Shown here piece by piece: positions 1-64,000 of a stretch of 64,000 bases of DNA (positions are counted from its first letter, which is position 1; the number at the start of each line of letters is the position of its first letter). This stretch comes from Candidatus Omnitrophota bacterium (GTDB taxonomy: Bacteria > Omnitrophota > Gorgyraeia > Zapsychrales > JANLHA01): the NCBI GenBank assembly GCA_963662715.1, contig OY759724.1, positions 730,662 to 794,661 of the forward strand, given 5' to 3'. The translations under genes were made by a program, and so were the position numbers. The notes below the pieces were generated by a model, which saw nothing but the letters and a program-made list of their open reading frames with translations, was not told where the DNA came from and made no database searches.

Positions 1-1032
1 GATAGCCGCATCTTTCGACTGGGACTGGAAAGTGTTGTCGTCATTGAAAGGATATGGAGGGGCCACAATCCGCACCCCGATCTGAAATCCCCGGCGGGTT
101 TTAAAAGTGTTAAGGGAACCCTCTGCCAGCTGAAAAAGAAAATCAGAAATAGGGATGAGGATTCCTTCCTGCTGAATGCTGATCGTCGGATATCCAAAGC
201 GTGATGTGAACTCCAAAGGATAAATCCCTTGAGCGTTAACAATACAGTTGATATCGATATATCCGACATAATGTTCTTCCTGAAGCTTTTTTTCCATCTT
301 TTTAAGCGTAGCGTTAAAAATCCTGTTCGCTCCGCTCCAGTACATAAACGTGCCCATCTCTCCTGTCGAAGGGCCGATATTCCCGGGAAAAAGTTTTTTG
401 TGTTCAAAGTTGATATTAATGGGAAACGCGAATTCTTTTCCGTTGAAAAAGGCGCCTACGGCAACTTCAACACCGGCCATCCTTTTTTGCAGCTGAAAAA
501 TCTTGATTTCATTAAACCAGGCTTTTTTGTAAGCTTCCAAAACCTGAATAATATCTTTGCCGTCTTCTTCCTGCCCGACAAAAAGCAGGCGTTTGATATT
601 TTGAGCCTCACCGCTGGGTTTGATCACGTAACGGGAAGGATTGGCTTTCACGTAGGAAACGGCATCATCAAAAGAAGAAAATTCCATAAAGGGGATAATA
701 TTAATACCCGCGGATTTCATCTCCTGTTGCCCAAAGGTCCGGTCATCCTCCAGCCTGTCTGTATACGGGGTGCCTCCTATAACGTATTTCCCTTTACGTC
801 TAAGATCCTGAGCCAGATGTCCGAACCCGAGGACATCATCAAAAACAATCACGTCGGCCCATTCGATATCCCGGGTCCAGTCATCCGTTTTCGGGACAAA
901 ACCATCGGCAACATCCTTGGCGGACTCATTCTTAATAAAATATTTAACGTCATGTCCTTGATTTACGACCTGCCAGGCAATATCATTGATCAAGGCGTCA
1001 TAAGAAACAAATAAAAATTTCTTTTTATCCAC
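1..1032 (-). CDS. ATP-grasp protein of the phosphoribosylamine--glycine ligase (PurD) family, 5' part only (gene runs off window start); GTG start at 1030-1032
   Basis: Reverse-complement translation gives VDKKKFLF... with PurD-like ATP-grasp motifs (VIKPSGEA, GNIGPSTGEMGT cf. PurD GPNTGGMGA, EFTSRFGYP cf. EFNCRFGDPE); GGAGGAG RBS 6 nt upstream of GTG. The + strand ORF 229..1014 is its antisense artefact. Confidence 0.6.
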   Translation of the reverse strand, partial: MDKKKFLFVSYDALINDIAWQVVNQGHDVKYFIKNESAKDVADGFVPKTDDWTRDIEWADVIVFDDVLGFGHLAQDLRRKGKYVIGGTPYTDRLEDDRTFGQQEMKSAGINIIPFMEFSSFDDAVSYVKANPSRYVIKPSGEAQNIKRLLFVGQEEDGKDIIQVLEAYKKAWFNEIKIFQLQKRMAGVEVAVGAFFNGKEFAFPININFEHKKLFPGNIGPSTGEMGTFMYWSGANRIFNATLKKMEKKLQEEHYVGYIDINCIVNAQGIYPLEFTSRFGYPTISIQQEGILIPISDFLFQLAEGSLNTFKTRRGFQIGVRIVAPPYPFNDDNTFQSQSKDAAI

Positions 1033-1112
1033 CTGTCTGCTCCTCCCGCAAAGACCCTATCCGGTCATACCCAAAGCCAGTTCAATAAAATCCACGGGCG
1101 CTCCCCTCCCGT

Positions 1113-2207
1113 CTACTCATCTCCGAAACAGGTCCCGACAGAACGCGCCGAACGGATAAGCAGATGATTGTTCGAAATAAGCCTCGGGCCAATCGCCACC
1201 TCCTGCAGCGGGACATCGATGACCTGCCCTCCTTTGAGGCCCACCATATATCCGAACTTTTTATTCTGAATCATATCAACGACCTGTGTGCCGAACTGTG
1301 TTGCCAGCACCCGGTCGTAGGCACTCGGAGAGCCGCCCCGCTGCAGGTGTCCCATGACAACGGCCCGCGCCTCCAATCCGGTCATTTTTTCGATCTGGTC
1401 CACCAGGACAAAACTGACCCCGCCCAAACGCACCGGCTCCGAGGCATCTTTCACGATTTTTTTCACAACCACTGCTCCGCCCTTTGGTTTGGCGCCCTCA
1501 GCGACAACGATGATACTAAATCGCTTTCCTTTTTTACTTCTTTCCTTGACCCGGCTGGCAATCACATCTATATCATAAGGGATCTCGGGGATAAGGATAA
1601 TGTCCCCGCCCCCGGCAATCCCGGCGTACAAAGCAATCCATCCAGCTGTCCGCCCCATCACCTCTAAAACCATGACCCGATGGTGGGACTGGGCTGTCGT
1701 ATGAAGCCGGTCGATACCCTCCGTGGCGATCTCCACCGCCGTATCAAAACCAAACGTCACTTCCGTTCCCCGGATATCGTTATCGATCGTCTTAGGCACC
1801 CCCACGATCGGTATGCCGTCCTCGAATAAATGATGGGCGATTTTCAAAGTTCCGTCCCCGCCGATGCAGACAAGACAACACACACCGAGCTCCTTGATAG
1901 TCTTTATGACTTTCTTGGAAACATCTTTGGGGGTCGCTGACTTGTCTTTGGGATCGATGTATTTATAAGGATTCGCTTTATTAGACGTCCCCAGAATCGT
2001 CCCGCCCAAAGTCAGGATACCGGAAACGGCTTGATAGTCCAAATGACGGTACCGGTGCTTGATCAAACCTTCATAACCGTCTTCAATTCCGATAACCTCG
2101 AGCCCAAGATCCAAGATGGCTTTTTTCGTTACGGCCCGGATGACCCCGTTTAACCCCGGGCAGTCTCCCCCGCCGGTTAAAACTGCTATTTTCTTTTTCA
2201 CCGTCAT
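1113..2207 (-). CDS. pfkA: ATP-dependent 6-phosphofructokinase
   Basis: 364 aa; N-terminal GGGDCPGLNGVIR, GGDGTL, MGR, GHLQRGG motifs typical of PfkA family; GAGGTG RBS. Confidence 0.9.
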   Translation of the reverse strand: MTVKKKIAVLTGGGDCPGLNGVIRAVTKKAILDLGLEVIGIEDGYEGLIKHRYRHLDYQAVSGILTLGGTILGTSNKANPYKYIDPKDKSATPKDVSKKVIKTIKELGVCCLVCIGGDGTLKIAHHLFEDGIPIVGVPKTIDNDIRGTEVTFGFDTAVEIATEGIDRLHTTAQSHHRVMVLEVMGRTAGWIALYAGIAGGGDIILIPEIPYDIDVIASRVKERSKKGKRFSIIVVAEGAKPKGGAVVVKKIVKDASEPVRLGGVSFVLVDQIEKMTGLEARAVVMGHLQRGGSPSAYDRVLATQFGTQVVDMIQNKKFGYMVGLKGGQVIDVPLQEVAIGPRLISNNHLLIRSARSVGTCFGDE

Positions 2208-2347
2208 AAAACACCTCTTTCTTTTATCAAATCATTCCTTGTTTTTATTTCTTTATCATTACCGCAAATAACGACAAGAGCCTCGACAGACTCCCTTTCT
2301 GTTCCTTTCTCCATCGCGGATATAGCCCCATCATAATAGAACAATCA

Positions 2348-4141
2348 TCAATCGTCAATGTTTGCTTCCGGGACATCCCTGCCGGACGACAGCATCAGTC
2401 GTTGCAGCTTCTGCAGATCTTCTTGAGCTTTAAGAATCTTTTCGGCCTGCTGATAAACCCTTTGGGCTTCTTGATCCTGACGAAGGATTTTATGAACAAA
2501 AATCAAATAACCGAAATCGGAAACTCGCGGAGACTGGATCAAGTCTAAATTCTTTTGGAAATATATCAACGCCTGCCGAAACGCTCCCTTCCGGATCATG
2601 ACTTCCCCTAATCCTTTATACGGCAGATGAAAATACGGGTACCGCCGGACAGCTCTTCTAAAATAATATTCCGCAACTTGCGGCTCATCCAGCCGGCAAT
2701 ATCCGAGGAAACAAAAAACTCTCGGATCATCCGCGCCCAAGGCAAGGCTTTTTTCTAACGCCCACCGGGATAACTGACAATTTCCCCGTTTAAACGCCAA
2801 TATCCCCATTGTCTGGTAACCCGACTTGTCTTCCGGATAGGCCTTAACCAAGGCCCGTGCCAATACGTCATCGTTTTTCCAGACCGTATTTAAATAATTC
2901 AGTTTTAATAAACAGACCGCCACCATTCCTGCTTTCAAAATCAACCCCAGCCGCGGGTGACCGGAGGAAAAAGGACTCCTCTTTATCCCGCGGTCTATCA
3001 GCAGGCCCAAAGCGGCAAAAAAACCTATCGACGGGACATAGAGATATCGGTGAGCCACCGGGTTCACAAGAGGAATACTGTGAGAAACAGGGAAAAAAGC
3101 GGCCAGGAACCAAAACAAGAAAAAAGGCAAAGGGCCTTTTGTCTTTCTCATCTTGATGAGCATCGCCATGATAAGCATATAAAAAGCGCCACCCAGAATC
3201 ACGCTGACAAACGACAGGGAACTTAAAGGAAGTTTATAATCGCCGGGGACCACTTTAACTTTCCAGGGGAAAAGCATCTCCGTGCATTGGAAATAAAAAA
3301 TCTGTAAAACCTCCTGCAGGTGGATCAGGGGCCGGGCATGTATTTTCATCTGACTCAAAGTTGTGTTCGGGAAAACACAAAGATAAACATACAAGTAAAA
3401 ACAGGAAATGAGGCCGATTCCCATCAGAAAGGGCCGGGACCTTCGCAATCTATCCGCCGTCGTCCGCATATAATAAAGATATCCTCCGACAAGCAGCGGG
3501 AAGACGAGCGCGGATTCTTTTGTAAATAACGCCAAGAAGTACATCGCTAAAGAAACACACAAGAGAGGGACGCTCTGCCGGGGCAGATCCCCTCGCCCCC
3601 CACAATTACGGCTGGAAAGAACCGCCATTGCCCGTTCAGCCCGGATAAAACAGAGGAAAGCGGCAAGCAAAAAAAAGCAGGACAGGCTGTCGGCACGATA
3701 CCCGACCGTGGAAACAACCTCTGCTTTTGTCGGATGAACGGCAAACAAGCTGGTCCCGAACAAGGCCGCACTTTGGCTGTGCGACAGAAGCATAATGACA
3801 AAATAAACTGAAATGACATTCAGAATATGCAGAAACAGATTATGGGCGTGATATCCGAAAGGCGCCAGCGAACACAGCCAGCGCTCAAAAAAAAAGGTCA
3901 GGGACAGCACCGGGCGATAAGCGACCGAACCGGAACTAAAAATAATGGTATTCCCGAACAGAACGTCTTCCCCGCGGGTTAAATACTTGTCGTCGAATAA
4001 ATGGCGCAGGTGGCCCGGCTGGGCGTAAAAACGGTTATGAACGATAAAAGAGACTTCGTCACCGACAAATCCGTTAGAGAGGCTATTATGAAAGGCAAGA
4101 AATGTTAAAAGAATAAGGAATAAAATTGCTTTTGGCGCCAT
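2348..4141 (-). CDS. TMTC/PMT-like GT-C membrane glycosyltransferase with C-terminal TPR repeats (DUF1736-type)
   Basis: 597 aa, about 10 predicted TM helices in N-terminal half with YRPVLSLTFF...FGYHAHNLFLH and LFAVHPTKAEVV motifs shared with paralog at 59309..61081; C-terminal TPR-like repeats. Confidence 0.65.
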   Translation of the reverse strand: MAPKAILFLILLTFLAFHNSLSNGFVGDEVSFIVHNRFYAQPGHLRHLFDDKYLTRGEDVLFGNTIIFSSGSVAYRPVLSLTFFFERWLCSLAPFGYHAHNLFLHILNVISVYFVIMLLSHSQSAALFGTSLFAVHPTKAEVVSTVGYRADSLSCFFLLAAFLCFIRAERAMAVLSSRNCGGRGDLPRQSVPLLCVSLAMYFLALFTKESALVFPLLVGGYLYYMRTTADRLRRSRPFLMGIGLISCFYLYVYLCVFPNTTLSQMKIHARPLIHLQEVLQIFYFQCTEMLFPWKVKVVPGDYKLPLSSLSFVSVILGGAFYMLIMAMLIKMRKTKGPLPFFLFWFLAAFFPVSHSIPLVNPVAHRYLYVPSIGFFAALGLLIDRGIKRSPFSSGHPRLGLILKAGMVAVCLLKLNYLNTVWKNDDVLARALVKAYPEDKSGYQTMGILAFKRGNCQLSRWALEKSLALGADDPRVFCFLGYCRLDEPQVAEYYFRRAVRRYPYFHLPYKGLGEVMIRKGAFRQALIYFQKNLDLIQSPRVSDFGYLIFVHKILRQDQEAQRVYQQAEKILKAQEDLQKLQRLMLSSGRDVPEANIDD

Positions 4142-4213
4142 AACAATCTTCAGATTTCCGATAAAAAAAGCCCATGCCCGGGCAAAGCACAGGCCAGGAC
4201 AGCCCTGTAAAAC

Positions 4214-4603
4214 TTACGCAGGAGAGGCCGCGGGAGCATATTTTCCTTTGCCAAAAAATTCCACTAATTTTTCAGCGTAAAATTTGACAAATTTCCGCTC
4301 ATCAAATTTTATCGGATCAACAATCTTAACACCTACCCGGTAAAGCAACGGATAATCCGTCGGCCGGCCTTTTTCCTGTTCAACCCGTACGATTTTCGCA
4401 TGAAGTTCAATTTTCATATTAATCGGCAGTAAAAGAAACATCAGGAGTTCCTGCCGGATCTGCAGTTCTTCCGTTGTTATAAAAGCCACTCCCGTTCCGC
4501 TGATATCCAGCGTTGCCGTGTCGATGAGTTTTTTTCGGGGGGGAACCCTGAAGCTCATCGGAATTTCAAGTTTCATCCGGTGATATCGTCTTTTATCTGA
4601 CAT
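4214..4603 (-). CDS. PilZ domain protein (c-di-GMP receptor)
   Basis: 129 aa with RRYHR (RxxxR) and DISGTG (D/NxSxxG) PilZ signature motifs. Confidence 0.75.
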   Translation of the reverse strand: MSDKRRYHRMKLEIPMSFRVPPRKKLIDTATLDISGTGVAFITTEELQIRQELLMFLLLPINMKIELHAKIVRVEQEKGRPTDYPLLYRVGVKIVDPIKFDERKFVKFYAEKLVEFFGKGKYAPAASPA

Positions 4604-4760
4604 AAAAAAACCTCCTCTTTAAAAAATCCTGGTCAAAAAACCCAAAAGTCGGTAGATTCGAATTCTTTCCAAAAGGGCCGCAGCGAACAAGGCCCAGCGG
4701 GGCGCCATCACATACAATGTTCTTTTACCCGCCATTTTTCTGTTTCTTCACAGGCCCCTG

Positions 4761-5306
4761 TCAGGCCGCAGGCTTGCTTACGGTCTGACGGTCTTCCTGC
4801 TTCATCTGCACGACAATACCAACGGTCGCCAATAACACAAACAAAATAGGCTGCCAGGACACAACAATCTCACTGGACTCTAAAATAAAAAGAGCGCCGG
4901 CTAAGGACGTCAGGGCGATAATAACCGTGTCAAAAAGCATAAAAGACAGCGTGCCGCCGATAATCCCCCCGACAAGCAATAAGATGATAAAAGGCACGCT
5001 CGGGAATCCGAGAATAATCCAAAGGCTGTTCAGCAAATAGCCGCCACCAAGGAAACCCGCGTAAACGATGGCCACTTTCTGCATAAAGATCAGGAAAATC
5101 ACCCCTGCTGCCCCTAAAGCCGTTGCCAGGATAGCCTGAACCCAGATGGATTGGTTATAAAAAAATATTGTGCCTAACTGAAGCCCGACATAAAATCCCA
5201 TCGTACCGATAAAAAGCCAAAACAGCTTTCGCCCCAAAAACAGCAGTAAGGAACCGATAGCCAACTGAACTAGTCCTAGCCAGAAGAAATAATTCGTTAT
5301 CTCCAT
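4761..5306 (-). CDS. hypothetical polytopic membrane protein
   Basis: 181 aa, 5-6 hydrophobic helices, Gly-rich; no recognisable catalytic motif. Confidence 0.5.
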   Translation of the reverse strand: MEITNYFFWLGLVQLAIGSLLLFLGRKLFWLFIGTMGFYVGLQLGTIFFYNQSIWVQAILATALGAAGVIFLIFMQKVAIVYAGFLGGGYLLNSLWIILGFPSVPFIILLLVGGIIGGTLSFMLFDTVIIALTSLAGALFILESSEIVVSWQPILFVLLATVGIVVQMKQEDRQTVSKPAA

Positions 5307-5315
5307 ATACGACTC

Positions 5316-5897
5316 CTATCTTAACTGGTTATATCGAAAACAGGCCACAACGTGATCATTGACCATTCCGATGGCCTGCATAAAAGCATAACAGATAGTG
5401 GACCCGACAAATTTAAAACCTCTTTTCTTGAGATCACGGCTCATCGCATCAGATTCGGCCGTTTTTACCGGGATGTCTTTGACATGCTTAAAAGAATTGA
5501 TTTTGGGTGAATCATGCACAAACTGCCAAATGTACCGGTCAAAGCTGCCGAATTCTTTCTGCACGGCCAGAAACGCCTTGGCATTGGAGACAGCTGCGGC
5601 AATTTTTAACCGGTTACGGATGATTCCGGCGTTTCGGAGCAATTGCTGAATTTTCTTTTGATCATAACAGGCTATCTTGGCGGCATGGAAACCATCAAAA
5701 GCTGTGCGGAAATTTTCGCGCTTCTTTAAGATTGTCAGCCAGCTCAAACCCGCCTGCATGCCCTCCAGAATCAGGAATTCAAACAACAAACGGTCATCAT
5801 GGACAGGAACGCCCCATTCCTGGTCATGATATTTGATATAAAGAGGGTCTGTTCCGGGCCAGGGGCATCTCTTGTGATCCAAAATAACGTCATTCAT
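5316..5897 (-). CDS. tag: DNA-3-methyladenine glycosylase I
   Basis: 193 aa with CPW, YHDQEWGVP, zinc-binding Cys/His pattern characteristic of Tag. Confidence 0.9.
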   Translation of the reverse strand: MNDVILDHKRCPWPGTDPLYIKYHDQEWGVPVHDDRLLFEFLILEGMQAGLSWLTILKKRENFRTAFDGFHAAKIACYDQKKIQQLLRNAGIIRNRLKIAAAVSNAKAFLAVQKEFGSFDRYIWQFVHDSPKINSFKHVKDIPVKTAESDAMSRDLKKRGFKFVGSTICYAFMQAIGMVNDHVVACFRYNQLR

Positions 5898-6022
5898 GAG
5901 TAAGATTCTTTTCTGCCCTCTTAATAGTGTGCAATTTTTTCAGGCATGAAAAATTGGATTATCCGATCCAACTATGCTATTTTATTAAGGAATTATTATC
6001 TTCATTTATTATATTTCTTATT

Positions 6023-7777
6023 ATGAAAAAATCGATCATTTTATTATTCATCTTCCTGAGCCAGTATGCTTTTGCTTACGCAGACGATATTCAGCTGGAA
6101 ACCGGAGAGTCCCTTTCCTGCCTTTTCCTGGATAGGACCGGTTCGGAAATCTTTCTGGATTGTCAAAATGACGGGTTACAATCATACGCCATTACGAAAG
6201 TCCGGAGTGTTAACGGAGAGAAGGTCCTCCCCGTTGATGACAAACTCTTGTCCTGGATAAAATCTCAGCAAAGCTCCTTCACTCAGATGCCTCTGAGTTT
6301 TGACATCCTTGATCAGGAAAGAATGGATTCGTATAAACGCATGGGAGAGCCTGACTCTATCACAGGGATCATTGAACGCCTCATTGTGGAAGAAGGAATG
6401 TCCGTGTATGATACGGCCGTCCGGCAGATTGCCTTGACGATGATCGGCGGTCTTCAGAACCTGAAGTCCGCCTACCTTCCCATTCAGACATATTGGGACG
6501 GACACCTAAGACAACTGATCAACATCCGGGCCGGTTACCCCTCGCAGCCGTTTATTTATGATCCTTTTCAACCGGAAAGAGTCAGTTCTGATTTGTCCGA
6601 GAAAGGCAAACGGGGGTTTCTCTTCCGCATCATTAACGCCCACGGCCTTTATGACTCCCAAGATCCTCTGGATGGCAAAGAACGGTTCGTCGGGTTTCCT
6701 AACTGGCCAACGATCCATTGGGAAGACTGGAAACCTATTGCCGGAGAAAACGCCTGGGTTGTCATTGCCGCAATGCATCTGCACAAAAAAAGATATCTGA
6801 AAAAACCGGATCATAACCCGGACCGCTCTCTGGATACGGTTGAAATGCGGTTGGCAAAGGAAATCGCCAGGGCAGCCCAACTGCTACAAGCTCCTAACGG
6901 AGGAATCCGCATGGCGCCTATCGGCACGTACACGCCTATTGTCACGATTGATAAAAATTCCAGCCTTGAAGAAATTTCCCAAACGCTGGATGCTCTTGCA
7001 CGCTACGAACCTTCCGTGAAAGAAAAAAATCCCGTCAATCAACTCTTTGAGAACGGAATGGTTGTCAATGACCAATACATGCCGGAAGAGCTCACGTGGT
7101 ATTACAATGAAATATCAACGGAAAATAATCTGTCCTGGTACACGGCTTTCCGCATGTTGTACGAAGTCACCGGAGAGGAGCGGTATAAAAAATCCATGGA
7201 AGATATCGAAAAATACTTCCGGTCGGCCTGGAACGCCTCCGAATATTATTTCTATCAAGGGATGCATTTCCGTTTTGGGACATGGTTCCCCAACAATGAA
7301 CACTTTGCCACTGATGTGCAGAACTGGGCGGTAGCAGCTCTGGGGCCCCAGAAAATCGACGCCTGGTTTGGGGAAGGAACGGCATTTAAAATATGGCAAA
7401 AGACGAAGAATATATCCGGGAACTTCAATCAGCAGCATAAAATCCGCGGGGTAGGCTTCACCACGGAGCATGACCGCATTTCCATTGAATGGACCGTAGG
7501 CGCAATATTTGCGACGAGGAGTTTAGCGGAATATTATAAAAAAAGTCACCCGGACTGGGCTGAGGAAGCCGCCCAAGACGCTCAAAACATGCGCAGCAGC
7601 ATGGAATCCTTCCGCATTGAAATTTCTGATCAAGAAGCCGCTTACGCCTATTCTTCCAGGCGGGGGTGGATTCCCTTTGGCTGGTTTTCTCATGACCCCA
7701 ACATCATCAGCTTAGTCTCGACGTGTTGGATCATACTCGCCGATGCGGACTACAATCCGTTCTTCCTGCCGGAATAA
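6023..7777 (+). CDS. secreted hypothetical protein (possibly alpha/alpha-barrel glycoside-hydrolase-like)
   Basis: ORF 5927..7777; chosen start ATG 6023 gives classic signal peptide MKKSIILLFIFLSQYAFAYA; no confident family assignment. Confidence 0.55.
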   Translation: MKKSIILLFIFLSQYAFAYADDIQLETGESLSCLFLDRTGSEIFLDCQNDGLQSYAITKVRSVNGEKVLPVDDKLLSWIKSQQSSFTQMPLSFDILDQERMDSYKRMGEPDSITGIIERLIVEEGMSVYDTAVRQIALTMIGGLQNLKSAYLPIQTYWDGHLRQLINIRAGYPSQPFIYDPFQPERVSSDLSEKGKRGFLFRIINAHGLYDSQDPLDGKERFVGFPNWPTIHWEDWKPIAGENAWVVIAAMHLHKKRYLKKPDHNPDRSLDTVEMRLAKEIARAAQLLQAPNGGIRMAPIGTYTPIVTIDKNSSLEEISQTLDALARYEPSVKEKNPVNQLFENGMVVNDQYMPEELTWYYNEISTENNLSWYTAFRMLYEVTGEERYKKSMEDIEKYFRSAWNASEYYFYQGMHFRFGTWFPNNEHFATDVQNWAVAALGPQKIDAWFGEGTAFKIWQKTKNISGNFNQQHKIRGVGFTTEHDRISIEWTVGAIFATRSLAEYYKKSHPDWAEEAAQDAQNMRSSMESFRIEISDQEAAYAYSSRRGWIPFGWFSHDPNIISLVSTCWIILADADYNPFFLPE

Positions 7778-7807
7778 TCGGAAAGCCGGCAACGTTCAGC
7801 GCCGTTA

Positions 7808-10800
7808 TTAATCCTCTTTTTCATCCACCTTATCAATGATACTTAACCGCGCTTCAGAGCTGTTCGCCCGGATCTCCGGCACATACATGGCATGGACCTG
7901 ATTAGGCATCCCGTGAAAATCTCCCGGGATTTCGGCACGGAGCTCATAGGTGATCTTATGTTTTCCCTGCGGAAGTTCTGTAATAAAAAAGGCCGCTTTC
8001 TGGTCGCGGAATTCCTTATAAAGCCAGACCTGCCTGCCCTGGGCCTCCTCGTCTTCATCTAAAGTCACGGCATATCCGCTGCCGCTTTTTAACTCTGTCG
8101 CTTCAAAACCGGCGGGCTTGTAATCTTCCACAACCAGATATTCGTAATGATTTTTGGCTTCCAATTGGATCTCAACCCGCACCCGGTCCCCGCTCATTAA
8201 CCGGTCACCTATCTCCAGGGGCTGCCATTCGTCTTTATACCCCTTCAGCAATGTCTCTTTTTGCGACTGCCGGGAATACGTGCGTTTCACAAAGACCTCG
8301 TTTCCGGCAGGGGAAATATTTTCTTCCAGAGTGAAATATTTCAAATACCCGGACAGATATAAAGCCCCTTCCCCTTTCATGGCGACTGTCACCTGATTAG
8401 AACCGTTTTTCAGATACTCTTGCGGAACGGTAATGTTACGGTTATAAGTAAACAGGTTCGCCCGGCTGACATGCCCTTTCGTTAAGGATTGACCGTTGAC
8501 AAACACTTCATAATCAAAATCCGGCGTTAGCTCCAACGTCGTTTTTAAATAATCCGCCAAACCCAAAATAGCAACAGCCGTATCCCGGGTATTTTTCCAC
8601 CTTGCTCCCCGCCGGTTTAAGGCGAGCCATTTGACGGCTGACTCCAAATGAGGACTTTGCGGGTCAATGTTCGCCAGCGCTTTAATGACAAAGGCCGTCG
8701 CTTCAACCCCGCCTTCACTCCAGCGGTAATTTACGCCGGATTCTCCCCAATGAACCGTTCCGTTTTCCGGATCTTCCTGCATCCCGTTCACCAAATTCCG
8801 GGCCAAAACCCGGGCATTATCCAAACGGCCCCGCTGGAACTCAGATAAAGCAAACAAGGCCCGTGTATAGGGGTTAAGCTGATCCCGCATATCCCAAAGA
8901 CGCTGGCTTTGTTTTTCTTCATACCGGCTGTTGGACCTCGTCCCGGCCAAAGCATGCAGCATCCATGCCAGCATATCCGGATTATCCTCTTCCTCAACGA
9001 GTTCTTTCTGCAGGAAATTCACGGCCCGGGCAATCACTCCGCCTTCAATTTTTATTCCGGCCTGCTGGGCCAACGACAGCCCCCAGGTCACATAAGCCGT
9101 CATAAAACGGTTGCTGTCATCTTCTTTCCACCAACCCCAGCCGCCGTCCTCATGTTGAAACTCATATAATCTTTTAACGGCTTTCTCGGTAACGGCATTG
9201 AGCTGCTGCAGAGAGGCGTGCTGGGACATATGAGGATAAGCCGGGTCTCCCCGCGGCTCCATGACATCGCTGATATAGGCCGAAACTTCATCCCGGGAAA
9301 AGCCTAGTTGATGTAAAGTTTTGGCGACGATAACCGAGGGCAGGAAACGGCTCATGGTCTGCTCCACGCAGCCGTAAGGATAATTCGCAAGATACGGCAA
9401 AGCATCCAGCATGGCCGCGGCCATAGACGGCGACATCACGAGCTCTAAAGAGGTCGACTCTTTCATGCGCTCCGCAGGGACGTGCAGAACAAACTCGGCA
9501 CGATCTTCTTTATCCCCGGCGGATTTCAGGCTCAAGCTCTTGGCAATAAACTTCTCGATCCCGTGAGGAATGACCGGATAGACTTTTTTCATGGCGTCAG
9601 CCTCATCAGCGGCCTGGGCCATGACGGTTATATCGGCCTGGCCGGCCAAAGGCGCCGCACAAATCCAGTCTACCCGCTGCTCTCCTTGGGACGGGACTGT
9701 CACCCAGGCCTCAGGAGCGTCCATCACCTGCAAACCCTTGGCATCAAGACTCACTTTGATCTTCTGTTCCTGATCAGTATAATTATGAACATTGGCTGAA
9801 ATGGTGACTTTGTCCCGTTCGGTAAAAAAACGCGGAGCCTGCAAGCGGACAATCACGTCTTTGTTTGTCCTTACCTCATGAGTGATATTCCCTATTTTCG
9901 TTCCCCGTGTCATGGCACGCGCTGTCGTCTGCCAGGTCGTCAGCGAATCAGGAAAACGGGCTTTTATCTCCGCCCGGCCGTCTTCATTCGTCATCAACAC
10001 CGGCTGCCAAAATACCGTTGAACGGAAATCAGCCCTCACTTCAGGAGTCGCAAGACCGGCATCATCGCCCAGAACCGCCCCTATTTCGTCCATCTCCATC
10101 AAGGCTTCTTCCCTGGGGGCCGAAAGAGCCGGGCTGGCCAGACCTTTCATTTTGCCGACCACCGCTCTGCTGGATTTAACCTCCATGTCCGACATTTCTT
10201 TGCTGAGCTCACCGGCGACTCCTTCCCCGAACACCATCCCCCCGCTCGCGGCATCAAGCGTTTGAACCTGGACGCTGTAATCTAAACGGTGTTCGTTTTT
10301 CTTGTCCGCATCTTTTATCAAGCTCCTCCGGAAACGTTCATCTTCCGTGATAATCTGTCCGTTCTCATCCCGGACGAGCAGCTGGTAACGTTTTTGGTTA
10401 AAACTCGTCTGGGTCTGCACGGACAGCTGTCTTTTTTCCCCGAAGAAAAATTCCCGGATATCCTTGGCATATTCACTCTGGATATAAAAAACGCTCTTGT
10501 CCACCATGCCTAAAGCCACTTCAGCCACAACAGGCTGCCCTTTATGATCCGTCACTTCTACTTCAAAGGCCCCTTCTTCGCGAGGGCCATAGGATTCCTT
10601 ATCTGCTATAATCTTAACATTAAGGAATTTCTCCTCCGGAGGAACGACAATCGGCAGAGAATACATCTTTAACTGATAATGGTCCGCAGAAACAGCATTA
10701 AAAAACATATTGGGGATAAAATAATCCTGAACGGGGACCTCGATCAGCTTAACCGGCCCGGTCAAATGCAGCAGTTGATAATTATGAATTTCCTGCGTCT

Positions 10801-13663
10801 CTGTTGTCAACAGCACCCAGGTATCCGGCCGTTCAGAAACAATCATCAGGCGGGCAACATCCCCTACGGCATAAGTGTCTTTTTCCGGAATGATCTGCAA
10901 ACCTCCATAGCGATAGCCGATATCCTCGCTTCGCGCTCCGCAGACAAAGACCTGCGCCAGGGACTTCACTTCACTCCCGTCCTGATCATAGCCTACAAAT
11001 TCAACGGTGTAATATCCGTCCTGTTCAGGCTGGAAATCAAAAAGCGCTTCACCCTGCTCGTCTGTTTTCACAAAACGCGTAACGATTTCATCCTGGCGAT
11101 AATCCCCCGGCTGAACCACGCGCCCTTGCTCCTTCAGGGGGGTATGCCACCAATTCCGCAAAACGGCGACCCGGCCTTCCACCGAAACCGGGTCATTATT
11201 AGCGGTCAAGACTTTAATATTGACTTCGGCTTTATCTCCGGGACGGTACACATTATGCTTGGGTGTTAAGTAAGCAAAAAAAGAATTGCGCGTGACCTTT
11301 ATATCAGAAGCCGCTGTGATTTCCCTGCGGCTCTGGTCAACGACCCGGACTTCAATGTGATACTTCAGATCATGAGGGGAATTTTCAGGGGACTCAAAAG
11401 AAAAGAACGCCTTTCCCTGTTCATCCGTCTGTACGGCCTCCTTTTTTATCAAAGACCCGTGCCCCCCCCGATAATAGGACTGCTGAGTTTCGGCGTAATA
11501 CCAGGGGTATTTACGGGGAGGAACATAGCTGTGATAGTACGGGGCCGCGTAAATAAGATACTCAACTTCGGCTTTCGCGACCGGGCCGCCGAAATAATAC
11601 TGGGCCTCAATCTCAACCTCAACCTTATCCCCCAGACGGTAAGCCGCGACCCCTTTTTTATCTTCTTGAGGCCTGGGTTTTACGGAAACGAGAAATTCCG
11701 GAAGTTTATATTCCTCAAGCCGGAACAATTTTGCCTGGGCTAAAAGATTACCTTTATCCGTCGTTAGAACTTGCAGCGAATATTCTCCCAGCGTGGCGTT
11801 CTCGTCTAAAACCAAGGTGTCGCAAAAAGAACCGTATTCATTCAACCGGTAAAATTCTTCTTTCACCGTGTTTCCGCGGGCATCATAAATCTTCACTTTG
11901 ATCGGCATGCCCTCCGGGGCCCGGAACGTCTCCTTCTCATATTTCCGCAGCGTCCCTTTGAAAGAAATCTCTTCGCCAGGACGGTACGCCGGCCTGTCGC
12001 TAAACGCATACAGCCACCAGTCCCCCTGATTCTGCTGGCGGGCGTGGAAATACCCCTGGGCAAAAGCCTGCATGGTCCCGTCGGACACACAGGCAAAAAG
12101 GTTATGCTGATGACCGTAATTGCGCTGCTCAGATGTTTTCAGCACAGCTTCCAGGAGGCCTTGTTCATTGGTCTGCCCCTGCCCTTCTTCCCAGACCCAT
12201 TGCCCCTGGGCCGTGTAGTAACGGTAATGATATTTCACGTTCACATTCTGCCGGGGCGCCCCGCTGCTGCTGTCAAAAGCATAGAAAAGAGCCGAATGCC
12301 CGGCCACCTTGGTGACAAGCCCCATGTCCGTCACCAGAATCAAATCATACGCTGTCGCATGGCCTGCCGAGACAAATAATAAGTACGCCCCCGGAGCCAG
12401 AACCCCTTGGGAGAAATCAAACTCTTTCTGGTCATCCGGTTTTAACCACTCGGCAAGTCCTTTTGACTCGCTGTACCACAAATGTTTTCCTTCATTTTTT
12501 AATGTTCTCCTCCAGGAACGCTCTTTCGGGAGGTAGACATACTGCCTGTTTTTGACAAGGCGCTGAATAATATCCGAATAGTTATCCATCCCCCGTTCAC
12601 TGTCTGTTAAAGAACGCGTTGAATCTAACTGCATGTGCTGGGAAAGATCAATTTTATACAATGTAAACATCGCTTCTTGAACATTCCGCCACCCCAAATG
12701 AAACTGGACCTGTGAATCAGGCAAAAACGTATAACTGACCCCCATATTAAGTTTGGGTTCTGTGATATCTTTTATGCGTTGTCTGGCATTATCGACCCAT
12801 TGAGAATCTCCCCGCTGGAAATTCTTTAACAGCCCCTGATAAGCTGCCAGCGCCCCGTTAAAATCATTCCCCCTCTCATAAAACTGGCCAAGCTGATAAT
12901 ACGCATCATCCGCCCACTCCGAATCAGAGAATTCTTCAATGATGGTCTCAAAATTCGTCTGAACGATCTTTTTTTCTTTTTCACCGTAACCCCGGTTGAG
13001 AAAACTCATGGCCAAGGAATAATGCGCTTTAGCTTTATCTTCAGGCAAACGGGCGACTTTAAGTATCTCTTCGTAAAGGACATTTAATCCTTCATTACGT
13101 CCTTCCGGGAGAGACTCCCCGGCGCCGCTGATCCGGGTCGGCTTGATACCCGTATAATACCAACCCCAGTTCTGTGAAATAAAATCCCCTAAAGTAAAAC
13201 TGATGTTAATAAAACGCGGGCGGGCTAATTTAATATCTGTCTGCCCGGCCCAAAACTCCCGGGCCGCGCTTAAATACTGTTTTATATTTTCGGCATGTGA
13301 CCACCGGTCTTTCTTGAGATACAATTCCGCCAGGGACTCACTGGCTTCAGCCCACCAGCGGTCCTGGTTTTTGGATTCAGCCAATTTCTTCAATATTTCC
13401 TCTGCCTGCCGCTCTTGGCCACCCCCTCCGGACCGCCATAAAGAGTCGGCCAGCTTAAAATGAACTTCTCTTTCCAGGTCTTCAGAAACCCCGCCGGATT
13501 TAAGCACCGCCTGGTATTGGGAGGCAGCCATCTGGTAAGATTTCTCAAGCCATAACTGGTCAGCTTGTCCTTTCACAGACTTATCATAGGCTTGCGATGG
13601 GGAAAAACAGTAGCCAAAAAACACCAAAAACGTCGTGATAATGAAAATGCCCCATTTTCTCAT
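7808..13663 (-). CDS. bacterial alpha-2-macroglobulin family protein with intact thioester
   Basis: 1951 aa, signal peptide, MG-domain architecture, thioester motif NYPYGCVEQT (CxEQ) and downstream A2M receptor-binding-like region; N-terminal TPR-like segment as in YfhM-type A2Ms. Confidence 0.88.
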   Translation of the reverse strand: MRKWGIFIITTFLVFFGYCFSPSQAYDKSVKGQADQLWLEKSYQMAASQYQAVLKSGGVSEDLEREVHFKLADSLWRSGGGGQERQAEEILKKLAESKNQDRWWAEASESLAELYLKKDRWSHAENIKQYLSAAREFWAGQTDIKLARPRFINISFTLGDFISQNWGWYYTGIKPTRISGAGESLPEGRNEGLNVLYEEILKVARLPEDKAKAHYSLAMSFLNRGYGEKEKKIVQTNFETIIEEFSDSEWADDAYYQLGQFYERGNDFNGALAAYQGLLKNFQRGDSQWVDNARQRIKDITEPKLNMGVSYTFLPDSQVQFHLGWRNVQEAMFTLYKIDLSQHMQLDSTRSLTDSERGMDNYSDIIQRLVKNRQYVYLPKERSWRRTLKNEGKHLWYSESKGLAEWLKPDDQKEFDFSQGVLAPGAYLLFVSAGHATAYDLILVTDMGLVTKVAGHSALFYAFDSSSGAPRQNVNVKYHYRYYTAQGQWVWEEGQGQTNEQGLLEAVLKTSEQRNYGHQHNLFACVSDGTMQAFAQGYFHARQQNQGDWWLYAFSDRPAYRPGEEISFKGTLRKYEKETFRAPEGMPIKVKIYDARGNTVKEEFYRLNEYGSFCDTLVLDENATLGEYSLQVLTTDKGNLLAQAKLFRLEEYKLPEFLVSVKPRPQEDKKGVAAYRLGDKVEVEIEAQYYFGGPVAKAEVEYLIYAAPYYHSYVPPRKYPWYYAETQQSYYRGGHGSLIKKEAVQTDEQGKAFFSFESPENSPHDLKYHIEVRVVDQSRREITAASDIKVTRNSFFAYLTPKHNVYRPGDKAEVNIKVLTANNDPVSVEGRVAVLRNWWHTPLKEQGRVVQPGDYRQDEIVTRFVKTDEQGEALFDFQPEQDGYYTVEFVGYDQDGSEVKSLAQVFVCGARSEDIGYRYGGLQIIPEKDTYAVGDVARLMIVSERPDTWVLLTTETQEIHNYQLLHLTGPVKLIEVPVQDYFIPNMFFNAVSADHYQLKMYSLPIVVPPEEKFLNVKIIADKESYGPREEGAFEVEVTDHKGQPVVAEVALGMVDKSVFYIQSEYAKDIREFFFGEKRQLSVQTQTSFNQKRYQLLVRDENGQIITEDERFRRSLIKDADKKNEHRLDYSVQVQTLDAASGGMVFGEGVAGELSKEMSDMEVKSSRAVVGKMKGLASPALSAPREEALMEMDEIGAVLGDDAGLATPEVRADFRSTVFWQPVLMTNEDGRAEIKARFPDSLTTWQTTARAMTRGTKIGNITHEVRTNKDVIVRLQAPRFFTERDKVTISANVHNYTDQEQKIKVSLDAKGLQVMDAPEAWVTVPSQGEQRVDWICAAPLAGQADITVMAQAADEADAMKKVYPVIPHGIEKFIAKSLSLKSAGDKEDRAEFVLHVPAERMKESTSLELVMSPSMAAAMLDALPYLANYPYGCVEQTMSRFLPSVIVAKTLHQLGFSRDEVSAYISDVMEPRGDPAYPHMSQHASLQQLNAVTEKAVKRLYEFQHEDGGWGWWKEDDSNRFMTAYVTWGLSLAQQAGIKIEGGVIARAVNFLQKELVEEEDNPDMLAWMLHALAGTRSNSRYEEKQSQRLWDMRDQLNPYTRALFALSEFQRGRLDNARVLARNLVNGMQEDPENGTVHWGESGVNYRWSEGGVEATAFVIKALANIDPQSPHLESAVKWLALNRRGARWKNTRDTAVAILGLADYLKTTLELTPDFDYEVFVNGQSLTKGHVSRANLFTYNRNITVPQEYLKNGSNQVTVAMKGEGALYLSGYLKYFTLEENISPAGNEVFVKRTYSRQSQKETLLKGYKDEWQPLEIGDRLMSGDRVRVEIQLEAKNHYEYLVVEDYKPAGFEATELKSGSGYAVTLDEDEEAQGRQVWLYKEFRDQKAAFFITELPQGKHKITYELRAEIPGDFHGMPNQVHAMYVPEIRANSSEARLSIIDKVDEKED

Positions 13664-13928
13664 AAAGTCCCCCTTTTCAATTTTTTATATAGCATGAATG
13701 ACACTTTTTTAATTTAACGCGGTTCGGAAGGGAAAGTTACAATCATTATCAAAATTTTATCCCTACCACAAATCCCCGTTTCACAGACTGTAAAAATCCA
13801 TATCCTTCTGCTTCACATAATGTTATAGGCCTTAAAAACAGACTTGAGCATAATCCCCCAAAAACAAGTTTGGACAAAAAGGCTGACAGCAAAAATCCGC
13901 TCTTAAAAAAGGCTTATCAAGTCATAAA

Positions 13929-14672
13929 TTAATCTTGGACGCTGGTTCGATGATAAGTATCCATTGTCATGAAAAGCTGCCCAGCCTCTCCTTCTTCACG
14001 CACCAATCGATATGTTCCCGACACTTTTCCCGCTGTCGGGCAACAGTTGGCGTCTTCTTCGTTCCAAACAAAAAATTCAAAAAACAAGCCGTCTGCAAGG
14101 AACCAGGTCTTCGTCCCCTGCCGGATCTCTTCTCCGGGTTTTAAATAAGGGACGTAGGCTTTGGCCGCGGGGACAAAATGAACAGGTCTTAATTTCAAGT
14201 TATCGTGCCAAAAGACTTCGTACACATGCTCTGTTGTCAGGGCGGCTGTTCCTTGCGCCGTTTCGGTTATATGAATGATCTGAACGGGCGATTTTTCCCC
14301 TTTGATTGAGAAAAAAGAAATCTCTGCTTTAAGATCAGTAAAAGGCGTGGTTTTGAACTCATTAAGAAGGGATATTTGACCGTTTTGAAGAGAAAGAATT
14401 TTAACAATTTTATCAGAAGCGGTATGTTCAACCAAAACAGTCACTTTGTGATTCTGTAAACTTTCAGCTGTGCATAAGTGTTCGATTTCCGATTCCCGGA
14501 GGACGTGCTCCGCTGTTTCATAGATAACAAATGACTTGTCAGCATATTCATGACTCGGTTCTTGATCGGCAAAGCCATGACAACAGAAAAAAAACGGTCC
14601 CATGATTAGAATAAAAAGAATTCCCGCCTGATAGCCGCGTTGATCATCTCTTAAATGAAAAATCTGTGACAT
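13929..14672 (-). CDS. hypothetical exported protein
   Basis: 247 aa, N-terminal hydrophobic signal/anchor (GILFILIMGPFFFCCHGFA), no recognisable domain; immediately upstream of the A2M gene on same strand. Confidence 0.45.
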   Translation of the reverse strand: MSQIFHLRDDQRGYQAGILFILIMGPFFFCCHGFADQEPSHEYADKSFVIYETAEHVLRESEIEHLCTAESLQNHKVTVLVEHTASDKIVKILSLQNGQISLLNEFKTTPFTDLKAEISFFSIKGEKSPVQIIHITETAQGTAALTTEHVYEVFWHDNLKLRPVHFVPAAKAYVPYLKPGEEIRQGTKTWFLADGLFFEFFVWNEEDANCCPTAGKVSGTYRLVREEGEAGQLFMTMDTYHRTSVQD

Positions 14673-14778
14673 GTGACATGTATGAAAATATCAGAGTTAT
14701 CCTTGATAATAAAATTATAAGACTGGCGGTAATATTTGCAATATTTATTCCTTAATATCGTATACAGGGCGAGAGGAA

Positions 14779-14814
14779 GGGACAATCTCCCCGCCAGATC
14801 AGAGAGATTGTCCC
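14779..14814. other. perfect 11-bp inverted repeat hairpin (GGGACAATCTC/GAGATTGTCCC, 14-nt loop) in AT-rich spacer
   Basis: Seen directly; no flanking T-run on either strand so not a canonical intrinsic terminator. Confidence 0.4.
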
Positions 14815-15079
14815 TTAGTCAAAGAAAGGAGAAACTGCAGAAATATGAAAGGTTTTTCTAGAAATGGGAACATCTTAAAGTTTTCTCTATTTTTAATGTC
14901 CTGCTGAAAACCACTGTTAGGAAGTCGCTGGCAGATAAAAACTCTTACAAAAAAAACAAATTATTTCCGGCTTTTGTTATTTTTTTATAAATTGTTTTAT
15001 TTCATGTAGATAAAAGTTTATCCGATCAGGAAGGGTACGACTGAAAAGGCAGGGATACTTCTTTAAAAGGCCCGGCTGA

Positions 15080-18000
15080 TTAATTTAAACGGCTCAGGTT
15101 ATCCTGAACATTAGGAAGGAACTTCTCCTGAACATCTGCCTGAGGGAATAACGGACTTAAGGATGCTGCCGTGGAAGGATTCTCCGGGGATTCCGACATA
15201 CCTAAAAATAACGGAATATTTATGGGAGAAATTTGAATAATAACCGGCTGAAAACCTTCAATATTCATACTTTTCACCGGCTGCTGCAGTAAAGGCAACG
15301 GCACACCCTGCCCATCCCGTTTGATCTGCAAATCAAGGGCAGCGGGATTGAAATCAATACCACCAATGTCCTCTATCGCTGCGTTTTCCTCCAGACTTTG
15401 CATAATCGGGGAACTGCGATGTTCCCCATCGCTTCCTTCATCCAGAGGTTGCTGCTTGTCTTCGGGATAACCGGCGGCTAACTGAGTTTTATGCTGATCT
15501 TCGCTCTCAGCGAGTCTTGTCTCTCCTTCCCGCCTTTGCAGGTCCCCCCGCCAAAACTCTTTCAGGCGGTCCCAGCCATCCTTTTCCGCCTTTTCTATAG
15601 CCTCCAGAAGCGGCAAATATAATGTGCGGGAAGCTCTTGTTCTTTGCCCTTCACTTCGTAATTTGTCCTTTATATAATTTTTGGCAAAATCTTTATGCTG
15701 ATCGGATGCCAGCATCGCAAGAATAGCTTCTTTTTCAAGCTTATTGGCCTGAGGCCAATGATGAATCAGGGCGATAATATCTGCAATTCCTCCGTTGAAA
15801 TATGCCTGGGAAAGATAGTACTGCGGTGAATCGGGATTCATAACGATGATCGTTAAAGCGTTGTTGGCCATGATCCTCACCCAATAATCTCTCACAGTGC
15901 CGAAACTCCCGCCAAGATAGTAAGACGGATCGTTATGGGCCGCAATAATCAAACTGGGAATCGTTTCCCGGTGATCAGGGCCCAACTCAATAAAAAACTG
16001 GGCTGCCTTAATGCGCAGTTCAGGGGTATCACCTTGCAGCAAAACCTCGGAGGCCACCTGAGCGGCTTTTACGGTTTCCCCGATACCATAAAGCGCCTCG
16101 GCGGTTTTAACCCCTAATTCAGGATGATCTGCATACCAGTCATACAAGAAAGAGGCCATGGATTTCAGTCCCGGGCCCGCTTCCGCAATAATTTCATAAG
16201 CCCTCTTCTGAACTTCATCTGACCGATGAGTGACGGCTTTCCTCAGGCCGGCCTCAATACTGTTTGCCCCGGCCACAACATCAAGGAACTTTTCATCCGA
16301 AGGAGCCAAGGCCCGGAACATCCCGGCAACGTCACTTTCTTCATAATAACCGAAATCAATCAAGGCTAAAACGAGGCTCCTGCAATTGGCCCCTTTTTTA
16401 AAGTTCCGGAACCGGTTCAAGAGGACCGGCCCCGCTTCGGTAAACCTGGTGACCCGTAAAGCATCATGCAGTTTCTTACGGAGGAAATCGTCATTGTATA
16501 TCCACTTGCTATAAATATTAAAAACATTTGGGCCGACGGCAGCGCCCTGGGAAGCCATATCGGCATAAGCAATGATAATTTCCTCTCCAAAACTACGCCG
16601 CATAAAAGAATCCTGCAGGAATTCGTCCAAAGTCGCTGTAATCTCATCATTAGCCAAACCGATTCTGCCCAATGCCAAAATCATATCACTGTAGTCGCTG
16701 TCATTAATATAGCGCAATCCCGGACGAGGCGCTTTCCAGCTGTCGGCATTATCTTTTAATTTCTCCTTTAACCTCGCGATCAGAAACGGAACAGCTTTTT
16801 GAGCATATTCTTGTTCTCCCATATAGGAAAATGTCAGGGCCGCCCCGAGGGCGATCTCGGGATCAGAGTGATCCAGGGCCTCCTCTAAAACAGGAGAGAC
16901 ATCGGCAGGAGCATAAGACATGAAAACAGTAAAAATTTTGTCAAAGGTGTCCTCATTCGCCCGATAGAGAAAATCTTTGGATATATATTGCCTGAAATGG
17001 TCCTTTTTAGCTTCTTCGCTATAATGGCTCAGCAACTGTGTCATGCTCTGGCTATTCATCCAGCCCTCTCCGCTAATCCGGATACGCAGCTGCATATTTC
17101 CCATAAGCTGCTGAGCAACAGACAAATCCTCTGGCAAGGCCCTGTCCTGCCCCTCAGCCATAAAGGCCCGTCGCTTCTGGCTGTAATAAATAGCGATTTC
17201 GGCAGGCCACTGCGTCTCTGACAACCGCTCGTCAGCCTCAACGTAATAAAGATTATCGGCTTGCTGAGGATTATAAAGGGCCTCCAATATTCCATAAGCT
17301 TCATTACGGACCGCGAAGTTTTCGTCCAATAACGTTATCAGCATCATGTCCGTCAGTTCTTTTTTGTGGTCACTCCTTAAAGAAACCGGGAAATTCAGCC
17401 GGACACGGATAGATTCCAGGGTGATTCTGCGTATATCAGGATCAGGATGTCTTAAGTTACGGTAATCAAAATATGTGTCTTTCTCCGAAGCTTCTTCTGT
17501 GCCGGAGTCTTTTGCTTTTGCTTCAACAGTTCTGCTCTGTATACCGGGTTCTAATGTAATATCAAAGTTTTTCTTCAAATAATCCGCCACTCTTTGATCA
17601 TAATGCACCCGCAGTTTTCTTAACGCCTCACTTTTCATGCCGGTCACGTCGCCGGAAAAAATATGATGCCACAGGGGAATCGCGGCAAAGGGGTCAATGG
17701 TGGCCGAAGCGGAAATAATACTTTTTTTAATTTTAAAAGATTTTACCCTGCCGTAGATTTCTTTTAACAACGGCAAGGATTGGCTCGCACCGCTCCCGAT
17801 CCGTTCCAGAGTGTTGATAGGATCGACAATTTGTCTGACTTCAAAATCCGCCCGCGTAGGGAAAAAAATTCTTTTGGAACGGGTTTCCTTGTCCAGATAT
17901 GCCATCAGGGACGGGACAGATGCTTCACCGATAGCGACTAAAGCGTCGCTTGGGTCATAAACAAGAACCAGATTCGGAGTCGCATAACTGTCATATAAAT

Positions 18001-19741
18001 CAACTAATTGGGGGACCGCCATCTCGGCCTCAGGCCCGATATCCTCAATAACATGCAGAAGGGGCGTCACAACATTCCGCCAGGTGAAGAGCTGGGAAAT
18101 CTCTAAATATTCGAACATCTCCTCAAGAATATCCTGCCTGACAGGACGAATCCGTCCCAATAAATAAATGGCTTTCTCCCTTTCGAAGCGCTCGTTGAAC
18201 CAAGGGCTTAACAATTTGCGTAACTGGGACACAGCCGGTTCTCCGATCTCTTCCAATCGGCGCAGCAAAACCAAATCCTGCAGCCAGTTTTCTCCTTTAA
18301 TCCCCTGAATCAGGTCATTGATCTCCTTTTCCTGGTCAGTATATTTCATCCTCACGATTTGAGTCGTATGAAAAAGCTGTGACTGGAAATCCTGGACAGC
18401 GTTCTGGGGCAGGGCGTCAGGCCCGGAGGAAAACACCCCTAACGCAGATAAAAGGATGGTCAAAGCTCTTTTCAGCCTTCCGGGTTTTGAGAATACATTA
18501 CGGCCGGCATTTTCCACCAGTGCTACCCTCACCCGGCGGTTCTTTCCTTTCTCCGACTCAGGCTGCGTGATCGCCGAACTCACGCGTCCCGGCAGCCGGC
18601 CCGGCTGGCCGCGCAAGACCTCCAGCTTGTCCACCGTCACAACCCCCACGCCCAACCCCCCGGAAAAATATTTCCGCGGTATCACCTGCTGCGTCGCTTC
18701 ATCGTAATCTTCCCGTATATAGTTGTAGACGCCTTGCTTGAACGCGTCCAGATACTGCTGGTATATCTTCTCTTTTATCTCCCTGTCCTCAACATCGATC
18801 CCCTTCACCCTGTTCCGGTCCATGTACACCTGGCCCAATAAACTGTCCCGCAAATTCTTCTTGTACCAGGTCGCCAGGATCATTGAGTTGTAGATCTGCC
18901 GCAAATTCGCGAACGTCTGCCCTTCATTCACTTCCTTCTCTATCGCCGGAAGGATAATATCCTTGACGATCTTTGAGGACAGTTCATTCAGCTCTTTGGC
19001 CTGCCCCTTTGACTGTTTGTGCAACCCCAGGTCTTTGCTCTGCAGATTATGCTCCAAGGCCAGATAATCCTCTTCCAGCATCACCTTCAAGTGCCGTTCC
19101 ACCACAAACGCGCTGCCCGCGTGCTCATAGACAACCGCCTTATCCGGCACGATCCATACCTTATTAAATGTGTTTACCGGGATATTCGTTGTGCCGTACA
19201 GCTCATAGGCCTTTTTATAGACTTTACTCCAGAACGCCTGGCCCAGTTCTTCTTCCGGATACATCAACGAAGCGGTGAGCTGTTTCAGCAGGTAATCCTG
19301 GGAGAGCATGTCCTTGCCCATTTCCGTAACGCCCAACCCTTCCGGGATGATCCGGTTGTTTTCATATGGCGATAAGTTGACCCACAGTTCGTCTTCAGGG
19401 ACCGTCAAAGCCGCCAGGAAATACTTGATCAGCCTCTGTGACTCGGCTTCAAAAGAGGCTCCTTTTAAATCCCTGTCTCCCGTATCAATAATGAAATCAA
19501 ACTGCAGAGGGTTGTCCGGATGGATGGTGAGCCCCCGCAGGATCGCCGGCGCGAATGTCTCGCTGATCGAAAGGATCGTCCCGGGCTGCGGCAGAGAGAA
19601 GACAGCGGCACGCTCTTCTTTGGCCCACCCCGGTGTCGGCATAAGGACGGACGACAATAAAAAGACCGCCGCCATACCCGCCGATAAAAAGCGGCGCGGG
19701 ATTGTTTTCAATTTATGATTTGTCGGCTTATGCCTATTCAT
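15080..19741 (-). CDS. giant secreted HEAT-repeat protein, paralog 1 (shared N-terminal ~380 aa domain + conserved C-terminal ~60 aa domain)
   Basis: 1553 aa; signal peptide (LSAGMAAVFLLSSVLMPTPGWA); N-domain nearly identical to gene at 19779..28091; central PBS-lyase/HEAT-like repeats; C-terminal GGIDFNPAALDLQIKRDGQGVPLPL...GFQPVIIQISPINIPL motif shared with two paralogs. Confidence 0.85.
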   Translation of the reverse strand: MNRHKPTNHKLKTIPRRFLSAGMAAVFLLSSVLMPTPGWAKEERAAVFSLPQPGTILSISETFAPAILRGLTIHPDNPLQFDFIIDTGDRDLKGASFEAESQRLIKYFLAALTVPEDELWVNLSPYENNRIIPEGLGVTEMGKDMLSQDYLLKQLTASLMYPEEELGQAFWSKVYKKAYELYGTTNIPVNTFNKVWIVPDKAVVYEHAGSAFVVERHLKVMLEEDYLALEHNLQSKDLGLHKQSKGQAKELNELSSKIVKDIILPAIEKEVNEGQTFANLRQIYNSMILATWYKKNLRDSLLGQVYMDRNRVKGIDVEDREIKEKIYQQYLDAFKQGVYNYIREDYDEATQQVIPRKYFSGGLGVGVVTVDKLEVLRGQPGRLPGRVSSAITQPESEKGKNRRVRVALVENAGRNVFSKPGRLKRALTILLSALGVFSSGPDALPQNAVQDFQSQLFHTTQIVRMKYTDQEKEINDLIQGIKGENWLQDLVLLRRLEEIGEPAVSQLRKLLSPWFNERFEREKAIYLLGRIRPVRQDILEEMFEYLEISQLFTWRNVVTPLLHVIEDIGPEAEMAVPQLVDLYDSYATPNLVLVYDPSDALVAIGEASVPSLMAYLDKETRSKRIFFPTRADFEVRQIVDPINTLERIGSGASQSLPLLKEIYGRVKSFKIKKSIISASATIDPFAAIPLWHHIFSGDVTGMKSEALRKLRVHYDQRVADYLKKNFDITLEPGIQSRTVEAKAKDSGTEEASEKDTYFDYRNLRHPDPDIRRITLESIRVRLNFPVSLRSDHKKELTDMMLITLLDENFAVRNEAYGILEALYNPQQADNLYYVEADERLSETQWPAEIAIYYSQKRRAFMAEGQDRALPEDLSVAQQLMGNMQLRIRISGEGWMNSQSMTQLLSHYSEEAKKDHFRQYISKDFLYRANEDTFDKIFTVFMSYAPADVSPVLEEALDHSDPEIALGAALTFSYMGEQEYAQKAVPFLIARLKEKLKDNADSWKAPRPGLRYINDSDYSDMILALGRIGLANDEITATLDEFLQDSFMRRSFGEEIIIAYADMASQGAAVGPNVFNIYSKWIYNDDFLRKKLHDALRVTRFTEAGPVLLNRFRNFKKGANCRSLVLALIDFGYYEESDVAGMFRALAPSDEKFLDVVAGANSIEAGLRKAVTHRSDEVQKRAYEIIAEAGPGLKSMASFLYDWYADHPELGVKTAEALYGIGETVKAAQVASEVLLQGDTPELRIKAAQFFIELGPDHRETIPSLIIAAHNDPSYYLGGSFGTVRDYWVRIMANNALTIIVMNPDSPQYYLSQAYFNGGIADIIALIHHWPQANKLEKEAILAMLASDQHKDFAKNYIKDKLRSEGQRTRASRTLYLPLLEAIEKAEKDGWDRLKEFWRGDLQRREGETRLAESEDQHKTQLAAGYPEDKQQPLDEGSDGEHRSSPIMQSLEENAAIEDIGGIDFNPAALDLQIKRDGQGVPLPLLQQPVKSMNIEGFQPVIIQISPINIPLFLGMSESPENPSTAASLSPLFPQADVQEKFLPNVQDNLSRLN
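18545..19697. repeat. direct repeat copy A (~1.15 kb, ~97% identical to 26911..28047) covering 5' coding region of giant paralog 1
   Basis: Visible nucleotide near-identity; identical antisense ORFs in track (18456..18707 vs 26776..27063; 19308..19718 vs 27664..28104). Confidence 0.85.
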
Positions 19742-19778
19742 TTCAATCTGATTCCATGTCTTCCAAAACTAAAATAAC

Positions 19779-22700
19779 TTAATTCAGCCAGCTGATATCT
19801 TTTTCACGGCCGGCATAAAATTTTTCCCGGCTGTCAGACGGTAAGGCTGACCGCCTTGTCGCCGAAGGAGGACTTTCTTCCGGCCCCTCCTCAGTTAAAC
19901 CTAACAATAAAGGAATATTCACCGGCGCGATGTTAATGATAACCGGCAAAAACCCGTCAATTCTCATATCACCCACCGGCTGCTGCGGCAAAGGCAGCGG
20001 CACGCCCTGGCCGTCCCGCTTGATCTGCAGATCAAGTGCGGCCGGGTTAAAGTCAATACCGCCTAACGGCGAAGAGGCCGGTTCAGGTTCTTTCCCCAGT
20101 TCATAGCGTTTAATCTCCTGCCGATAGTCCCTGGCCCTGTCCTGATAAAACCAGCGCTCGGACAAGACCACGGAATCCACGTCCACGTCTCCCCAATGTT
20201 CATAGCGAATATCTTCAATGGCTTTTAAAAGGATCTCCGGTTCATCTCCGGTTAAATCTTCAACAATCCAGCCAAAAGTCGCATGAGCGACAAACGGATC
20301 AAACTTTGGGCCCTTTTGCGTCATATCAAAAAATTGATCCTGCAGGCCCTTCACTTCATCCCGGGCATTGTCCGTCATTAACATCGGGATAAAAATGGCT
20401 TTGCCCTGAAACATGCCTATCCCCTGAGCCATGAATTTAAAGGCACCGACCCGCCCCGGGATAAGCTGATCAAGCACAGCCACGGTTTCCTCTGTCACTT
20501 GCTCTTTCTGCCGGGGATCAGTCGTAAAATATGTCACTGAAGCATACGGCAGCGAGGGCACATCCCAGGCGATCTTATCAATGATCGATTGGGGAAGACG
20601 CGCCTTAAGCGCTTCCTGCGCTTTGGCCATGATCGCCTCCGGCATATTAAAATGCAAGAGATGTTTTAATTCCTCCTCCATCATCCTTTGGTCTTTCTGC
20701 ACGGGCGTTCGTAAGGCCTCCTGCCACTTCTGTTCAAAGATATCCCAGCTGGCCTGATATTCCGGAAGGATGGCGACCGGAGAACTTGCAGTATCAAAAC
20801 TGTCAGTAATATTAATGACCTCGGCCTTATCTTTTTGATGTATTGCGCTTGATACATTTTCATTTAACCGTTTTGTCCATTCGGCATATTCTTCTTCATA
20901 CCCTTGTCTTGTCGCATTAGGTATTCTGTGCTCACCTATAACTTCAGTATCTCTTCCCCACGTTTGGTTTTCCGGGCCGGCACCTTCATTAGGATCCCAT
21001 AAGATTGGGAATACAAGTTCTTCTGGCTCTCTGGCAATACGATCCAGAAGGGCTTCCATGGCCCTTTTGTATAATTTTACTGCGGAAGCACCTCTATATC
21101 CCCGACCCCATAAAATATCAGAAATAATTTCGAGTCTCATATCAGGATATCTCCGGTGATGGGTGTCGATAAACTCCACGATTTCATCTTCTGTGACACC
21201 CCCTGTTCTTAAAATTTCTTCAAGAGCGACAAAAGTTTCCTTGTTCCTCAGAAAATCTTTGATCTCAAATAGAGAACGAAGGGTTTCTCTGTCTTCAACC
21301 TTCCCCAATGCTTGCATAGTCCATATTCTCGAACTCAATGGGGCCTCATAAAAACCTTCACTATATTGACTTGCTCTTAGATAAGCACCCGCCAATTCCG
21401 CCTCAGACACTTCTAATGTTTTTAATGCTTGATCCACTGCTTCTAAAAGGTCAATATCCGCCTCGGAAAACATTTTCAGCAATACCGGGACAGCCTTCTT
21501 TACGCGTAAATTTTCCAACACTTTAACAGCATTTAATTTTGCGGATTTCCCTTTTCCTTTCTCAAGGATACTTATGTAAGTGTCAATAAGATCTGAGAGG
21601 GCCACCCCCAATTTGTTCAAGGATGATTCCACCGCCTTTATCAACGGCTCGTCATCCTCATAAAGCAATCCTGTGAGAACTTCAATCGCCCCTTTATTAT
21701 CTAAATCAGCTGAATCTCCCAACAAATCTCCTAAAGTACGGACCGCCCTAAGCCTGGCGATTCCTTTTCCTTTCTGTGCCGCCATAATATAGGCCTTTAC
21801 TAATTTTTCTTTTGTTACGCCTAACTTTTCCAGGACTCCTTCAACGGCATTTAAAATCACTTTATTTTCTTCTGACAATAAATTCAATAAAGGTTCTGCC
21901 GCGTTTCCCTTATGGGAATCAGCAATAAAATCAAGAATACTCAGTCTCACAGAGTCGGGGACCTGATGGTTGGCAAGTATTTTATATAATACGTCATCTA
22001 TTCCTGCGGTATTCAACAAGACTGAAAGTATCGGTTCTTTCCTGTCGGAGTTTATTATCATCCCCGTTAAAATTTTCACGGCGGAGACCAAAGGAAGCTC
22101 TTTAGCTATTTCTTTTATTTGATCGTCACGGATATCTTCTCTAAGGACTACAAGAATCTCCTCTGCTTTATAGGCATGCGTTGTTTTAGGATTTTTAAGG
22201 ACTCTGATCAAATGCGGTATTATTTTAGCGCCATAACCTATCATTCTTTCCTTTGACAGTTTATTGTAATAATCATTACTATCAATTCTTAACAAATGGA
22301 CATTGCCTCGCATCGTATGAAGTCTCCAAAACTTGTATATCTTCCAAGCCGCTGTTAACGCTATCGCCCCGCCGATCGTGTACTCATTGATCAGTCCCGC
22401 CTCGGTCAAAGGCCGGGTGAAAGACAAATCGACAGTTTGTCCGTTTGCGACAGATAACAAACCGCCGTTTAAAACGCCGGCGAGGGTTATCGGCGAACTT
22501 TGCAATTCGGAATCAGCTGTCACCACCGGAGAAGAAACAGGACTGTCTGACGTACCGGTTTGCACCAATTCTATTCTTTCTGGAATAACGCTGACAAGTT
22601 CATCCCGTGCCGGCTCTATTACTTTTACTTGATCCCATGCCTCAACCCATCTCGTCTTTCTGGGCATTGTATAACCGGAAACATAGGAGACATCATCATA

Positions 22701-25700
22701 ATCCTCATATTCATCCAAATAGCCCTCATGATGAATCGTCTCGGTCACCGCCTCATGATGTTTGTGTTCCGTCTTTTCCGGCCGGTAATTCACCATAAAA
22801 TTATCACCGGATAAAACAATTTCTAATCCTTCGATGAAAAACGCGGCAACCTTATTCTTCGGCAATATCGCATTAAGACTCGCATAGGTTCGGTTGACGG
22901 CTAATGTTCGTGCATCGGTTAACCCATATATATTTGATATATGTATAAAGGCGTCTATAACACCTAAACTTGTTGCCTCGAACATAACATCATAAAGCGC
23001 ATCTAAAGCCTTGACGTCCGCCAGTTCCGCAAGTCCCCGGGCTATGCTTTCGGCATGATCTTTACTTCCCTGCAAGGCAGTGATAAGAGCCGTCACAAAC
23101 CGTCCCTTATCAACACCGGCATTGAGCAGATCCCGGCTGAATCCCGGTCGTGAAAAAAGTGTCAACGCTCTTTCCAAATTAATAACTTTTATAGCCTTGA
23201 TATTCAAATCTTCAAGATATTCATCAAGTCGGGACAGGCCAAACGCCCCTTCTTCATGCTGTTTTAAAATCCGCAAGTAATCCGCCAGCCCCGCCCGGGT
23301 ATTCAGGCCCAAAGACTGCAGGAAAGACAGCACGTCCGCCCTAATGATATAAAGGTCTTCTCCGTCCTTTTCCCTGGCCAGGATATCTTCACCTAAACGC
23401 ATATACCTGTCATCAGCCGTCTCTCTCAAGTATTCGGCCAATCTTCTTACCGCGTGTCTCTTAAGGTTATAACCGGCGCCCGGATACGGCTGATCAACCC
23501 ACTCTACAAGTATGCCTGCAAAACTCTCCTCATCTCTCATTCGTATAATATCCAACAGTTCCGCCTCTAAAACTCTCATCTGTCCAGGAGTCGGAGATCT
23601 CAGATTTCTTGCCCACTGGATATATGTTTGAAGGTCTCCCTGAACGCCGAACCGCTCCAAAGCAAGCATAAATAAGACACGGTTTTCCGGCGTAACAGCT
23701 TCATTCAAACGCGATTCCAGAAGCGGGACAGCCGTCTTTCTGTTGAGTCCGGCTGTTATTTGAATAGCCGCGTCACGGTCAACAGCATTAGTGCTCCTTA
23801 ACAGGGATTCCAGGCTCCCCAACCTTCTCTTTCTTATAACAGTATCCGTTATTTGGGCAACCACCGCCGGTTCTGACAACAATCGATACAAGTCCTTTTT
23901 GTCGAGACTTTTTACCCGTCTTAATCTTTCGCCCTCGGGCGCCGGCTGCACTTCTTCGATGTCTTTAAAAGCTCCCGGCATACGGTTCAATGTCCTTATG
24001 ATCCGTCCATAATCTTCTCTGGTCGAGCAACCCAATGATTGCAACATTTCATCCGCCGCTTCCCTGATAACGACAATTTCCGCTGATTGTTCTCCCTCGC
24101 CAATGGCTCTATCCTTGCCGAACTTATCAAAGAGGGGCTGCCGGTTTTCTGCCTGAAGTTCAAACATCCTTCCCACGGCAAATATTCTCATTGCTTGATC
24201 AACGTCATCCCCCAACCATGCTGTTAAAAGGCTTTTATAGTTTTCCTGATCATATTCCTTTAAAACATCCATCCCCTTAAAGACCTGCTCAGGAATACGC
24301 CCTGCGGAAGCTTCATGCACTCCTTGCAGCCACTCCAATAAAGCCGGGACGTGCCCCTGTTGACCAAGCCGCGCTAAAATATAATTCAAGAGGACACGCA
24401 TGCCTGCATCGTTTTTTGCCTTTATCAATAAAGGTTGCAGAAGCGGGATCGCAGCCCGCATATTTAAATGGGCAATGAGGTTTAACGCAAAAACATGAAT
24501 ATCCCTGTCAGGATGATCCAGTAAGGACCTGATATGGTATAAAGTAAAGTCCCCTGCAAGACTGGTTAATGATTCCAATATGCTCTCTTTAACAGCGGCC
24601 CCCCGGTGATCTCTGTCTAATCTGAAGCGGAAATCATACAACAAAGAAATCAACGGCAAAATAGCCTGTTTGCTTTGATATATTCCCATACCTTTAATGG
24701 CGTCCATGATTTCAGAATAATTATCAGTTAAATCAAGGCCTTTCTTTGTCACACGGAGAAGAATTCTTCTATACACTTCAGCTTTTTCTTCATCACTCAA
24801 ATCATATTGCTCCAAGAGTTTTCTTTTGGCCTTATACCTTGTCCAGGAATAAGAACCATCCAAGCCATAAAACGCACCGCGCTTTGTTGTGTGCCGCCAT
24901 AATCCCCATACCGTCCCCAGCCCCCCGGCGGCTATCGCAGCCCCGATGGAATAAGCATTAATGAACTCTGCGCCGGTAACCGGAGAACTGACATACTTCT
25001 GCCCTTCCTCTAATAATGGAGAAACAAAAGACAGGTCGACTTGCTGTCCTTTAGCAATGGAAGTGAATCCATTCTTGAGCGCCCCGGCAATAGTCCCGGG
25101 GATAAAACCGGACAGGTTAATACTTGTGATTCCCGATGAAACGCGTTGAATATCCGCGGCTGTCATCTTTTCCACCGGGTAAACGTTGCCTTTCAAGTCG
25201 CGATAAAACGGGTTATCTCTTTCCACCGCTTCTTTAATGCGTTTCATCTGCCTGTTCAGGCTTCTGGGAACAAAGATGTCTCCCCGTCTCCCCGCCCACT
25301 CCGGCAGTAACTGTTCATTCATCAGGCGAAGGTTAAGAATAATACCATGCTCTTTCGCAACCTGATCAAAAAGCGAAAAAAACAACTCATAGCCAATGAG
25401 ATTGACAATATAACGAATTTTACGCATATCAAATTCATCTAATGAAACTGGTTCTCCAAAAGTCGAAAAACTGGTTTTTCGATCAATCAGCTCCCGCACT
25501 TCCGCAAACTCTATCCAGAATTGGCTTGATTCAACAAACTTACCAATTAAATCCTGAACCGTCTTCAAATAAGTGTTCATGTCCGAGGTCGAAGTTGCAA
25601 TGCGGTAAGTTTCGGATATGCCGGATTCTTCCAGCTTTTCTTTAACACGCGCTCCCAATGCCTGATAAAAATCTCGGCGGGCCTGCTCCAGCCTCCGGGT

Positions 25701-28091
25701 TTCTTCTCTTGTCAACCGCACTTGACTTTGCCTGCCAAGAGAAGACGGTTCTGCAACTTTGGCAATAATGTTCAACTCAGGTATCTTTAGATCTTGTTCG
25801 GGCAAAATATTAACAGGAAGCATTTCTAAAGCGGGTTTATTTTGTTGGCTCTGATGATAATCGTCCAGGAGTTCCCGCGTCACTATCAAATAAAAATTCT
25901 GGTATTTATCCACCGCAATGGCCTGCACCGGATAACGTTTAAACCCGTCCGGACCTTGTGTATAAAAATAATCCTTAATCCCTTCTGCGGCATAATCTGT
26001 GGTTAAATCAGTAAAAGAAAAGATTATTTTTCGATCACTTAAATTAATCTCCGTAGCAGCTACCAGCTTTTTGTTCGTATCACGCACGCCTACTGTAAAC
26101 ATCAACTCCTTCATACCTAATTGCGACGTCTGCCAATGTATTGAAAGATATTTATTATTAAATTCGATTAATCCATACTGCCCCTGCGGGTCCTGCACGA
26201 CATTCACCCCTTGTTGTTTTTCCAATGCTTGGGCGAGCTGGGTGTAAAGATTCTTGACCTTCCCCTCTGCCGAAATCGCCGAGGAAGCATTGTCAGGTGG
26301 GATAGGAGTAGATATCGATATAACCGAAATTCTTTCCGGGATAACGACTTTTTCTTCATCCATTTTTTGTAGCATTAACGATCCGGTAACATATCCATCA
26401 GTATGATCCTCTCCTTCTCCGACAATTACATATCCAGGAGGGATAGAAGATCGGTCCACGGTTTCACCATTGCTAATGGCGGCAGATCCATAACTTATTC
26501 TTTCCCCGGGAATATATTGTATTTCTTCTTTTTCAGGAATATACTCAACTTTAAAATCATTCCCTCCTTTTCTGATCTTCCAGGCCTCATGAAGATGCCT
26601 TAAAACTTCGTCATCAGCTTTTAATTTTGTCGATTTTCCTTCCAGCACTTGTTGAACTCTTCCCCTCAAATCCTCCTCAACTTGAAAAAGATTTATGACG
26701 ATAGGATCATCTTTAGCTGTTAATTTCAAGTTAGATAATGCTGTGTTAACTCTTTGAATATTCGAACTCCCAAGCTTGAATAAATTCCAGCTAATATATA
26801 ACCGCTTTAATATCGGGGAAGAACTCCCTTCTGTTGGGGATAAATCATCCAACCCTTTATCTGCATTCTCAACCAGCTCGATGCTCACCCGTCTGTCCTT
26901 ACCCTTCGTCGACTCAGGCTGCGTGATCGCCGAACTCACGCGTCCCGGCAGCCGGCCCGGCTGGCCGCGCAAGACCTCCAGTTTGTCCACCGTCACAACG
27001 CCTACGCCCAACCCCCCGGAAAAATATTTCCGCGGTATCACCTGCTGCGTCGCTTCATCGTAATCTTCCCGTATATAGTTGTAGACGCCTTGCTTGAACG
27101 CGTCCAGATACTGCTGGTATATCTTCTCCTTTATCTCTTTGTCTTCAACATCGATCCCCTTCACCTTGTTCCGGTCCATGTACACCTGGCCCAATAAACT
27201 GTCCCGCAAATTCTTCTTGTACCAGGTCGCCAGGATCATTGAGTTGTAGATCTGCCGCAAGTTCGCGAACGTCTGCCCTTCATTCACTTCCTTCTCTATC
27301 GCCGGAAGGATAATATCCTTGACGATCTTTGAGGACAGTTCATTCAGCTCCTTGGCCTGCCCTTCTGACTGTTTGTGCAACCCCAGGTCTTTGCTCTGCA
27401 GATTGTGCTCTAACGCCAGATAATCCTCTTCCAGCATCACCTTCAAGTGCCGTTCCACCACAAACGCGCTGCCCTCATGCTCATAGACAACCGCCTTATC
27501 CGGCACGATCCATACCTTATTAAATGTGTTTACCGGGATGTTTGTCGTGCCGTACAGCTCATAGGCCTTTTTATAGACTTTATTCCAGAACGCCTGGCCC
27601 AGGTCCTCTTCCGGATACATCAACGAAGCGGTGAGCTGTTTCAGCAGGTAATCCTGGGAGAGCATGTCCTTGCCCATTTCCGTAACGCCCAACCCTTCGG
27701 GGATGATCCGGTTGTTTTCATATGGCGATAAGTTGACCCACAGTTCATCTTCGGGGACCGTCAAAGCCGCCAGGAAATACTTGATCAGCCTCTGCGACTC
27801 GGCTTCAAAAGAGGCTCCTTTTAAATCCTTGTCTCCCGTATCAATAATGAAATCAAACTGCAGAGGGTTGTCCGGATGGATGGTGAGCCCCCGCAGGATC
27901 GCCGGGGCAAATGTCTCGCTGATCTTAAGGATCCTCCCCGGCTGCGGCAGGGAGAAGACAGCAGCCCGCTCTTCTTTGGCCCACCCCGGTGTCGGTATAA
28001 GGACAGACGACAATAAAAAGACCGCGGCCATGCCGGCCGATAAAAGGCGGCGGAATATAATATTCGACTTTGTTATAAATAACTCAAACAT
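19779..28091 (-). CDS. giant secreted HEAT-repeat protein, paralog 2 (2770 aa)
   Basis: Same N-terminal domain and C-terminal domain as paralogs; many HEAT-like repeats; two internal duplicated Gly-rich hydrophobic segments; stop only 37 nt upstream of paralog 1 start (operon). Confidence 0.85.
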   Translation of the reverse strand: MFELFITKSNIIFRRLLSAGMAAVFLLSSVLIPTPGWAKEERAAVFSLPQPGRILKISETFAPAILRGLTIHPDNPLQFDFIIDTGDKDLKGASFEAESQRLIKYFLAALTVPEDELWVNLSPYENNRIIPEGLGVTEMGKDMLSQDYLLKQLTASLMYPEEDLGQAFWNKVYKKAYELYGTTNIPVNTFNKVWIVPDKAVVYEHEGSAFVVERHLKVMLEEDYLALEHNLQSKDLGLHKQSEGQAKELNELSSKIVKDIILPAIEKEVNEGQTFANLRQIYNSMILATWYKKNLRDSLLGQVYMDRNKVKGIDVEDKEIKEKIYQQYLDAFKQGVYNYIREDYDEATQQVIPRKYFSGGLGVGVVTVDKLEVLRGQPGRLPGRVSSAITQPESTKGKDRRVSIELVENADKGLDDLSPTEGSSSPILKRLYISWNLFKLGSSNIQRVNTALSNLKLTAKDDPIVINLFQVEEDLRGRVQQVLEGKSTKLKADDEVLRHLHEAWKIRKGGNDFKVEYIPEKEEIQYIPGERISYGSAAISNGETVDRSSIPPGYVIVGEGEDHTDGYVTGSLMLQKMDEEKVVIPERISVISISTPIPPDNASSAISAEGKVKNLYTQLAQALEKQQGVNVVQDPQGQYGLIEFNNKYLSIHWQTSQLGMKELMFTVGVRDTNKKLVAATEINLSDRKIIFSFTDLTTDYAAEGIKDYFYTQGPDGFKRYPVQAIAVDKYQNFYLIVTRELLDDYHQSQQNKPALEMLPVNILPEQDLKIPELNIIAKVAEPSSLGRQSQVRLTREETRRLEQARRDFYQALGARVKEKLEESGISETYRIATSTSDMNTYLKTVQDLIGKFVESSQFWIEFAEVRELIDRKTSFSTFGEPVSLDEFDMRKIRYIVNLIGYELFFSLFDQVAKEHGIILNLRLMNEQLLPEWAGRRGDIFVPRSLNRQMKRIKEAVERDNPFYRDLKGNVYPVEKMTAADIQRVSSGITSINLSGFIPGTIAGALKNGFTSIAKGQQVDLSFVSPLLEEGQKYVSSPVTGAEFINAYSIGAAIAAGGLGTVWGLWRHTTKRGAFYGLDGSYSWTRYKAKRKLLEQYDLSDEEKAEVYRRILLRVTKKGLDLTDNYSEIMDAIKGMGIYQSKQAILPLISLLYDFRFRLDRDHRGAAVKESILESLTSLAGDFTLYHIRSLLDHPDRDIHVFALNLIAHLNMRAAIPLLQPLLIKAKNDAGMRVLLNYILARLGQQGHVPALLEWLQGVHEASAGRIPEQVFKGMDVLKEYDQENYKSLLTAWLGDDVDQAMRIFAVGRMFELQAENRQPLFDKFGKDRAIGEGEQSAEIVVIREAADEMLQSLGCSTREDYGRIIRTLNRMPGAFKDIEEVQPAPEGERLRRVKSLDKKDLYRLLSEPAVVAQITDTVIRKRRLGSLESLLRSTNAVDRDAAIQITAGLNRKTAVPLLESRLNEAVTPENRVLFMLALERFGVQGDLQTYIQWARNLRSPTPGQMRVLEAELLDIIRMRDEESFAGILVEWVDQPYPGAGYNLKRHAVRRLAEYLRETADDRYMRLGEDILAREKDGEDLYIIRADVLSFLQSLGLNTRAGLADYLRILKQHEEGAFGLSRLDEYLEDLNIKAIKVINLERALTLFSRPGFSRDLLNAGVDKGRFVTALITALQGSKDHAESIARGLAELADVKALDALYDVMFEATSLGVIDAFIHISNIYGLTDARTLAVNRTYASLNAILPKNKVAAFFIEGLEIVLSGDNFMVNYRPEKTEHKHHEAVTETIHHEGYLDEYEDYDDVSYVSGYTMPRKTRWVEAWDQVKVIEPARDELVSVIPERIELVQTGTSDSPVSSPVVTADSELQSSPITLAGVLNGGLLSVANGQTVDLSFTRPLTEAGLINEYTIGGAIALTAAWKIYKFWRLHTMRGNVHLLRIDSNDYYNKLSKERMIGYGAKIIPHLIRVLKNPKTTHAYKAEEILVVLREDIRDDQIKEIAKELPLVSAVKILTGMIINSDRKEPILSVLLNTAGIDDVLYKILANHQVPDSVRLSILDFIADSHKGNAAEPLLNLLSEENKVILNAVEGVLEKLGVTKEKLVKAYIMAAQKGKGIARLRAVRTLGDLLGDSADLDNKGAIEVLTGLLYEDDEPLIKAVESSLNKLGVALSDLIDTYISILEKGKGKSAKLNAVKVLENLRVKKAVPVLLKMFSEADIDLLEAVDQALKTLEVSEAELAGAYLRASQYSEGFYEAPLSSRIWTMQALGKVEDRETLRSLFEIKDFLRNKETFVALEEILRTGGVTEDEIVEFIDTHHRRYPDMRLEIISDILWGRGYRGASAVKLYKRAMEALLDRIAREPEELVFPILWDPNEGAGPENQTWGRDTEVIGEHRIPNATRQGYEEEYAEWTKRLNENVSSAIHQKDKAEVINITDSFDTASSPVAILPEYQASWDIFEQKWQEALRTPVQKDQRMMEEELKHLLHFNMPEAIMAKAQEALKARLPQSIIDKIAWDVPSLPYASVTYFTTDPRQKEQVTEETVAVLDQLIPGRVGAFKFMAQGIGMFQGKAIFIPMLMTDNARDEVKGLQDQFFDMTQKGPKFDPFVAHATFGWIVEDLTGDEPEILLKAIEDIRYEHWGDVDVDSVVLSERWFYQDRARDYRQEIKRYELGKEPEPASSPLGGIDFNPAALDLQIKRDGQGVPLPLPQQPVGDMRIDGFLPVIINIAPVNIPLLLGLTEEGPEESPPSATRRSALPSDSREKFYAGREKDISWLN
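26911..28047. repeat. direct repeat copy B covering 5' coding region of giant paralog 2
   Basis: See copy A. Confidence 0.85.
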
Positions 28092-28290
28092 AAAAATTTT
28101 TTAGGGTGGACAGGGGCACAAAAATACACTTATGAATTTTTTCCAAGAGAGGAACTCTTGAAAATACATGAAAGGGTGTAACAGGGTGAAATACTAATAT
28201 ATATTAGAGTATATATGATTAATAGAAAAATGTCAATGAATATTGATATTAGAAGAAATTAGGCTTTTTTGCAATTTTGAGCCGAAAAGA

Positions 28291-28686
28291 TTATTCCTCC
28301 CAGGCGACTTCCATTCCTACGGCAGGGTCACTGTCCTGTTGTCTGGCCTGGGATGAGGGCAAAAACTGCACATTACTGGCCACAACTTTCAGGCGGCTGC
28401 GTTTTTCTCCGGATTCCGTTGTCCACTGATCCTGCCGGAGTCTCCCGGTAACGACAACCGGACTTCCCTTTCTTAAATATTTGCTGCAATTCTCCGCCAT
28501 CTGCCCCCAAACATCAACATCCACAAAAGCCGTATCTTTCTTTTTTTCACTGTTGATGATATAGGTCCTGTTGCTGGCAACGACAAAAGAAGCGACCTTC
28601 CTTCCTCCCGCAACATCTCGCAGGACCACGTCTCTGGCTAAGTTGCCCCCGAGGATAACACTGTTAATTTCTATCGACATAGGCAC
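28291..28686 (-). CDS. ssb: single-stranded DNA-binding protein
   Basis: 131 aa; NSVILGGNLARDVVLR...G.KVASF.VA...OB-fold pattern, acidic C-terminal tail ending WEE. Confidence 0.85.
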   Translation of the reverse strand: MPMSIEINSVILGGNLARDVVLRDVAGGRKVASFVVASNRTYIINSEKKKDTAFVDVDVWGQMAENCSKYLRKGSPVVVTGRLRQDQWTTESGEKRSRLKVVASNVQFLPSSQARQQDSDPAVGMEVAWEE

Positions 28687-28748
28687 TCCTTTTCTCCGGC
28701 TTGGGGTGAACCTTGTTATTGATATTTCCCCGCCTTTTTCGCTTATTT

Positions 28749-29165
28749 TTAAACAGACTGATCACTGATCTGCGGAGGTTTTCTGGATTTCGGGATCAGG
28801 AGCCAGAGGATCACGTAAAGGACAAAGCCTATTCCTCCGGCAAAGACCATAAGCACGAAAAGAATGCGAAAGAAGACCGGATCAACCTGAAAAAATTCTC
28901 CCAGTCCTCCGCAGACTCCCGCAAGCTTGCGGTCCTCGGTTGATAAAGAAATCCGTCGAGCGACATACGCCTCCGGCTGGTCGGGATCCTGGTTAGGAAC
29001 CATAATCCACATAATGAAATAGGCAAAAACACCGACGCCCCCTAACGGAATAAAAAAAATAAAGAGGACTCGGAAAAGGACCGGATCAACGCTGAAATAA
29101 TCTCCCAGTCCTCCGCATATTCCCGCTAATTTGTAATCTTCCTTTGAGCGGAATAATTTTTTCAT
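28749..29165 (-). CDS. PspC-domain membrane protein (two tandem PspC domains)
   Basis: Start taken at internal ATG 29163-29165 with GGAGGG RBS; two copies of LAGICGGLGDYF/LAGVCGGLGEFF PspC motif each followed by TM helix. Confidence 0.75.
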   Translation of the reverse strand: MKKLFRSKEDYKLAGICGGLGDYFSVDPVLFRVLFIFFIPLGGVGVFAYFIMWIMVPNQDPDQPEAYVARRISLSTEDRKLAGVCGGLGEFFQVDPVFFRILFVLMVFAGGIGFVLYVILWLLIPKSRKPPQISDQSV

Positions 29166-29445
29166 GACATGCCCTCCTTCTTTATATTCAATATATTCAG
29201 TTTCAAAAAGGAAACCGCCGTTAACCAAAGGCTCCCGTATAATACCAATATCCTTTTCCGTTGTCTACAACAAAACTTCTCCTGCCGCCCGTTACGACTC
29301 ATGCCTTCGTCGTTAACAATCTTCCAGCCCTTTCATGAAAGACCGGTTCATTTTCAACAAACGCGTTACAGGCCTTTAAGTCTTTGCAAAATATGGCTTT
29401 GGTTTTAAACGTATTTGCACAGCAAGCGAAAATCAAGGGCAGGCA

Positions 29446-29715
29446 TTACGGAGGGGAATCCGGACCGGATTTATGCAGGCGCGTTCCTTTATAAAACAAA
29501 AAATAGGCCACGATGATTTCACACAGGATTAAAAACCAGAACAAATTCGGATGGTCGGTTTGCCTGACATACACGGGCTGGGTCCTTATAAAAAAGTTGG
29601 CATGAAGAGTCACAACCTTTGCTTGGACCTGCCACATAACCAGGACAGCAAGAAAAAGCCCTCCGCCGACCTGATAAAATGATTTGTCTTCCGGCATAAA
29701 AGCATCCCCTTTCAT
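29446..29715 (-). CDS. small hypothetical membrane protein
   Basis: 89 aa, two hydrophobic helices; downstream of lipoprotein gene on same strand. Confidence 0.4.
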   Translation of the reverse strand: MKGDAFMPEDKSFYQVGGGLFLAVLVMWQVQAKVVTLHANFFIRTQPVYVRQTDHPNLFWFLILCEIIVAYFLFYKGTRLHKSGPDSPP

Positions 29716-29748
29716 TCCGTCGGGATCTTCAGCATATCAACAGGAACC

Positions 29749-31365
29749 TTATTGTGCGGCTCCGGAGAGAGAGACATTCTCGATTTTAAAGGGCATCTCA
29801 TATTTCTCCGGATTTTCATGGACTTCTAAAACAATTCTGCCCGTCTCCGGGAATGTGCCTTGGGACAAAGTGAAATGATAGGTTGTCTCCCCGCCCATGG
29901 AACTATAACCCTGCGAGACTTGTAAAGGCCTGTCGTCAGGGCCGAAAATTTTAACCGACTCCACCCGTTCCGGAGAGAGGCTCACCTCCACGTTCATTTG
30001 TTGTTTTCCCGGCTCCCATTCACTGTCCTGAATCGAAACGATTTTCGCCCCGTAAGACGTCCCCTCGGCCCCGGGAGTGAAGGAGCTTATCTGCAAATCC
30101 TTTTCCCGCATACCGGAGGCCACAATATACTCCAGGACACCGGAAACTTCCCGGATGCCTTTCACGGCCGCAGAAGGTTTTTCCAAAGTCACTTCAAAAA
30201 CGGTGAACTTCTTGTCTTTCGAAACATGAGGAAAATTGATGTTGCGGGACCACTCATTTTTCGGCAGAAGATTCTCCCCGTTATCAGCCAGGGCCGTTGT
30301 CAATGCGCCGCCGGTCACTTTAATGACTTTATCCGGGAGATCCCCGATGACCGCCAGGGTGTAACCTTCATCATAGTTAAAGGGCCGGACCTCGTTCTCC
30401 ATGTCGGAAAAAGCGACAAGCCTGACCCCTCCGATCCTAAAGGACCCCGGCGCTCTTTCGAGCTTTTTCTTTTCCATAACGCCCAGGTCCTTTAAAACAG
30501 CCGCCGGCATCCCGCCTGCCGCAGAAACTTCCTTATTGTAGTCAAACAAAGGTTCGCCGACATCAACAATCGCTTTTACCGGAGCATTCTGTCCGAACAA
30601 TTTTTCGTTCAGCATATTATCATCTTCGGGTTTGTCCTTAAACGGATTGCGTCCGGCCTGAATCTCTGCGCGCATCCACTCTTCGTCATTGAACAGGCTG
30701 TCCATGACAGACAACAATTTCTCTCCTGAAAAATGAAAAAGGAGGCTGCTGTCCTGAGCCGTTTCTAAATTCATGGTTTTAACGACTGCCCCGGGCAGGT
30801 AAAAGGTCCGCTTAATCTTGAATTCGGAAAGAACGCCCGCCATCATGACCCGTGTTTTATCCATCTCGGCCTGTATCTCCTGAATCTTTTCCGCCACCTC
30901 GCTTTCTGACAACGGCGACTGTTCCTCTGTTTCAGAAGAATCTTCTTCCTCTGCTTCGCTGGACGTGATATTTAAAATAAGCTGTCCGCCCTTCGGCAGG
31001 ATTTCTATCCGGTCAAACAAATTAAACGACATCCCCCCGTTGTGGAATTTTAACTGCGACACATCCCTGAAATAAGCCGTGCCTTGAAATATCAGCTTAT
31101 CATTTCCATCCAGACTGAACGAAATATCTGTCCAGGCATCCACGCCTTGAGCTTTCTCCAGTTCTTCTTTTACACAATGTTTCATTTGTTTTTCCGGATC
31201 ACTGTCCTGTCCGGGGAAACCCAAGTTCATCATAGGGATCACGGATTTATGAAGGACTTTACCCGAACCGTCCGGATTAACCGTGTAAGTTTCCTCGATA
31301 TTCAGACAGCCCGAGACCGCGATCAGAAGGAAAGCAAGCGTGACCGCCTTGACCAGATTATTCAT
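29749..31365 (-). CDS. hypothetical lipoprotein
   Basis: Start chosen at ATG 31363-31365 (AAAGGTGGA RBS) giving lipobox signal MNNLVKAVTLAFLLIAVSGC; acidic Ser/Glu-rich linker; no known domain. Confidence 0.6.
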   Translation of the reverse strand: MNNLVKAVTLAFLLIAVSGCLNIEETYTVNPDGSGKVLHKSVIPMMNLGFPGQDSDPEKQMKHCVKEELEKAQGVDAWTDISFSLDGNDKLIFQGTAYFRDVSQLKFHNGGMSFNLFDRIEILPKGGQLILNITSSEAEEEDSSETEEQSPLSESEVAEKIQEIQAEMDKTRVMMAGVLSEFKIKRTFYLPGAVVKTMNLETAQDSSLLFHFSGEKLLSVMDSLFNDEEWMRAEIQAGRNPFKDKPEDDNMLNEKLFGQNAPVKAIVDVGEPLFDYNKEVSAAGGMPAAVLKDLGVMEKKKLERAPGSFRIGGVRLVAFSDMENEVRPFNYDEGYTLAVIGDLPDKVIKVTGGALTTALADNGENLLPKNEWSRNINFPHVSKDKKFTVFEVTLEKPSAAVKGIREVSGVLEYIVASGMREKDLQISSFTPGAEGTSYGAKIVSIQDSEWEPGKQQMNVEVSLSPERVESVKIFGPDDRPLQVSQGYSSMGGETTYHFTLSQGTFPETGRIVLEVHENPEKYEMPFKIENVSLSGAAQ

Positions 31366-31579
31366 AATGTCCACCTTTCTGAAGAATAGTCCAATTAATG
31401 AAAAAAAGCCTTTAGGCAAGCATTTTTCGTTCATTCACGGCCTGGAACCGGCCGGACACCTTTTCATCTTAACAATAGTGATGCCCTGTGTCTACGGGAA
31501 AAAAAGACATTTACCCGCTGTTTTCTTTGGCGGTAACTTCATTATCCTCAACATATTATGAAAACAAATCTGCTGGTCT

Positions 31580-31608
31580 TTGCTGCTGGCAAAACCCGGT
31601 TTTATATT
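31580..31608 (+). promoter_or_regulatory. candidate sigma70 promoter (-35 TTGCTG, 17-nt spacer, -10 TATATT) driving riboswitch leader
   Basis: Sequence pattern only. Confidence 0.3.
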
Positions 31609-31629
31609 TTATACTTTATATTAGATATA

Positions 31630-31767
31630 GCGGACTGAACGATAAAGGCAAAACCGGTGTAAACCGGTGGCGCAAAGCTATAGGGTCCTTCAAAAGGATA
31701 GCCTGGCTGCCGAAGAAGTCAAAGAAAACAGGCTTATTCCTTATTGAGGGGATGAGCCTGTTTTTTT
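31630..31767 (+). promoter_or_regulatory. c-di-GMP-I (GEMM) riboswitch candidate with intrinsic-terminator expression platform
   Basis: AAAGGCAAAACC then palindromic hairpin ACCGGU-GUAA-ACCGGU (GNRA loop) then GGCGCAAAGC then second hairpin (GGGTCCTT.AAGGATAGCC) and closing TGCC pairing with GGCA; followed by 10-bp stem ACAGGCTTAT/ATGAGCCTGT + TTTTTTT at 31727..31767. Confidence 0.55.
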
Positions 31768-31852
31768 GGCCAAACGAGGTCAAAGGCCAAAACAGGAATA
31801 CAAAAGCTCTGTGACCACTTTTCAGCCGGGTCTGCCTAGAAAGGAGACACTT

Positions 31853-32086
31853 ATGCAACGAATGAGATGGGCGGCTCTAATCCTCTTGATGGTGATTTCT
31901 CCGTCTTTGGGACAAGCGGAAATGCTGGCAAAAACCTCCGTGCTTAACAAACCACAGAAACAAGAACAGGTCGTTAAGAAAAAAGGCGCGATGATCAAAA
32001 TCGGAAGTGTGCCTTACAGTAAAGACGGAGTGCTGAGAAAAGGAGCTGCGCTTAAAATAGGCTCCTATCCTTTGACCGAAAGTTAA
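31853..32086 (+). CDS. small secreted protein with two KGAxIKIGSxP repeats (riboswitch-controlled)
   Basis: AGGAGA RBS 7 nt before ATG 31853; signal peptide MQRMRWAALILLMVISPSLGQA; 77 aa; followed by terminator. Confidence 0.55.
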   Translation: MQRMRWAALILLMVISPSLGQAEMLAKTSVLNKPQKQEQVVKKKGAMIKIGSVPYSKDGVLRKGAALKIGSYPLTES

Positions 32087-32122
32087 TGAACACGTATTAG
32101 AACTTGGACGATAAATCATAAA

Positions 32123-32171
32123 GGCCGGTAGAGATCTTGCCTCTTGCTGATCTGCTGCCGGCCTTTCTTCC
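32123..32171 (+). terminator. Rho-independent terminator
   Basis: GGCCGGTAG...CTGCCGGCC stem followed by TTTCTTCC. Confidence 0.55.
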
Positions 32172-32258
32172 GTTTGCTCAACTCGGCAGGGACGGCAAAA
32201 TAACGGCGGGGCTCTTCCCGGGAGGGGCAAAAGCAGAGGCCCGGCGGAGGGATAAAAG

Positions 32259-33656
32259 TTAAAGTGTCATTTCCTCCAGATAATCCGGGATCAAAATTTC
32301 ACTTGGGATTTTCTGTTGCAGGGCCCCGGCAAACGCGTAGGCCGAGTCTTCTTCCGCATGGACAATAATAACTTTTTGAAGTTTGGGATTAAAATGCGTG
32401 ACCCAGCGCAGGAGGTCACTCTGTCCCGCATGGGCAGAAAACCCGTTCAATGTTTCAATTCTCGCCTTAACAGGGTGCCTGTGCCCTAATATCCGGACGT
32501 CCCGGGGCTGCTCTAAAATATACCGGCCCAACGTTCCTTTGGCCTGGTACCCCACGAAAAGAATCGTGCTTTCCGGCTTGGAAATGTTATGAACGAGGTG
32601 ATGTTTGATCCGGCCGCCGGTACACATGCCGGAAGACGACATGATAATGCAGGTTCCTTTTTCATGATTGATCTCTTTGGACTCCTGAACCGAAGAAGTG
32701 AATTTCAGCATCGGCATTTGAAAAAGCGTCTTGTGCGCCCGCAGCCGTTTTTGCGCCTCCGCATCAAAATAATCAGTGTGCTTGTTGAAAACTTTCGTAA
32801 TATTGATCGCCATCGGGCTGTCCATGAAAGTCCTTAATTCCGGGATACGCCCTTGTTCGACCAGTTGATTCAGGTCATACATCAATTCCTGGGCCCGGCC
32901 GATCGCAAAAGTCGGGATGACAATGTTCCCGTTTGATTTCTTCGTTGTCTTGATCACTTCCGCCAGTTTCTGAAGGGCGTCCTGCCCTTGCTCATGGTCT
33001 CTGGCCCCATACGTCGCTTCCATGACCACATAATCGGCTCTTTGAAAAAGATACGGGTCCCCGATAATGGGCCGTCCCCACCGGCCGATATCGCCGGAAA
33101 AAACAATCCGTTTCTCCTGCCCCGCATCATAAACGACAAGCTCAATCATGCTTGATCCCAGGATATGCCCGGCGTCGTAAAAAACCGCTTTGATATCCTT
33201 CTGAACATTAACTTCCGTCAAATAGTGCACGGGACTGAAGAGCGGAAAAACCTTCTCCACATCTTCAATGGTATACAAAGGCACCTCGGGATGAGGCCCG
33301 CTCCTTCCTTCCCGCTGATGTCTTTTCTTTTTGTCCTGCGCATCCGCCAGCTGCAGGTGAGCCGAATCAATCAAACTGACCTTGGAGATGTCTGCCGTCG
33401 GAGGCGTGCAGAAAATCTTTCCGCTGAAGCCGTCAGCCGCCAATTTCGGCAAATAACCGCAGTGGTCTATATGCGCGTGCGTCAAGAGAACAGCGTCAAT
33501 GCCGGCGGGGTCAATGGGCAATTTATCCCAGTTACGAAACCGGAAATCCCTCTCCTGAAAAATACCGCAATCAATCAGGATGCGGGAAGAATCCGTTTCT
33601 AAAACAAACTTTGAACCTGTGACATTTTTTGTCGCCCCCAGAAATATTATTTTCAT
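32259..33656 (-). CDS. MBL-fold metallo-hydrolase of the beta-CASP family (CPSF/RNase J-like ribonuclease)
   Basis: 465 aa; HAHIDHCG (HxHxDH) motif, beta-CASP and C-terminal RMMBL-like region. Confidence 0.8.
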   Translation of the reverse strand: MKIIFLGATKNVTGSKFVLETDSSRILIDCGIFQERDFRFRNWDKLPIDPAGIDAVLLTHAHIDHCGYLPKLAADGFSGKIFCTPPTADISKVSLIDSAHLQLADAQDKKKRHQREGRSGPHPEVPLYTIEDVEKVFPLFSPVHYLTEVNVQKDIKAVFYDAGHILGSSMIELVVYDAGQEKRIVFSGDIGRWGRPIIGDPYLFQRADYVVMEATYGARDHEQGQDALQKLAEVIKTTKKSNGNIVIPTFAIGRAQELMYDLNQLVEQGRIPELRTFMDSPMAINITKVFNKHTDYFDAEAQKRLRAHKTLFQMPMLKFTSSVQESKEINHEKGTCIIMSSSGMCTGGRIKHHLVHNISKPESTILFVGYQAKGTLGRYILEQPRDVRILGHRHPVKARIETLNGFSAHAGQSDLLRWVTHFNPKLQKVIIVHAEEDSAYAFAGALQQKIPSEILIPDYLEEMTL

Positions 33657-33713
33657 AAACCATGTCCTTGATTTAAAACATACGGATAAAATTTTGATTA
33701 TGTATCGCCGCCG

Positions 33714-34502
33714 TCAAGACCTCAGCCTCACCGTAACAGCGGTTCCTGTTGCCGCCCGCAAATAATTGCGGGCATCTCCTCCCCGCACGGATATCTCCAG
33801 GAACTCCGAACTTCCAATAACGGAACAGATTTCCCCTTCCCTGACATCCTGATAAACGCGGGACAGGCCTCTAATCCTGACGTTCTTTATCTTTATCTGC
33901 ACATCGTTTTTCTTTTTCCAGGAGTTCAGGGTCTCTTCTGCAATATTCGTCACCAAATTTCCGAACCCGTCAATATAAACAACCTTTCCTTTTATGGCAT
34001 CCGGCTTAACTGCGGGCAAAGCAAAATCTAACAGGGACATGTCATTTAATACCGGCCCCAAACGGCGCAGCGGGCCCCCTTTCGAAACCCATGCGGCGGC
34101 CGGGGCGAAAATATCCCGGCCGTGAAAAGTCCGGGAAACCGGATGAAGCGCTAACTGACGATTTTTAATCCAGATGATTTTCCTGATCCCGTTATCCTGG
34201 GCCGCAAGGCTCAAAACCCCGTTATCCGGTCCAATAAAATAATAGTCTTTACTGCGAACCAGAATCGGCTTTCGCTCTGACCCCACCCCGGGGTCGACCA
34301 CAACAAGAAAAACAGTGTTTCGGGGGAAAAAGGAATAACTGTTTTTCAGTAAGAACGCGGCATGGAAGATATCCTGGCCCGGGACGTCATGGGAAACATC
34401 AATCCACCTTGCCTCCGGGGAAATGTTTAAAATGACGCCTTTCATCACCCCGACATAATGGTCCTGCTTTCCGAAGTCTGTTAACAAGGCAATAGGTTTC
34501 AC
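33714..34502 (-). CDS. SAM hydrolase / SAM hydroxide adenosyltransferase (DUF62 family)
   Basis: 262 aa; LLTDFG..DHYVGVMKGV and VVDPGVGSER motifs diagnostic of DUF62/fluorinase-like family. Confidence 0.8.
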   Translation of the reverse strand: MKPIALLTDFGKQDHYVGVMKGVILNISPEARWIDVSHDVPGQDIFHAAFLLKNSYSFFPRNTVFLVVVDPGVGSERKPILVRSKDYYFIGPDNGVLSLAAQDNGIRKIIWIKNRQLALHPVSRTFHGRDIFAPAAAWVSKGGPLRRLGPVLNDMSLLDFALPAVKPDAIKGKVVYIDGFGNLVTNIAEETLNSWKKKNDVQIKIKNVRIRGLSRVYQDVREGEICSVIGSSEFLEISVRGGDARNYLRAATGTAVTVRLRS

Positions 34503-34775
34503 CTGACCTCCTGGTTTCTTCGTACGGGTTTAAATAAAATTCAACATTCAACGCTTCATATTCTAATAGGATCAGGCGTATTTTGCAAAACCCTTTGTCA
34601 TTTTCCAAGACAGTGGCAGCGTTTCGCAGGACACAACATCAGATATTCACCGTTCCACCTCCTTTCGTATGGCCGGTTTTTTCTGCTTTTTTGTAAGATT
34701 CCTTTCATCATTCCTACATATAACAGCGTTATAAGTCTTTTAGTATCTTTTCAGTTATGAATTTGGAGAAATACT

Positions 34776-35207
34776 ATGAATCAATCGATAGGCATCCGGG
34801 CTCCCGTTCTTGCGGGTATATTATGCCTTGCTATACAGCAGCCGGTAGCCGATTCAGCCGTCAGCCGTCCTCCCGCCAAAGCCTACCACAGAAAAGGCCC
34901 CCGGGTTCTTTACGGCCAGGCCTCCTGGTACTCTGAAAAATCTCCCGGGATCAGGAAAAAAACAGCTAACAATGAAATTTTTAACGATAAAAAACTGACA
35001 GCGGCTATGTGGGACGTGGCTTTTAACCAGAAGGTCAAGGTGACCAATCTGGACAATGGGAAAGCTGTGATTGTCAGGGTGAATGACCGGGGGCCGCACA
35101 GGCGTTATTATAAAAAAGGCCGGATCATCGACTTAACCAAGGTCGCCTTTGCCAGGCTGGAACATCCGAAAAAGGGACTGGTCAGTGTCGAGATGCTGAA
35201 AGACTGA
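34776..35207 (+). CDS. RlpA-like double-psi beta-barrel lipoprotein (septal ring lytic transglycosylase family)
   Basis: 143 aa; GQASWYS...VIVRVNDRGP...IDLTKVAFARL pattern of RlpA DPBB domain; GGAGA RBS. Confidence 0.8.
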   Translation: MNQSIGIRAPVLAGILCLAIQQPVADSAVSRPPAKAYHRKGPRVLYGQASWYSEKSPGIRKKTANNEIFNDKKLTAAMWDVAFNQKVKVTNLDNGKAVIVRVNDRGPHRRYYKKGRIIDLTKVAFARLEHPKKGLVSVEMLKD

Positions 35208-35213
35208 TTCTTT

Positions 35214-36428
35214 CTAAGGCTGGCCGGGCTCGAACAATCCTGCGGCTTTCATTTTCCGGGCGATACACCGGGCAAAGTTACGGGAATTTTTTTCATTATA
35301 ATGACAGAGGTCAACATAAAGGGATTCTTCAACCCCTTCCTGAATATCCGCACACCAAAAAAAATTTTCTCCGACAGGATGGTTTTCCATATAATCCGCC
35401 ATCCGGACATATCCGTATTTCAGCAGGACATCATCAAGGATGGGGATGGCAAATAAATAATATTGGGGGTCGTATTTATAAGTCGAAATGGGCTGCCAGA
35501 CGAAAACAGGCGTAATGCGGTAAGCACGGGCAATAGATTCTATCATCTTTTTATTGGCAAGGTACTGCGGAATGACAATATCTGTGATCCGCTCTTTTAG
35601 ATCATTCACCGACTTCTCGTATTTCAAATCCTCCATTTCTTCGTGAGCCAGACTTGGAGCCTGAGGTTTCTTTTTCAAATCATTTATAGCCCTGACAACC
35701 GGCCAGCGGCTCAAAGGGCCCTGCAGGGCTTCCCTCAGCGATAATGTGCCCCGGCTTTCAAAAAACCGCGTGATTTTTTCCGTAAAATAAGGACGGTCAT
35801 GATAAGAAATAAACTCATTATATCCGTCAATAAATATCGCCATGTCCGGAACATATCCCCTGACAATCAATCGCAGGAAAAGGACGGCTTCCTGGGACGA
35901 ATAATAATATCCGCGGCCGAAATTATAAATACGCACGGCCTTCCCGGAGGATGCCCGGGACAAGATATCCTGCAGGTGAGAAGCAATGGTCAGGGAATCC
36001 GGTAGGCCGTAATTAAAAGTCGTCGATCCGCCGAACAGAAAAATATTATAATATTTTTCATCAGGCGGCCATGGCCCCTGGTTTTTGCTGTACCGGAAAC
36101 CCTCCGGGTGGACATTAACATACGTGCCCTTCAAAGCCCTTTCCGAAAACTGAGTGAAAGGTTCATACACAAAAGGCCTGTGCCAGCTTTCATGTAAAAT
36201 CTTATTTATTTCTTCTTCCGAAAACTGCGGGTAAACATCTTTTATTTTCCCCCCGTATTTCCGGGAGACATAATTCTGCTGTTGGGCTCCGGACGGCTTA
36301 AAAAAGGCATCTTTAAAAGCAAAGAAACCCCACAGGCAACAATGCAGGAACACGGCCAAAACAATGACGTTCAGCACGATGACAGCTGTGCTCTTATAAA
36401 TCTGCAGGAATTTATGAATATGTTTCAT
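35214..36428 (-). CDS. membrane-anchored SGNH/GDSL-like hydrolase family protein (DltD/AlgJ-like), hypothetical
   Basis: 404 aa, N-terminal TM helix, FGGSTTFNYGLPDS block resembling SGNH block I; weak assignment. Confidence 0.45.
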   Translation of the reverse strand: MKHIHKFLQIYKSTAVIVLNVIVLAVFLHCCLWGFFAFKDAFFKPSGAQQQNYVSRKYGGKIKDVYPQFSEEEINKILHESWHRPFVYEPFTQFSERALKGTYVNVHPEGFRYSKNQGPWPPDEKYYNIFLFGGSTTFNYGLPDSLTIASHLQDILSRASSGKAVRIYNFGRGYYYSSQEAVLFLRLIVRGYVPDMAIFIDGYNEFISYHDRPYFTEKITRFFESRGTLSLREALQGPLSRWPVVRAINDLKKKPQAPSLAHEEMEDLKYEKSVNDLKERITDIVIPQYLANKKMIESIARAYRITPVFVWQPISTYKYDPQYYLFAIPILDDVLLKYGYVRMADYMENHPVGENFFWCADIQEGVEESLYVDLCHYNEKNSRNFARCIARKMKAAGLFEPGQP

Positions 36429-36727
36429 AAGGCAAAGCCAACGGTCTTCAGTCCCCCGGGTGGCCCATTTTTCCAGAAGGGCGGACTAATAATTTTCTGC
36501 AATAATGTGCGGTACTAATTATGCCATAAATTAAACCCCGCGACAATTCATAATCAGGCAAGATCTTCTTCCTTATAATGATTCATAAAAAAGCCCCGCG
36601 CAGGCTGAGTCCCCCCCTCAATCACGACGGGACAGCAGGGAATGATGGAAGAGGAAAAAGACACACTCCGCAGATATTCTTTGTCATCTAATTAAAAAAA
36701 ACGCTGTTAGGCAAAAACACATTTTAT

Positions 36728-36760
36728 GATATAATGTTGTCCTAACTAACGGAATAAAGG
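36728..36760 (+). promoter_or_regulatory. candidate promoter with extended -10 (TGaTATAAT) for TRL-like lipoprotein gene
   Basis: TTAGGC-17 nt-TATAAT with TG at -15/-14; GGGAGG RBS then GTG start at 36797. Confidence 0.35.
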
Positions 36761-36796
36761 AATGTAACATCATCAACTAAAAAGGGAGGTAAAAAC

Positions 36797-37114
36797 GTGA
36801 AAAGAAAAATCTCATTACTCAGTCTTGTCCTTATCGCCAGCATCATGGTTTCCGGGTGCGCCACACTTTATCCCGTGGGCTCTTTTTACTCAGAAGTAGC
36901 CTTCCCAGCCGCTGTCGGTAATGGAGACGCAGACTACTCAAAAGTAGGTAAAGCGACAGCCAATTCCTACTTAGCGTTAATCGCTACCGGAGACTGCAGT
37001 ATCGCAACGGCAGCGAAAAACGGCGGTATTACGGAAATCAAATATGTTGATTATGACGTAAAGAATATCCTCGGTATCATTGGTGAGTATACAACAGTCG
37101 TTTACGGAGACTAA
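36797..37114 (+). CDS. TRL-like family lipoprotein
   Basis: GTG start; lipobox LIASIMVSGC; C-terminal ...NILGIIGEYTTVVYGD characteristic of TRL-like domain. Confidence 0.6.
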   Translation: MKRKISLLSLVLIASIMVSGCATLYPVGSFYSEVAFPAAVGNGDADYSKVGKATANSYLALIATGDCSIATAAKNGGITEIKYVDYDVKNILGIIGEYTTVVYGD

Positions 37115-37130
37115 TATTATTTGACAGATA

Positions 37131-37168
37131 AAAAAAGCACGTTTCTTAATAGAAACGTGCTTTTTTTA
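37131..37168. terminator. bidirectional Rho-independent terminator
   Basis: AAAAAAGCACGTTTCT-TAATA-GAAACGTGCTTTTTTT perfect stem flanked by A-run and T-run. Confidence 0.8.
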
Positions 37169-37179
37169 TTTATTCTCCT

Positions 37180-38253
37180 TCAGCCGTCAATGGATATTAA
37201 ATCATACTCCAGATTCCCTACCCCCAACTGAGCGGCATAATTCAACTGCTTCATTCCGTCACGTTGAGGATGCGCCTCCCTGAAAATATCTCTGCCACAC
37301 ACGCGCACCACAGCATCATAACAGGCTTTATCGATACTCACCGGGTCCGGGGATGCAAACAGCCCGACATCCGGAGAAATCCGCGGATCATCTTTGGCCA
37401 GGCAGTCGCATTCTTTCGTAATCTTAACGGCAAAATTGATAAACACGGACGGCCCGCTGCGGCCGGCTAAGACGGCGTTCGCATATTCAACCATCTTTTC
37501 CTGAATAGTCGTGCCGCCCGACTCCCAAACGACATCTATCGCTCCGTACGGACAGGCGGCGATACAGCTGGCGCAGCCGATACAGAGCTCTCCGTCAATC
37601 AAAGATTTCTGATCACTGATCTTTATGGCATCCGCAGGACAGACCTCCACGCATTCCCCGCAGCCGACACACGCTCCCTCTTCAACATAAGGAGACACAT
37701 CGCAATGCTGGGCCAGTTTCCCTTGCCGCGATGCGCAGCCCATCCCGATATTTTTCAAAGCGCCGCCGAAACCTGTCATCAAGTGGCCTTTAAAATGAGA
37801 AATATCAACGAGAACATCCGCGTCCAAAAACAGCGGCACCACCTTGGCGACTTGAATGAACTTCTGGTTGATCGCCACGGCTCTTTCATTCTCGGGGATA
37901 TTCTCCGGGATACGGATTTCGGCTCCGGTCTTTTCAAAGGTAAAACCATGTTCTGCCGCAAGGCTCAGATGATCTTGTGAATTCGTCCTTCTTCCCCGGT
38001 ATAACGTGTTGGTATCCGCCATGACCGGAACGGCGTCTTTTTTTTTGATTTCCTCCGCGATAATTTTAACCCATTCCGGTTTAACATGGCCTTTGTTCCC
38101 CTGCTCCCCGAAATGCATTTTAAGGACAGCCTGATTCCGGGGCGCTATTTGAGAGAATATCCGGCTTGTCCGAATAAGCTTCCGTAATTTCTCCTGCACC
38201 GCAGAGACGCTGTCTGAATTCTGCACTTTAATAAAGTATACTGGACTTTTCAT
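37180..38253 (-). CDS. DUF362 domain protein with two 4Fe-4S ferredoxin-type clusters
   Basis: CVGCGECVEVCP and CIGCASCIAACP motifs; DUF362-like N-terminal region; start taken at MKSPVYFIKV. Confidence 0.7.
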   Translation of the reverse strand: MKSPVYFIKVQNSDSVSAVQEKLRKLIRTSRIFSQIAPRNQAVLKMHFGEQGNKGHVKPEWVKIIAEEIKKKDAVPVMADTNTLYRGRRTNSQDHLSLAAEHGFTFEKTGAEIRIPENIPENERAVAINQKFIQVAKVVPLFLDADVLVDISHFKGHLMTGFGGALKNIGMGCASRQGKLAQHCDVSPYVEEGACVGCGECVEVCPADAIKISDQKSLIDGELCIGCASCIAACPYGAIDVVWESGGTTIQEKMVEYANAVLAGRSGPSVFINFAVKITKECDCLAKDDPRISPDVGLFASPDPVSIDKACYDAVVRVCGRDIFREAHPQRDGMKQLNYAAQLGVGNLEYDLISIDG

Positions 38254-38318
38254 GATGACTCCCTCTATATCGTTTCTCAATTATCCGAAATACCCAAGGG
38301 CTGCGTCCGCCTTTCTTG

Positions 38319-39650
38319 TCACAGGGACACGCGTCTCTTGATTCTCTTTTTAGACGGGTTAAAATATCCCGTCATGATGCGGGGATACGTTTTCTTAACA
38401 AATCGTATCAGCTTCGGTATGTCCCACAACGCCTCAGGGGCGGGATGAAACCGAAGCAAACGGAAATAAGCCCGGGGATCGTAATTCAGATTCCGCCATT
38501 GAATCATATCAACAGGATATGCCGCCAGAAACTTCTGAAGAGCCGCAACTTCCTGACGGGAATCCGTAAAACCTGGGATGATCAAATAATTCAAAGAAAT
38601 AAAAGCCCCCCGCTTCCGGGCAACCCTGACGGATTTCTTCACGTCCTTGAATGAATAATCTTTCGGCTGATAATAGCGTTCATAATACTTCGTTTGAACG
38701 CTGTTGAGGCTCACCCGGATGCTGTCCAGGCCGGCGTCCAAAAGCTTCGCAATCATACGGGGCCGGCTGGCATTGGTGTTTAAATTAATAATCCCTTTTC
38801 TGGTTTTGCTCCGGATGAGTTTAACGGCTTTTTCGATCACCGGTCCCGCCAGCAGCGGTTCTCCTTCACAGCCCTGCCCGAAACTGACCACCGGGTCCTT
38901 CACGTGGAGGATATGAAACAGGGCCACCTCGGCGATTTCCTCCGGGCTGGGCACAAAACGGATACGCGGCTGCGTGACAGGGCACGTGCCGCCGGGCTGC
39001 AGAGAAAGACACCCGGCACACTGCGCGTTGCAGGACGGCGATGTCGGCAGCGGGCCTTCATATCTTTTGAGAAAGAAATTCTTGGCCGCCGGGCACTGAT
39101 TGACAAGGGCACAGTTTTCCAAATGCCGCACCAGCCTGTTTTTGGGGAACATTTTTTCAAATATTTTCACGTTTCTGCGAACCCGTTTCATATCCATAAA
39201 ACGGACATCCTGACGGAGTTCCCGGTCAACACGTATCCCGCTGACATAGAAATCCCCCTCATAGAAGGCCACCGCAGCGTAGGCAAAAAGCGGCAGCAAC
39301 CCCGTGTGCGGAATTTCAAGATACGCGGCATTCTCCGTCACTGTATATCCCGGCGCCATAAAAGCCGCCACAGCATAACAGGGCTCGGGGCCTTTTGTGT
39401 TAAATGGATTTTGTTCCAAAGAGACAAATTCCCGCGATTCAGGATCAAAACCTACGGGGAACCGGTCAGGCAACATAAAAAGCTGACTGCCGTAAGGCAG
39501 TTTCGTCATCCGGGATAAACGGAGCCGGCTGTAATGCCCGCCCCGCATTCCGGCGGAAGCCAGGAAAGGCACATTGTAAATACGGCCCTCTTTATCTGCG
39601 ACACACAATTCCGGGTAACGCGCCCGGGAGGATACGACACTCATCGTCAT
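38319..39650 (-). CDS. radical SAM domain protein
   Basis: 443 aa; CNAQCAGC (Cx3Cx2C) in mid-protein preceded by ~200 aa unknown N-terminal domain. Confidence 0.7.
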   Translation of the reverse strand: MTMSVVSSRARYPELCVADKEGRIYNVPFLASAGMRGGHYSRLRLSRMTKLPYGSQLFMLPDRFPVGFDPESREFVSLEQNPFNTKGPEPCYAVAAFMAPGYTVTENAAYLEIPHTGLLPLFAYAAVAFYEGDFYVSGIRVDRELRQDVRFMDMKRVRRNVKIFEKMFPKNRLVRHLENCALVNQCPAAKNFFLKRYEGPLPTSPSCNAQCAGCLSLQPGGTCPVTQPRIRFVPSPEEIAEVALFHILHVKDPVVSFGQGCEGEPLLAGPVIEKAVKLIRSKTRKGIINLNTNASRPRMIAKLLDAGLDSIRVSLNSVQTKYYERYYQPKDYSFKDVKKSVRVARKRGAFISLNYLIIPGFTDSRQEVAALQKFLAAYPVDMIQWRNLNYDPRAYFRLLRFHPAPEALWDIPKLIRFVKKTYPRIMTGYFNPSKKRIKRRVSL

Positions 39651-39658
39651 TTTCCTCT

Positions 39659-40966
39659 TTATTTTTCAATGTCCAAAATATCTATTTTTAAAATTTTCAA
39701 CCGAACCATCTGTTCTTTTGTGAGGATGTCCGAGAGCTTTCTTTCGACGTCTTTCTTAATCTTATTGATCTCCTCCAGGTACGTCGTACGGCCTCCCGGG
39801 ACAGAAAGGCTCAACAGCTCCAGAAACTTCTGCATCTTCTTGATATCCTGCAGATCGGAAGATTCGAGATCCTGGATTTCCTGAATCATGTTGCGATGAT
39901 CTTTCCTCGGCTTTTGCAGAAGATCCCACATGCGCACCTTTCCGGAATAGATGACGTCCCAAACAGGCAGTTTTTGCCGCTGCTCCATCTCCAGCTGTAA
40001 GGCCAAATTCTGCATCGTCGGCTTTTTCTTCGGCACGTATTCTTCCCGCCGTCTTTTCCCCCCTTGTTTTGTTAGGCTCTGTAAATGCGCCTCCAGGAGA
40101 GGAAGAACACGCGGGTTTAGAAGATATTGCCCGGCTCGTGATAACCCGCCGTGCATAGCGGAATTCAATTCAAGGAAATCATTAAACTTCCGGGATATTT
40201 CTTCATAATAATGAACCATTTGCTTGGCTAAACGTGTTTTATGTATTAACACATCCTCCTCGGTCATCCGCCTCGCTTCCTCCGCAACGGAAAGCAGTCT
40301 TTTTCTCTCCTGCTCTTTCTCCTCCGGAGCCATCACCCCGAAGTGCACTTCCCGGTCAAAAAGCAGATTATCGACAAAATCCTCCACAAAACTTTCATAG
40401 GCTTTCGGAGGCAAACGGTTGATGAGCAGCAGAATGTTCTCGATGGCTGACAAGTCCGAACCGGCCTGCCCGGCGCGGATAGGATTGGAAAGTTCCTGGG
40501 GCGGAATAATACAGGGCTGAAATCGCTGAATGATATATTTCTGACTGTCGTCCAAGATATCGTTCAGACGGCGGTCGAAGTCTTTTATATCGGCATAAAA
40601 GCCCTGCTGCTGCATCTTCAGCTGTTGCTCGATATCCTGGACTTTCTTCTGTTCACCGGCGGAAAAGCCTTCATTAGCCTGAAGAACCGTCTTAAACTCT
40701 TTTAGAACGAGAAGATATTGATCCTGAAGTTTTTGGTTCCGGGCAACAAACGCATCCCGGGTCTTTTGGACCTCCGCGGCCAGGGCGATCAGCTCTTCGA
40801 CCTGATCCGCGGTTAAATATATCCCGTTTAAAAGGTTCAGCAGGCTGACATCTTCAGTGACGGCTGCGATCTCTTTTGTTTCCAGGACGTTCAACCAGTC
40901 TTCAGCGCTCACAGACCGGTAAACAAAAAAACAGAATATTAAAAAAAATAAAAAAAATTTTTTCAT
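39659..40966 (-). CDS. secreted coiled-coil hypothetical protein
   Basis: 435 aa; signal peptide MKKFFLFFLIFCFFVYRSVSA; Gln/Glu/Lys-rich heptad-like regions. Confidence 0.55.
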   Translation of the reverse strand: MKKFFLFFLIFCFFVYRSVSAEDWLNVLETKEIAAVTEDVSLLNLLNGIYLTADQVEELIALAAEVQKTRDAFVARNQKLQDQYLLVLKEFKTVLQANEGFSAGEQKKVQDIEQQLKMQQQGFYADIKDFDRRLNDILDDSQKYIIQRFQPCIIPPQELSNPIRAGQAGSDLSAIENILLLINRLPPKAYESFVEDFVDNLLFDREVHFGVMAPEEKEQERKRLLSVAEEARRMTEEDVLIHKTRLAKQMVHYYEEISRKFNDFLELNSAMHGGLSRAGQYLLNPRVLPLLEAHLQSLTKQGGKRRREEYVPKKKPTMQNLALQLEMEQRQKLPVWDVIYSGKVRMWDLLQKPRKDHRNMIQEIQDLESSDLQDIKKMQKFLELLSLSVPGGRTTYLEEINKIKKDVERKLSDILTKEQMVRLKILKIDILDIEK

Positions 40967-41056
40967 CGATCGGCTCGCGGGGACGGATGCCCCGATTTTA
41001 TTTGTATATGAATGAAATATTTTATCCCCGAGGGATTAAACAGACGGGATGAAACC

Positions 41057-42055
41057 CTACGGCATATCCACACCGTCTAAAATTCTGTCCACCAGATTCT
41101 CGGCCGTTATGTTCAGCCCGCGGGCCTGGTAACTTTCGATTAACCGATGGCTCAGAACATCCCGGGCCACAGCTCTGATGTCCTGCGGCCGCACATAAGC
41201 CCGGCCCTGAACCAAGGCGTAGGCCCGGCTGGCCACGGAAAGATGTATGCCGGCCCTCGGTGAAACACCGTATTTAATAAGCCCGACTAAATCATTCATC
41301 CCGAACTTATCCGGCTGGCGGGTTGCTTCAACAATATCCAAGATATAATCCTGCACCTTTTTTTCGATATGTATGCGGTCTACAAGGGTTCTGAGCCGCA
41401 GGATATGTTCAGGGTCCAGGACGGGATTGACGTCGAATTTGACATCGGTAAAAGCCATGCGCTGCAGGATCAACGCTTCTTCCTCCCGTGTCGGATAAGT
41501 CATCGACACCTTCAACATAAACCGGTCCAATTGAGATTCGGGCAAGGGATAAGTCCCGTCCTGCTCTATCATGTTCTGGGTGGCGAGGACTAAAAACGGC
41601 TCTGTTAATGCATAAGAGGCATCCCCGATCGTGACCTGCCGCTCCTGCATGGCTTCCAGCAGCGCGCTCTGGACTTTGGCCGGGGCACGGTTAATTTCAT
41701 CCGCTAAAACAATGTTGGCGAACACGGGCCCTTTTTTAACATAAAAAGACGCCGTACGCTGGTCGTACACCGGGGCCCCGGTTAAATCCGCCGGGAGCAT
41801 GTCAGGGGTAAACTGAATACGGCTGAACTGCAGCTGCACGGCCATGGCGAACGTTTTTACGGCCAGGGTTTTCGCCAGGCCGGGCACGCCTTCGATGAGG
41901 ATATGCCCTCCGGCGAGCATCCCCAGAAGAATACGCTCAATCAGGTCCTTCTGCCCGACAATAACATTTTCTATCTGCTGAAAGAATTCTCCGAATTTCC
42001 GAGACTCGTGCTGGATTTCTTTTTCTAACTCTTTCATCGTAGATTCTTTCATCAT
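41057..42055 (-). CDS. MoxR-family AAA+ ATPase
   Basis: 332 aa; Walker A GVPGLAKT, Walker B/MoxR signature LADEINRAPAKVQSALLEAMQE. Confidence 0.9.
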   Translation of the reverse strand: MMKESTMKELEKEIQHESRKFGEFFQQIENVIVGQKDLIERILLGMLAGGHILIEGVPGLAKTLAVKTFAMAVQLQFSRIQFTPDMLPADLTGAPVYDQRTASFYVKKGPVFANIVLADEINRAPAKVQSALLEAMQERQVTIGDASYALTEPFLVLATQNMIEQDGTYPLPESQLDRFMLKVSMTYPTREEEALILQRMAFTDVKFDVNPVLDPEHILRLRTLVDRIHIEKKVQDYILDIVEATRQPDKFGMNDLVGLIKYGVSPRAGIHLSVASRAYALVQGRAYVRPQDIRAVARDVLSHRLIESYQARGLNITAENLVDRILDGVDMP

Positions 42056-42079
42056 ATATCCCCTCTCCTGTTTTCTTCC

Positions 42080-45000
42080 TTACCAGTAAAAAATCCGGTT
42101 TTCATCTCCGGCCAGCGTTTCAACCAGATTTTTTTCACTCATCTTAGCACCGACCATAAAAATATTCATCTTTTTTTCACGAAGAGGACTCATCCGGATC
42201 TCCTGCTCCGTTCTCTGCATAAAGTCCGTCAACGCGACCTGCTGTAAGAAAACATCATTTTCTTCAGACGTATAAAAATCCAATCCGGAGATATCCAGCG
42301 TCATATGCCCGGCGATGCTTTGTTCATATCTTTCTTTGATCTTCGTCAAAATTTTCTCGGAAAAAGACAAACAGTCTCTATCGGCAGAAAGACGTACGGG
42401 ATATTCATGCAACGTTCCCGTGGGGTCAATCAAAATCAGTCTCTCTAACACCGTTTCGGAACGGAACAGATGGAACATTTTGACCGAACGGGCAAAGTCC
42501 CTGGCCCAAAGCCTTCGGCCCTCTTCATAATGCAAACCCCTCATATCCAGCCACAGGGCGACGCGGGCCCCGTAAGGATTGCTGAAGCGTCTGACCATGG
42601 GAACGGATGTGGCATAGCGCGCCGTGGCCTTCCAATCAATGTGCCGGATATCGTCTCCCGACATATACTGCTCAAGCCGGTCAAACTCCACGCTCGTTTC
42701 ATTGTTTTCCGGGATTTTGTCTCTCAGAAAATTAAAATTCATATGGGTCACCCGGGATTCCTGGAGGAGAAAGTCAAAAACCAGGGGTTTGACCCTGTCC
42801 AGGACATTGTCTCCTCGCGCCTTGGGGGCATTCTTCTGCGGCGGGGTATAAGTGTAAAAGATCTTTTTAAAACGGCTGTATAAAGACGGACAGGACGCTG
42901 TTTCCCGGATTTGAGTCAGCATAGACGCGATACTGTCATTATATTCTTCCCGCAGATGAAAATATTTCTGCACCGGCCATATCCATAAAGCACGGCCCAG
43001 GTAAGGCCCCAAGAACGGCAGAAAAAACAACAGGTCATGCGCCTTGTTAACGACAGCTGATTTCTGCGGATTCAAGGGCGCCAGGAAAAGACAAACATCA
43101 AAAATAAACCGTTCTTTATCGCTGGCGGTTGATTTAAACGCGCAAATATCCTTTTTAAGCTGAGGGTCTATCTGCCCTTTGGCAAGATAAACGCGTTTCA
43201 AAAGTTTCCTTTCCCGCTGTTCGGCTCCGAAGCTGTAGCCTTTGGCCCAGGGATTGTTGTTATAAATGCGGTCGATAATACTGGCCGGATCCCGGCCGTA
43301 AAACCTGCGTTTTCTATACGGAGCTCCCAGGGTATGAATAAAGAATGCCGATAAGTTGAAAAAGATGAAGACAAAAACAGCTGCCGCGATGGATTCCGCG
43401 CTGGTAGCCTGGGGCAGGTGTTCGGAACGATAAAAAATCAAGCTGAGGGCATTGCGCAAAAATGACCACAAATGAAAGCCCCCTCCAACGCTGTCGGCTG
43501 TCCCGTCAAAAATAAAACGGGGTCCGCTTCTGGGGCCGACCAAACCCACGCCGCCCAGGATATAACCCCGCTGTGCGATTCTGTGATCCGTTCCGTAAAT
43601 GACTTCCTGAAAATTTGACATGACGGACATGTACCGGCCCGGCTCGGCCGTGGACAAATATTTCTCCGGTTCGCGATAAAGAAGATACGCCACTTCATGA
43701 AGAACATCATTGTCCATTTTTTGGATGTCGGCGGCGATACGCCGGATGCGGTCTTTTTCAAAACGGTTGGAGATCAAAGGAGCTTTCCGGCCGGGGTTCT
43801 GCTCTGACAAATAAATGGACAGCCCGTTAAGAATCCCCTTGGAAGCTTGAGAATAATGGTCGAATTCATCCCCTTTTAAGGTTTCGGCCACCAGTCTCTG
43901 AGAGATGTACTCCTTCCGGTCACCGGCCCATAAAACCGGGGCCAGCATAGAATTCAATTCAATATTTTCGGGTAACGGCTTATTTTCAAAACGAAAACGC
44001 AGGTGATCAACGACGTGTCCCGTTTCATGAAAGGCCGTCCATTCCACGTGAGAAGTCATCCGGCGGAAAACAATGGCAAATTCACCTTCAAAGTATCCTG
44101 CCCGGTCAAGAAAAGGATACTCCTCTCCTTCCACGACATAAGAAACAGCCGGCCACAACTCTGATCTTTTAACCTTCTCCCTATCCATTCCCAGACGCTG
44201 AAACGCCTCTTCAGCAAAAACGTACCGTTTTAAGATCGGTTCCGAGAACAAAAAAAGATAAGGAACGTCCTCTTCCAAAATAATAAAGGTAAAAGGAAAA
44301 ACATTATAAGAGATAAATGCTCTTCTCAGATCCAGAAGTTCATTTCTTAAAGCCCCTTCCTGTATGGTCTGCTGCCCGAACAGCGTGATGATATTGCCGA
44401 TAGAACGCGCGATACGTCCGTCAAGATAATAAGCCGCTTCCACGACATCGTTCTTCAGCTGGGCATCCAGGTTCCAGTCTGCCATCAGCAGAAAAAAACC
44501 TTTGAGGATATGCCGGCAGAAAAAGAGGAACCCTTCCCGGGAACGGTAAAGCCTTTTAGCGTAAAAAACGCGAAGATTATGTCTTATCTGCTCCGGAGAA
44601 TAAGTTTCCCCGATAGCTGCGACCCGGGTTTTGAAGTATCCTTCTTTTTCTTTATCGGCGAGGGATTCGGCATCAAATTTGAAAATCTTTTTTAGCTCAA
44701 AAACAAAAACCCGCCATAACCGGTTATCCGCATCCGTCCGCTCCAGGGCGGCCAAACAGAGTCCGGACAACACAAAAGCCAGAACCAAAGCCGCCGTTAA
44801 ATTTCGAAATCTTTTCCGCTGGCCGGCCCGGACAAACCGGACAAAAGGATCGACGGTACGCCGGTACATATCCTTAAGCTGGTCGGAAAAAGGATAATAC
44901 CCGTGCAGCCAGTCTTCCAGTCGGATAAGCCAGGCGCTTTTCCCGGAGCCTTCCTCCCTGAAATCTTCGGGAACGGCGGCCGTTAAAGTTTTCTGAGCTT

Positions 45001-45655
45001 CTATGAAAAGCCCGGTCATGGCTTCCTGGGCCATAGTGATCTGAAAACGGTTACGCAGGTTATAATGACTTTCCGTGAGGATAAAACGCAAATACCGGTA
45101 AATATGACCGCATAACTTATGATAAACAACCCGCCAGGGGCTGGTGTTGGCCGGGATGCGGTCCAATTGCCGTTTAAGAAGATATATTTCGCGTTCCCGT
45201 GCCTCGGGCCACAGGCCTTTTTTAGCTTTATCTTCCAGGTCCTTCCAAAGATCGCTGGCCTCTTTTTCAACACGGTGACGTTCTTTATCGTGCCGTTTTC
45301 CCGGCTGTTTCCCGGGCAGATTTTCTTCGGCGGGCCAGCGCAGATCGGCATAAAACGCGATCCATCGCCTGGTTTTAAAATAAATAGCATCAATCTGTGA
45401 CAAATATTTCAGAAAAAACGGCTGTAATTGCGGCTTGTCCGCCGGGGTATGTTTCTGTAACGACAGAATATATGCCCTCAGGCGGTGATGGGATAATTCC
45501 ACCTGCCGGTCGATAGATAAAATACTTAATGTATCTGCTTTGGGATGGCGGATGCTTTTTCGATAGGCATCTTCTAATCTGCGGATATGCTTAAGAGGCT
45601 CTTCGCTCAAATTCTCGGAGAGAGCGAAAAATTTTTTAATAAAAGAAAAAGTCAT
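42080..45655 (-). CDS. large membrane protein with HExxH metallopeptidase-like motif and C-terminal DUF58 domain (MoxR partner)
   Basis: 1191 aa; FHETGHVVDHL motif; TM segments; C-terminal DDIRHIDWKATARYATSVPMVRRF typical DUF58; 24 nt upstream of MoxR gene. Confidence 0.7.
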   Translation of the reverse strand: MTFSFIKKFFALSENLSEEPLKHIRRLEDAYRKSIRHPKADTLSILSIDRQVELSHHRLRAYILSLQKHTPADKPQLQPFFLKYLSQIDAIYFKTRRWIAFYADLRWPAEENLPGKQPGKRHDKERHRVEKEASDLWKDLEDKAKKGLWPEAREREIYLLKRQLDRIPANTSPWRVVYHKLCGHIYRYLRFILTESHYNLRNRFQITMAQEAMTGLFIEAQKTLTAAVPEDFREEGSGKSAWLIRLEDWLHGYYPFSDQLKDMYRRTVDPFVRFVRAGQRKRFRNLTAALVLAFVLSGLCLAALERTDADNRLWRVFVFELKKIFKFDAESLADKEKEGYFKTRVAAIGETYSPEQIRHNLRVFYAKRLYRSREGFLFFCRHILKGFFLLMADWNLDAQLKNDVVEAAYYLDGRIARSIGNIITLFGQQTIQEGALRNELLDLRRAFISYNVFPFTFIILEEDVPYLFLFSEPILKRYVFAEEAFQRLGMDREKVKRSELWPAVSYVVEGEEYPFLDRAGYFEGEFAIVFRRMTSHVEWTAFHETGHVVDHLRFRFENKPLPENIELNSMLAPVLWAGDRKEYISQRLVAETLKGDEFDHYSQASKGILNGLSIYLSEQNPGRKAPLISNRFEKDRIRRIAADIQKMDNDVLHEVAYLLYREPEKYLSTAEPGRYMSVMSNFQEVIYGTDHRIAQRGYILGGVGLVGPRSGPRFIFDGTADSVGGGFHLWSFLRNALSLIFYRSEHLPQATSAESIAAAVFVFIFFNLSAFFIHTLGAPYRKRRFYGRDPASIIDRIYNNNPWAKGYSFGAEQRERKLLKRVYLAKGQIDPQLKKDICAFKSTASDKERFIFDVCLFLAPLNPQKSAVVNKAHDLLFFLPFLGPYLGRALWIWPVQKYFHLREEYNDSIASMLTQIRETASCPSLYSRFKKIFYTYTPPQKNAPKARGDNVLDRVKPLVFDFLLQESRVTHMNFNFLRDKIPENNETSVEFDRLEQYMSGDDIRHIDWKATARYATSVPMVRRFSNPYGARVALWLDMRGLHYEEGRRLWARDFARSVKMFHLFRSETVLERLILIDPTGTLHEYPVRLSADRDCLSFSEKILTKIKERYEQSIAGHMTLDISGLDFYTSEENDVFLQQVALTDFMQRTEQEIRMSPLREKKMNIFMVGAKMSEKNLVETLAGDENRIFYW

Positions 45656-45788
45656 GGGGTCGGGGTGTCTTTAACAGTAAAAACATATGACCTGTTCGGC
45701 TACTTGTCATTATAATCGTTATAAGGACTTAGGAAAGCATTATTTATTGTTCCCTTGAAACGTCATGGCCGGATTCACATACAAAACG

Positions 45789-45838
45789 GGGCCGTAAGAA
45801 GCAGCGCTCAGCCACCTTCTTCCTCCGGCCCCGGATAT
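45789..45838. terminator. GC-rich hairpin terminator (GGGGCCG...CGGCCCC + T-run)
   Basis: Stem followed by ATATTTTTT on + strand and GTTTTGT on - strand. Confidence 0.45.
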
Positions 45839-45849
45839 TTTTTCTGTTC

Positions 45850-45984
45850 CTATCCCCTTACCGGGGTGGAAGAAACGACAAATGAACTTCCATAGGAATC
45901 CGTGACTTCCAGTATTTCAAATAAATTCCCGAACCAGATAGCCACAAGAAACAAAGGAATAAATATGTAAGCTGTTCTTTTCAT
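45850..45984 (-). CDS. small hypothetical membrane protein (44 aa), not in ORF track
   Basis: Strong RBS GAGAGAGGAGAAAAGA before ATG; single hydrophobic helix AYIFIPLFLVAIWFGNLF; terminator immediately downstream. Confidence 0.35.
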   Translation of the reverse strand: MKRTAYIFIPLFLVAIWFGNLFEILEVTDSYGSSFVVSSTPVRG

Positions 45985-46197
45985 TCTTTTCTCCTCTCTC
46001 GAATCCCTTCTTCAGGTATTCACCTTATTGCCCCTTTAATGTCTTTACTTGTGATTTAGTCGGGAATACAGGGACTTGCTTACATGGAAATCATCACGCC
46101 GTTACGGGAATAATGCAAATTATTGACATATAGCATATTAGAATCATAGAAATCGGGCACAAGGGAAGGATTGTTGGAAGCTTTCTGCGTCCTGATG

Positions 46198-46422
46198 TTA
46201 AATAATACTCCCGAAGGGGTTCCGGGGGCCGAGATTAACGGCTCGCAGAAACGAAGGAAGTTTTCTGGCGGGGATAATAATTTCCGTGACCTTTTCTCTT
46301 GTCACGTCTTCAAAAATCATCTTTAAACCAACCTGGCCTTCATCATCACTGAAATGTTTGGCATAAAGGCTGTAATTCGCTCCGCAATCGCTCCATTCAA
46401 TGAGTTCATTAATTCTGGCCAT
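46198..46422 (-). CDS. small hypothetical protein (74 aa)
   Basis: GGAG RBS 8 nt upstream of ATG; no known domain. Confidence 0.3.
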   Translation of the reverse strand: MARINELIEWSDCGANYSLYAKHFSDDEGQVGLKMIFEDVTREKVTEIIIPARKLPSFLRAVNLGPRNPFGSII

Positions 46423-46559
46423 ATGATCGCTCCAATGTTTTATGGTTGAGTTGGCTTTGGAAGGAATTATATTATTCCGCCATTTTCATGTCAAGCGCAG
46501 ATGATATAGATATCCACCGGCTCACGCCAGCGACTTTTACACACCCATAAAAACTGAAA

Positions 46560-46595
46560 AAAGAGAGCCTCAAAAGGGGCCCTCTTTTTTTCAAT
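46560..46595. terminator. bidirectional intrinsic terminator downstream of giant paralog 3
   Basis: AAAAAAGAGAGCC-TCAAAAGG-GGCCCTCTTTTTTT. Confidence 0.5.
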
Positions 46596-46649
46596 ATTTT
46601 CTAAGATGAAACATTTATATTCTGCAGGAAGGGATAAAAATCCTGCAAA

Positions 46650-49600
46650 TCAGAAAACATCCTGCTTGGCGCCGGCGTCTAACGATGACAGCTGATCTTC
46701 ATCGCCGGGCTCAACGTCCGAATCCGAACCGAATAACAGCGGGAGGTTGGGAACAGGGGTGATATTAATAATAACAGGTAAAAATCCTCCGATATCCATC
46801 TGCTGAACAGGCTGCTGCGGCAGAGGCAAAGGAACGCCTTCCCCGTCACGCTTGATCTGCAGATCCAACAGTTGAGGATTAAGATTGATACCTCCATACT
46901 GCCCGTTATCAACAACCTCTTCCGTTATCGCCGATTGAAACAGGGGTGACGATGCAACCGCTTGCTGAATGATCTCCTGGCTAGGCAGATAAAGATCTCT
47001 GCCGTCGGACAATTCCGGCCTTCTCAGCTTCTCGACATTACCGTCAGCAGCGAACAAATTTTTCATAACTTCATTCCATTTGGCTATATCCTGCTCAGAC
47101 ATGTCACGGACCGGCTCCAGCAGACGATCAACTTCAGCCAGCAATCCCTTTTCCCGGCTTAATTCCAGGAAAACCTCTTGGAGAGCTTCTTCCGGATTAG
47201 CCGAATGCACCGCATCTTCAAAAATGGTTTCCGTGCCCCAGGCCTGGTAAAGAGCCGTCTCAATATCCCCCTCGACTAAATTATCATAAATAGTTTTTAA
47301 AGGTTCCAGACCTTCTCTCCCGAGTAAATCTTCAAGATGATGGATCAGGTCCCCCCGTCTGTTATAAGCCGTGCCGTTGTTGGAGTGATGCGCAATCACT
47401 CTGCGCAGCTGCTCGCCGCTCAGCTTAAGCCGTTCATAGGTCGCAAGGAAATCCGCAACAGAGGGCTCACTGCTCGCGATATTCTGAACGCCCTTCTCAT
47501 TAATATACTGCCAGAAAAAAGGATCTCTGTCTTCCACGGGTTGATCCAACGCCGTCAATACGGCTTCCTTATGCTCCAGCAAGTCGTTTATCAACCGGGC
47601 CCGCTGGGTCTTCATCTTAAGAGCAAGCTGTAACAACTGCAATTGGGCCCTGGACTGACTCTTTTCCACATCAACTTTAGGGGAGGTCCGCAGGGCATTA
47701 TACAGAAGCTGTTTACTCTCTGTATTGAACCTGTTGCCCAATCTTGCCAGTCCGACCAAAAGATTGCCGGCCGACGGGCGCCGGCCTCCGCCTTCCTGCT
47801 GGCTTTTCCGGCCGCTATACTTAATCAGATAACCGTTTCTTATTTCGTATTCCCCGTATTTCAGCCCGCGCAACAATTCATTATGAGTGAGGCCGGTTTT
47901 AATGACATCGACTCTCTGCCCGGTGCGCACGTCAATCACATCAAACAGTTCCGGCATCGTCCCGCCCCAGACCCCGAACATAAAAGCGCCGTTGGTAAGG
48001 GCCTTCATCATACTTGTCGCAGACGCTTCCAGAAACTCGTCCGACAACATAATCGTCGCCGCCACCCCGCGGAAAATCAGCGGAGCGTCATAAGGGTTGT
48101 AATTTTCAAGAAAGGCAATTTGATCCCCGAGGCCCAGATCCTTGACCATGCCTTTCAACTCTTCGAACAGCTGATTGGCTTCGTGCCCAAAGATTCTTCC
48201 GCCCAGAGCCAGCCGCATCTTGGAATCCCGGAACTGTTTAAGCGCTCTGGGGTCCTTTAAAATCCCGAGGATCTCTTTATAAATGTCCGGCCCTTTATAA
48301 GGCACCTGCCGGCGAAGGTTCGCCGCAACAGGGTTCTGAATTAAAACATCCTTCAATTTCCCGAGTTTCTCATCCAAGGCTCTCCATTGTCCCTCATTCT
48401 TAACATCCGCTAAAGCCTGATTAAGCAGGCCCGCATATTCTTCCCGTAAAGCCCTGACGTCCGTCTGGCTGTCCAGCCCCGATTCCTTGAGGAGCTGGGC
48501 AAGCCACTGGGATCCACCCAAATCCTGCGTCTGGTTCTCCTGTAACCAGAGATAAAGGTCCATCATATACAGCACCTTAATCTGCTCAAACTGGCTCTGA
48601 AAACGGGCCAGCTCAGCGGGGTTTTCTTCCAGTTTGTCATAAAACTGCACGTCGTCTGTTTGAGCGGTTAAACCCAACGATACTTTGTAATCATCAATGA
48701 TGCTTCTCAGTTCATGGCCCTGCCACTGGTCAAAAAGGACCCCGTTGCTGTTACGCTGCTCTCCCTGATACCATTGCCAAATTTTATGCGCAAGATCAGG
48801 AAGCAGATTGTTTCTCAAGACCGGAGTATGTTCATACACACTGACCCCCATAAAAAGATCGACATTTTCCGCGGCATACCTCACGATATCGATAACATCC
48901 CGGCCGCCTTCCTTAAAGACAATGGCCTGCCGGTCTTTCTCCTCAAAACCCATTAACTTAAAGGCATATTCCGGAGGGTTGTACATCGCCGGCTTATAAA
49001 CACTGTGGTTGATCTCGGCCCTCATGGCTGTTTCCGTGACAGGCGGCTGCTCAATCCCAAGCTCGGCGAGATCCATTTGTTCGTTTTTCGGCAAGCTGAC
49101 GAAAATTTCATTTTCCACCCAGGTGACTTTACTTTTTATTCTCCCGTCCGCCTGTAACATCCTGGCGAACCGCTGGGTCGCCTTGTTGTACACAACCATC
49201 TGAATGACCCGCCAGTCCTTGGCCGGGGAAATCTCATCAGAATATATCTCGTCAAAAATATACTGTTTGTTCCCGTCATCATCAAGATAATAGGCGTCTT
49301 CATAAAACTCCGGAAGCGTCGTGAAGGAAGACTCCAGTTCATAAAGATCAACGGTGATCGGGCGCCCCTGCGCCTGCGCCAGCAATTCCTTCATTTTGGC
49401 GAATTTTTCATCATCCAATTCAGAAAAAGCTTCCCGGGCCTCATCTTCTAATCCTTTAAGCACATACTGGCTCTGATCGAGATACCCCATCTGGATCAGA
49501 CGCGAGGAAAGGGCTTCGGCCAGTCCGCCATCTACGCCAAGCTGTTCCAGTTCCTGCTTGGAAACAGCTCGGCCGACCAGCTGTTTCGCCTTGTCAAAAA

Positions 49601-51500
49601 CGGCTTTGTTTCTGAAATCCGTATCATTCAACCGTAACGTAACACTCTTCTGCGCCGGCGGCAACACGTCCCTGATTAACTGCCCCAGAGCGACACTCCC
49701 GTCTGCGATATAGTTTTTGAAAATCTCTTCCGGGACTTCTCTAACTGTTCCTTTTATACGGTTGTTCAACGTATTAAAAGAAACAACATCAACGCCCGCC
49801 CTCTTCCAGGCGACAACGAGATCATGCATCAACGCGCCCAAACCTCCGCTCATATTGACCTGAGAAATGAAACGGGTCAGTTCTTCCCCATATTTGGCTG
49901 CCAGCGTGTCGACCAGAAATCCGCGGTCCAGGGAGGCCTCCATCTGCAAACTGATAACCGTGCGGTCCATAAGATCGGGAACATTTTGGGCCGCCCAGGA
50001 ATTTTCATCAACACCCTGCAGGTCAGCCTCCGTCGTCTCCCCCATCCGGACCGGCGCCGCTTTCTTGCCGTTTAACACGTCAACGGCCTCGGCCATAAAA
50101 TCCAATATCTGCAAAGCGCTCAAAAGTTTCCGCTGATCTATTCTTGATAAACTTGTCCGCACCGATGTCTCCGGCAGTTGCAGCGGAGATGAGACCGCTC
50201 CCTGTCCGTCTATCGACAAGCGGACAACATCATCCATCGCATCAGCCGCGGCCTTATTTCCGACTTCGGTGAGATTCACCTGGATATTAATAGGAGAACT
50301 CCCTGAAGCTGTTCCGGCCCCGCGCTCCTGATAACGGGCCGGCAGGTTTCCGCGAAGGTCTTCCCTTATATGTTTCACCGCCGTAAGCTGCATCCCTCCG
50401 GAAAAATACTTCCGGGGAATCGGCTGGGTCTCCTCCGGGTGGTTCTCTTCGCGGATATAATTGAACACGCCTTTTTCAAAAGCCATGAGATATTGTTGAT
50501 AAATTTTCTCGCTGATCCGCTTGTCCTCGACATCAATGCCTTTTGTTCTGGTCTTATTGACATAAACCTTCCCCAGCAGGGATTGCCGCAGATTGTCTTT
50601 ATACCAGGAGGCTAAAATGACCGAGTTATATATCTGCCGAAGGTTGGAAAACGTCTTGCTTTCATTCACTTCCTTTTCAAGTTCCGGGATGAGGATCTCC
50701 CGGACAATATCAGAAACATCCCCGCTGATTTCTTTGGCTTCATGGTCAGAGACATGATCAAGCCCGAATTTTTTAGTGCCCCGGGTTTTCTGTAAAGCAA
50801 GATAATCCTGTTCAAGCATAACCTTTAAATGGCTGTCGACCACATAAGCTCCGCCGGCTTTCTCGTAAACGACAGCTTTATCCGGAACAATCCAGATTTT
50901 ATTAAAAGTATTGACCGGGATATTGATCGTCCCGAAACGCCGGTAAGCTTTCTCATAAGCCCTTTGCCAGAATTCCTGCCCCAGTTTTTCTTCCGGATAA
51001 ATTAACGAAGCAGAAATTTGTTTCAGCAAATAGTCTAAAGCTAAAAGATCCCGTCCCATTTCCGTCTTCCCGAAGGCCTTCGGGATAATACGGTCTTTTT
51101 CATAAGGGGAAAGGTTGACCCACATGTCTTCTTCCGGAATTGTGAGAGCAGCCAGAAAATACTTAATTAAGTCCGTGGCTTGACGCCGGAATTCCTTCCC
51201 GTCAGGGTCCTCGTCTCCGGGATCAACAATAAAATCCAGACGTAAGGGCTGGTCAGGATAAATCCGGACGCCCTGGATAATCATCGGGTTAAAAGTGCCG
51301 CTGAGACGGAGCATCTTCCCGGGAGGCGGCAGGTCCGGCACGGCCATGGTCTCGTTCAGGGCATAGGCCGCAGATACCGGAGAGAACCACGCAACAGGAC
51401 TCGGGATAATTAGACTGGACGAAATAACTAATATAAGGAATACATTGGAAACTTTACAGAAGACACGTTTGGATTGACGGGATAAAGTCTGGCGTTTCAA
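46650..51500 (-). CDS. giant secreted HEAT-repeat protein, paralog 3 (1616 aa; TTG start)
   Basis: GGAGGA RBS then TTG at 51498-51500; signal peptide; N-domain homologous (WVNLSPYE..RIIP..TEMG..IPVNTFNKIWIVPDKAVVYE) to paralogs 1/2; C-terminal GGINLNPQLLDLQIKRDGEGVPLPLPQQPV...GFLPVIINITPV domain. Confidence 0.85.
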   Translation of the reverse strand: MKRQTLSRQSKRVFCKVSNVFLILVISSSLIIPSPVAWFSPVSAAYALNETMAVPDLPPPGKMLRLSGTFNPMIIQGVRIYPDQPLRLDFIVDPGDEDPDGKEFRRQATDLIKYFLAALTIPEEDMWVNLSPYEKDRIIPKAFGKTEMGRDLLALDYLLKQISASLIYPEEKLGQEFWQRAYEKAYRRFGTINIPVNTFNKIWIVPDKAVVYEKAGGAYVVDSHLKVMLEQDYLALQKTRGTKKFGLDHVSDHEAKEISGDVSDIVREILIPELEKEVNESKTFSNLRQIYNSVILASWYKDNLRQSLLGKVYVNKTRTKGIDVEDKRISEKIYQQYLMAFEKGVFNYIREENHPEETQPIPRKYFSGGMQLTAVKHIREDLRGNLPARYQERGAGTASGSSPINIQVNLTEVGNKAAADAMDDVVRLSIDGQGAVSSPLQLPETSVRTSLSRIDQRKLLSALQILDFMAEAVDVLNGKKAAPVRMGETTEADLQGVDENSWAAQNVPDLMDRTVISLQMEASLDRGFLVDTLAAKYGEELTRFISQVNMSGGLGALMHDLVVAWKRAGVDVVSFNTLNNRIKGTVREVPEEIFKNYIADGSVALGQLIRDVLPPAQKSVTLRLNDTDFRNKAVFDKAKQLVGRAVSKQELEQLGVDGGLAEALSSRLIQMGYLDQSQYVLKGLEDEAREAFSELDDEKFAKMKELLAQAQGRPITVDLYELESSFTTLPEFYEDAYYLDDDGNKQYIFDEIYSDEISPAKDWRVIQMVVYNKATQRFARMLQADGRIKSKVTWVENEIFVSLPKNEQMDLAELGIEQPPVTETAMRAEINHSVYKPAMYNPPEYAFKLMGFEEKDRQAIVFKEGGRDVIDIVRYAAENVDLFMGVSVYEHTPVLRNNLLPDLAHKIWQWYQGEQRNSNGVLFDQWQGHELRSIIDDYKVSLGLTAQTDDVQFYDKLEENPAELARFQSQFEQIKVLYMMDLYLWLQENQTQDLGGSQWLAQLLKESGLDSQTDVRALREEYAGLLNQALADVKNEGQWRALDEKLGKLKDVLIQNPVAANLRRQVPYKGPDIYKEILGILKDPRALKQFRDSKMRLALGGRIFGHEANQLFEELKGMVKDLGLGDQIAFLENYNPYDAPLIFRGVAATIMLSDEFLEASATSMMKALTNGAFMFGVWGGTMPELFDVIDVRTGQRVDVIKTGLTHNELLRGLKYGEYEIRNGYLIKYSGRKSQQEGGGRRPSAGNLLVGLARLGNRFNTESKQLLYNALRTSPKVDVEKSQSRAQLQLLQLALKMKTQRARLINDLLEHKEAVLTALDQPVEDRDPFFWQYINEKGVQNIASSEPSVADFLATYERLKLSGEQLRRVIAHHSNNGTAYNRRGDLIHHLEDLLGREGLEPLKTIYDNLVEGDIETALYQAWGTETIFEDAVHSANPEEALQEVFLELSREKGLLAEVDRLLEPVRDMSEQDIAKWNEVMKNLFAADGNVEKLRRPELSDGRDLYLPSQEIIQQAVASSPLFQSAITEEVVDNGQYGGINLNPQLLDLQIKRDGEGVPLPLPQQPVQQMDIGGFLPVIINITPVPNLPLLFGSDSDVEPGDEDQLSSLDAGAKQDVF

Positions 51501-51608
51501 TCTTAATCCTCCTTAGATAAATTATAGATGACTGTTAAGAATTAAAAATTCTTAAGTTTCGTGAGGGACATTTTTTGAAAGGGTGAGTAAAGGCACAGGG
51601 TTATTGCC

Positions 51609-51650
51609 TTATAATAAGTATATACTAAGTTATTTCTATTGACAAGTCAA
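51609..51650 (-). promoter_or_regulatory. candidate sigma70 promoter for giant paralog 3 (-35 TTGACT, 17-nt spacer, -10 TAGTAT, on minus strand)
   Basis: Reverse complement reads TTGACTtgtcaatagaaataactTAGTATATACT about 110 nt upstream of TTG start. Confidence 0.4.
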
Positions 51651-51787
51651 AATATTCATACCTTATAGATATAGCCCCTTTTTGCCGTATCCGGATATTT
51701 TTATTTACTGTTTTAAAAAAACACTCTTTTCCCCGCTTTTTTAGGCTATTTTTCCCTTAGGGACTCCGGGACAAAACATAGGACAAG

Positions 51788-51818
51788 AAAAAAAAGGGAC
51801 AGCACACTGTCCCTTTTT
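51788..51818. terminator. bidirectional intrinsic terminator (GGGACAG-CACA-CTGTCCC, A-run/T-run)
   Basis: Perfect 7-bp GC-rich stem flanked by AAAAAAAA and TTTTT. Confidence 0.75.
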
Positions 51819-51847
51819 CCTGTCCCTCTATCACCCTGTGGTCCTAT

Positions 51848-52669
51848 TTATTCAAACTTTTTTCTCCTTCTTAACACAGCCCCCCCAAGTAAACTGCCGC
51901 CTAATAAAAACAGCGTTGCCGGTTCCGGGACATGATTGCCATAAGCTTTAAGATTTAACTCGTCATTCCCGCATTTCATGGTCCAGTGAATCCAAGCGAC
52001 GGAATCCTCTGAATCATATAAATCCATATCTAAAAGCGCCAAAGGGATCCGGGCTTCCATGACATAATGGGAATTCTGTTCTCCGCTGTAGACAAAATCA
52101 GCCCCTAAATCAGTAACAGCGACATTATCGCCGGTTACATCCCCGGAGGCATCCCTTGCAATCCGCCAGGGATCAGCACTGGAATGCTGACTGTATTGCA
52201 CGTTATCCCAGCTGGAAACAGAGTATAATGTCGAGGAAGTCACATCAATGGCATAGCTCTGCGCGCCGGGAGCATAAGATAAAAACGGATTGTCTATTGA
52301 CCCGATTTCGATAAAAATATCTCCTGCCGGATACGATGTCCCAGTTGCCGGTAATCCGGTAATAACCGCGATATAGAGATAATCGGCATCATTATCAAAA
52401 TAAATCGCTTCGGCATCATAAGTGTTCCCTGTCGTGTAGCCGGGACCCACATAGGTGTTGTTGGGAGAATTCACATCGGCATTGTCTTCTGTTAAGACAT
52501 CAATATTATAACCCCCCGTTGGCAGGTGCGTATCCAAGTAACCCTGATTTGTGGCCTGGGAAAGATCAATACCCCAATCATCAACATTGCCGTCAATGAC
52601 ATAAAAGGCTTGTGCTAAAGATACCGGGAAAAGCAGGAAAAGAAATAAAAAAATTGTAATTTTTTTCAT
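51848..52669 (-). CDS. PEP-CTERM sorting domain protein (exosortase substrate)
   Basis: 273 aa; signal peptide; C-terminal VPEPATLFLLGGSLLGGAVLRRRKK = PEP motif + TM + Arg-rich tail; Asp/Tyr/Thr/Ser-rich body. Confidence 0.8.
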   Translation of the reverse strand: MKKITIFLFLFLLFPVSLAQAFYVIDGNVDDWGIDLSQATNQGYLDTHLPTGGYNIDVLTEDNADVNSPNNTYVGPGYTTGNTYDAEAIYFDNDADYLYIAVITGLPATGTSYPAGDIFIEIGSIDNPFLSYAPGAQSYAIDVTSSTLYSVSSWDNVQYSQHSSADPWRIARDASGDVTGDNVAVTDLGADFVYSGEQNSHYVMEARIPLALLDMDLYDSEDSVAWIHWTMKCGNDELNLKAYGNHVPEPATLFLLGGSLLGGAVLRRRKKFE

Positions 52670-52888
52670 AATATCACCTCACGTTTTTTACAAATTAACA
52701 GAGCAAATATTATGCCATTTTTAAACACCAAGTATTACAAAAAATTATTATTCATAAATGATTATTATTAAAAAGCTTGAGTTGTATATATTTAGAACAT
52801 ATGCTCAAAATAACAAAAAGTATCATCCTTTCCTGGCAAAAAAAGAAATACTGAAGAATTTTTTAAAAATGTTGATTTTTTTAAACGT

Positions 52889-53209
52889 TCAGAAAAGACT
52901 GCCGGAGGGATGGGAGGAAAAACAATAAATTTTCAGAAGAAAAAGCAATAAAACAGCTTGAAAAATTATGATAAGCATAAAAACTATTTTAAATGGACCT
53001 TTTATAGTTTTATGACGAAAAACGTTTTGCCCCGCTAAAGCCGCAGGACTCCCCCCCAAAAAAGCCAATATATGCAAAGCCTTTTCACTGACACGGAACC
53101 ATCTTCTGACAGCCGCAAGCTTATCATATCCATAACACATAAATGTTATCAAGTTTAAACCAATAAGATAGTAAATAATATATTCCATAATAATATTTAA
53201 CGGCGGCAC
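52889..53209 (-). CDS. DUF1294 family membrane protein
   Basis: 106 aa; GYDKLAAVRR..RVSEKALHILAFLGGSPAALAGQNVFRHKTIK pattern typical of DUF1294. Confidence 0.6.
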   Translation of the reverse strand: MPPLNIIMEYIIYYLIGLNLITFMCYGYDKLAAVRRWFRVSEKALHILAFLGGSPAALAGQNVFRHKTIKGPFKIVFMLIIIFQAVLLLFLLKIYCFSSHPSGSLF

Positions 53210-53286
53210 AATCCGCGCATCTATTTTTCTTTAAAAAAACGGCAGGCCTTAGGATCACAGGAACATGCGCCGGGGATTATATGTCT

Positions 53287-54240
53287 CTATTGTTTTGCCA
53301 GGAGCTGCCGGGTTATATCGACCGCTGATTTCAGCACATACTCCGCAGCACGTCTGTTGGTATGATACCCTGATGTCCTTGTTGTTCTTTGCCGGATCAC
53401 CAAAACAGTAACGTCATTCTCGGATTTATGCTCCAGGGTGAGTCCCCGGGGGGGATTCCGGATATGGTCCTTCATGTCATGAAAAAACCGGGAGGACTTT
53501 GCGATAAGCACACAATACAAATACGGATAATCGGTGCCCTGAACGGTGTTCATGGAAATCTGAACCTGCAGCCCTAAGAATTCTTTCGGCGCAGGGAAAA
53601 ATCTCAACATAAGCCGGGCATCCGTAGGGACCTTTTTGCCCTCTTTTGTCCTCCGGGTCGCCAGCATCGGCAGAACCTGCACGTCACTGGGCGCAGATAA
53701 AAACCGCATCATACCTTCCAATAATTTTACTTTTATAATCAGCCGGTCCTTTTTCAAAAAATCCCGGACCCCGACAAACCAATGCGGGGCAAAAACCACG
53801 GCCGAATCCCACGCCCAATAGCCTGCCAGGACCTCATTTCCCTGCATCACAAAATGGAACCAGACAGCAGCACAGCCCAACGCACATCCCGCGAAACAGG
53901 CAACGCCCAAGGGATTCGTGATATCGAAACAATCCAGGTCCCACTGCTGCAGTTGTTTTTGTTTAAGCTGAATCTTTTGATATTCATCCGGCGTGACCTG
54001 GGACCAGTCCTCCGGCCCCCTGACCGATGGACGGGCCGAATAGCCTTTGATCAGAGTCAGCCCTGTCGCAAAGGCCAGAAACGCCAGACCCAGCCAGAAA
54101 TTGATAAACAGCTGCGCCGTAAGTCCCAGCCCGAAAAGCGCCAAAACAATCTTTATGCGCAATAAATAAGGCCAGCTTTTTGCGAAAAGAAAATGGATAT
54201 CCCCCTGTCGCTGAGGATCAGGAAAAAGTTTCACGAACAA
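53287..54240 (-). CDS. hypothetical membrane protein (third gene of rSAM/SPASM operon)
   Basis: 317 aa, N-terminal TM helices; start overlaps rSAM stop by 10 nt (translational coupling). Confidence 0.5.
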   Translation of the reverse strand: MFVKLFPDPQRQGDIHFLFAKSWPYLLRIKIVLALFGLGLTAQLFINFWLGLAFLAFATGLTLIKGYSARPSVRGPEDWSQVTPDEYQKIQLKQKQLQQWDLDCFDITNPLGVACFAGCALGCAAVWFHFVMQGNEVLAGYWAWDSAVVFAPHWFVGVRDFLKKDRLIIKVKLLEGMMRFLSAPSDVQVLPMLATRRTKEGKKVPTDARLMLRFFPAPKEFLGLQVQISMNTVQGTDYPYLYCVLIAKSSRFFHDMKDHIRNPPRGLTLEHKSENDVTVLVIRQRTTRTSGYHTNRRAAEYVLKSAVDITRQLLAKQ

Positions 54241-55562
54241 ACCTCCGTCGCTAAAGGTTCCAAAAGCTCCTGATAGCCGACCTGCCGCCAGTATAAGGGA
54301 CAGCCTCCGTTACAGACAGCCAGATCCCGGCAACCCTGACACCGTTCATGGGCGAAACGCTTCTGCTGGAAATACTGAAAAGGCGGACTGCTCCAGAAGG
54401 TCTTAAACCGCCCCTTCATCTCTAAAATATTCCCCATCGGCTGAGGATAGCTGGAACAGGGCAGAATATCTCCGTTAGGCGCGACACTCAATAATCCGTC
54501 ACAGGCGGCACAGCCTCTGTTGCCCAGACCGTGGACAATGGGATTAAAAATGCATAAAGGGGTCGGAGAATACCACATGAATTCTAGCCCCATCTCTTGG
54601 GCTTTTTTCTGTACGGATAAAACCGTGTCGCCGATCTCCGAGTAAGTCACAAGAATATCCGGCAAATTCAAAACCGCGGCCCCTTCCGGCATCAGCATAT
54701 TCATGGAAAATTTATCTACGCCCAAACTCTTCACCAGAGGAAGGATGGCCAATAAGCTCCCTTTATTCAAGGCAGAAACCGTTGTATTCGTATGCACCCG
54801 TATCCCCGCCTCTTTCAAATTTTTGAAACCGGACAGGCTTTTATGAAAAGCCCCTTCGCTCTGCACGATCTTATCGTGTAAGACCGCGTCCCCGGCCTCC
54901 AGGCTCACCTGGGCAGAATCAAGGCCCGCTTCTTTGTAGCGGGAAGCCTGATCCTGGGTTATCAACGTTCCGTTGGTGATGAGGTTCGTCCACATCTTCA
55001 GCGATTTCGCATAAGAAATCAGCTCCGGCAGGTCCGGCCTGAGTGTCGGCTCGCCGCCGGTAAAACTCACGGAAGGGACTTCGGCTTCCTGTCTGATGAT
55101 CGCAAGTATCTCCTTAATCTGCTCCGTATCGTGCTCCCGGGACCCGGAGTCTTTACGGCATCCGCACGACGCATAACAAAACCGGCAGGACAAGTTGCAC
55201 CTATAGGTCACGGCGATTTCGCTCAGCACCGGAAGAGTGTTAAAAGGGAGCTGAAAGGGATATTGTTCCACCGCCTTCCGCTCGCCCTGCTCATGGTAGC
55301 ATCCTTTTAATAAAGCCAGCAGGTCGCAAAAGAAAAAATGCAAATCCCGGGACACCCGCTCCCTGTCGGGATAACGGTTAATAATCGTATAAATACTTTC
55401 TCCTGACAGAAGAGCTTTTAATACTCTGACCCCGGACTCATTGATTTTATGCGCTTCATTGGGAATCTTGATGAGAAGATTGTCGTACTCCCGGACATGA
55501 ATATACGGGGCCACCCCCTTTATATACTGATCAACCCATTGGATATGCGAATAATAATCCAT
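54231..55562 (-). CDS. radical SAM / SPASM-domain peptide/protein maturase
   Basis: Start taken at MDYYSHIQ (ATG 55560-55562, AGGGAACGAG RBS); CNLSCRFCYASC (Cx3Cx2C); C-terminal Cys-rich SPASM region GCAACDG...LPCSSYP...CQGCRDLAVCNGGCP. Confidence 0.8.
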   Translation of the reverse strand: MDYYSHIQWVDQYIKGVAPYIHVREYDNLLIKIPNEAHKINESGVRVLKALLSGESIYTIINRYPDRERVSRDLHFFFCDLLALLKGCYHEQGERKAVEQYPFQLPFNTLPVLSEIAVTYRCNLSCRFCYASCGCRKDSGSREHDTEQIKEILAIIRQEAEVPSVSFTGGEPTLRPDLPELISYAKSLKMWTNLITNGTLITQDQASRYKEAGLDSAQVSLEAGDAVLHDKIVQSEGAFHKSLSGFKNLKEAGIRVHTNTTVSALNKGSLLAILPLVKSLGVDKFSMNMLMPEGAAVLNLPDILVTYSEIGDTVLSVQKKAQEMGLEFMWYSPTPLCIFNPIVHGLGNRGCAACDGLLSVAPNGDILPCSSYPQPMGNILEMKGRFKTFWSSPPFQYFQQKRFAHERCQGCRDLAVCNGGCPLYWRQVGYQELLEPLATEVCS

Positions 55563-55576
55563 CTCGTTCCCTGCTG

Positions 55577-57259
55577 TTAGTGTCCGCTGCTGACACAAGC
55601 GCCGTGACAGGCGCCATGGCATGCGGAATGACATGCCGAATGGCATGCGGAATGACACGCCGAATGACATGCGTCATGACAGACATTCTGCAAAAACGGC
55701 CCTTCATAACAGACGGCCGTATTCCGGAAGGAGGAGAAGCCTTCCTTCACCTGCGGCAGACTTTGTTCAAACGAACGTCCGACGTCCTGGCTGTTTCGGT
55801 AATAATCCCGGTCATGATAATAGGGACGGCCGTGATAATGGTCGTAATATCCGTCCCAATAATGACTGTGATCTGTCTCTTGACGGGAAAGGCTTTTTTC
55901 TCTCTCCAGATCTTTCTGCATCCGCTTCTTATAATAAGCCTTCGTGGCTTCCAGGTCGCAGTCCCAGGCCTTTTGTTCAACTCCGGCGGCTATCGTGTGA
56001 AACAGATCATTCACATATGACTGCGGAATATCCCCATACATATCTATGGCCGTAAAAAGGTTGTTCTCATAAGGGTCTTCACTGCCGGTCGCCGCCGGGA
56101 CCCGTTCGAGCTTTAAGGGATCACGGCTGATGACATGAATCAGCCCTTTCCGTTCCAGGTTCTGAATCATGAGCCCCGCCAAAGTCCCCAAGGGAAGATC
56201 TAAGAGCAACCCGGCTTCAATGGGCGTCAGGGTCTTACAGATTTTCCCTTTCTTGCGAAATGATCCCAGCTGGATTTTGGGAGGGGTCCATTCCTCTCCA
56301 TCCCATTTGATAGGATCAATACCGTCCTGGGCCGCCAGCATGGAAATATGTTTCCGCGTCATAATCAAGAAAGGGACCCCCATCAGGACCACCACGGACA
56401 AAAGAATAAAAGATATAAGCCCTCCAAAAGACAGCGGCACAACCGACAGAACACTGCCGGGGAAGAAGCGGTTAAGAATGTATTTTTCTTCGGCCTTTTG
56501 GAATCCCGGTGTTTCGGCCCAGGGCCGGGCCGGGGCCATTGTCTGCAGATTAAAATAGGACGCATCCAGATACGTTTGTATCTGGAAATGATACCGTTTT
56601 TGAAGGTTATTCCGGTGGAAACGGACGGTCAGGACATTCTCTCCGCTGGCATTCTCTGCGGTCGGGTAGTCGATAGAGTACTCTCGGTTGACATATTTTT
56701 CCGTCATGAATTTCAGAGACGACAAAAGATCGGACGTGACTTCTGAGCCGGTCAAGACAACAGGGTAATGGACCGTCACGGTTTGGTGATCCAGGGCATC
56801 GCTCCACTGCACCGGCGCCCAGTTCAAAACAGCCAGCCGGCCGTGATCACTCTCTGTTTGGGTGACATTCCCGCTCTGCTGCAGATCCGTTTCGTAGTGA
56901 AAAAAGTACGTGATGTCCCCGTCATGGAAAGCCTGCCCGTTGGCGAGGATGATATCATATTTGCCGGGGGAAAGGTATTTGATCTCTAAAGGGTACTGCC
57001 TGCCGGACTGATCAACGGCAAAAGCCTCATCATAATTAAAGCGGGGTGTCCCGGCAAAACCTTCGAAATAAAAACCGTGAAGATTGGCGGAGTGGCAGGA
57101 CCAGCGTACAGCGTAGGCCACCTGCGCTTTGCCGTCCTGGTCCAGGACCAGGTCAACCTCAGCCCAGCGCATTTGAAAATGACCGGCCCATAGCGGTGAG
57201 GCAAACACGCACAGGGAAAGAACAACGAGGAAAGAAAATAATATTTTTTTTCTAAACAT
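55577..57259 (-). CDS. single-pass membrane protein with His/Tyr-rich cytoplasmic region and C-terminal (Cys-His-x-Ala)x7 repeat tail; candidate substrate of adjacent rSAM/SPASM enzyme
   Basis: Signal peptide MFRKKILFSFLVVLSLCVFASPLWAG (alternative upstream ATG at 57289); TM helix mid-protein; tail NVCHDACHSACHSACHSACHSACHGACHGACVSSGH; stop 15 nt before rSAM start. Confidence 0.7.
   Translation of the reverse strand: MFRKKILFSFLVVLSLCVFASPLWAGHFQMRWAEVDLVLDQDGKAQVAYAVRWSCHSANLHGFYFEGFAGTPRFNYDEAFAVDQSGRQYPLEIKYLSPGKYDIILANGQAFHDGDITYFFHYETDLQQSGNVTQTESDHGRLAVLNWAPVQWSDALDHQTVTVHYPVVLTGSEVTSDLLSSLKFMTEKYVNREYSIDYPTAENASGENVLTVRFHRNNLQKRYHFQIQTYLDASYFNLQTMAPARPWAETPGFQKAEEKYILNRFFPGSVLSVVPLSFGGLISFILLSVVVLMGVPFLIMTRKHISMLAAQDGIDPIKWDGEEWTPPKIQLGSFRKKGKICKTLTPIEAGLLLDLPLGTLAGLMIQNLERKGLIHVISRDPLKLERVPAATGSEDPYENNLFTAIDMYGDIPQSYVNDLFHTIAAGVEQKAWDCDLEATKAYYKKRMQKDLEREKSLSRQETDHSHYWDGYYDHYHGRPYYHDRDYYRNSQDVGRSFEQSLPQVKEGFSSFRNTAVCYEGPFLQNVCHDACHSACHSACHSACHSACHGACHGACVSSGH
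55583..55670. repeat. 12-nt tandem repeat (about 7 units, catgcggaatga-like) encoding the Cys-His-x-Ala tail
   Basis: Direct inspection: catggcatgcggaatgacatgccgaatggcatgcggaatgacacgccgaatgacatgcg. Confidence 0.8.
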
Positions 57260-57388
57260 GGGGCTTGCGTCTCGTTTTGACAATGTCATTATTATACCGG
57301 CCCCGCCTTTCCGTGTCTAGCAGTCATCCCAAAACCTGTGCGGGACCGGCCCAAGCCCGGGAAGACAGAATAAAACCCCGGCCGCTAT

Positions 57389-57416
57389 GTCTTTTCAATT
57401 TGTTATTTCGTTGTTA
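57389..57416 (+). promoter_or_regulatory. candidate promoter with extended -10 (TGtTATAAT) for B12-binding radical SAM gene; ~170-nt leader
   Basis: ttttca-17 nt-TATAAT with TG motif; sequence pattern only. Confidence 0.3.
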
Positions 57417-57586
57417 TAATACAAGTTCACAACCGAAATACAACCGTTTCTCGCGCAAAGCATCCTGGCTCAAAAATCAGCCTGATATCATCAACCGAAC
57501 ACATTCCGGGACCTTTGCGTTCCTCGACAGAGAATCTTAAAACTTCCTTTGGGTTTAGGAAGAATAATGACAACACCGGACAGACC

Positions 57587-59179
57587 ATGAAAATCACTTT
57601 CGTTGCCCTGGGCTGGGAACAACTCAGCATCTCCCTTCTTTCCGCTATCCTCCGGCGGGATGGACATCAAGTCCAGCTGGCTTACAGCCCCGGATTGTTT
57701 CATGACCGCTATAATCTGCATATCCCTCTCCTGGCCTCCCTTTTTAACGACCGCAAGAATGTCTTAAAAACCATTGAGAAGCAAAGACCGGATGTCCTGG
57801 CTTTCTCGGCCATGACCGGAACTTTTCAATGGATGCTGGATATCGCGCAGGAAGCCAAACAATTCTTACCGGACGTAAAAGTGGTTTTCGGCGGCGTGCA
57901 CACCTCCGCTGTCCCCGATCATGTCTTAAAACAAACACCCGTAGATTATGTTTGTGTCGGCGAAGGGGACGTCGCTTTCCGGCTCATCCTGCAGTCTATA
58001 GCCCGGGAGGATTTCACCTCCCCGATCCCCAATACCCGATACAAATCAGCGGACGGCACCGTCATTCAGGGACCGCAGAACAGCTTCATTCAGGATTTAG
58101 ACAGCCTGCCGATCTTCGACAAATCCATCTGGGAAGACCATATCCGGCTGGGCGACATCTATTTCACAATGGCCTCCCGGGGCTGTCCTTTCCGCTGTAC
58201 GTATTGTTTTAACAGTTTTTTCGCCAAGTTAGCCGATCAAAGGGAAGGGAAATACGTCCGGCAAAGAAGCGTCGACCATATGATGAACGAACTGCTTTAT
58301 GCCAAAAGCCGGTACCGGTTAAAGCTGGTGGAATTCGAAGATGACATATTTACTTTCAATAAAAAATGGCTCAAAGATTTCTTGTACCAATACAGGAAAG
58401 ACATCCGTATCCCCTTCCAATGCCTTTCCCACCCGTCTTTCATGGACGAAGAGGTCGTGCGGTGGCTGGCGGAGGCAGGCTGTCAGTTTGTCCAGATGGG
58501 CATTCAAAGCATGGACGAGGCCTTTAAAAACCGTATGATAAAACGGTATGAAAAAACGCATCAGGTCGAAACTGTCATGAAAATCATGCGGAAATATCAT
58601 GTTGATCTGAAAGTTGACCATATGTTTGGCCTGCCCGGAGAGCCTTTATCCGCCCAGGAAACCGCCAGGAAACTTTATACCAAACACCCGCCTTACAGGA
58701 TACAGACCTTCTGGATGAACTACTTTCCCGGGACGGAAATTGTCCAACAGTCTTTGGCTGACGGGACATTGAAACCCGAAGACCTCCGGGATCTTCAGGA
58801 CGGGAAAAACATTGATTTCTACCGTGACAGCTCCAAGACCGTTGATCCGGGGATAAAAAAAGTTTACCGGGCCTATGAAACAATTTTTAAACTTATTCCG
58901 ATACTTCCACCTCCTCTCAAACAACGCCTCAATCCCCGGTTTTTCACAAAACTGCCCCAATGCCTTAATGAATGGATCAGCTTTGCTACTGATGTTATAA
59001 ACGGATTGTGGCGAAGAAATCCTGACCACATCGGTTATGCTAAATACTATCTTTATCATATGTCCCGCTTTTTGCTTTTGAAATTGGGCCAAAAAGCCCT
59101 GCCCGCCACACGACCCCGAGAGAAGAAAAACGTCCCTGATATGCTGGCCAATACCCGGCTTACAGAAAAACCGGTATAA
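57587..59179 (+). CDS. B12-binding domain radical SAM protein
   Basis: N-terminal B12-binding Rossmann-like region (VLAFSAMT..), CPFRCTYC (Cx3Cx2C) radical SAM core; start at MKITFVALGW (alternative ATG 57515). Confidence 0.8.
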   Translation: MKITFVALGWEQLSISLLSAILRRDGHQVQLAYSPGLFHDRYNLHIPLLASLFNDRKNVLKTIEKQRPDVLAFSAMTGTFQWMLDIAQEAKQFLPDVKVVFGGVHTSAVPDHVLKQTPVDYVCVGEGDVAFRLILQSIAREDFTSPIPNTRYKSADGTVIQGPQNSFIQDLDSLPIFDKSIWEDHIRLGDIYFTMASRGCPFRCTYCFNSFFAKLADQREGKYVRQRSVDHMMNELLYAKSRYRLKLVEFEDDIFTFNKKWLKDFLYQYRKDIRIPFQCLSHPSFMDEEVVRWLAEAGCQFVQMGIQSMDEAFKNRMIKRYEKTHQVETVMKIMRKYHVDLKVDHMFGLPGEPLSAQETARKLYTKHPPYRIQTFWMNYFPGTEIVQQSLADGTLKPEDLRDLQDGKNIDFYRDSSKTVDPGIKKVYRAYETIFKLIPILPPPLKQRLNPRFFTKLPQCLNEWISFATDVINGLWRRNPDHIGYAKYYLYHMSRFLLLKLGQKALPATRPREKKNVPDMLANTRLTEKPV

Positions 59180-59308
59180 CCTCATCGCTTGAGGAAAGAA
59201 AAATTATTTTCTTCCCTTTTAAAAAACATGAAAAATCATTCCCAGAGGAACATAAAATTCGATATCATGGATTAAAAACAAATATCCTTTTCTAACCTCT
59301 TTTCAGAC

Positions 59309-61081
59309 ATGCTGAGAAAAAAATTCATTCACCTGCTCCAGAAAATTGCTGATGACCCGGTCCGGGGATTGATCATCTGCGCTTTATTAACCTGCCTGGC
59401 CTACAGCAACAGCCTTATGAACGATTTTCTCATCGATGACCTGAGTTTCATAACCAGCTGGCCTCTCATAAGGGACATGCGGAATTTCCCGCAATTCTTC
59501 GGACCGCATAATCAGCCTCCCGGAGAAGAAGGCGTTTATTCACCGCTAAAAACCCTTATGCACGCTGTGAACTACAATCTGTGGGGGACCAACCCTCTCG
59601 GTTATCATTGTGTGGCTTTGGCGCTGCAGATAATATCCCTCTTTTTTATTTACCGGCTCAGTTTTCTCATAACCAATAACCGGCTGATAACTTTCCTGAC
59701 AACTCTGTTCTTCGGGCTTCATCCCGTCCATGTTGAAGCCGCCGGGACGAAAACAGGAAGCGTCGACACGACAGGCGTCCTTTTCATGTTCATTGCTTTT
59801 TATTATTATATACGGGCCCGCAATCACCTGATGCCTCTGGCCCAGGCCACTCCCCAGGATACCTATAATCGGGATTATAAAATCTCTCTGCTATTTGCAG
59901 CCCTGTCGACCTTCACTCATGAATTATGCCTCACGATCCCTCTCCTCTGGGGGCTGTACGAATGGTCTTATCCCCTGCCCGCCCCCAAAAAAATCCGCAG
60001 CCTCGCCATGCGGCTACTCCCCTTTCTGGCGATAACAATCACTTACCTTTTTCTCAAACTGGGGATTCTGAAAAGCGTGGCCCGCGGAACGTATCTGGCT
60101 GACAGCTTCTATTTAACCATGCTTGTCATTATCAAGGTTCAGGTGAAAAATGTGTTGATCATGTTTTTCCCTTTTACCCTGGCCATCAAACATGTTATTT
60201 CAAAAGGCATTTTTGCCGTCGATGTCTGGGATTTCGACCAGCAGGCCGTCCTCGATCAATCCATCCTTGACCCGCAAGTCCTCAGTTCTCTCCTCTTCCT
60301 GGGTTTGATTGCGTATGCAGCTGTCTGGGCCTATAAAAACAACCGCCTTGTCTTTTTCTGCATCAGCTGGTTTTTCGTCAGCCTTCTCCCTGCCGCAAAC
60401 TTCGTGCCCATTGAATCCTTCTTTGCGGAACGTTATCTTTATCCCGCCTCATGGGCGTTTTGCTTATTGCTTGCGTACGGGTTTTCTTTATGGCTCGACC
60501 AGGAAAAAACCGGTTATATCCATATTCCGCAAAGTCAAAAGACTGTCCCGAAAGCCCGTGTCCAGGCGGTCTTGATCTTCGCTTTCTTGACCGTAACGGC
60601 TTTTTATTTAACGAGAACCTTTCTCCGCAACAAAGACTTCCGGGACAAGACCTCTTTCTTTCAGGCCGAGGTCAGGGCCAACCCGCAAAGTGCCGACTTA
60701 TGGAACGGACTGGCTAACGCGTATCTCAGAGGCAGGCAACCATTGAAGGCTGTTTATGCCTTTAAACGGTCCGTTGCGATTAAACCCCAAAATCCTCTTT
60801 ATTACTTCGGCTGGGCTGAAGCCTACATGACATTGGAGGAATTTTCCTACGCCGAAAAAGTCCTGAATAAAGCTCTCGAACTGAAGCCGGATTACGCTGA
60901 AGCCTATTTCAACCTGGCTATTCTCAAAGTCCTTCAAGGGGACATGGACAAAGCAGAGCAACACGCTTCCAAGGCCTTTGATCTTTTCCACGAACAAGGA
61001 CGCTGGGAAGAAGGCCAGGAATACAAGAAAGCTTTCTACGAGTTCACCTACACGCAATCTTCCCCGAGAGACAATCCGTAA
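59309..61081 (+). CDS. TMTC/PMT-like GT-C membrane glycosyltransferase with C-terminal TPR repeats (paralog of 2348..4141)
   Basis: 590 aa; conserved blocks YSPLKTLMHAVNYNLWGTNPLGYHCVAL and LFFGLHPVHVEAAG aligned with paralog; 3 clear TPRs at C-terminus. Confidence 0.7.
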   Translation: MLRKKFIHLLQKIADDPVRGLIICALLTCLAYSNSLMNDFLIDDLSFITSWPLIRDMRNFPQFFGPHNQPPGEEGVYSPLKTLMHAVNYNLWGTNPLGYHCVALALQIISLFFIYRLSFLITNNRLITFLTTLFFGLHPVHVEAAGTKTGSVDTTGVLFMFIAFYYYIRARNHLMPLAQATPQDTYNRDYKISLLFAALSTFTHELCLTIPLLWGLYEWSYPLPAPKKIRSLAMRLLPFLAITITYLFLKLGILKSVARGTYLADSFYLTMLVIIKVQVKNVLIMFFPFTLAIKHVISKGIFAVDVWDFDQQAVLDQSILDPQVLSSLLFLGLIAYAAVWAYKNNRLVFFCISWFFVSLLPAANFVPIESFFAERYLYPASWAFCLLLAYGFSLWLDQEKTGYIHIPQSQKTVPKARVQAVLIFAFLTVTAFYLTRTFLRNKDFRDKTSFFQAEVRANPQSADLWNGLANAYLRGRQPLKAVYAFKRSVAIKPQNPLYYFGWAEAYMTLEEFSYAEKVLNKALELKPDYAEAYFNLAILKVLQGDMDKAEQHASKAFDLFHEQGRWEEGQEYKKAFYEFTYTQSSPRDNP

Positions 61082-61172
61082 AATTTTGCCCTCCGGATAT
61101 TTTGTCTTCGTCAAATCAACACCTGGAACAGTTTTCCGGTCATGTCTTTCTGAAACAAAGCTTCCGGGACAT

Positions 61173-62876
61173 TCAAACAATGTTTTCCGTCACCGGGATA
61201 CCGGCGGAGCCAACGATCATCTTATAATTTCCGGCCCCCGGGACAACGACAGGGAAAACATTTTTCCGCGGATCTATGGCGACCTCCAGAAGAAACGGCC
61301 CTTTTTCATGCAGGACATATTCTAAATATTCCTCAGGAATATCCGGATGATCGAAACGCTTTGCTTTTAATCCGAAGCCGCGGGCAATTCCCGCAAAATC
61401 AGGACTCTCCTGAAATACGGACGCGGTGTATTGCTTCTGATAAAACAGTTCCTGCTGCTGCCGAACGAGGCCCAGACATCTGTTATTCATAAGGATAATT
61501 TTCACGTTACACTGCAGCTCAGACAGTGTTGCCAACTCCTGAATGTTCATCAGAAGGGAACCGTCTCCGGAGACACAAATCACTAAACGGTCCGGATTTT
61601 CCAGCGCCGCCCCGATCGCCGCCGGAAGCCCGAACCCCATTGTCCCCAAGCCTCCGGAAGTTAAAAATGTCCGCGGCCGTCTAAAAGGGTATGATTGAGC
61701 GGCCCACATCTGATGCTGCCCCACATCTGTTGTTATAATGGCGTTTTGCCCGGCCGCGCGGCCTATACGCCGGATGAACCTGTTGGGGTCATCCGGAGGA
61801 GGCTCTCCCGGCGGACATATTGCTTTAAGCCGGCTGATCTCAGCCAGCCAGCCTTTTCTCTCCGACGTCTTAATACAGGATATCAACGGACCTAACACCT
61901 CTCCCATTTCGGCGACAATGCCACAATCACATAATTTGATTTTATTCATTTCATCCGGATTGACGTCTACATGAATGATTCCCGCTTCCGGGCAGAACTC
62001 CCGGATATTCCCGGTCGAACGGTCGGAAAACCGCGCCCCCATCGCTATTAAAAGATCGCATTTTCTCAAAGCCAGGTTAGCGAACCTGCGACCGTGCATG
62101 CCCAGCATACCCAAAAACAGCGGGTGATCATGCGGCATGGCTCCCAACCCCATTAAAGATGTGGTGACCGGGATGGAATTTTTTTCCGCCAGCTTTTGTA
62201 TTAAGCCAGTGCGGGAACAGTTAACGGCTCCGCCGCCGATATATAAAACGGGTTTACGGGAAGCCTGAATCATCTTCGCAACAGTTTTAAGCTTTTCCGT
62301 CGATAAAGACCGGGGAGCCTTCTCGATACCCTGGTAAAAACGGCCCGGCATCTCCGGCAAAGCATCAATGTCTATTTCCTGAAGCTGGATGTCCTTGGGG
62401 ATATCAATCAGAACCGGGCCGGGCTTCCCGCTGTTGGCCAATTTAAAGCTTTCCGGCAAAACCGACAAAAGCTGTTCGGCTTTCTTGACGGCATAAACTT
62501 TTTTTGTGACCGGCTGCGCCATACGGGCGATATCGACTTCCTGAAAAGCATCTGTTCCCATAAGCCGTGACGGCACCTGTCCTGTAATAAATATAACCGG
62601 CACAGAATCCATTTTGGCATCAGCCACGGCTGTCAGTAAATTCGTGGCCCCGGGGCCGGAAGTCGCCCAACAGACCGCCGTCAACCCTGTTGCCCGGGCC
62701 ATGCCCTGCGCCATAAAGGCCGCCCCCTGTTCATGCCTTGCCAGAACATGCCTGATTCTGCTTTGTTTCAGCGCATGGTATAAAGGCAGGTTCGAGCCGC
62801 CGGGGATTCCGGTGATGATGTTTATTCCCGCTTTCTCCAGCAATCTCACTATGATTTCAGCGCCACGGTATTTCAT
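61173..62876 (-). CDS. ilvB: acetolactate synthase large subunit (biosynthetic type, TPP-dependent)
   Basis: 567 aa; TPP-enzyme N, central and C domains (GIPGGSNLPLY..., GGLGTMGFGLPAAIGA, GDGSLLMNIQEL); preceded by Val-rich leader peptide and attenuator. Confidence 0.85.
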   Translation of the reverse strand: MKYRGAEIIVRLLEKAGINIITGIPGGSNLPLYHALKQSRIRHVLARHEQGAAFMAQGMARATGLTAVCWATSGPGATNLLTAVADAKMDSVPVIFITGQVPSRLMGTDAFQEVDIARMAQPVTKKVYAVKKAEQLLSVLPESFKLANSGKPGPVLIDIPKDIQLQEIDIDALPEMPGRFYQGIEKAPRSLSTEKLKTVAKMIQASRKPVLYIGGGAVNCSRTGLIQKLAEKNSIPVTTSLMGLGAMPHDHPLFLGMLGMHGRRFANLALRKCDLLIAMGARFSDRSTGNIREFCPEAGIIHVDVNPDEMNKIKLCDCGIVAEMGEVLGPLISCIKTSERKGWLAEISRLKAICPPGEPPPDDPNRFIRRIGRAAGQNAIITTDVGQHQMWAAQSYPFRRPRTFLTSGGLGTMGFGLPAAIGAALENPDRLVICVSGDGSLLMNIQELATLSELQCNVKIILMNNRCLGLVRQQQELFYQKQYTASVFQESPDFAGIARGFGLKAKRFDHPDIPEEYLEYVLHEKGPFLLEVAIDPRKNVFPVVVPGAGNYKMIVGSAGIPVTENIV

Positions 62877-62900
62877 TTTTTCTCTCCTTTTTTGTGTATC

Positions 62901-62934
62901 AATAAAAAAGCCCCTGGCATCTCCGCCAGGGGCT
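62901..62934 (-). terminator. attenuator terminator hairpin between ilv leader peptide and ilvB
   Basis: On minus strand AGCCCCTGGC-GGAGAT-GCCAGGGGCT followed by TTTTTTATT. Confidence 0.65.
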
Positions 62935-62951
62935 CACATATTACAAATCAT

Positions 62952-63053
62952 TCAGACAAAAGGAGGCCCCTGCCGGCAGACAAAAAATACGACGACGACA
63001 AGAAGGGCATTCCTGTTTCTTTGATTATGTGTCAGGCTGATCTTACGTTTCAT
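62952..63053 (-). CDS. ilv leader peptide (33 aa, MKRKISLTHNQRNRNALLVVVVFFVCRQGPPFV)
   Basis: Short ORF with LLVVVV run (GTC GTC GTC GTA) directly upstream of terminator hairpin and ilvB; classic branched-chain amino acid attenuation architecture. Confidence 0.6.
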   Translation of the reverse strand: MKRKISLTHNQRNRNALLVVVVFFVCRQGPPFV

Positions 63054-63064
63054 TTGAAAATCCC

Positions 63065-63097
63065 ATAAAAAAAGCTCCTGCCGTTTTCCGGCAGGAG
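63065..63097 (-). terminator. intrinsic terminator upstream of ilv leader (ends preceding minus-strand transcript)
   Basis: GCTCCTGCCG-TTTT-CGGCAGGAGC followed by TTTTTTTAT on minus strand. Confidence 0.6.
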
Positions 63098-63123
63098 CAA
63101 AATTATTAAAAATTTATACGTCT

Positions 63124-63222
63124 TTATGCCGGAAACAAAGACACACCGACCCCTACGCCTGCGACGAGTACGACAGGCACTAAGTTAAGGATCATATTGT
63201 TTCCGGATAAATTTCTCATCAT
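63124..63222 (-). CDS. possible small hydrophobic peptide (32 aa, MMRNLSGNNMILNLVPVVLVAGVGVGVSLFPA)
   Basis: ATG with AAGG 8 nt upstream; followed by terminator; could alternatively be non-coding. Confidence 0.25.
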   Translation of the reverse strand: MMRNLSGNNMILNLVPVVLVAGVGVGVSLFPA

Positions 63223-63396
63223 GGTAACCTTGGATTAAAGGTAACACAAAAAAACGTAAAAGTCAAATGACTCTCTTTTGAGGCCGGCTTCACACCCCCA
63301 GGCAGACTATTTTCATGGACATGAATTTTTCCTTTGGTATACTATTATTCTCAAGAAAAACCTCCGCCCCCCGGATAAAGGATTTAAAACCATCAT

Positions 63397-64000
63397 GACA
63401 AATACAAGTCTCGATTCTCTGCCCCGGGATTTTATCTGCCGGGCCTGCCCGAATGGATGCCACCTGCGCCTGTTCATCCTGCCAGAAAACCAAATAGATA
63501 TCCAAGGGAACAAATGCCCCAAAGGCGCAGCCTATGCCTTACAACGCCTAGACAAATCATGCGGAACAAACCCCATTTCTGCTGTCGCCCTGCCGCCTGC
63601 CGTCCGGCAGAACGGGAAGCGCCCTGTCCCGCATGGCTCTGCCTGTTCCGATGAGGAACTCGCTGAAATTGTTCGCTTATGGGGGTTATCGCTAAAAAAA
63701 ACACTTCCTCACATTGATATTGCGGGAAGTCCGGAAAGAAGCCTTTTCCGTATTGCATTCGAATCGTCCGGAACCGAGCGTTTCATCCTTGAACAGATCC
63801 CTCCAAAGTCTTATCAGGAAAAACAGCGTATCGCCCGGACTCTCGAATATCTGCACAATAAACAGCTGACGCGCATCCAGCCGTACCTTACCGCCGACAA
63901 AGACCATCGTTTTCTCCTTGAATACAAAGACCATTTCTGGCAAATTATGCCTTTTATCCAGGGCGTCCCTTTGGACAGAACAACTTATATCTATGAAAAA
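63397..64000 (+). CDS. DUF1667 zinc-ribbon domain fused to phosphotransferase (APH/kinase-like) domain, 3' truncated by window end
   Basis: Manual translation: MTNTSLDSLPRDFICRACPNGCHLRL...GNKCPKGAAYALQRL (DUF1667 CxxCxxGC...GNxCxxG pattern), then ...ERFILEQIPPKSYQEKQRIARTLEYLHNKQL kinase-like; open to end of window. Confidence 0.55.

What the first reader, a model, noticed from the sequence alone, without database searches (positions are those of the whole stretch)
15080..28091. Tandem pair of giant secreted HEAT-repeat proteins (1553 and 2770 aa) sharing unrecognised N- and C-terminal domains
Two co-directional genes separated by only 37 nt encode signal-peptide proteins built from (i) a shared N-terminal domain of about 380 aa, (ii) long arrays of PBS-lyase/HEAT-like repeats, and (iii) a shared C-terminal module of about 60 aa followed by an acidic variable tail. 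The N-terminal domain carries conserved blocks HPDNPLQFDF, WVNLSPYE, RIIPEGLG.TEMGKD, IPVNTFNKVWIVPDKAVVYE and QIYNSMILATWYKKNLR. The C-terminal module reads GGIDFNPAALDLQIKRDGQGVPLPLxQQPV...GFxPVIIxIxPxNIPL. I cannot assign either terminal domain to a known family. The conserved C-terminal module on otherwise divergent giant proteins looks like a dedicated secretion or anchoring signal, possibly a new type of C-terminal sorting domain. Together with a third paralog at 46650..51500, about 30% of this window encodes this family.
Basis: partly seen in the sequence, partly recalled or inferred. Interest (0 to 1): 0.82.

Follow-up and report, generated by a model that had tools for sequence, protein, structure and literature searches.

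The report
Omnitrophota two-piece cargo-carrier protein family
The two giant genes are real and belong to a very large, undescribed protein family found only in Omnitrophota bacteria, in which an export signal, a 320-residue head domain with no known fold and a 55-residue tail piece predicted to clip back onto the head enclose almost any enzyme or repeat array, which points to a new way of exporting, anchoring or displaying proteins.

Summary
Two co-directional minus-strand genes (1553 and 2770 aa, 37 nt apart) and a third paralog (1616 aa) share a signal peptide, an N-domain and a C-terminal module. Together they occupy 28% of the window.

The family is huge: 11,289 clusters at 50% identity, and every named source is an Omnitrophota MAG or a probable mis-bin. 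It has one fixed layout: signal peptide, N-domain ending in YFSGG, cargo of 14 to about 4,800 aa, a C-module starting GGIDLNP, and a short tail.

HEAT repeats are only one kind of cargo. Others are cytoplasmic-type enzymes such as enolase, PGK, UDPGP, radical SAM, kinases and glycosyltransferases.

The C-module is not a free-standing sorting tag. In every gene that could be read whole it accompanies the N-domain. It matches no sorting-domain model, while a neighbouring PEP-CTERM protein does. It has no conserved neighbour gene. In a cargo-less 438-aa member it is predicted to dock onto the N-domain (pTM 0.81).

Best reading: a new two-piece carrier unit that gives many exported paralogs one common handle for anchoring or assembly at the envelope. 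The function itself is inferred.

The parts
15080..19741 (-). Gene A, 1553 aa: signal peptide, N-domain, HEAT-like cargo, C-module, acidic tail
   Evidence: ORF list and translation. An identical protein is in the public collection as P0356, from a 3.36-Mb contig.
19622..19741 (-). A: predicted Sec signal peptide, aa 1-40 (..TPGWA|KEE)
   Evidence: Hydropathy peak 1.75. The n/h/c pattern is conserved across the family. By inspection only.
18656..19621 (-). A: N-domain, aa 41-362, ending RKYFSGG
   Evidence: Local family HMM, E = 6e-171. 1332 homologues found. Confident AlphaFold2 model of homologues.
15365..18655 (-). A: cargo, aa 363-1459, with HEAT-like repeats; SS[PA][ILV] linkers at aa 388 and 1443
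   Evidence: HEAT_2 at 42.6 bits and in sub-segments. Linker positions.
15200..15364 (-). A: C-module, aa 1460-1514 (GGIDFNP..LDLQIKRDGQGVPLPL..GFQPVIIQISPINIPLFLG)
   Evidence: Local HMM, E = 4e-31. Profile search found 237 hits.
15083..15199 (-). A: 39-aa acidic, Ser/Pro-rich tail ending ..LSRLN
   Evidence: Translation. Tail statistics across the family.
19779..28091 (-). Gene B, 2770 aa: same layout with a 2316-aa cargo
   Evidence: Identical to P0352.
27978..28091 (-). B: predicted signal peptide, aa 1-38
   Evidence: Hydropathy peak 1.94; sequence.
27012..27977 (-). B: N-domain, aa 39-360
   Evidence: Local HMM, E = 4.7e-171.
20064..27011 (-). B: cargo, aa 361-2676. Unassigned regions, two blocks of HEAT-like repeats each preceded by a repeated 'NG..S.A.GQ.VDLSF' segment plus a hydrophobic segment (aa ~1000-1065 and ~1870-1905), and an unassigned last domain. 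SS[PA][ILV] linkers at aa 386, 424, 603, 1035, 1853, 1865, 2414, 2436 and 2673.
19899..20063 (-). B: C-module, aa 2677-2731
   Evidence: Local HMM, E = 1.7e-32.
19782..19898 (-). B: 39-aa acidic tail ending ..ISWLN
   Evidence: The ..S.LN-COOH ending recurs in 17 of 87 family tails.
46650..51500 (-). Gene C, 1616 aa, third paralog. Signal peptide aa 1-47 (51360..51500), N-domain aa 48-369 (50394..51359), cargo aa 370-1535 (46896..50393) with weak alpha-glucan-phosphorylase similarity, C-module aa 1536-1591 (46728..46895), 25-aa acidic tail.
18507..19696 (-). A copy of the 1190-nt segment that is 95% identical between A and B (B copy at 26863..28052). It covers the signal peptide, the N-domain and about 50 further codons, then identity ends abruptly.
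   Evidence: blastn and a 60-nt identity profile. Of 50 differing codons, 34 are synonymous and 16 non-synonymous.

Best explanation
A, B and C are members of a very large paralogous family, so far seen only in Omnitrophota, of Sec-exported 'bracketed-cargo' proteins. The layout is fixed: a signal peptide, a ~320-aa N-domain ending in YFSGG, a cargo insert of 14 to about 4,800 aa, a ~55-aa C-module starting GGIDLNP, and a short, often acidic tail.

Shown here: the layout, the tight coupling of N-domain and C-module, the diversity of the cargo, and the lack of any known relative by sequence or fold.

Predicted: the C-module folds back onto the N-domain, so the two form one structural unit of a new fold. 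The cargo is then a giant insertion between the last strand of the N-domain and the first strand of the C-module.

Inferred: this unit is a shared handle. After export it keeps or assembles the many paralogs at the cell envelope, as an anchoring or display scaffold, possibly by binding a common partner or each other. It thereby places HEAT scaffolds (A, B) and enzymes (C and many others) outside the cytoplasmic membrane. On this reading it is not a cleavable sorting tag. A and B arose, or were homogenised, by a recent duplication or gene conversion limited to the 5' 1.2 kb. That suggests recombination within the conserved N-domain is how new cargo is recruited.
For: Layout and coupling.
- In 1.3 Mb of 77 Omnitrophota loci plus the window, 71 of 81 N-domain ORFs that are complete at the 3' end finish in the C-module. 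Five more are split genes with the C-module ORF directly downstream.
- All 124 new cluster representatives carry both modules. In 197 of 197 proteins the C-module lies within 80 aa of the end. Cargo ranges from 14 to 4844 aa, and 163 of 197 cargos have no strongly hydrophobic segment.
- A natural cargo-less member exists (P0305, 438 aa).

Structure.
- AlphaFold2 on P0305 with 73 paired sequences gives mean pLDDT 80 and pTM 0.81. C-module residues 371-420 score pLDDT 76-92, and only the 17-aa linker is disordered.
- With a shallow alignment (6 sequences covering the C-module) the same module scored about 30.
- N and C columns co-vary: 8 N-C pairs are in the top 100 MI-APC scores, against 0 in five permuted controls, with best z 10.1 against 4.6 or less.

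No known relative.
- Pfam, NCBIfam and PDB-sequence searches find nothing.

Family size and range.
- 11,289 clusters at 50% identity reach E <= 1e-3 and 6,879 reach E <= 1e-30.
- At least 588 loci occur in GTDB species genomes. The 77 kept are labelled Omnitrophota or are probable mislabels, and several fall in the same MAG.
- Mean pairwise identity is 57% for the N-domain and 40% for the C-module, while cargos are unrelated.

Export. The signal-peptide pattern is conserved.

Not a classical tag.

Cargo diversity.
Against: - The docking rests on an AlphaFold2 summary. Coordinates could not be inspected, and whether docking is within one chain or between chains cannot be told.
- The covariation has hub columns (N162, N269, N62), which is typical of subfamily signal rather than specific contacts.
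- Signal peptides were judged by eye and hydropathy only.
- Much of the cargo is cytoplasmic-type and cofactor-dependent (radical SAM with B12, PGK, enolase, kinases, response regulators). Such enzymes are hard to picture working outside the cytoplasm.
- No partner, receptor or machinery was identified, and no expression or localisation data were found.
- A few N-domain proteins lack the C-module (L011 431 aa, L071 404 aa, L032 483 aa, L008, L070; P0029 and P0057 end in a hydrophobic helix instead).
Confidence: 0.5

Rival explanations
1. One reading: the C-module is a new C-terminal sorting or secretion signal. An unknown dedicated enzyme or secretion system recognises it, perhaps cleaves it, and anchors or releases the protein. 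The N-domain has a separate role.
For: - The module always sits within 80 aa of the C-terminus.
- It combines a conserved polar motif with a hydrophobic stretch (hydropathy up to 2.0).
- Tails often end in a conserved ..E(I/V)S.LN-COOH (17 of 87).
- It occurs on exported proteins with very different cargo.
Against: - It was never found without the N-domain wherever the gene could be read whole.
- It matches no sorting-domain HMM, whereas the neighbouring PEP-CTERM protein does.
- The hydrophobic stretch has three prolines and is followed by acidic residues, or by no tail at all (median tail 12 aa, minimum 0).
- No conserved neighbouring processing gene exists.
- AlphaFold2 places it on the N-domain with high confidence.
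Confidence: 0.15
2. Polymer or lattice model, analogous to flagellin. The C-module of one molecule inserts into the N-domain of the next. N/C units then form the core of a filament or coat, and the cargos are displayed on its surface.
For: - Conserved ends enclose a hypervariable insert that can be an enzyme, as in flagellins and flagellinolysins (PMC5595980).
- Paralogs keep N (57%) and C (40%) far more similar than their cargo, as expected if they must co-assemble.
- A cargo-less unit exists (P0305).
- The C-module is largely an extended hydrophobic segment packed on the N-domain.
- A surface 'coat' has been reported for Velamenicoccus (PMC10066038, as cited there).
Against: - No oligomer prediction could be run.
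- The AlphaFold2 monomer model is satisfied by docking within one chain, across a 17-aa linker.
- There is no similarity to flagellin or pilin families.
Confidence: 0.15
3. Host-directed effectors. The N/C unit is a delivery or translocation module that carries cytoplasmic-type enzymes and repeat proteins into prey or host cells, where ATP, NAD and SAM are available.
For: - The cargo repertoire resembles effector arsenals: ankyrin and HEAT repeats, Ser/Thr kinases, Macro, NUDIX, glycosyl- and methyltransferases, HAD phosphatases and GGDEF, together with central-metabolism enzymes.
- Omnitrophota are proposed predators or parasites (PMC10066038; bioRxiv 10.1101/2023.11.21.568195).
- The tails are acidic with a hydrophobic residue near position -3.
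Against: - There is no link to any injection machinery.
- Sec signal peptides are unusual for one-step injected effectors.
- Nothing in the N/C unit resembles known translocation domains.
Confidence: 0.1
4. Not exported. The N-terminal helix and the hydrophobic C-segment are buried in, or tether, a cytoplasmic N/C unit. That unit scaffolds enzymes on the inner face of the membrane.
For: - The cargo is cytoplasmic-type, including radical SAM with B12.
- The N-terminal helix receives pLDDT 79-91 in model 2.
Against: - The canonical signal-peptide features are conserved: a basic n-region, a helix-breaking PP, small residues at -1 and -3, and Q at +1.
- 83% of cargos lack any hydrophobic segment that could bring them back across the membrane.
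Confidence: 0.1

Closest known systems
Flagellins with inserted domains (flagellinolysins, giant flagellins; PMC5595980)
   Same: Conserved N- and C-terminal segments pack together into one structural unit and enclose a hypervariable insert. The insert ranges from almost nothing to large domains, including enzymes. Many variants share the same ends.
   Different: No sequence or fold similarity. The family here has Sec signal peptides. The N piece is 320 aa of mixed alpha/beta and the C piece only 55 aa. Polymerisation has not been shown.
C-terminal protein-sorting domains (PEP-CTERM/exosortase, LPXTG/sortase, GlyGly-CTERM, T9SS CTD)
   Same: A conserved module at the extreme C-terminus of signal-peptide proteins with unrelated passenger regions, partly hydrophobic.
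   Different: No HMM match, while a positive control matched. No transmembrane helix plus basic cluster and no Ig-like CTD. Tightly paired with a 320-aa N-domain. No sorting enzyme nearby. Predicted to be a structural part of the mature protein.
LapA/RTX-type giant adhesins (N-terminal retention module plus C-terminal type 1 secretion signal; bioRxiv 10.1101/198937)
   Same: Very large surface proteins with a conserved N-terminal module and a C-terminal signal, an acidic C-terminus and a variable middle.
   Different: Those proteins lack Sec signal peptides and carry RTX repeats and Big domains. None was found here, and here the two ends are predicted to bind each other.
Omnitrophota giant proteins ('Archaeovorins' and multi-enzyme giants; bioRxiv 10.1101/2023.11.21.568195 and 10.64898/2026.06.07.730766)
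   Same: Same phylum. Signal peptides, HEAT_2 as a frequent domain, and cytoplasmic-type enzymes strung on predicted extracytoplasmic polypeptides.
   Different: Those are proteins of more than 20,000-147,000 aa with many transmembrane helices. Term searches of these papers turned up no description of the N-domain/C-module pair. Members here are 0.4-5 kb-scale proteins, mostly without transmembrane segments. Homology to the giants was not tested.
BPI/PLUNC/latherin (TULIP-like lipid-binding folds)

Membership tests
Sortase/exosortase-type C-terminal sorting signals (LPXTG, PEP-CTERM, GlyGly-CTERM and relatives) | Match to the curated sorting-domain models (TIGR02595, TIGR01167, TIGR03370 and others) | tested here: not met
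   NCBIfam at E <= 10 finds nothing in the C-terminal 99-113 aa of A, B or C. The same call detects PEP_CTERM in the neighbouring gene 51848..52669 at E = 1.3e-6.
Sortase/exosortase-type C-terminal sorting signals | Three parts: a short signature motif, a transmembrane helix, then a cluster of basic residues at the very end | tested here: not met
   The hydrophobic stretch F.PVII.I.P..N.PLLLG holds three prolines. It is followed by a 25-39 aa acidic, Ser/Pro-rich tail in A, B and C, and by 0-63 aa elsewhere.
Sortase/exosortase-type C-terminal sorting signals | The tag occurs on proteins that otherwise share only a signal peptide | tested here: not met
   The C-module always accompanies the 320-aa N-domain.
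Sortase/exosortase-type C-terminal sorting signals | A dedicated processing enzyme that co-occurs in the genome | tested here: inconclusive
   No conserved neighbour within +/-10 kb in 78 loci. Whole-genome co-occurrence could not be computed.
Type IX secretion C-terminal domain | An 80-100 aa Ig-like beta-sandwich CTD matching the Por_Secre_tail models | tested here: not met
   No Pfam or NCBIfam hit. The module is 55 aa and is modelled as two short strands, a short helix and an extended segment.
Type 1 secreted RTX/LapA-like adhesins | No Sec signal peptide, RTX nonapeptide repeats, a C-terminal uncleaved signal | tested here: not met
   Conserved Sec-type signal peptides. No RTX or Big-domain hits.
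Type V autotransporters | A C-terminal (or N-terminal) beta-barrel translocator domain of 250 aa or more | tested here: not met
   No barrel-domain hit. The C-module plus tail is under 100 aa.
Flagellin-like 'conserved ends, variable insert' architecture (works like, not member of) | N- and C-terminal segments form one unit, and the insert varies from near zero to very large | tested here: met
   Predicted docking. Cargo of 14-4844 aa. This is an analogy of architecture only: flagellin Pfam families do not match, and polymerisation was not tested.
HEAT-repeat proteins (cargo of A and B) | Pfam HEAT_2 above the gathering score | tested here: met
   A scores 42.6 bits and B 40.1 bits against a cut-off of 27.7. 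Several weak stretches are spread along both cargos. Paralog C does not match.
Omnitrophota giant proteins ('Archaeovorins') | ORFs longer than 20 kb with many transmembrane helices; homology of the N-terminal region | not tested
   A, B and C are 1.5-2.8 k aa. No giant-protein sequence was compared. Term searches of the papers found no mention of these domains.

The most novel reading that the evidence does not exclude
The N-domain and C-module together are the signature of a phylum-wide, previously unrecognised system for protein display, assembly or delivery. A new-fold 'clasp' lets Omnitrophota export dozens of paralogs per genome, each carrying a different cytoplasmic-type enzyme or repeat scaffold. 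The clasp then tethers them to the cell surface, links them head-to-tail into a coat, or hands them to a host cell. If so, these ultra-small bacteria run part of their metabolism, or their attack on hosts, outside the cytoplasm.
Probability: 0.3. Interest if true: 0.9.

Novelty: categorically new. Interest (0 to 1): 0.78.

Why it matters
Omnitrophota are widespread, uncultured, mostly ultra-small bacteria thought to live as predators or parasites. How their many odd exported and giant proteins are organised is an open question.

This family has at least 11,000 clusters at 50% identity, often sits in tandem, and fills 28% of this window. It provides a concrete, searchable handle: two short signatures (WVNLSPYE...YFSGG and GGIDLNP...PVIINI.P) that mark a whole class of exported proteins and define their cargo boundaries.

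If the clasp model is right, three things follow. It is a new protein fold and a new principle for displaying or assembling enzymes outside the cell. It gives direct experimental entry points, such as expressing the 438-aa cargo-less member. And its apparent tolerance of inserts up to about 4,800 aa is of interest for protein engineering. It also sharpens the puzzle of why cofactor-dependent cytoplasmic enzymes carry export signals in this phylum.

Tried and rejected
- Mixed MAFFT alignments of N-only and C-only fragments with a full-length target misplaced the fragments (A3 and A4) and were dropped.
- AlphaFold2 with an alignment only 6 sequences deep over the C-module left that module unmodelled.
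I therefore spent the third homologue search on a chimeric N+C profile to obtain allowed full-length members.
- The afdb50 fold library was unavailable.
- Neighbour-gene clustering over 78 loci gave only generic response regulators, ABC ATPases and histidine kinases.
- The context of the cargo-less member P0305 showed no machinery.
- An exact look-up of A by the look-up of encoding contigs found nothing, although A and B are in the protein collection.
- PDB sequence searches with the cargo of C and the last domain of B found nothing. My guess of a 2H-phosphoesterase in B is therefore unsupported.
- The repeated 'VDLSF plus hydrophobic' segment of B was not found in other members.
- P0221, an apparent GyrA fusion, is most likely a chimeric short contig that shares the word IKRD.
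- Weak Pfam and NCBIfam hits (DUF5095 at E = 0.015, Ribosomal_L21e, RalF) were dismissed as noise.
- Term searches of Omnitrophota papers turned up no mention of the domains.
Full report
**1. What is in the window**

The region holds two minus-strand ORFs: A (15080..19741, 1553 aa) and B (19779..28091, 2770 aa), separated by 37 nt. A third related ORF, C, lies at 46650..51500 (1616 aa, TTG start). A six-frame motif scan finds the N-terminal blocks (WVNLSPYE, PVNTFNK...) and the C-terminal block (GGI[DN][FL]NP..LDLQIKRDG.GVPLPL..GF.PVII.I.P) only in these three genes.

- A and B are 94% identical over 407 aa and 95% over 1190 nt, without gaps. Identity then falls to background within about 60 nt.
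- Their middle regions show no BLASTP similarity. Their last 96 aa are 59% identical.
- A and B versus C are 57% identical over 377 aa of the N region. The C-module of B is closer to that of C (77% over 56 aa) than to that of A.
- The three genes cover 28% of the window.

Each protein starts with a basic n-region, an 18-20 residue hydrophobic core and a ...PGWA|K or ...AYA|L site. I read these as Sec signal peptides, by inspection.

**2. Known-family searches**

- Pfam-A finds only HEAT_2 in A (42.6 bits) and B (40.1 bits), built from several weak stretches. In C it finds a sub-threshold phosphorylase match, and NCBIfam adds TIGR02094 at E = 2.8e-6.
- Nothing covers the N-domain or the C-module, even at E <= 10.
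- As a positive control, the same NCBIfam call recognises the PEP-CTERM domain of the neighbouring gene 51848..52669.
- A profile of N+C finds no PDB sequence at E <= 10.

**3. The family**

- The N-domain of A finds 1332 proteins at 54-69% identity for the best 120. Nearly all named ones come from Candidatus Omnitrophica/Omnitrophota MAGs, and many are cut at contig ends.
- A profile of the three C-modules finds 237 short proteins, mostly contig-end fragments.
The best 77 are all labelled Omnitrophota, 'uncultured Planctomycetales' or unclassified bacterium, and several come from the same MAG.
- An exhaustive HMMER search of 1.84 billion cluster representatives gives 11,289 hits at E <= 1e-3 and 6,879 at E <= 1e-30, with lengths up to 5312 aa.
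- A and B themselves are in that collection, from a 3.36-Mb contig.

**4. One fixed architecture**

I built local HMMs for the two modules and ran them on all ORFs of the 77 loci plus the window (1.3 Mb).

- Of 81 N-domain ORFs complete at the 3' end, 71 end in the C-module. Five more are split genes with the C-module ORF directly downstream.
- All 76 C-module ORFs not cut at the 5' end belong to N-domain genes.
- All 124 new representatives carry both modules. In 197 of 197 proteins the C-module lies within 80 aa of the C-terminus.
- Cargo length runs from 14 to 4844 aa, and 163 of 197 cargos contain no segment with Kyte-Doolittle hydropathy of 1.6 or more.
- An apparent stand-alone C-module on a long contig (P0124) is the last piece of a frameshifted gene. 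Its N-domain lies 7 kb upstream, with PGI and phosphoglucomutase cargo between. For a second one (P0168) no N-domain was found within 9 kb, on a 2x-coverage contig. That case remains unresolved.
- The N-domain always ends at ...PRKYFSGG, and the C-module starts at GGI(D/N)(L/F)N.
- The C-module comes in two flavours. One is ..LDLQIKRDGNGVPLPL..QP..M.I.GF.PVIINI.P..NLPLLLG, as in A, B and C. The other is ..NMNLQT....G.IKFHLDPA.L.QLQNAPGF.PVIINIQP..NL..FLG.
- Tails after the module are 0-63 aa (median 12). They are often acidic, and 17 of 87 end in ...S.LN-COOH, as A and B do.

**5. Cargo**

HEAT repeats are one option among many. Pfam on 32 + 36 full-length members, plus the precomputed annotations of 70 short members, shows the following:

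- Central metabolism and sugar enzymes: enolase, phosphoglycerate kinase, UDP-glucose pyrophosphorylase (four members), glutamate dehydrogenase, RmlD, zinc alcohol dehydrogenase, CofD, HpcH aldolase, MaoC, ROK and PfkB kinases, GH130, GT2 glycosyltransferases.
- Cofactor-dependent enzymes: radical SAM with a B12-binding domain, SAM methyltransferases, proline dehydrogenase.
- Signalling and modification domains: Ser/Thr kinases, GNAT, GGDEF, CheR, response-regulator receivers, HATPase_c, HAD, Metallophos, Macro, NUDIX.
- Peptidases M3 and M48.
- Repeat scaffolds: ankyrin and HEAT repeats.

These are cytoplasmic-type domains sitting behind conserved signal peptides. The recent preprints on giant Omnitrophota proteins note the same paradox. 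Term searches of those papers turned up no mention of this N/C pair.

**6. Structure**

After recovering 70 complete short members with a chimeric N+C profile, I modelled the cargo-less 438-aa member P0305 with 73 paired sequences.

- Mean pLDDT was 80 and pTM 0.81.
- The C-module scored pLDDT 76-92. Only the 17-residue N-to-C linker, one internal loop and the signal-peptide junction were disordered.
- A pTM of 0.81 over the whole chain implies that the C-module is placed rigidly against the N-domain.

On 254 paired sequences, N and C columns co-vary beyond permuted controls: 8 N-C pairs in the top 100 against 0, and best z 10.1 against 4.6 or less. The signal concentrates on a few hub columns, so it may reflect subfamily co-inheritance rather than contacts.

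**7. Genomic context**

Clustering all neighbouring ORFs of 78 loci finds no conserved partner. The most frequent neighbours are generic response regulators, ABC ATPases and histidine kinases, in at most 11 loci. The cargo-less member has no informative neighbours either. Family genes often sit in tandem, for example three in L022 and three in L050, like A and B here. The A/B pair shares only its 5' 1.2 kb at 95% identity. This suggests recent duplication or gene conversion confined to the conserved head, a plausible route for cargo exchange (inference).

**8. Interpretation**

Shown: a fixed layout of signal peptide, N-domain, cargo, C-module and tail; tight coupling of N and C; extreme cargo diversity; a phylum-restricted and very large family; no detectable relative in sequence or fold libraries.

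Predicted: N and C form one structural unit, with the cargo as an insertion.

Inferred: the unit is a common handle that anchors or assembles exported paralogs at the envelope.

The closest analogy in architecture is flagellin, whose conserved ends co-fold and polymerise around a variable, sometimes enzymatic, insert (PMC5595980). Membership is excluded. Alternatives that remain open are a head-to-tail polymer or coat, host-directed effectors, and a non-exported membrane-face scaffold.

**9. Verdict**

What is there is not just a pair of HEAT proteins. They are two members, plus a third nearby, of an undescribed Omnitrophota-wide family defined by a two-piece terminal unit of unknown fold. I rate it highly interesting. 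The architecture and novelty are solid; the mechanism is a reasoned inference that needs structural and proteomic tests.

Noticed in passing
window 15080..28091 and 46650..51500; also P0272, P0033, P0057, L003, L004, L063: A short motif SS[PA][ILV] (for example ASSPL, GSSSPI, VSSPV) marks module boundaries. It occurs just after the N-domain, before each internal block of B, and directly before the C-module. It is about 8 times more frequent in family proteins than in other ORFs (0.41 against 0.05 per 1000 aa) and is concentrated in some lineages. It could be a linker, a processing site or an O-glycosylation sequon; which is untested.
   Followed up: partly
window 18507..19696 and 26863..28052: The 5' 1.2 kb of A and B are 95% identical, with an abrupt end about 50 codons past the N-domain. 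Of 50 differing codons, 34 are synonymous and 16 non-synonymous. This suggests recent partial duplication or gene conversion among paralogs.
   Followed up: partly
window 20064..27011 (B, aa ~1000-1065 and ~1870-1905): B contains two copies of a segment 'G..NG..S.A.GQ.VDLSF..PL.E.G', each followed by a moderately hydrophobic 19-20 aa stretch and then a block of HEAT-like repeats. No other family member at hand has it. If both stretches span the membrane, the first HEAT block would be cytoplasmic.
   Followed up: partly
family-wide N-termini: The signal peptides are unusually alike in sequence (..[FY]R[LV][LV]S.F.A..F......PP.YAQ). That is more than generic Sec signals need, and hints at a dedicated recognition step or a structural role for this helix (pLDDT 79-91 in model 2).
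   Followed up: no
P0176 and P0186 (124 aa; contig of 29.7 kb): In a close relative of this organism, a signal peptide nearly identical to that of B is fused directly to the second half of the C-module and the ..ISWLN tail. This is either a deletion derivative or a collapsed assembly.
   Followed up: no
window 7808..13663 (-): A 1951-aa protein with a signal-peptide-like start and a GCVEQ thioester motif, resembling bacterial alpha-2-macroglobulin. Read from the translation only and not checked with an HMM.
   Followed up: no
window 51848..52669 (-): A 273-aa protein with a PEP-CTERM sorting domain lies immediately upstream of paralog C. The organism therefore also uses the exosortase system for other proteins. 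It served as a positive control.
   Followed up: yes
window 41057..45655 (-): A MoxR-type AAA+ ATPase (AAA_3) followed by a 1191-aa DUF58-containing protein, a Bat/MoxR-like pair between paralog C and the A/B pair.
   Followed up: no
window 53287..59179: A cluster of radical SAM genes: one with a SPASM domain (54231..55670), one with a B12-binding domain (57515..59179, + strand), plus unassigned ORFs. Possibly a peptide-modification locus.
   Followed up: no
P0029, P0057; L011, L071, L032: A minority of N-domain proteins (400-480 aa) lack the C-module. At least two of them (P0029, P0057) end instead in a hydrophobic, transmembrane-like helix, which may be an alternative way of anchoring the same head domain.
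   Followed up: no
(source names): Some family fragments are deposited under Heimdallarchaeota, Pacearchaeota, Auribacterota, Deltaproteobacteria or 'uncultured Planctomycetales'. These are probably mis-binned Omnitrophota contigs, and the conserved N-domain may break assemblies, since many hits are 'partial' at contig ends.
   Followed up: no

Follow-up and report, generated by a model that had tools for sequence, protein, structure and literature searches.

A 64-kb stretch of DNA assigned to a Candidatus Omnitrophota bacterium, the whole of which is referred to here as the window, carries a genuine but ordinary c-di-GMP riboswitch. The aptamer is a canonical class-I element of the receptor-less, GYRA-tetraloop GEMM form, and lies 137 nt 5' of the ATG of a 77-aa open reading frame (ORF) on the same strand, with a terminator and a predicted antiterminator in between. 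The explanation that we favor overall, on the strength of folding models, is that this class-I riboswitch probably exerts OFF control by termination, possibly with a second, translational tier, over a monocistronic gene for a presumably secreted protein. Because the riboswitch class, its ligand, and control by termination are all textbook, the locus leaves existing knowledge unchanged. Its interest is that of a direct c-di-GMP-dependent handle on an orphan, presumably secreted mini-protein in a candidate-phylum genome; to our knowledge, c-di-GMP outputs are essentially unstudied in genomes of this kind.

Aptamer fold and class

The only match above a gathering score returned by Rfam cmscan in the whole 64-kb window was to RF03167 (c-di-GMP-I-GGC), at 31638-31715 on the plus strand (65 bits against a gathering score of 59, E 4.3e-13). 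A further, overlapping clan match lay above its own gathering score and was very probably RF01051 (gathering score 35). RF03167 places the aptamer above gathering within the c-di-GMP-I clan (CL00126). Our own covariance model, R1, gave 80.1 bits. A sequence-only reading of this DNA had proposed a c-di-GMP-I (GEMM) riboswitch, and the proposal was borne out by this clan match together with covariation-consistent pairing; its expectation of a covariance-model score above gathering held at the level of the clan, but the best model was RF03167 and not RF01051. A permissive Rfam scan of the leader added nothing beyond noise, and a mir-7445 match on the terminator hairpin, which scored 24 bits where gathering is set at 79, was discarded as such. 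The elements of the aptamer were as follows.

31632..31720, plus strand: c-di-GMP-I (GEMM-I) aptamer including the predicted P1 extension (Rfam match and constrained fold)
31648-31656, plus strand: GGCAAAACC (read from the sequence)
31648..31673, plus strand: first hairpin, closing pairs G31648-C31673 and C31649-G31672 (model alignment)
31653-31668, plus strand: first-hairpin core ACCGGU-GUAA-ACCGGU, with the 6-bp stem ACCGGU/ACCGGU
31659-31662, plus strand: GUAA (GYRA-type) tetraloop of the first hairpin (sequence and model alignment)
31669-31678, plus strand: GGCGCAAAGC (read from the sequence)
31676..31708, plus strand: second hairpin (P2 in the original GEMM naming), apex GUCCUU-CAA-AAGGAU

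All of the leader elements named beforehand (two motifs, a GNRA-capped hairpin, and a second hairpin) were located at 31648-31708. A second copy of GGCAAAACC is present at 31589-31597, 5' of the aptamer. When mapped from the model alignment, 20 of 20 stem pairs in the window were standard, and a constrained fold predicted a P1 extension, GGACU/AAGUC, joining 31632-31636 with 31716-31720. The hairpins are linked by AAA at 31674-31676, and P2 is short and without the 11-nt tetraloop receptor. The AAA linker and receptor-less GYRA loop fit the original description of GEMM, which includes an AAA linker, a GNRA tetraloop, and a receptor-less GYRA-loop subtype (PMC1950547).

Covariation was examined in an alignment of 112 related aptamers, which was fitted to the model and in which 95.6% of cells were paired, compared with 30-50% in slid controls. 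Compensatory changes on both sides were found for 18 of the 22 pairs, as the sequence-only reading required, and this level of covariation was reached by none of 500 shuffles. All 6 inner pairs of the first hairpin covaried, and 10 of 12 P2 pairs showed compensatory changes across relatives. Class-I aptamers contain an interhelical Watson-Crick C-G pair (PMC4744006), and C31671 and G31701 occupy its positions (C44-G83 in Vc2), where they would form the same tertiary pair; G31701 was invariant across 24 aligned aptamers (alignment A1).

Predicted expression platform

From the putative promoter to the start codon, the following features were located.

31586..31615, plus strand: putative sigma-70-type promoter, CTGGCA, 18-nt spacer, TATACT (consensus scan, 9/12)
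31686..31705, plus strand: predicted antiterminator strand (P2 apex and P2 3' side), pairing with 31729-31751 over 8+5+6=19 bp
31722..31767, plus strand: intrinsic terminator, 21-bp stem 31722-31742/31747-31767 with a 4-nt loop and U7 at 31761-31767 (fold)
31800..31845, plus strand: pre-Shine-Dalgarno (pre-SD) segment, complementary to 31686-31726, the aptamer 3' half and linker (full-leader minimum free energy [MFE] structure)
31828..31851, plus strand: predicted SD-sequestering hairpin, GG-GUCU-G-CCU (31828-31837)/AGG-AGAC-A-CU (31842-31851)
31841..31847, plus strand: Shine-Dalgarno sequence AAGGAGA, ending 5 nt before the ATG (read from the sequence)

The putative promoter, a consensus match, would start transcription at about 31622-31625, just 5' of P1. 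A palindrome, AAAACC-C-GGTTTT (31591-31603), overlaps its -35 hexamer. A sigma-54 reading of TGGCA at 31587 was dropped, the spacing to the GC element being unfit.

The terminator folds clearly. Its core, ACAGGCUUAU...AUGAGCCUGU plus U7, spans 31728-31767, the stem extends to 21 bp, and the ATG follows 85 nt past the U-tract, close to the 90 nt or so originally claimed. It was missed by a simple terminator scanner, we think because its A-U pairs cause the U-tract to be counted as stem. The hairpin starts 14 nt past P2 and 2 nt past the extended P1, clear of the aptamer; the two are compatible, with a joint fold of -48.1 kcal/mol.

Folding of terminator and antiterminator alternatives, a check suggested by the earlier reading, recovered both. 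For nascent RNA spanning 31625-31752, the MFE structure was the antiterminator, at -39.7 kcal/mol compared with -23.2 kcal/mol when the aptamer was forced. The antiterminator duplex alone reached -25.5 kcal/mol, a value as low as which was found in 1 of 1000 shuffles (-12.0 +/- 3.0) and in 18 of 3745 other windows. Since complementarity of the terminator 5' arm to the P2 3' strand is an antiterminator layout, we infer an OFF switch, and thermodynamic prediction makes OFF through termination the probable direction of control. Without ligand, however, the terminator state (-56.8 kcal/mol) is stabler than the antiterminator state (about -40 kcal/mol), so that OFF logic would need a kinetic trap. 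In the nearest aptamer relative (L122), the aptamer, a separate terminator, the SD, and the ATG follow one another as they do here; its antiterminator complementarity alone was not significant (113 of 1000 shuffles as low).

The aptamer strand is also complementary to sequence beyond the terminator. Predicted pairing of 31686-31726 with 31800-31845 encloses the terminator hairpin, and the duplex reached -34.3 kcal/mol by RNAduplex, as low as none of 1000 shuffles (-15.9 +/- 3.3) and 1 of 2781 other windows. When the downstream segment was folded alone or the aptamer was forced, the SD-sequestering hairpin arose instead, at a weak -9 kcal/mol or so. The predicted probability that the core SD (31842-31847) is unpaired was 0.01-0.15 with the aptamer forced, compared with 0.1-0.64 unconstrained; this difference is moderate, and the unconstrained ensemble still partly pairs the SD with coding sequence. 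The long-range complementarity is suggestive of an additional, translational level of control, which we regard as possible and put forward tentatively.

In the favored model, binding of c-di-GMP would keep the two-hairpin aptamer (31632-31720) folded, which would let the separate 21-bp, U7 terminator (31722-31767) form and stop transcription about 85 nt before the start codon. At low c-di-GMP, 31686-31705 would pair with the terminator 5' arm and loop (31729-31751), and polymerase would continue past the terminator. In the resulting mRNA, this aptamer strand could then pair with the pre-SD segment (31800-31845); left free, the segment would fold over the Shine-Dalgarno sequence (31828-31837 with 31842-31851). 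Read-through and translation would thus both be favored at low c-di-GMP, making a coherent two-tier OFF switch. That the strand 31686-31726 serves two platforms in turn, as antiterminator and then as anti-sequestrator of the ribosome-binding site (RBS), in a coherent OFF gate on a lineage-restricted, Lys-rich, secreted mini-protein of a little-studied bacterium, is a more speculative and somewhat doubtful extension. As a compact system, the leader would lend itself to testing how one competing strand can control transcription and translation in series.

The same energies could describe an essentially constitutive terminator, an attenuator or leaky stop, with the aptamer acting only on the translation or the mRNA fate of the read-through fraction, by way of the long-range helix and the SD-sequestering hairpin. 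In every state the terminator far exceeds the antiterminator in stability, the long-range complementarity is both stronger and cleaner statistically than that of the antiterminator, and in the Bc1 riboswitch a terminator forms regardless of ligand (PMC11218506). Yet the 19-bp antiterminator is the MFE structure of the nascent RNA and improbable by chance, and the SD-sequestering hairpin, at about -9 kcal/mol, is weak; we therefore hold this scheme to be unlikely.

Control could also run in the opposite direction, with c-di-GMP favoring read-through, translation, or both, as it does in the layout most frequent among GEMM elements; the protein would then be produced when c-di-GMP is high and could be a biofilm or matrix factor. 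In the original GEMM survey, the terminator often overlapped, with its 5' side, the 3' side of P2, giving ON logic (PMC1950547), and the long-range helix, whose duplex includes AAGGA at 31841-31845, would, considered in isolation, be compatible with a masked SD region in the unfolded state of the aptamer. Here, however, the distance of the terminator from P2 and from the extended P1 means that the bound aptamer and the terminator coexist, its 5' arm has antiterminator geometry toward the P2 3' strand, and forcing the aptamer predicts an SD that is more sequestered, not less. An ON switch is accordingly quite improbable, and the OFF model is retained below.

The 77-residue product and its genomic setting

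The coding part of the locus comprised the following features.

31853..32086 including the stop codon, plus strand: 77-aa ORF, ATG at 31853 (called in two public assemblies)
31979..32017, plus strand: repeat 1, KKGAMIKIGSVPY, residues 43-55, KGAxIKIGSxP type
32036..32074, plus strand: repeat 2, RKGAALKIGSYPL, residues 62-74, KGAxIKIGSxP type
32121..32166, plus strand: terminator-like hairpin after the ORF, GGCCGG...CCGGCC then UUUCUU (inverted repeat I4)

With its good SD, signal-peptide-like N-terminus, and protein-level repeat, the ORF looks like a real gene. The N-terminus, MQRMRW / AALILLMVISPSL / GQA followed by E, fits by eye the Sec signal-peptide rule, which asks for a basic n-region, a hydrophobic h-region, and small residues at positions -3 and -1; the Sec signal peptide so predicted comprises residues 1-22 and would, by rule of thumb, be cleaved after GQA. 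The predicted mature part is 55 aa long, Lys-rich, and very basic (pI about 10). Repeats 1 and 2 are identical at 8 of 13 residues, and 5 of these 8 use different synonymous codons, including AGT versus TCC for Ser. The repeat has therefore been kept at the protein rather than the DNA level, which argues that the frame is translated. The hairpin at about 32121-32166 folds at -30.9 kcal/mol (z -3.45). The ORF, its two repeats, and its own terminator agreed with what had been read from the sequence. A TTG-initiated, 106-aa version of the ORF (31766) was rejected because its start lies inside the terminator U-tract.

The check for homologues downstream of GEMM elements in other genomes, suggested by the earlier reading, yielded none, as homologue searches returned nothing convincing. 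From 5.8 billion proteins, a word-indexed search retrieved the 77-aa protein alone; exhaustive phmmer against 1.84 billion representatives returned the protein and one weak, repeat-driven match; and Pfam gave no match even at E 10. A 1147-aa T9SS protein (E 3.6e-5, pairwise E about 5e-4) was rejected as a homologue, the match being too weak and driven by the repeats. A cluster look-up yielded neither names nor accessions. With no homologues, neither the gene nor its link to the riboswitch gains support from comparison. An AlphaFold2 single-sequence model, with a low-confidence N-terminal helix, was too poor for a fold search (mean pLDDT 61, pTM 0.20). If the favored model holds, the product would be a 77-aa pre-protein with a Sec-type signal peptide and a 55-aa basic mature part bearing two repeats, a factor that presumably resides in the periplasm or on the cell surface and is made in the non-sessile, low-c-di-GMP state; secretion and role are weakly indicated.

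The locus has a single further copy (L001), which is 99.8% identical and shows no differences in the aptamer, platform, or ORF. By synteny through the neighboring beta-CASP/MBL gene, the best genome match was a Candidatus Omnitrophota MAG (60% identity), in which smpB adjoins the beta-CASP/MBL gene at the syntenic site, with no riboswitch and no small ORF there; the closest available genome therefore provides no orthologous leader for comparison. Genes downstream of related aptamers encode mostly pilins and signal-peptide proteins, some of them very small. The PilZ-domain protein reported from the window was present at 4214-4603 (Pfam PF07238, E 4e-11), with its strand corrected to minus.

It is likely that the aptamer controls the 77-aa ORF in cis. 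The terminated leader RNA, of about 140 nt, might instead be the main product, acting as a c-di-GMP sponge or trans-acting sRNA, with the ORF either silent or expressed separately. Bdellovibrio merRNA, a c-di-GMP riboswitch RNA that is expressed at a high level, is a precedent for such a role; moreover, an OFF-type platform yields plentiful aptamer-plus-terminator RNA when c-di-GMP is high, the terminator and the ORF lie 85 nt apart, and the ORF is an orphan. Against this, a consensus scan found nothing promoter-like in the stretch from the terminator to the ORF, strong complementarity links this spacer with the aptamer, and the ORF bears the signature of protein-level selection, which leaves a leader-RNA function very unlikely beside cis control of the ORF.

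Binding-site bases and relation to known riboswitches

The bases expected to contact the ligand were located by model alignment.

31647, plus strand: G, equivalent of Vc2 G20
31674, plus strand: A, equivalent of Vc2 A47 (the RF03167 consensus has G)
31710, plus strand: C, equivalent of Vc2 C92

In Vc2 numbering, G20, A47, and C92 are the ligand-contacting bases, with G20 contacting one ligand guanine (PMC5888326, PMC4744006) and C92 forming a Watson-Crick pair with the other (PMC5888326). Judged by these bases, the ligand of the window aptamer is very likely to be c-di-GMP. Of 121 pattern-matched metagenome aptamers, 119 likewise have A at the position-47 equivalent. Weinberg et al. (2017, PNAS) reportedly defined the GGC and UAU variants, and the defining base of RF03167 (c-di-GMP-I-GGC) we take, from the Rfam consensus, to be G in place of A at position 47. 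The window aptamer has A31674 where the model has a conserved G, and so lacks this mark of the variant. RF03167 was also the best model for 19 of 19 other A47 aptamers tested (60.9-78.8 bits), and the sole true G47 example (L074) scored in the same range. Since RF03167 is best for A47 aptamers generally, the "GGC variant" label is not diagnostic, and the match reflects architecture or lineage rather than an altered binding site. The cGAMP-selective GEMM-Ib RNAs of Kellenberger (2015) and Nelson (2015) are said characteristically to have A at position 20 (G20A), whereas 31647 is G.

A different ligand, either the unknown ligand of "GGC" variants or 3'3'-cGAMP as in GEMM-Ib, is suggested by RF03167 being the top Rfam family but is most improbable in view of the A at 31674, the G at position 20, the 19 other A47 aptamers with the same best model and L074-like scores, and published pipelines in which RF01051-type and GGC models recognize the same sequences (PMC9943018). 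As a practical warning, RF03167 out-scores the parent model for ordinary compact-type A47 aptamers, and altered ligand specificity should not be assumed from a "c-di-GMP-I-GGC" annotation unless position 47 has been checked.

Compared with Vc2 of Vibrio cholerae (RF01051), the window aptamer shares the P1-closed two-hairpin fold, the AAA linker, a GNRA tetraloop, the G20/A47/C92 equivalents, and the interhelical C-G positions. It differs in its short P2 without the 11-nt tetraloop receptor, in a GUAA rather than the native GAAA tetraloop, in a GGC bulge in the first hairpin where GAC is usual, and in its host, an Omnitrophota and not a proteobacterium or firmicute. With the RF03167 variant, a candidate class of altered specificity, it has the compact architecture in common, but not the G at position 47. 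Like c-di-GMP-I (GEMM-I) riboswitches, it lies in the 5' UTR of an exported-protein gene, export here being predicted.

Cd1, upstream of the flagellar operon of Clostridioides difficile, was reportedly described by Sudarsan et al. in 2008 as an OFF switch acting by termination. The window leader resembles it in having a class-I aptamer followed by an intrinsic terminator, with predicted termination at high c-di-GMP and a gene of the low-c-di-GMP lifestyle. Unlike in Cd1, the direction is a prediction, the target is a single orphan mini-protein and not a large operon, and a further 85 nt of spacer may add a translational tier. With Bc1 of Bacillus thuringiensis, whose platform acts on translation as well (PMC11218506), the leader has in common a long expression platform that affects both termination and RBS accessibility, here by prediction, for dual control of transcription and translation. 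Whereas Bc1 has two terminators and incoherent effects of opposite sign that yield little net response (PMC11218506), the window leader has one terminator and two predicted tiers of the same sign.

Aptamer identity and the RF03167 label

The sequence-only reading had proposed a c-di-GMP-I (GEMM) aptamer and a terminator ahead of a gene for a tiny secreted repeat protein. When the sequence was re-read, all of the elements named for the aptamer were found where they had been placed; the P1 extension and the AAA linker are added here:

31632-31636 with 31716-31720 (+): extension of the closing stem, P1 (fold)
31648-31656 (+): GGCAAAACC
31653-31668 (+): palindromic hairpin capped by GUAA
31669-31678 (+): GGCGCAAAGC
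31674-31676 (+): AAA linker
31676-31708 (+): second hairpin, P2

The sole Rfam match at gathering thresholds in the 64-kb window was to RF03167 (c-di-GMP-I-GGC) at 31638-31715 (+), which covered the full model length and established GEMM identity by covariance-model score (65 bits, with gathering set at 59; E 4.3e-13). A score short of gathering, which would have told against the proposal, was thus not what the scan gave. One further overlapping match of the same clan, above its own gathering score, lay beneath it in the scan; given the members of this clan and the RF01051 gathering score of 35, it is very probably the parent c-di-GMP-I model RF01051.

Mapping of the window onto the model columns gave standard stem pairs in 20/20 cases and identified G31647, A31674 and C31710 as the equivalents of the ligand contacts G20, A47 and C92 of the Vibrio cholerae Vc2 structure. 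One ligand guanine receives a Hoogsteen contact from G20 and the other is Watson-Crick paired to C92; A47 touches the ligand via its phosphate backbone (PMC5888326, PMC4744006). The RF03167 consensus has a conserved G after GACGC, whereas the window has A at this position. Since the three contact equivalents are G, A and C, with A where RF03167 has G, the aptamer is, as judged from sequence, a canonical c-di-GMP aptamer at its binding pocket. C31671 and G31701, the latter invariant in our 24-sequence alignment, stand where the class has its universally conserved interhelical C-G pair. As in the original GEMM description (PMC1950547), the AAA linker is accompanied by a GYRA tetraloop without the 11-nt receptor.

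For comparison, 120 metagenome loci were fetched by the pattern AAAGGCAAA-N6-GNNA-N6-GGCGCRAAGC; position 47 was A in 119 of their 121 pattern matches. Twenty of these loci, picked for a compact second hairpin, were scanned with Rfam. RF03167 was the best model for every compact A47 aptamer scanned (60.9-78.8 bits), outscored the parent RF01051 for ordinary compact-type A47 aptamers in 23 of 25 hits (20 loci, L010-L124), and nearly always had a lower clan match hidden beneath it. The single true G47 example, locus L074, scored 68.3 bits. Because A47 aptamers also score best with RF03167, and in the same range as L074, the label reflects the compact, receptor-less architecture and not the binding site. 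The variant class will be over-called by automated annotation, a warning that is one of the two most useful by-products of this analysis.

A covariance model was built from 24 aptamers, and 112 hits from 100 sources were aligned to it; the window scored 80.1 bits, without a second match. Stems were unconstrained Ns in the pattern used to fetch the loci. Standard pairs filled 95.6% of pair cells, compared with 30-50% when partners were slid by 1-3 columns, a paired fraction that is inflated by fitting the alignment to the structure, with the slid controls and compensatory counts still decisive. Both sides had changed in 18 of 22 pairs, and none of 500 shuffles reached any of the observed measures. 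The pairing is thus consistent with covariation.

The 77-aa product and its genomic setting

The small ORF and its own terminator-like hairpin, both part of the original proposal, were found:

31853-32086 (+): ORF of 77 aa, start codon at 31853
5 nt from the ATG (+): Shine-Dalgarno sequence AAGGAGA
3' of the ORF (+): terminator-like hairpin of the ORF itself (fold)

The N-terminus of the product is Sec-signal-like (MQRMRW, AALILLMVISPSL, GQA, then E), and the mature part of 55 aa contains 10 Lys and has a pI of about 10. Of the 13 residues in each of its two repeats, 8 are identical between them, and 5 of these use different synonymous codons (e.g., AGT vs TCC for Ser); such changes read as the signature of selection on the protein, not on the DNA. 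A low-confidence AlphaFold2 model consisted of a signal-peptide helix and short beta-hairpins at the repeats. Identical copies of the protein were found only in one NCBI contig of 3.36 Mb and in one ENA metagenome contig (L001), which is 99.8% identical over 3.7 kb with leader and ORF unchanged. Beyond these copies, exhaustive phmmer searching returned only a weak match to a repetitive T9SS protein, and a Pfam search of the 77-aa protein gave no match. First ORFs downstream of related aptamers mostly encode signal-peptide proteins, whether type IV pilin-like, Flp-like or of another kind, and some have only 50-83 aa. A small exported product is therefore in keeping with the class. Collectively, these data support the proposed pairing of a c-di-GMP-I riboswitch with a small secreted-protein gene, in which the riboswitch would control an orphan mini-protein predicted to be secreted.

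The T9SS match, P0002, is a 1147-aa CHU_C, Bacteroidota-type surface protein in which the repeat core of the 77-aa protein, G-x-x-[IV]K[IV]G-x-x-x-Y-x-x-x-G, is found in each ~77-residue repeat unit of residues ~300-700 (E 3.6e-5 with phmmer, about 5e-4 in the pairwise comparison). The common core may point to a beta-hairpin motif in both proteins or may be coincidental.

In soil and sediment metagenomes, many compact GEMM-I aptamers were seen to precede, with no gene between, those for type IV pilin-like proteins with GFTLIELLVV N-termini (L021, L027, L028, L031, L039, L041, L052, L068, L073, L083, L097, L100, L102 and others), and Flp-like pilins followed at L029 and L020. Two or three such aptamers occurred per contig at L010, L020, L025, L048, L050, L065, L082 and L094; some stood in tandem in one leader (e.g., L050, 162 nt apart) and others preceded successive secreted-protein genes (L010, L082).

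The small gene stands alone on the plus strand, with a minus-strand gene on either side. Its neighbors and other features of the window are as follows:

29749-31434 (-): upstream divergent gene, 561 aa from the listed ATG, no Pfam hits
other flanking gene (-): beta-CASP/MBL ribonuclease-like protein
4214-4603 (-): PilZ gene (PF07238, E 4e-11)
7808-13663, 15080-19741, 19779-28091, 46650-51500 (all -): four giant ORFs, 1553-2770 aa
51848-52669: PEP-CTERM-tailed protein
54231-59179: radical-SAM cluster (one with SPASM, one B12-binding)

The 561-aa ORF probably starts at the internal MNNLVKAVTLAFLLIAVSGC (about 31365; MNNLVK...), which has a good Shine-Dalgarno sequence and a lipoprotein lipobox, VSGC. 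The best genome match of the beta-CASP/MBL protein was in a Candidatus Omnitrophota MAG (60% identity), where synteny is not kept and the riboswitch is absent; as evidence of taxonomic placement this match is no more than a hint. The PilZ gene already noted in the window is real and lies on the minus strand. Its product was the only c-di-GMP-related protein seen; the window ORFs scanned, those of at least 150 aa outside 7808-13663, 15080-19741 and 46650-51500, yielded no GGDEF, EAL or HD-GYP domain.

Several of the window's proteins are giants nearly devoid of recognizable domains, and such very large products of unknown function are a notable feature of this segment of the genome; the 2770-aa ORF, the only giant scanned, gave one HEAT_2 match. 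The PEP-CTERM and radical-SAM region, 20 kb from the riboswitch and with no obvious link to it, may serve in peptide maturation or modification. Four of the 5 leader-side differences between the window and L001 cluster within 11 nt (31407-31417). Two of these, G31408 to A and C31417 to T, compensate each other as a base pair within a small hairpin, GCC-TTTA-GGC. This hairpin has an A-run on one side and a T-run on the other and lies in the intergenic stretch ahead of the divergent 561-aa gene. The segment TGCTGGCAAAACCC (31584-31603), which holds a second GGCAAAACC copy, recurs within the ORF at 31923-31936 with 93% identity. The -35 hexamer of a putative promoter shares bases with a palindrome, AAAACC-C-GGTTTT (31591-31603), which might be bound by a protein or might have arisen by chance.

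Predicted control of the leader

The terminator expected in the leader was present upstream of the ATG at 31853:

31722-31742 with 31747-31767 (+): intrinsic terminator hairpin, 21 bp, with a U7 tract ending at 31767 (fold)

In the folding model, this is a strong intrinsic terminator. It was not listed by a simple terminator scanner, probably because its A-U pairs cause the U-tract to be counted as stem. The hairpin begins 14 nt past P2, just beyond the extended P1, and folded aptamer and terminator are therefore compatible (-48.1 kcal/mol together in a constrained fold).

The P2 apex and 3' strand (31686-31705) are complementary to the terminator 5' arm and loop (31729-31751) over 8 + 5 + 6 = 19 bp, which in these models is classic antiterminator geometry. 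For a nascent transcript that stops at 31752, this pairing was the minimum free energy structure (-39.7 kcal/mol; forcing the aptamer to fold gave -23.2). The duplex, at -25.5 kcal/mol, was matched by 1/1000 shuffles (-12.0 +/- 3.0) and 18/3745 other windows, while the aptamer 5' half, as control, had no notable complementarity in the same test. The nearest aptamer relative, L122, has the same element order; its antiterminator complementarity is not significant alone (as low in 113/1000 shuffles). The riboswitch is most likely, on these predicted folds, an OFF switch acting via termination: bound c-di-GMP would lock P2, allowing the terminator to form, and without ligand the antiterminator would form and transcription would read through. 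Since the terminator state is favored thermodynamically with or without ligand (-56.8 kcal/mol), the decision must be kinetic.

In full-leader folds, the aptamer 3' half and linker (31686-31726) pair with 31800-31845; the resulting helix is long and interrupted, and the terminator hairpin lies within it. The RNAduplex energy, -34.3 kcal/mol, was reached by 0/1000 shuffles (-15.9 +/- 3.3) and 1/2781 other windows. With the aptamer forced, the released segment 31828-31837 is predicted to fold locally onto the Shine-Dalgarno side (31842-31851), and the unpaired probability of the core bases 31842-31847 is 0.01-0.15, compared with 0.1-0.64 unconstrained. The pre-Shine-Dalgarno segment CAGCCGGGUCUGCCUAGAAAGGAG was also seen to resemble the P2 5' strand and apex, AGCUAUAGGGUCCUUCAAAAGGAU. 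Under such two-tier control, c-di-GMP would cause termination and mask the ribosome-binding site in escaping transcripts; without it, read-through would occur and the free aptamer strand would keep the anti-Shine-Dalgarno segment off that site. We regard this second tier as possible but somewhat doubtful, because only a weak hairpin (about -9 kcal/mol) would do the sequestering and orthologues for a conservation test are lacking. The leader, as a neat candidate for control in two serial tiers, is the other main by-product.

The predicted layout differs from the commonest GEMM arrangement, in which the terminator overlaps the P2 3' side and ligand turns expression ON (PMC1950547). Dual control by a long expression platform is known, including in the c-di-GMP-I riboswitch Bc1 (PMC11218506). 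However, the two effects in Bc1 are of opposite sign, whereas the two tiers predicted here would be coherent.

Follow-up and report, generated by a model that had tools for sequence, protein, structure and literature searches.

A divergent glucan phosphorylase-like protein framed by conserved terminal modules belongs to a large family of probably exported modular proteins in Omnitrophota

The 1616-aa protein encoded at 46650..51500 on the minus strand of the window, that is, the whole 64-kb stretch of Omnitrophota DNA analysed here, belongs, on sequence comparison, to a very large and hitherto undescribed protein family whose known members come almost exclusively from Omnitrophota MAGs. A sequence-only reading of this DNA had placed it in a small three-gene family; instead, thousands of members were found. 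Homologs of its N-terminal domain (N-domain) are present in at least 1361 protein clusters, nearly all named Omnitrophota or Omnitrophica, its C-terminal module (C-module) in 2178 representative clusters, and GTDB species genomes gave at least 537 confirmed loci, as many as 7 of them in a single MAG among the top 80 listed. The order of parts in the family is a Sec-type signal peptide, the N-domain, a swappable cargo, the C-module near the C-terminus and an acidic tail, the two conserved modules occurring once each and only at the two ends, with no internal copies found. In the protein studied here (the target), the cargo is a GT35-like alpha-glucan phosphorylase domain. Its parts are as follows.

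51360..51500, minus strand: Sec-type signal peptide, residues 1-47 (hydropathy scan 2.08)
50394..51338, minus strand: family N-domain core, residues 55-369 (LPxPG ... PRKYFSGG), 58% identical to both paralogs in the window
50181..50300, minus strand: junction region, residues 401-440, with SSPI (401-404), the predicted beta-strand NIQVNL, ADAM and SSPL (437-440)
47241..50018, minus strand: cargo, about residues 495-1420, assigned by homology to P0122, P0273 and P0274
46941..46952, minus strand: junction motif SSPL, residues 1517-1520 in QQAVASSPLFQ, 15 residues ahead of the C-module
46728..46895, minus strand: family C-module, residues 1536-1591, GGINLNPQLLDLQIKRDGEGVPLPLPQQPVQQMDIGGFLPVIINITPVPNLPLLFG, 77% and 53% identical to the paralogs
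46653..46727, minus strand: acidic tail, residues 1592-1616, SDSDVEPGDEDQLSSLDAGAKQDVF, similar to the tail of P0123 (RLSSLDASKKQDVF)

The ORF is a real gene, as established by the reading frame, the ribosome-binding site, the homology at the start codon and the terminator. The 1616-aa frame with a TTG start that the earlier reading proposed agrees exactly with the ORF list of the window, and the TTG is supported because the nearest family member, P0123, opens at the equivalent position (MKRQTLS as compared with (M)KRQTLS). The gene had also been credited with its own promoter and terminator; sites of both kinds are present, the one promoter-like and the other a hairpin with a T-run behind it, but as consensus matches only, with a putative functional role. 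The promoter-like site comes after a terminator-like hairpin of the upstream gene, at ~51810-51785.

51617..51645, minus strand: promoter-like site TTGTCA-17-TATACT, 10 of 12 consensus positions, consensus match only
51508..51514, minus strand: perfect Shine-Dalgarno sequence AAGGAGG, 7 nt upstream of the TTG, read from the sequence
51498..51500, minus strand: TTG start codon, from the ORF list and the sequence
46557..46590, minus strand: terminator-like hairpin of 13 pairs and a T-run, 60 nt past the stop, consensus match only

The N-terminus of the target combines a basic n-region (KRQTLSRQSKR), a hydrophobic h-region and an A-Y-A|L cleavage-type site, and a few residues later the LPxPG motif follows (L57-P58-P59-P60-G61), an arrangement that recurs in 107-111 of 112 members. 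Signal-peptide features were assigned by simple rules devised for this analysis and not by a trained predictor; by these rules, the complete N-termini of the family have a net-positive n-region in 111/112, a strong h-region in 107/112 and an AXA-like site in 108/112 cases. The N-terminal hydrophobic segment is the sole one found in the target by the hydropathy scan, with no internal TM helix. The protein is thus probably exported, as the sequence-only reading had supposed in calling it a surface or secreted protein.

The N-domain, about 330-350 aa in length, contains 43 columns that are invariant among 63 family members, target included, and the target carries the blocks W-V-N-L-S-P, K-x-W-I-x-P, E-x-N...R-Q and Y-F-S-G-G, with best matches at E ~1e-133. 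No match was obtained for it in Pfam, NCBIfam, PDB or BFVD, nor any fold match for its AF2 model (pLDDT 74.5, pTM 0.71). The C-module is a very strongly conserved segment of 56 aa (60-75% identity among the top matches from many MAGs) that ends 25 residues before the end of the target and always lies 46-125 residues from the C-terminus across the family matches. Its pattern, GGI[DN]LNP..LDLQIKRDG.G.PLP..Q....I.GF.P.II.I.P...P...G, occurs once in the target, within ~125 residues of the C-terminus. For 25 C-modules there was no NCBIfam match at E up to 10, and neither Pfam nor a PDB sequence search gave a match (no meaningful one in the case of PDB). In the AF2 model of P0069, a minimal member of the family, the C-module reached a pLDDT of only 40-70; docking onto the N-domain in cis was considered with this model and is not claimed at such values. 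This poor predicted folding is in keeping with a peptide-like tag dependent on a partner. A weak likeness of the C-module to the beginning of the mature N-domain (LPxP...M...F.P..I...P.N.PL) was also followed up as a possible kinship and rejected as not significant (tblastn 45% identity over 33 aa, E 0.94; hhalign E 0.09, probability 0.6%). The acidic tail behind the C-module closes in many family members with ..S.LN.

Short motifs mark the module junctions. [AS]SSP[VIL] is enriched family-wide (190 observed against 4.8 expected), as is D.AM[L], and SS[PA][ILVM] stands at most 60 residues upstream of the C-module core in 38 of 132 C-module matches. In the first junction of the target, SSPI aligned with DQAM of P0123, and the AF2 model places the strand at residues 404-409.

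Both ends are retained over a wide range of sizes, from P0069 (549 aa), which is little beyond N-domain and C-module, to P0134 (5312 aa), the longest seen. The two ends almost always go together: of 58 C-module proteins with a length of 1000 aa or more, 49 also carry the N-domain motif, and the other nine may be truncated gene calls or real exceptions. What lies between the ends differs from member to member by wholesale exchange of unrelated enzymes: receiver domains, UDPGP (UDP-glucose pyrophosphorylase), sucrose synthase, PGM, GT1, PP2C, methyltransferases, HAD, HEAT, PPDK and PGK were all found as cargo of relatives. No conserved neighbour gene was present in the 3 kb upstream of 80 loci, where the search returned only antisense ORF artefacts inside the gene, and no partner, receptor or secretion component was evident in the window or conserved upstream of these loci. 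The N-domain and C-module represent two unannotated domain families of thousands of sequences each, currently without a Pfam or NCBIfam model, and the parts of the literature on giant Omnitrophota proteins that were accessible hold no description of the pair.

Within the window, each module is present in exactly three copies (tblastn), the other two belonging to a tandem pair at 15080-28091. In pairwise BLASTP, the target matched the proteins at 15080-19741 and 19779-28091 over the N-domain (58% over 351 aa, E 2e-127 and 4e-126) and over the C-module (53% over 92 aa and 77% over 56 aa), and the overall ranges of its identity to the pair are 58-62% for the N-domain and 69-78% for the C-terminal module. 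These values bear out the kinship with the tandem pair and the conservation of the N-domain and of the DLQIKRDG...PVIINITPV module, and the divergence that had been noted at DNA level is seen in an N-domain nucleotide identity of 63% and a third-position identity of 39%. The similarity is not confined to low-complexity or signal-peptide sequence, given the invariant columns of the N-domain described above. The centre of the target, proposed to be different and not built of HEAT repeats, is indeed unrelated to the HEAT-repeat centres of the paralogs: no HEAT or HEAT_2 Pfam repeat was found in it at E up to 0.1, whereas both paralogs match HEAT_2 at ~1e-10. The shared modules are under purifying selection, as judged from an omega of ~0.17 between the tandem pair for both modules. 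The suggested dN/dS comparison of the N-domain yielded an estimate for the pair, but not for the target against the pair (dN 0.30), because synonymous sites are saturated there. A "diversifying" family in the sense of fast-evolving surface variants is accordingly not supported; the variation lies in the exchange of cargo. None of the three paralogs matched the PADLOC anti-phage defence models. The PEP motif, TM helix and C-terminal basic cluster of PEP-CTERM/exosortase substrates were likewise not seen in the target, which has no PF07589 or NCBIfam match and an acidic tail; the PEP-CTERM model does work on proteins of this genome, since the neighbouring gene at 51848-52669 matches it. The window genes around the three paralogs are unrelated housekeeping, radical-SAM and MoxR genes.

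Judged by its motifs, the cargo represents a complete GT35-type alpha-glucan phosphorylase, very divergent in sequence but with the PLP-lysine and phosphate-site motifs retained. It is 42-44% identical to P0122 and has conserved orthologs in other lineages at 38-44% identity; among the candidates scored from 5.8 billion clusters, its relatives fell into 3 clusters. P0122, which has a GH13 amylase domain that the target lacks, and the stand-alone 1032-aa homologs P0273 and P0274 all carry PF00343. P0122 clears the cut-off of this model (30.4 bits), and for P0273 and P0274 the assignment is a precomputed match only, "faint" in the case of P0274. Both stand-alone proteins begin with a hydrophobic signal-like segment, which is unusual for GT35, a cytoplasmic enzyme class; the genomic context of P0274 held nothing informative. 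A first profile search of PDB with the cargo was dominated by the GH13 domain of P0122 and was redone with a trimmed alignment, whereupon the best matches were all glycogen or alpha-glucan phosphorylases (E from 1.4e-4), the only sequence relatives of the cargo in PDB. The features that carry the assignment, together with an insertion, are given below.

49836..49847, minus strand: GGLG motif, residues 552-555 in SGGLGALMHDL, invariant in two cargo alignments
49365..49565, minus strand: 67-residue insertion, residues 646-712, missing from three homologous phosphorylase-like proteins (alignment columns 270-340)
48003..48029, minus strand: EASATSMMK, residues 1158-1166, aligned to EASGTSNMK of 2c4m and 4bqe, invariant in four homologs

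The GGLG motif is taken by us to be the counterpart of the NGGLGRLA motif of GT35 phosphorylases, and EASATSMMK is the counterpart of phosphorylase EASGTSNMK, whose lysine binds PLP. SGGLGAL, YEHTPVL, RNSNGVLFDQW and NLRRQVPYKG are invariant in the alignment of four homologs, and HT and TNG were aligned to 2c4m, although this alignment is weak. The residue roles of the phosphate-site motifs HT, TNG....W and [KR]R...YK are presumably those of glycogen phosphorylase. Set against GT35 phosphorylases (PF00343, TIGR02094), the cargo keeps GGLG, H-T, TNG....W, RR...YK and EAS.TS..K(PLP), and differs from them in its extreme divergence, its insertion and its fusion between export bookends. Extra helical regions are also present in the cargo. 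The target scored 26.4 bits against TIGR02094 (E 2.8e-6; curated cut-off 191.7 bits) and 15.6 bits against PF00343 (E 0.005; curated cut-off 27 bits), and because these scores lie far below the cut-offs, catalytic competence is deduced from the motifs only.

Taken together, the conserved ends may best be understood as shared export, docking or anchoring handles on a family of exported modular enzymes, a reading to which we give an even chance. The protein would pass the inner membrane via Sec with removal of the signal peptide, and both ends would then be recognised as common handles by conserved envelope components, the C-module serving for docking or sorting, as a tag that takes up its fold only when bound to its partner, and the N-domain serving as an anchor or assembly unit. 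By such common handles, many different enzymes would be brought to the same extracytoplasmic location, be it the periplasm, the cell surface or coat, or the interface with a host or prey cell. At this site the target may phosphorolyse alpha-glucan (glycogen or maltodextrin) to glucose-1-phosphate, and sister members with PGM, UDP-glucose pyrophosphorylase, sucrose/starch-synthase-like, PGK and PPDK cargo could share one hexose-phosphate pool. Activity outside the cytoplasm is hard to rationalise, since the cargo enzymes are classically cytoplasmic and need PLP, ATP, UTP, SAM or phosphorelay partners.

This difficulty would be eased if the proteins were prey- or host-directed effector carriers resembling MARTX or polymorphic toxins, which we consider unlikely. 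The terminal modules would then form or engage a translocation device that carries the central enzymes into an attached host or prey cell, whose cytoplasm offers their cofactors and substrates (glycogen, ATP, UTP), and the enzymes might be freed at the junction motifs. Such a carrier would account for cargo that makes biochemical sense only in a cytoplasm and yet sits behind a signal peptide, for conserved ends around variable effector-like modules and for the enrichment of short motifs at the junctions. However, proline is a poor protease P1' residue, and it follows directly upon Ser-Ser in SSP[VIL]; searches with Pfam, NCBIfam and PADLOC models revealed neither a protease domain nor pore-forming or RTX repeats, and toxin-like cargo was not seen. 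There is also no sign of host association, and the 3.36-Mb contig is large for an obligate epibiont. In favour of delivery, Omnitrophota have been proposed to be predators or parasites, and the accessible portions of two reports describe a giant protein up-regulated in attached V. archaeovorus (PMC10066038; 10.1101/2023.11.21.568195).

A self-assembling surface coat or scaffold is a somewhat weaker candidate. Here family members would polymerise, either through head-to-tail contacts in trans between N-domain and C-module or through attachment of these modules to a lattice, into an enzyme-decorated envelope layer, of which the giant "Archaeovorin" proteins would be covalent versions. The persistence of both ends from P0069 to P0134 agrees with such an assembly, and P0069, being barely more than the two modules, suggests that these function on their own; the V. 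archaeovorus giant protein was itself proposed as coat-forming in the part of PMC10066038 at hand. On the other hand, the resemblance between the N-domain start and the C-module is not significant by tblastn or hhalign, and AF2 gave no cis docking of the C-module on the N-domain.

It is improbable that the hydrophobic segment is an uncleaved anchor and the enzymes stay inside the cell, clustered at the inner membrane by the shared modules as a cytoplasmic metabolon. The cytoplasmic type of the cargo enzymes would suit this arrangement. By the positive-inside rule, however, basic residues before a hydrophobic segment imply an N-in orientation, which leaves the remainder of the protein outside, and the AXA-like cleavage site is kept in 108/112 members. 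An intracellular multi-enzyme reading of giant proteins was first weighed and then dismissed on topology in a 2026 preprint, as far as its accessible text goes (10.64898/2026.06.07.730766). Least probable of all is the diversifying adhesin-like surface family of the sequence-only reading, with centres evolving fast for binding or antigenic variation: the three predicted exported paralogs do lie within 36 kb with unrelated centres, and some giant Omnitrophota ORFs were proposed as adhesins in the consulted part of PMC10066038, but this reading is largely refuted by domain content, the centres being enzymes (a GT35-like phosphorylase in the target) or HEAT scaffolds that are non-homologous and not diverged forms of one sequence, with no Pfam match in any of the three proteins to tandem Ig-like, cadherin, beta-helix, dockerin or TSP3 repeats, purifying selection on the shared modules and, for the target centre, conserved orthologs in other lineages.

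Returning to shared handles on exported enzymes, a wider joint claim is put forward tentatively and may well prove too ambitious. It holds that the N-domain and C-module could form the ends of a protein display or delivery system that is specific to Omnitrophota and has so far escaped notice; that this system might export ordinary cytoplasmic enzymes, including a near-complete glycogen-to-glycolysis set (phosphorylase, PGM, UGPase, PGK, PPDK), for action on or inside host or prey cells or in an enlarged periplasm; that the same kit, iterated with [AS]SSP[VIL] junctions, possibly builds the giant "Archaeovorin" proteins; and that the 56-aa C-module would represent sorting or docking signals of a new class, served by a dedicated receptor.

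Omnitrophota are widespread, uncultivated and probably predatory or parasitic nanobacteria, whose long and giant proteins pose an acknowledged puzzle, being packed with enzymes that lack an obvious extracellular purpose. A grammar shared by smaller members (signal peptide, fixed head, swappable cargo, fixed 56-aa tail) would make this puzzle tractable experimentally: the tail peptide could be used as bait for its receptor, the head could be localised, and single-cargo members such as the target are small enough for expression and assay. The cargo itself points to PLP-type glucan phosphorylases of an unusual lineage that is apparently exported.

Among known systems, MARTX toxins likewise have conserved N- and C-terminal regions around a variable array of enzyme effectors, but the proteins described here are much smaller, lack RTX-type repeats and a cysteine protease domain, and have modules unrelated in sequence. 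Cellulosomal dockerin enzymes are comparable as diverse secreted carbohydrate-active enzymes that dock through one small terminal module onto a common scaffold; the present family, in contrast, has neither a PF00404 signature nor calcium-binding repeats in Pfam and NCBIfam searches, no cohesin-like partner was found, and its cargo includes cytoplasmic enzymes that are not CAZymes. Closer in layout is the T9SS cargo of Bacteroidota, in which an N-terminal Sec signal peptide is combined with a conserved C-terminal sorting domain of less than 100 aa, carried by many functionally unrelated proteins per genome in one phylum only. The C-module differs in its smaller length, its richness in proline, the acidic tail behind it and the lack of a predicted fold of its own, and T9SS cargo is without the obligatory 330-aa N-domain; no T9SS sorting-domain model of NCBIfam matched the 25 C-modules (E up to 10), nor did any in Pfam. 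The sequence-only reading had also drawn a parallel with giant-gene families of uncultivated bacteria, and the family does connect to such proteins. The Archaeovorins of the West-Roberts et al. preprint (10.1101/2023.11.21.568195) and a 2026 preprint (10.64898/2026.06.07.730766) exceed 30,000 aa (genes >90 kb) and have dozens of TM helices and SecA-like domains, according to the available portions of these preprints, whereas the target is encoded in 4.85 kb, has a single cargo block and carries no SecA domains. In the accessible parts of these and a further report (10.1101/2023.11.21.568195; 10.64898/2026.06.07.730766; PMC10066038), long and giant Omnitrophota proteins mostly have signal peptides or TM segments, contain the same kinds of enzyme domains and are encoded near T2SS/pilus genes. 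Within the same limits of the published text, Archaeovorins share with the present family the phylum, the predicted signal peptide or membrane association, N-terminal regions with no identifiable domain, and the tiling of cytoplasmic-type enzymes (glycosyltransferases, PGM, methyltransferases, HAD, PPDK_N, receiver domains) with HEAT scaffolding.

The open reading frame at 46650-51500 (-), given in the six-frame ORF list as 1616 aa with a TTG start, is genuine, both as a gene and as a paralog of the tandem pair at 15080-19741 and 19779-28091 (-), whose products are 1553 and 2770 aa long, and the family to which it belongs is more interesting than a third copy. A perfect AAGGAGG is found 7 nt 5' of the TTG, and P0123, the family member most similar to the target, starts MKRQTLS at the same point as the (M)KRQTLS of the target; the unusual TTG start is therefore very likely real. 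The third paralog of this length and start proposed in the sequence-only reading is upheld, and its own promoter and terminator, also claimed there, are both present as pattern matches only:

51645-51617 (-), promoter-like TTGTCA-17-TATACT
46590-46557 (-), terminator-like hairpin of 13 pairs with a T-run, 3' of the stop codon

The preceding gene ends in a terminator-like hairpin, likewise a pattern match only, which lies upstream of the promoter-like site. Just 3' of the target's terminator, a perfect sigma-70 consensus TTGACA-17-TATAAT (12/12; 46466-46494 (-)) was found with a 74-aa ORF behind it (46198-46422 (-), MARINELIEWSDCGANYSLYAKHF...), followed by a small GC hairpin (46226-46210).

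The gene directly upstream of the target encodes 273 aa with a PEP-CTERM sorting signal at its match to PF07589 (51848-52669 (-); E 1.5e-6), which suggests that the source organism uses exosortase-type sorting, and downstream (41057-45655 (-)) a MoxR-type AAA ATPase (AAA_3) adjoins a 1191-aa protein with a DUF58 segment. On the opposite strand, in the interval that separates the target from the tandem pair, a c-di-GMP-I (GGC variant) riboswitch (RF03167; 31638-31715 (+); 65 bits for a gathering score of 59) precedes a 106-aa ORF that includes a hydrophobic, signal-like stretch (31766-32086 (+)). The large 1951-aa bacterial alpha-2-macroglobulin at 7808-13663 (-), with MG2, bait-region, A2M, TED and bMG10 domains, was rejected as a member of the paralog family, being unrelated to it despite its size.

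In BLASTP comparisons the target N-terminus matched both tandem genes with 58% identity over 351 residues (E ~1e-126) and its C-terminus with 53-77% identity over 56-92 residues, while no significant similarity to either gene was detected between the two modules, each of which occurs in exactly three copies in the 64-kb window by tblastn. Since the pairwise similarity is neither of low complexity nor limited to the signal peptide, the conservation of the N-domain (target residues 55-369) and C-terminal module (C-module, residues 1536-1591) around a different centre holds as first described. These two ends are termed bookends here, and the exchangeable block between them cargo. Within the tandem pair, the N-domains are 94% identical (dN 0.030, dS 0.18, omega 0.17) and the C-modules 75% identical (dS 1.19, omega 0.18). 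Both omega values indicate purifying selection on the bookends, and the two dS values show that the 5' portions of the pair share a much more recent history than the 3' ends, through homogenisation by gene conversion or through a partial duplication. Between the target and the pair, synonymous sites are saturated (third-position identity ~39%, dN ~0.30), so that the dN/dS comparison suggested earlier is uninformative for the target gene. The description of the family as diversifying is not supported, as its variation arises by cargo exchange and not by diversifying substitution. The 2770-aa paralog further carries two internal copies of an ~80-aa element (residues ~990-1070 and ~1865-1930; consensus ..GQ.VDLSF..PL.E.G...IN.Y[ST]IG.AIA....W..W), each with SSP[VI] before it and a moderately hydrophobic, possibly membrane-spanning stretch at its end.

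Nor is this a family of three. The N-domain query retrieved 1361 protein clusters, nearly all labelled Candidatus Omnitrophota or Omnitrophica, with top matches 50-60% identical, and exhaustive phmmer searching with the C-terminal 123 residues of the target returned 2178 representative clusters, the C-module core lying always 46-125 residues from the C-terminus. At least 537 bookend loci were confirmed when each GTDB species was scanned through a single genome, a set to which the 3.36-Mb contig holding the window does not belong; the loci listed all belong to Omnitrophota MAGs or to MAGs auto-labelled 'uncultured Planctomycetales' or 'bacterium', with up to seven copies per MAG among the best 80 of the at least 537. 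The N-domain signature was present within the first 250 residues in 49 of the 58 C-module proteins that reach 1000 aa, and several of the exceptions visibly begin inside the N-domain, which indicates truncated gene calls. The lengths of members bearing both ends span 549 aa (P0069) to 5312 aa (P0134), and no internal or double occurrence of either module was seen in any family protein examined.

Rule-based calls on the 112 members with complete N-termini gave a net-positive n-region in 111, a strongly hydrophobic core in 107 and an AXA-like site in 108, typically as ...PP..YAQ with LNLPxPG within a few residues; the same arrangement is seen in the target (KRQTLSRQSKR, VSNVFLILVISSSLII and SAAYA|L, in that order). 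Between modules, the junction motif [AS]SSP[VIL] was observed 190 times for 4.8 expected (~40-fold) in 238 family proteins, and the likewise enriched alternative D-x-A-M-[L] takes the same positions in some members. The target carries:

50289-50300 (-), SSPI, residues 401-404, after the N-domain
residue 421, ADAM, after the N-domain
50181-50192 (-), SSPL, residues 437-440, after the N-domain
46941-46952 (-), SSPL, residues 1517-1520, within ASSPL from residue 1516, preceding the C-module

P0123 has DQAM in place of SSPI. The tail after the C-module is acidic and variable, ending ..S.LN in many members, and its variant LSSLDA..KQDVF is common to the target and P0123.

The N-domain matched no Pfam or NCBIfam model, even with 63 members scanned at E 0.1, and its AlphaFold2 model from a 63-sequence alignment, of moderate confidence (pLDDT 74.5, pTM 0.71), combines alpha and beta elements and has three long hairpins. 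The C-module gave no meaningful PDB sequence match and no NCBIfam match at E up to 10, in a library that includes models of C-terminal sorting domains. It is proline-rich, better conserved than the N-domain (60-75% identity across top matches from many MAGs) and, in the model of the minimal member P0069, of low confidence (pLDDT 40-70) and undocked from the N-domain, which together suggest a peptide-like element gaining structure on a conserved partner. The pattern LP.P...M....F.P..I.....P.N.PL recurs at target residues 57-98 (51207-51332) and 1551-1603 (46692-46850); a relatedness of the N-domain start (first 35 mature residues) to the C-module was rejected as non-significant (tblastn E 0.94, hhalign probability 0.6%).

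Among candidates scored from 5.8 billion protein clusters, only three relatives of the central 1100 residues of the target were found: P0122 from Elusimicrobiota, with the same ~950-aa block joined to an alpha-amylase domain of GH13 (42-44% identity), and P0273 and P0274, stand-alone proteins of 1032 aa (38-41% identity). All three have a carbohydrate phosphorylase (PF00343) match on record, above the gathering threshold for P0122 (30.4 vs 27 bits) and marked 'faint' for P0274, and the target itself matches PF00343 (E 0.005) and TIGR02094 (E 2.8e-6) far below the curated cut-offs. With a four-sequence profile, the 38 best PDB matches were glycogen or alpha-glucan phosphorylases (E from 1.4e-4), followed by three weaker GT-B starch-synthase or glycosyltransferase entries. 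Invariant in the four homologs are SGGLGAL, YEHT.VL, R..NG.L.DQW, N.RRQV.YKGPD and EASATSMMK, which we take to be, in glycogen phosphorylase numbering, the GGLG loop, His377-Thr, the TNG...W segment, the Lys568/Arg569...Tyr573/Lys574 phosphate site and the PLP-binding Lys680 motif, the last directly visible in HMMER alignments. The target alone has a 67-residue insertion (residues 646-712). Its cargo (residues ~497-1420) is thus predicted, from motifs only, to be a complete, very divergent and probably PLP-dependent alpha-glucan phosphorylase of the GT35 class. The hydrophobic signal-like N-terminus of P0273 and P0274 (MCRLTIKRSLITILITVLSHTG...; 8001-11099 of locus L081, where genomic context was uninformative) suggests that this lineage may be extracytoplasmic even beyond the bookend family, outside Omnitrophota.

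Pfam scans of 37, 63 and 7 family members identified, as cargo, response-regulator receiver domains, UDP-glucose pyrophosphorylase, sucrose synthase, phosphoglucomutase, GT1 glycosyltransferases, phosphoglycerate kinase, pyruvate phosphate dikinase, SAM methyltransferases, HAD hydrolase, PP2C and HEAT repeats. P0123, whose ends are closest to those of the target, has a starch-synthase-like domain, and many of the enzymes found have alpha-glucan, hexose phosphates or glycolytic intermediates as substrates. This list overlaps the domain inventories of Omnitrophota giant proteins in two reports (10.1101/2023.11.21.568195, section 7 and Supplementary Fig. S1 legend; 10.64898/2026.06.07.730766, section 8).

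Taken together, the comparisons of sequence show an export-type N-terminus, two coupled and strongly constrained terminal modules and exchangeable enzyme cargo, which in the target is phosphorylase-like with intact catalytic motifs. The reading we favour, with an even chance of being correct as a whole, is that the protein would leave via Sec with cleavage of its signal peptide, the bookends serving as common handles that place many enzymes at one extracytoplasmic location, the C-module as a tag by which a conserved partner docks or sorts the protein and the N-domain as an anchor or assembly unit, and that the target cargo would convert alpha-glucan and phosphate to glucose-1-phosphate. The analysis nominated no gene for this partner: upstream of 80 loci nothing is conserved, and the window neighbours (PEP-CTERM protein, MoxR/DUF58 pair, radical-SAM enzymes, housekeeping genes) offer none. 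The main difficulty is biochemical: several cargo types require ATP, UTP, SAM or phosphorelay partners, and three rival explanations stay alive for this reason. Delivery of the cargo enzymes into the cytoplasm of host or prey cells is the first of these, an unlikely candidate, and a self-assembling coat decorated with enzymes is rather less probable. A membrane-tethered cytoplasmic metabolon, against which the topology signals speak, is improbable. An adhesin or antigenic-variation family is about as improbable, adhesin repeats being absent in model searches.

Model searches likewise assigned the bookend family to neither T9SS cargo, dockerin nor MARTX proteins, nor to PEP-CTERM, adhesin-repeat or defence systems. 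The nearest known kind by lineage and content is the long and giant multi-enzyme proteins of Omnitrophota, and the target is a small form of them, single-cargo and TM-free; the available parts of the literature on those proteins hold no description of conserved end-modules. By function, the nearest analogies include the dockerin-bearing cellulosomal enzymes, together with T9SS cargo, where a signal peptide and a conserved C-terminal sorting domain are borne by many unrelated proteins, and MARTX toxins, where conserved ends surround variable enzymes.
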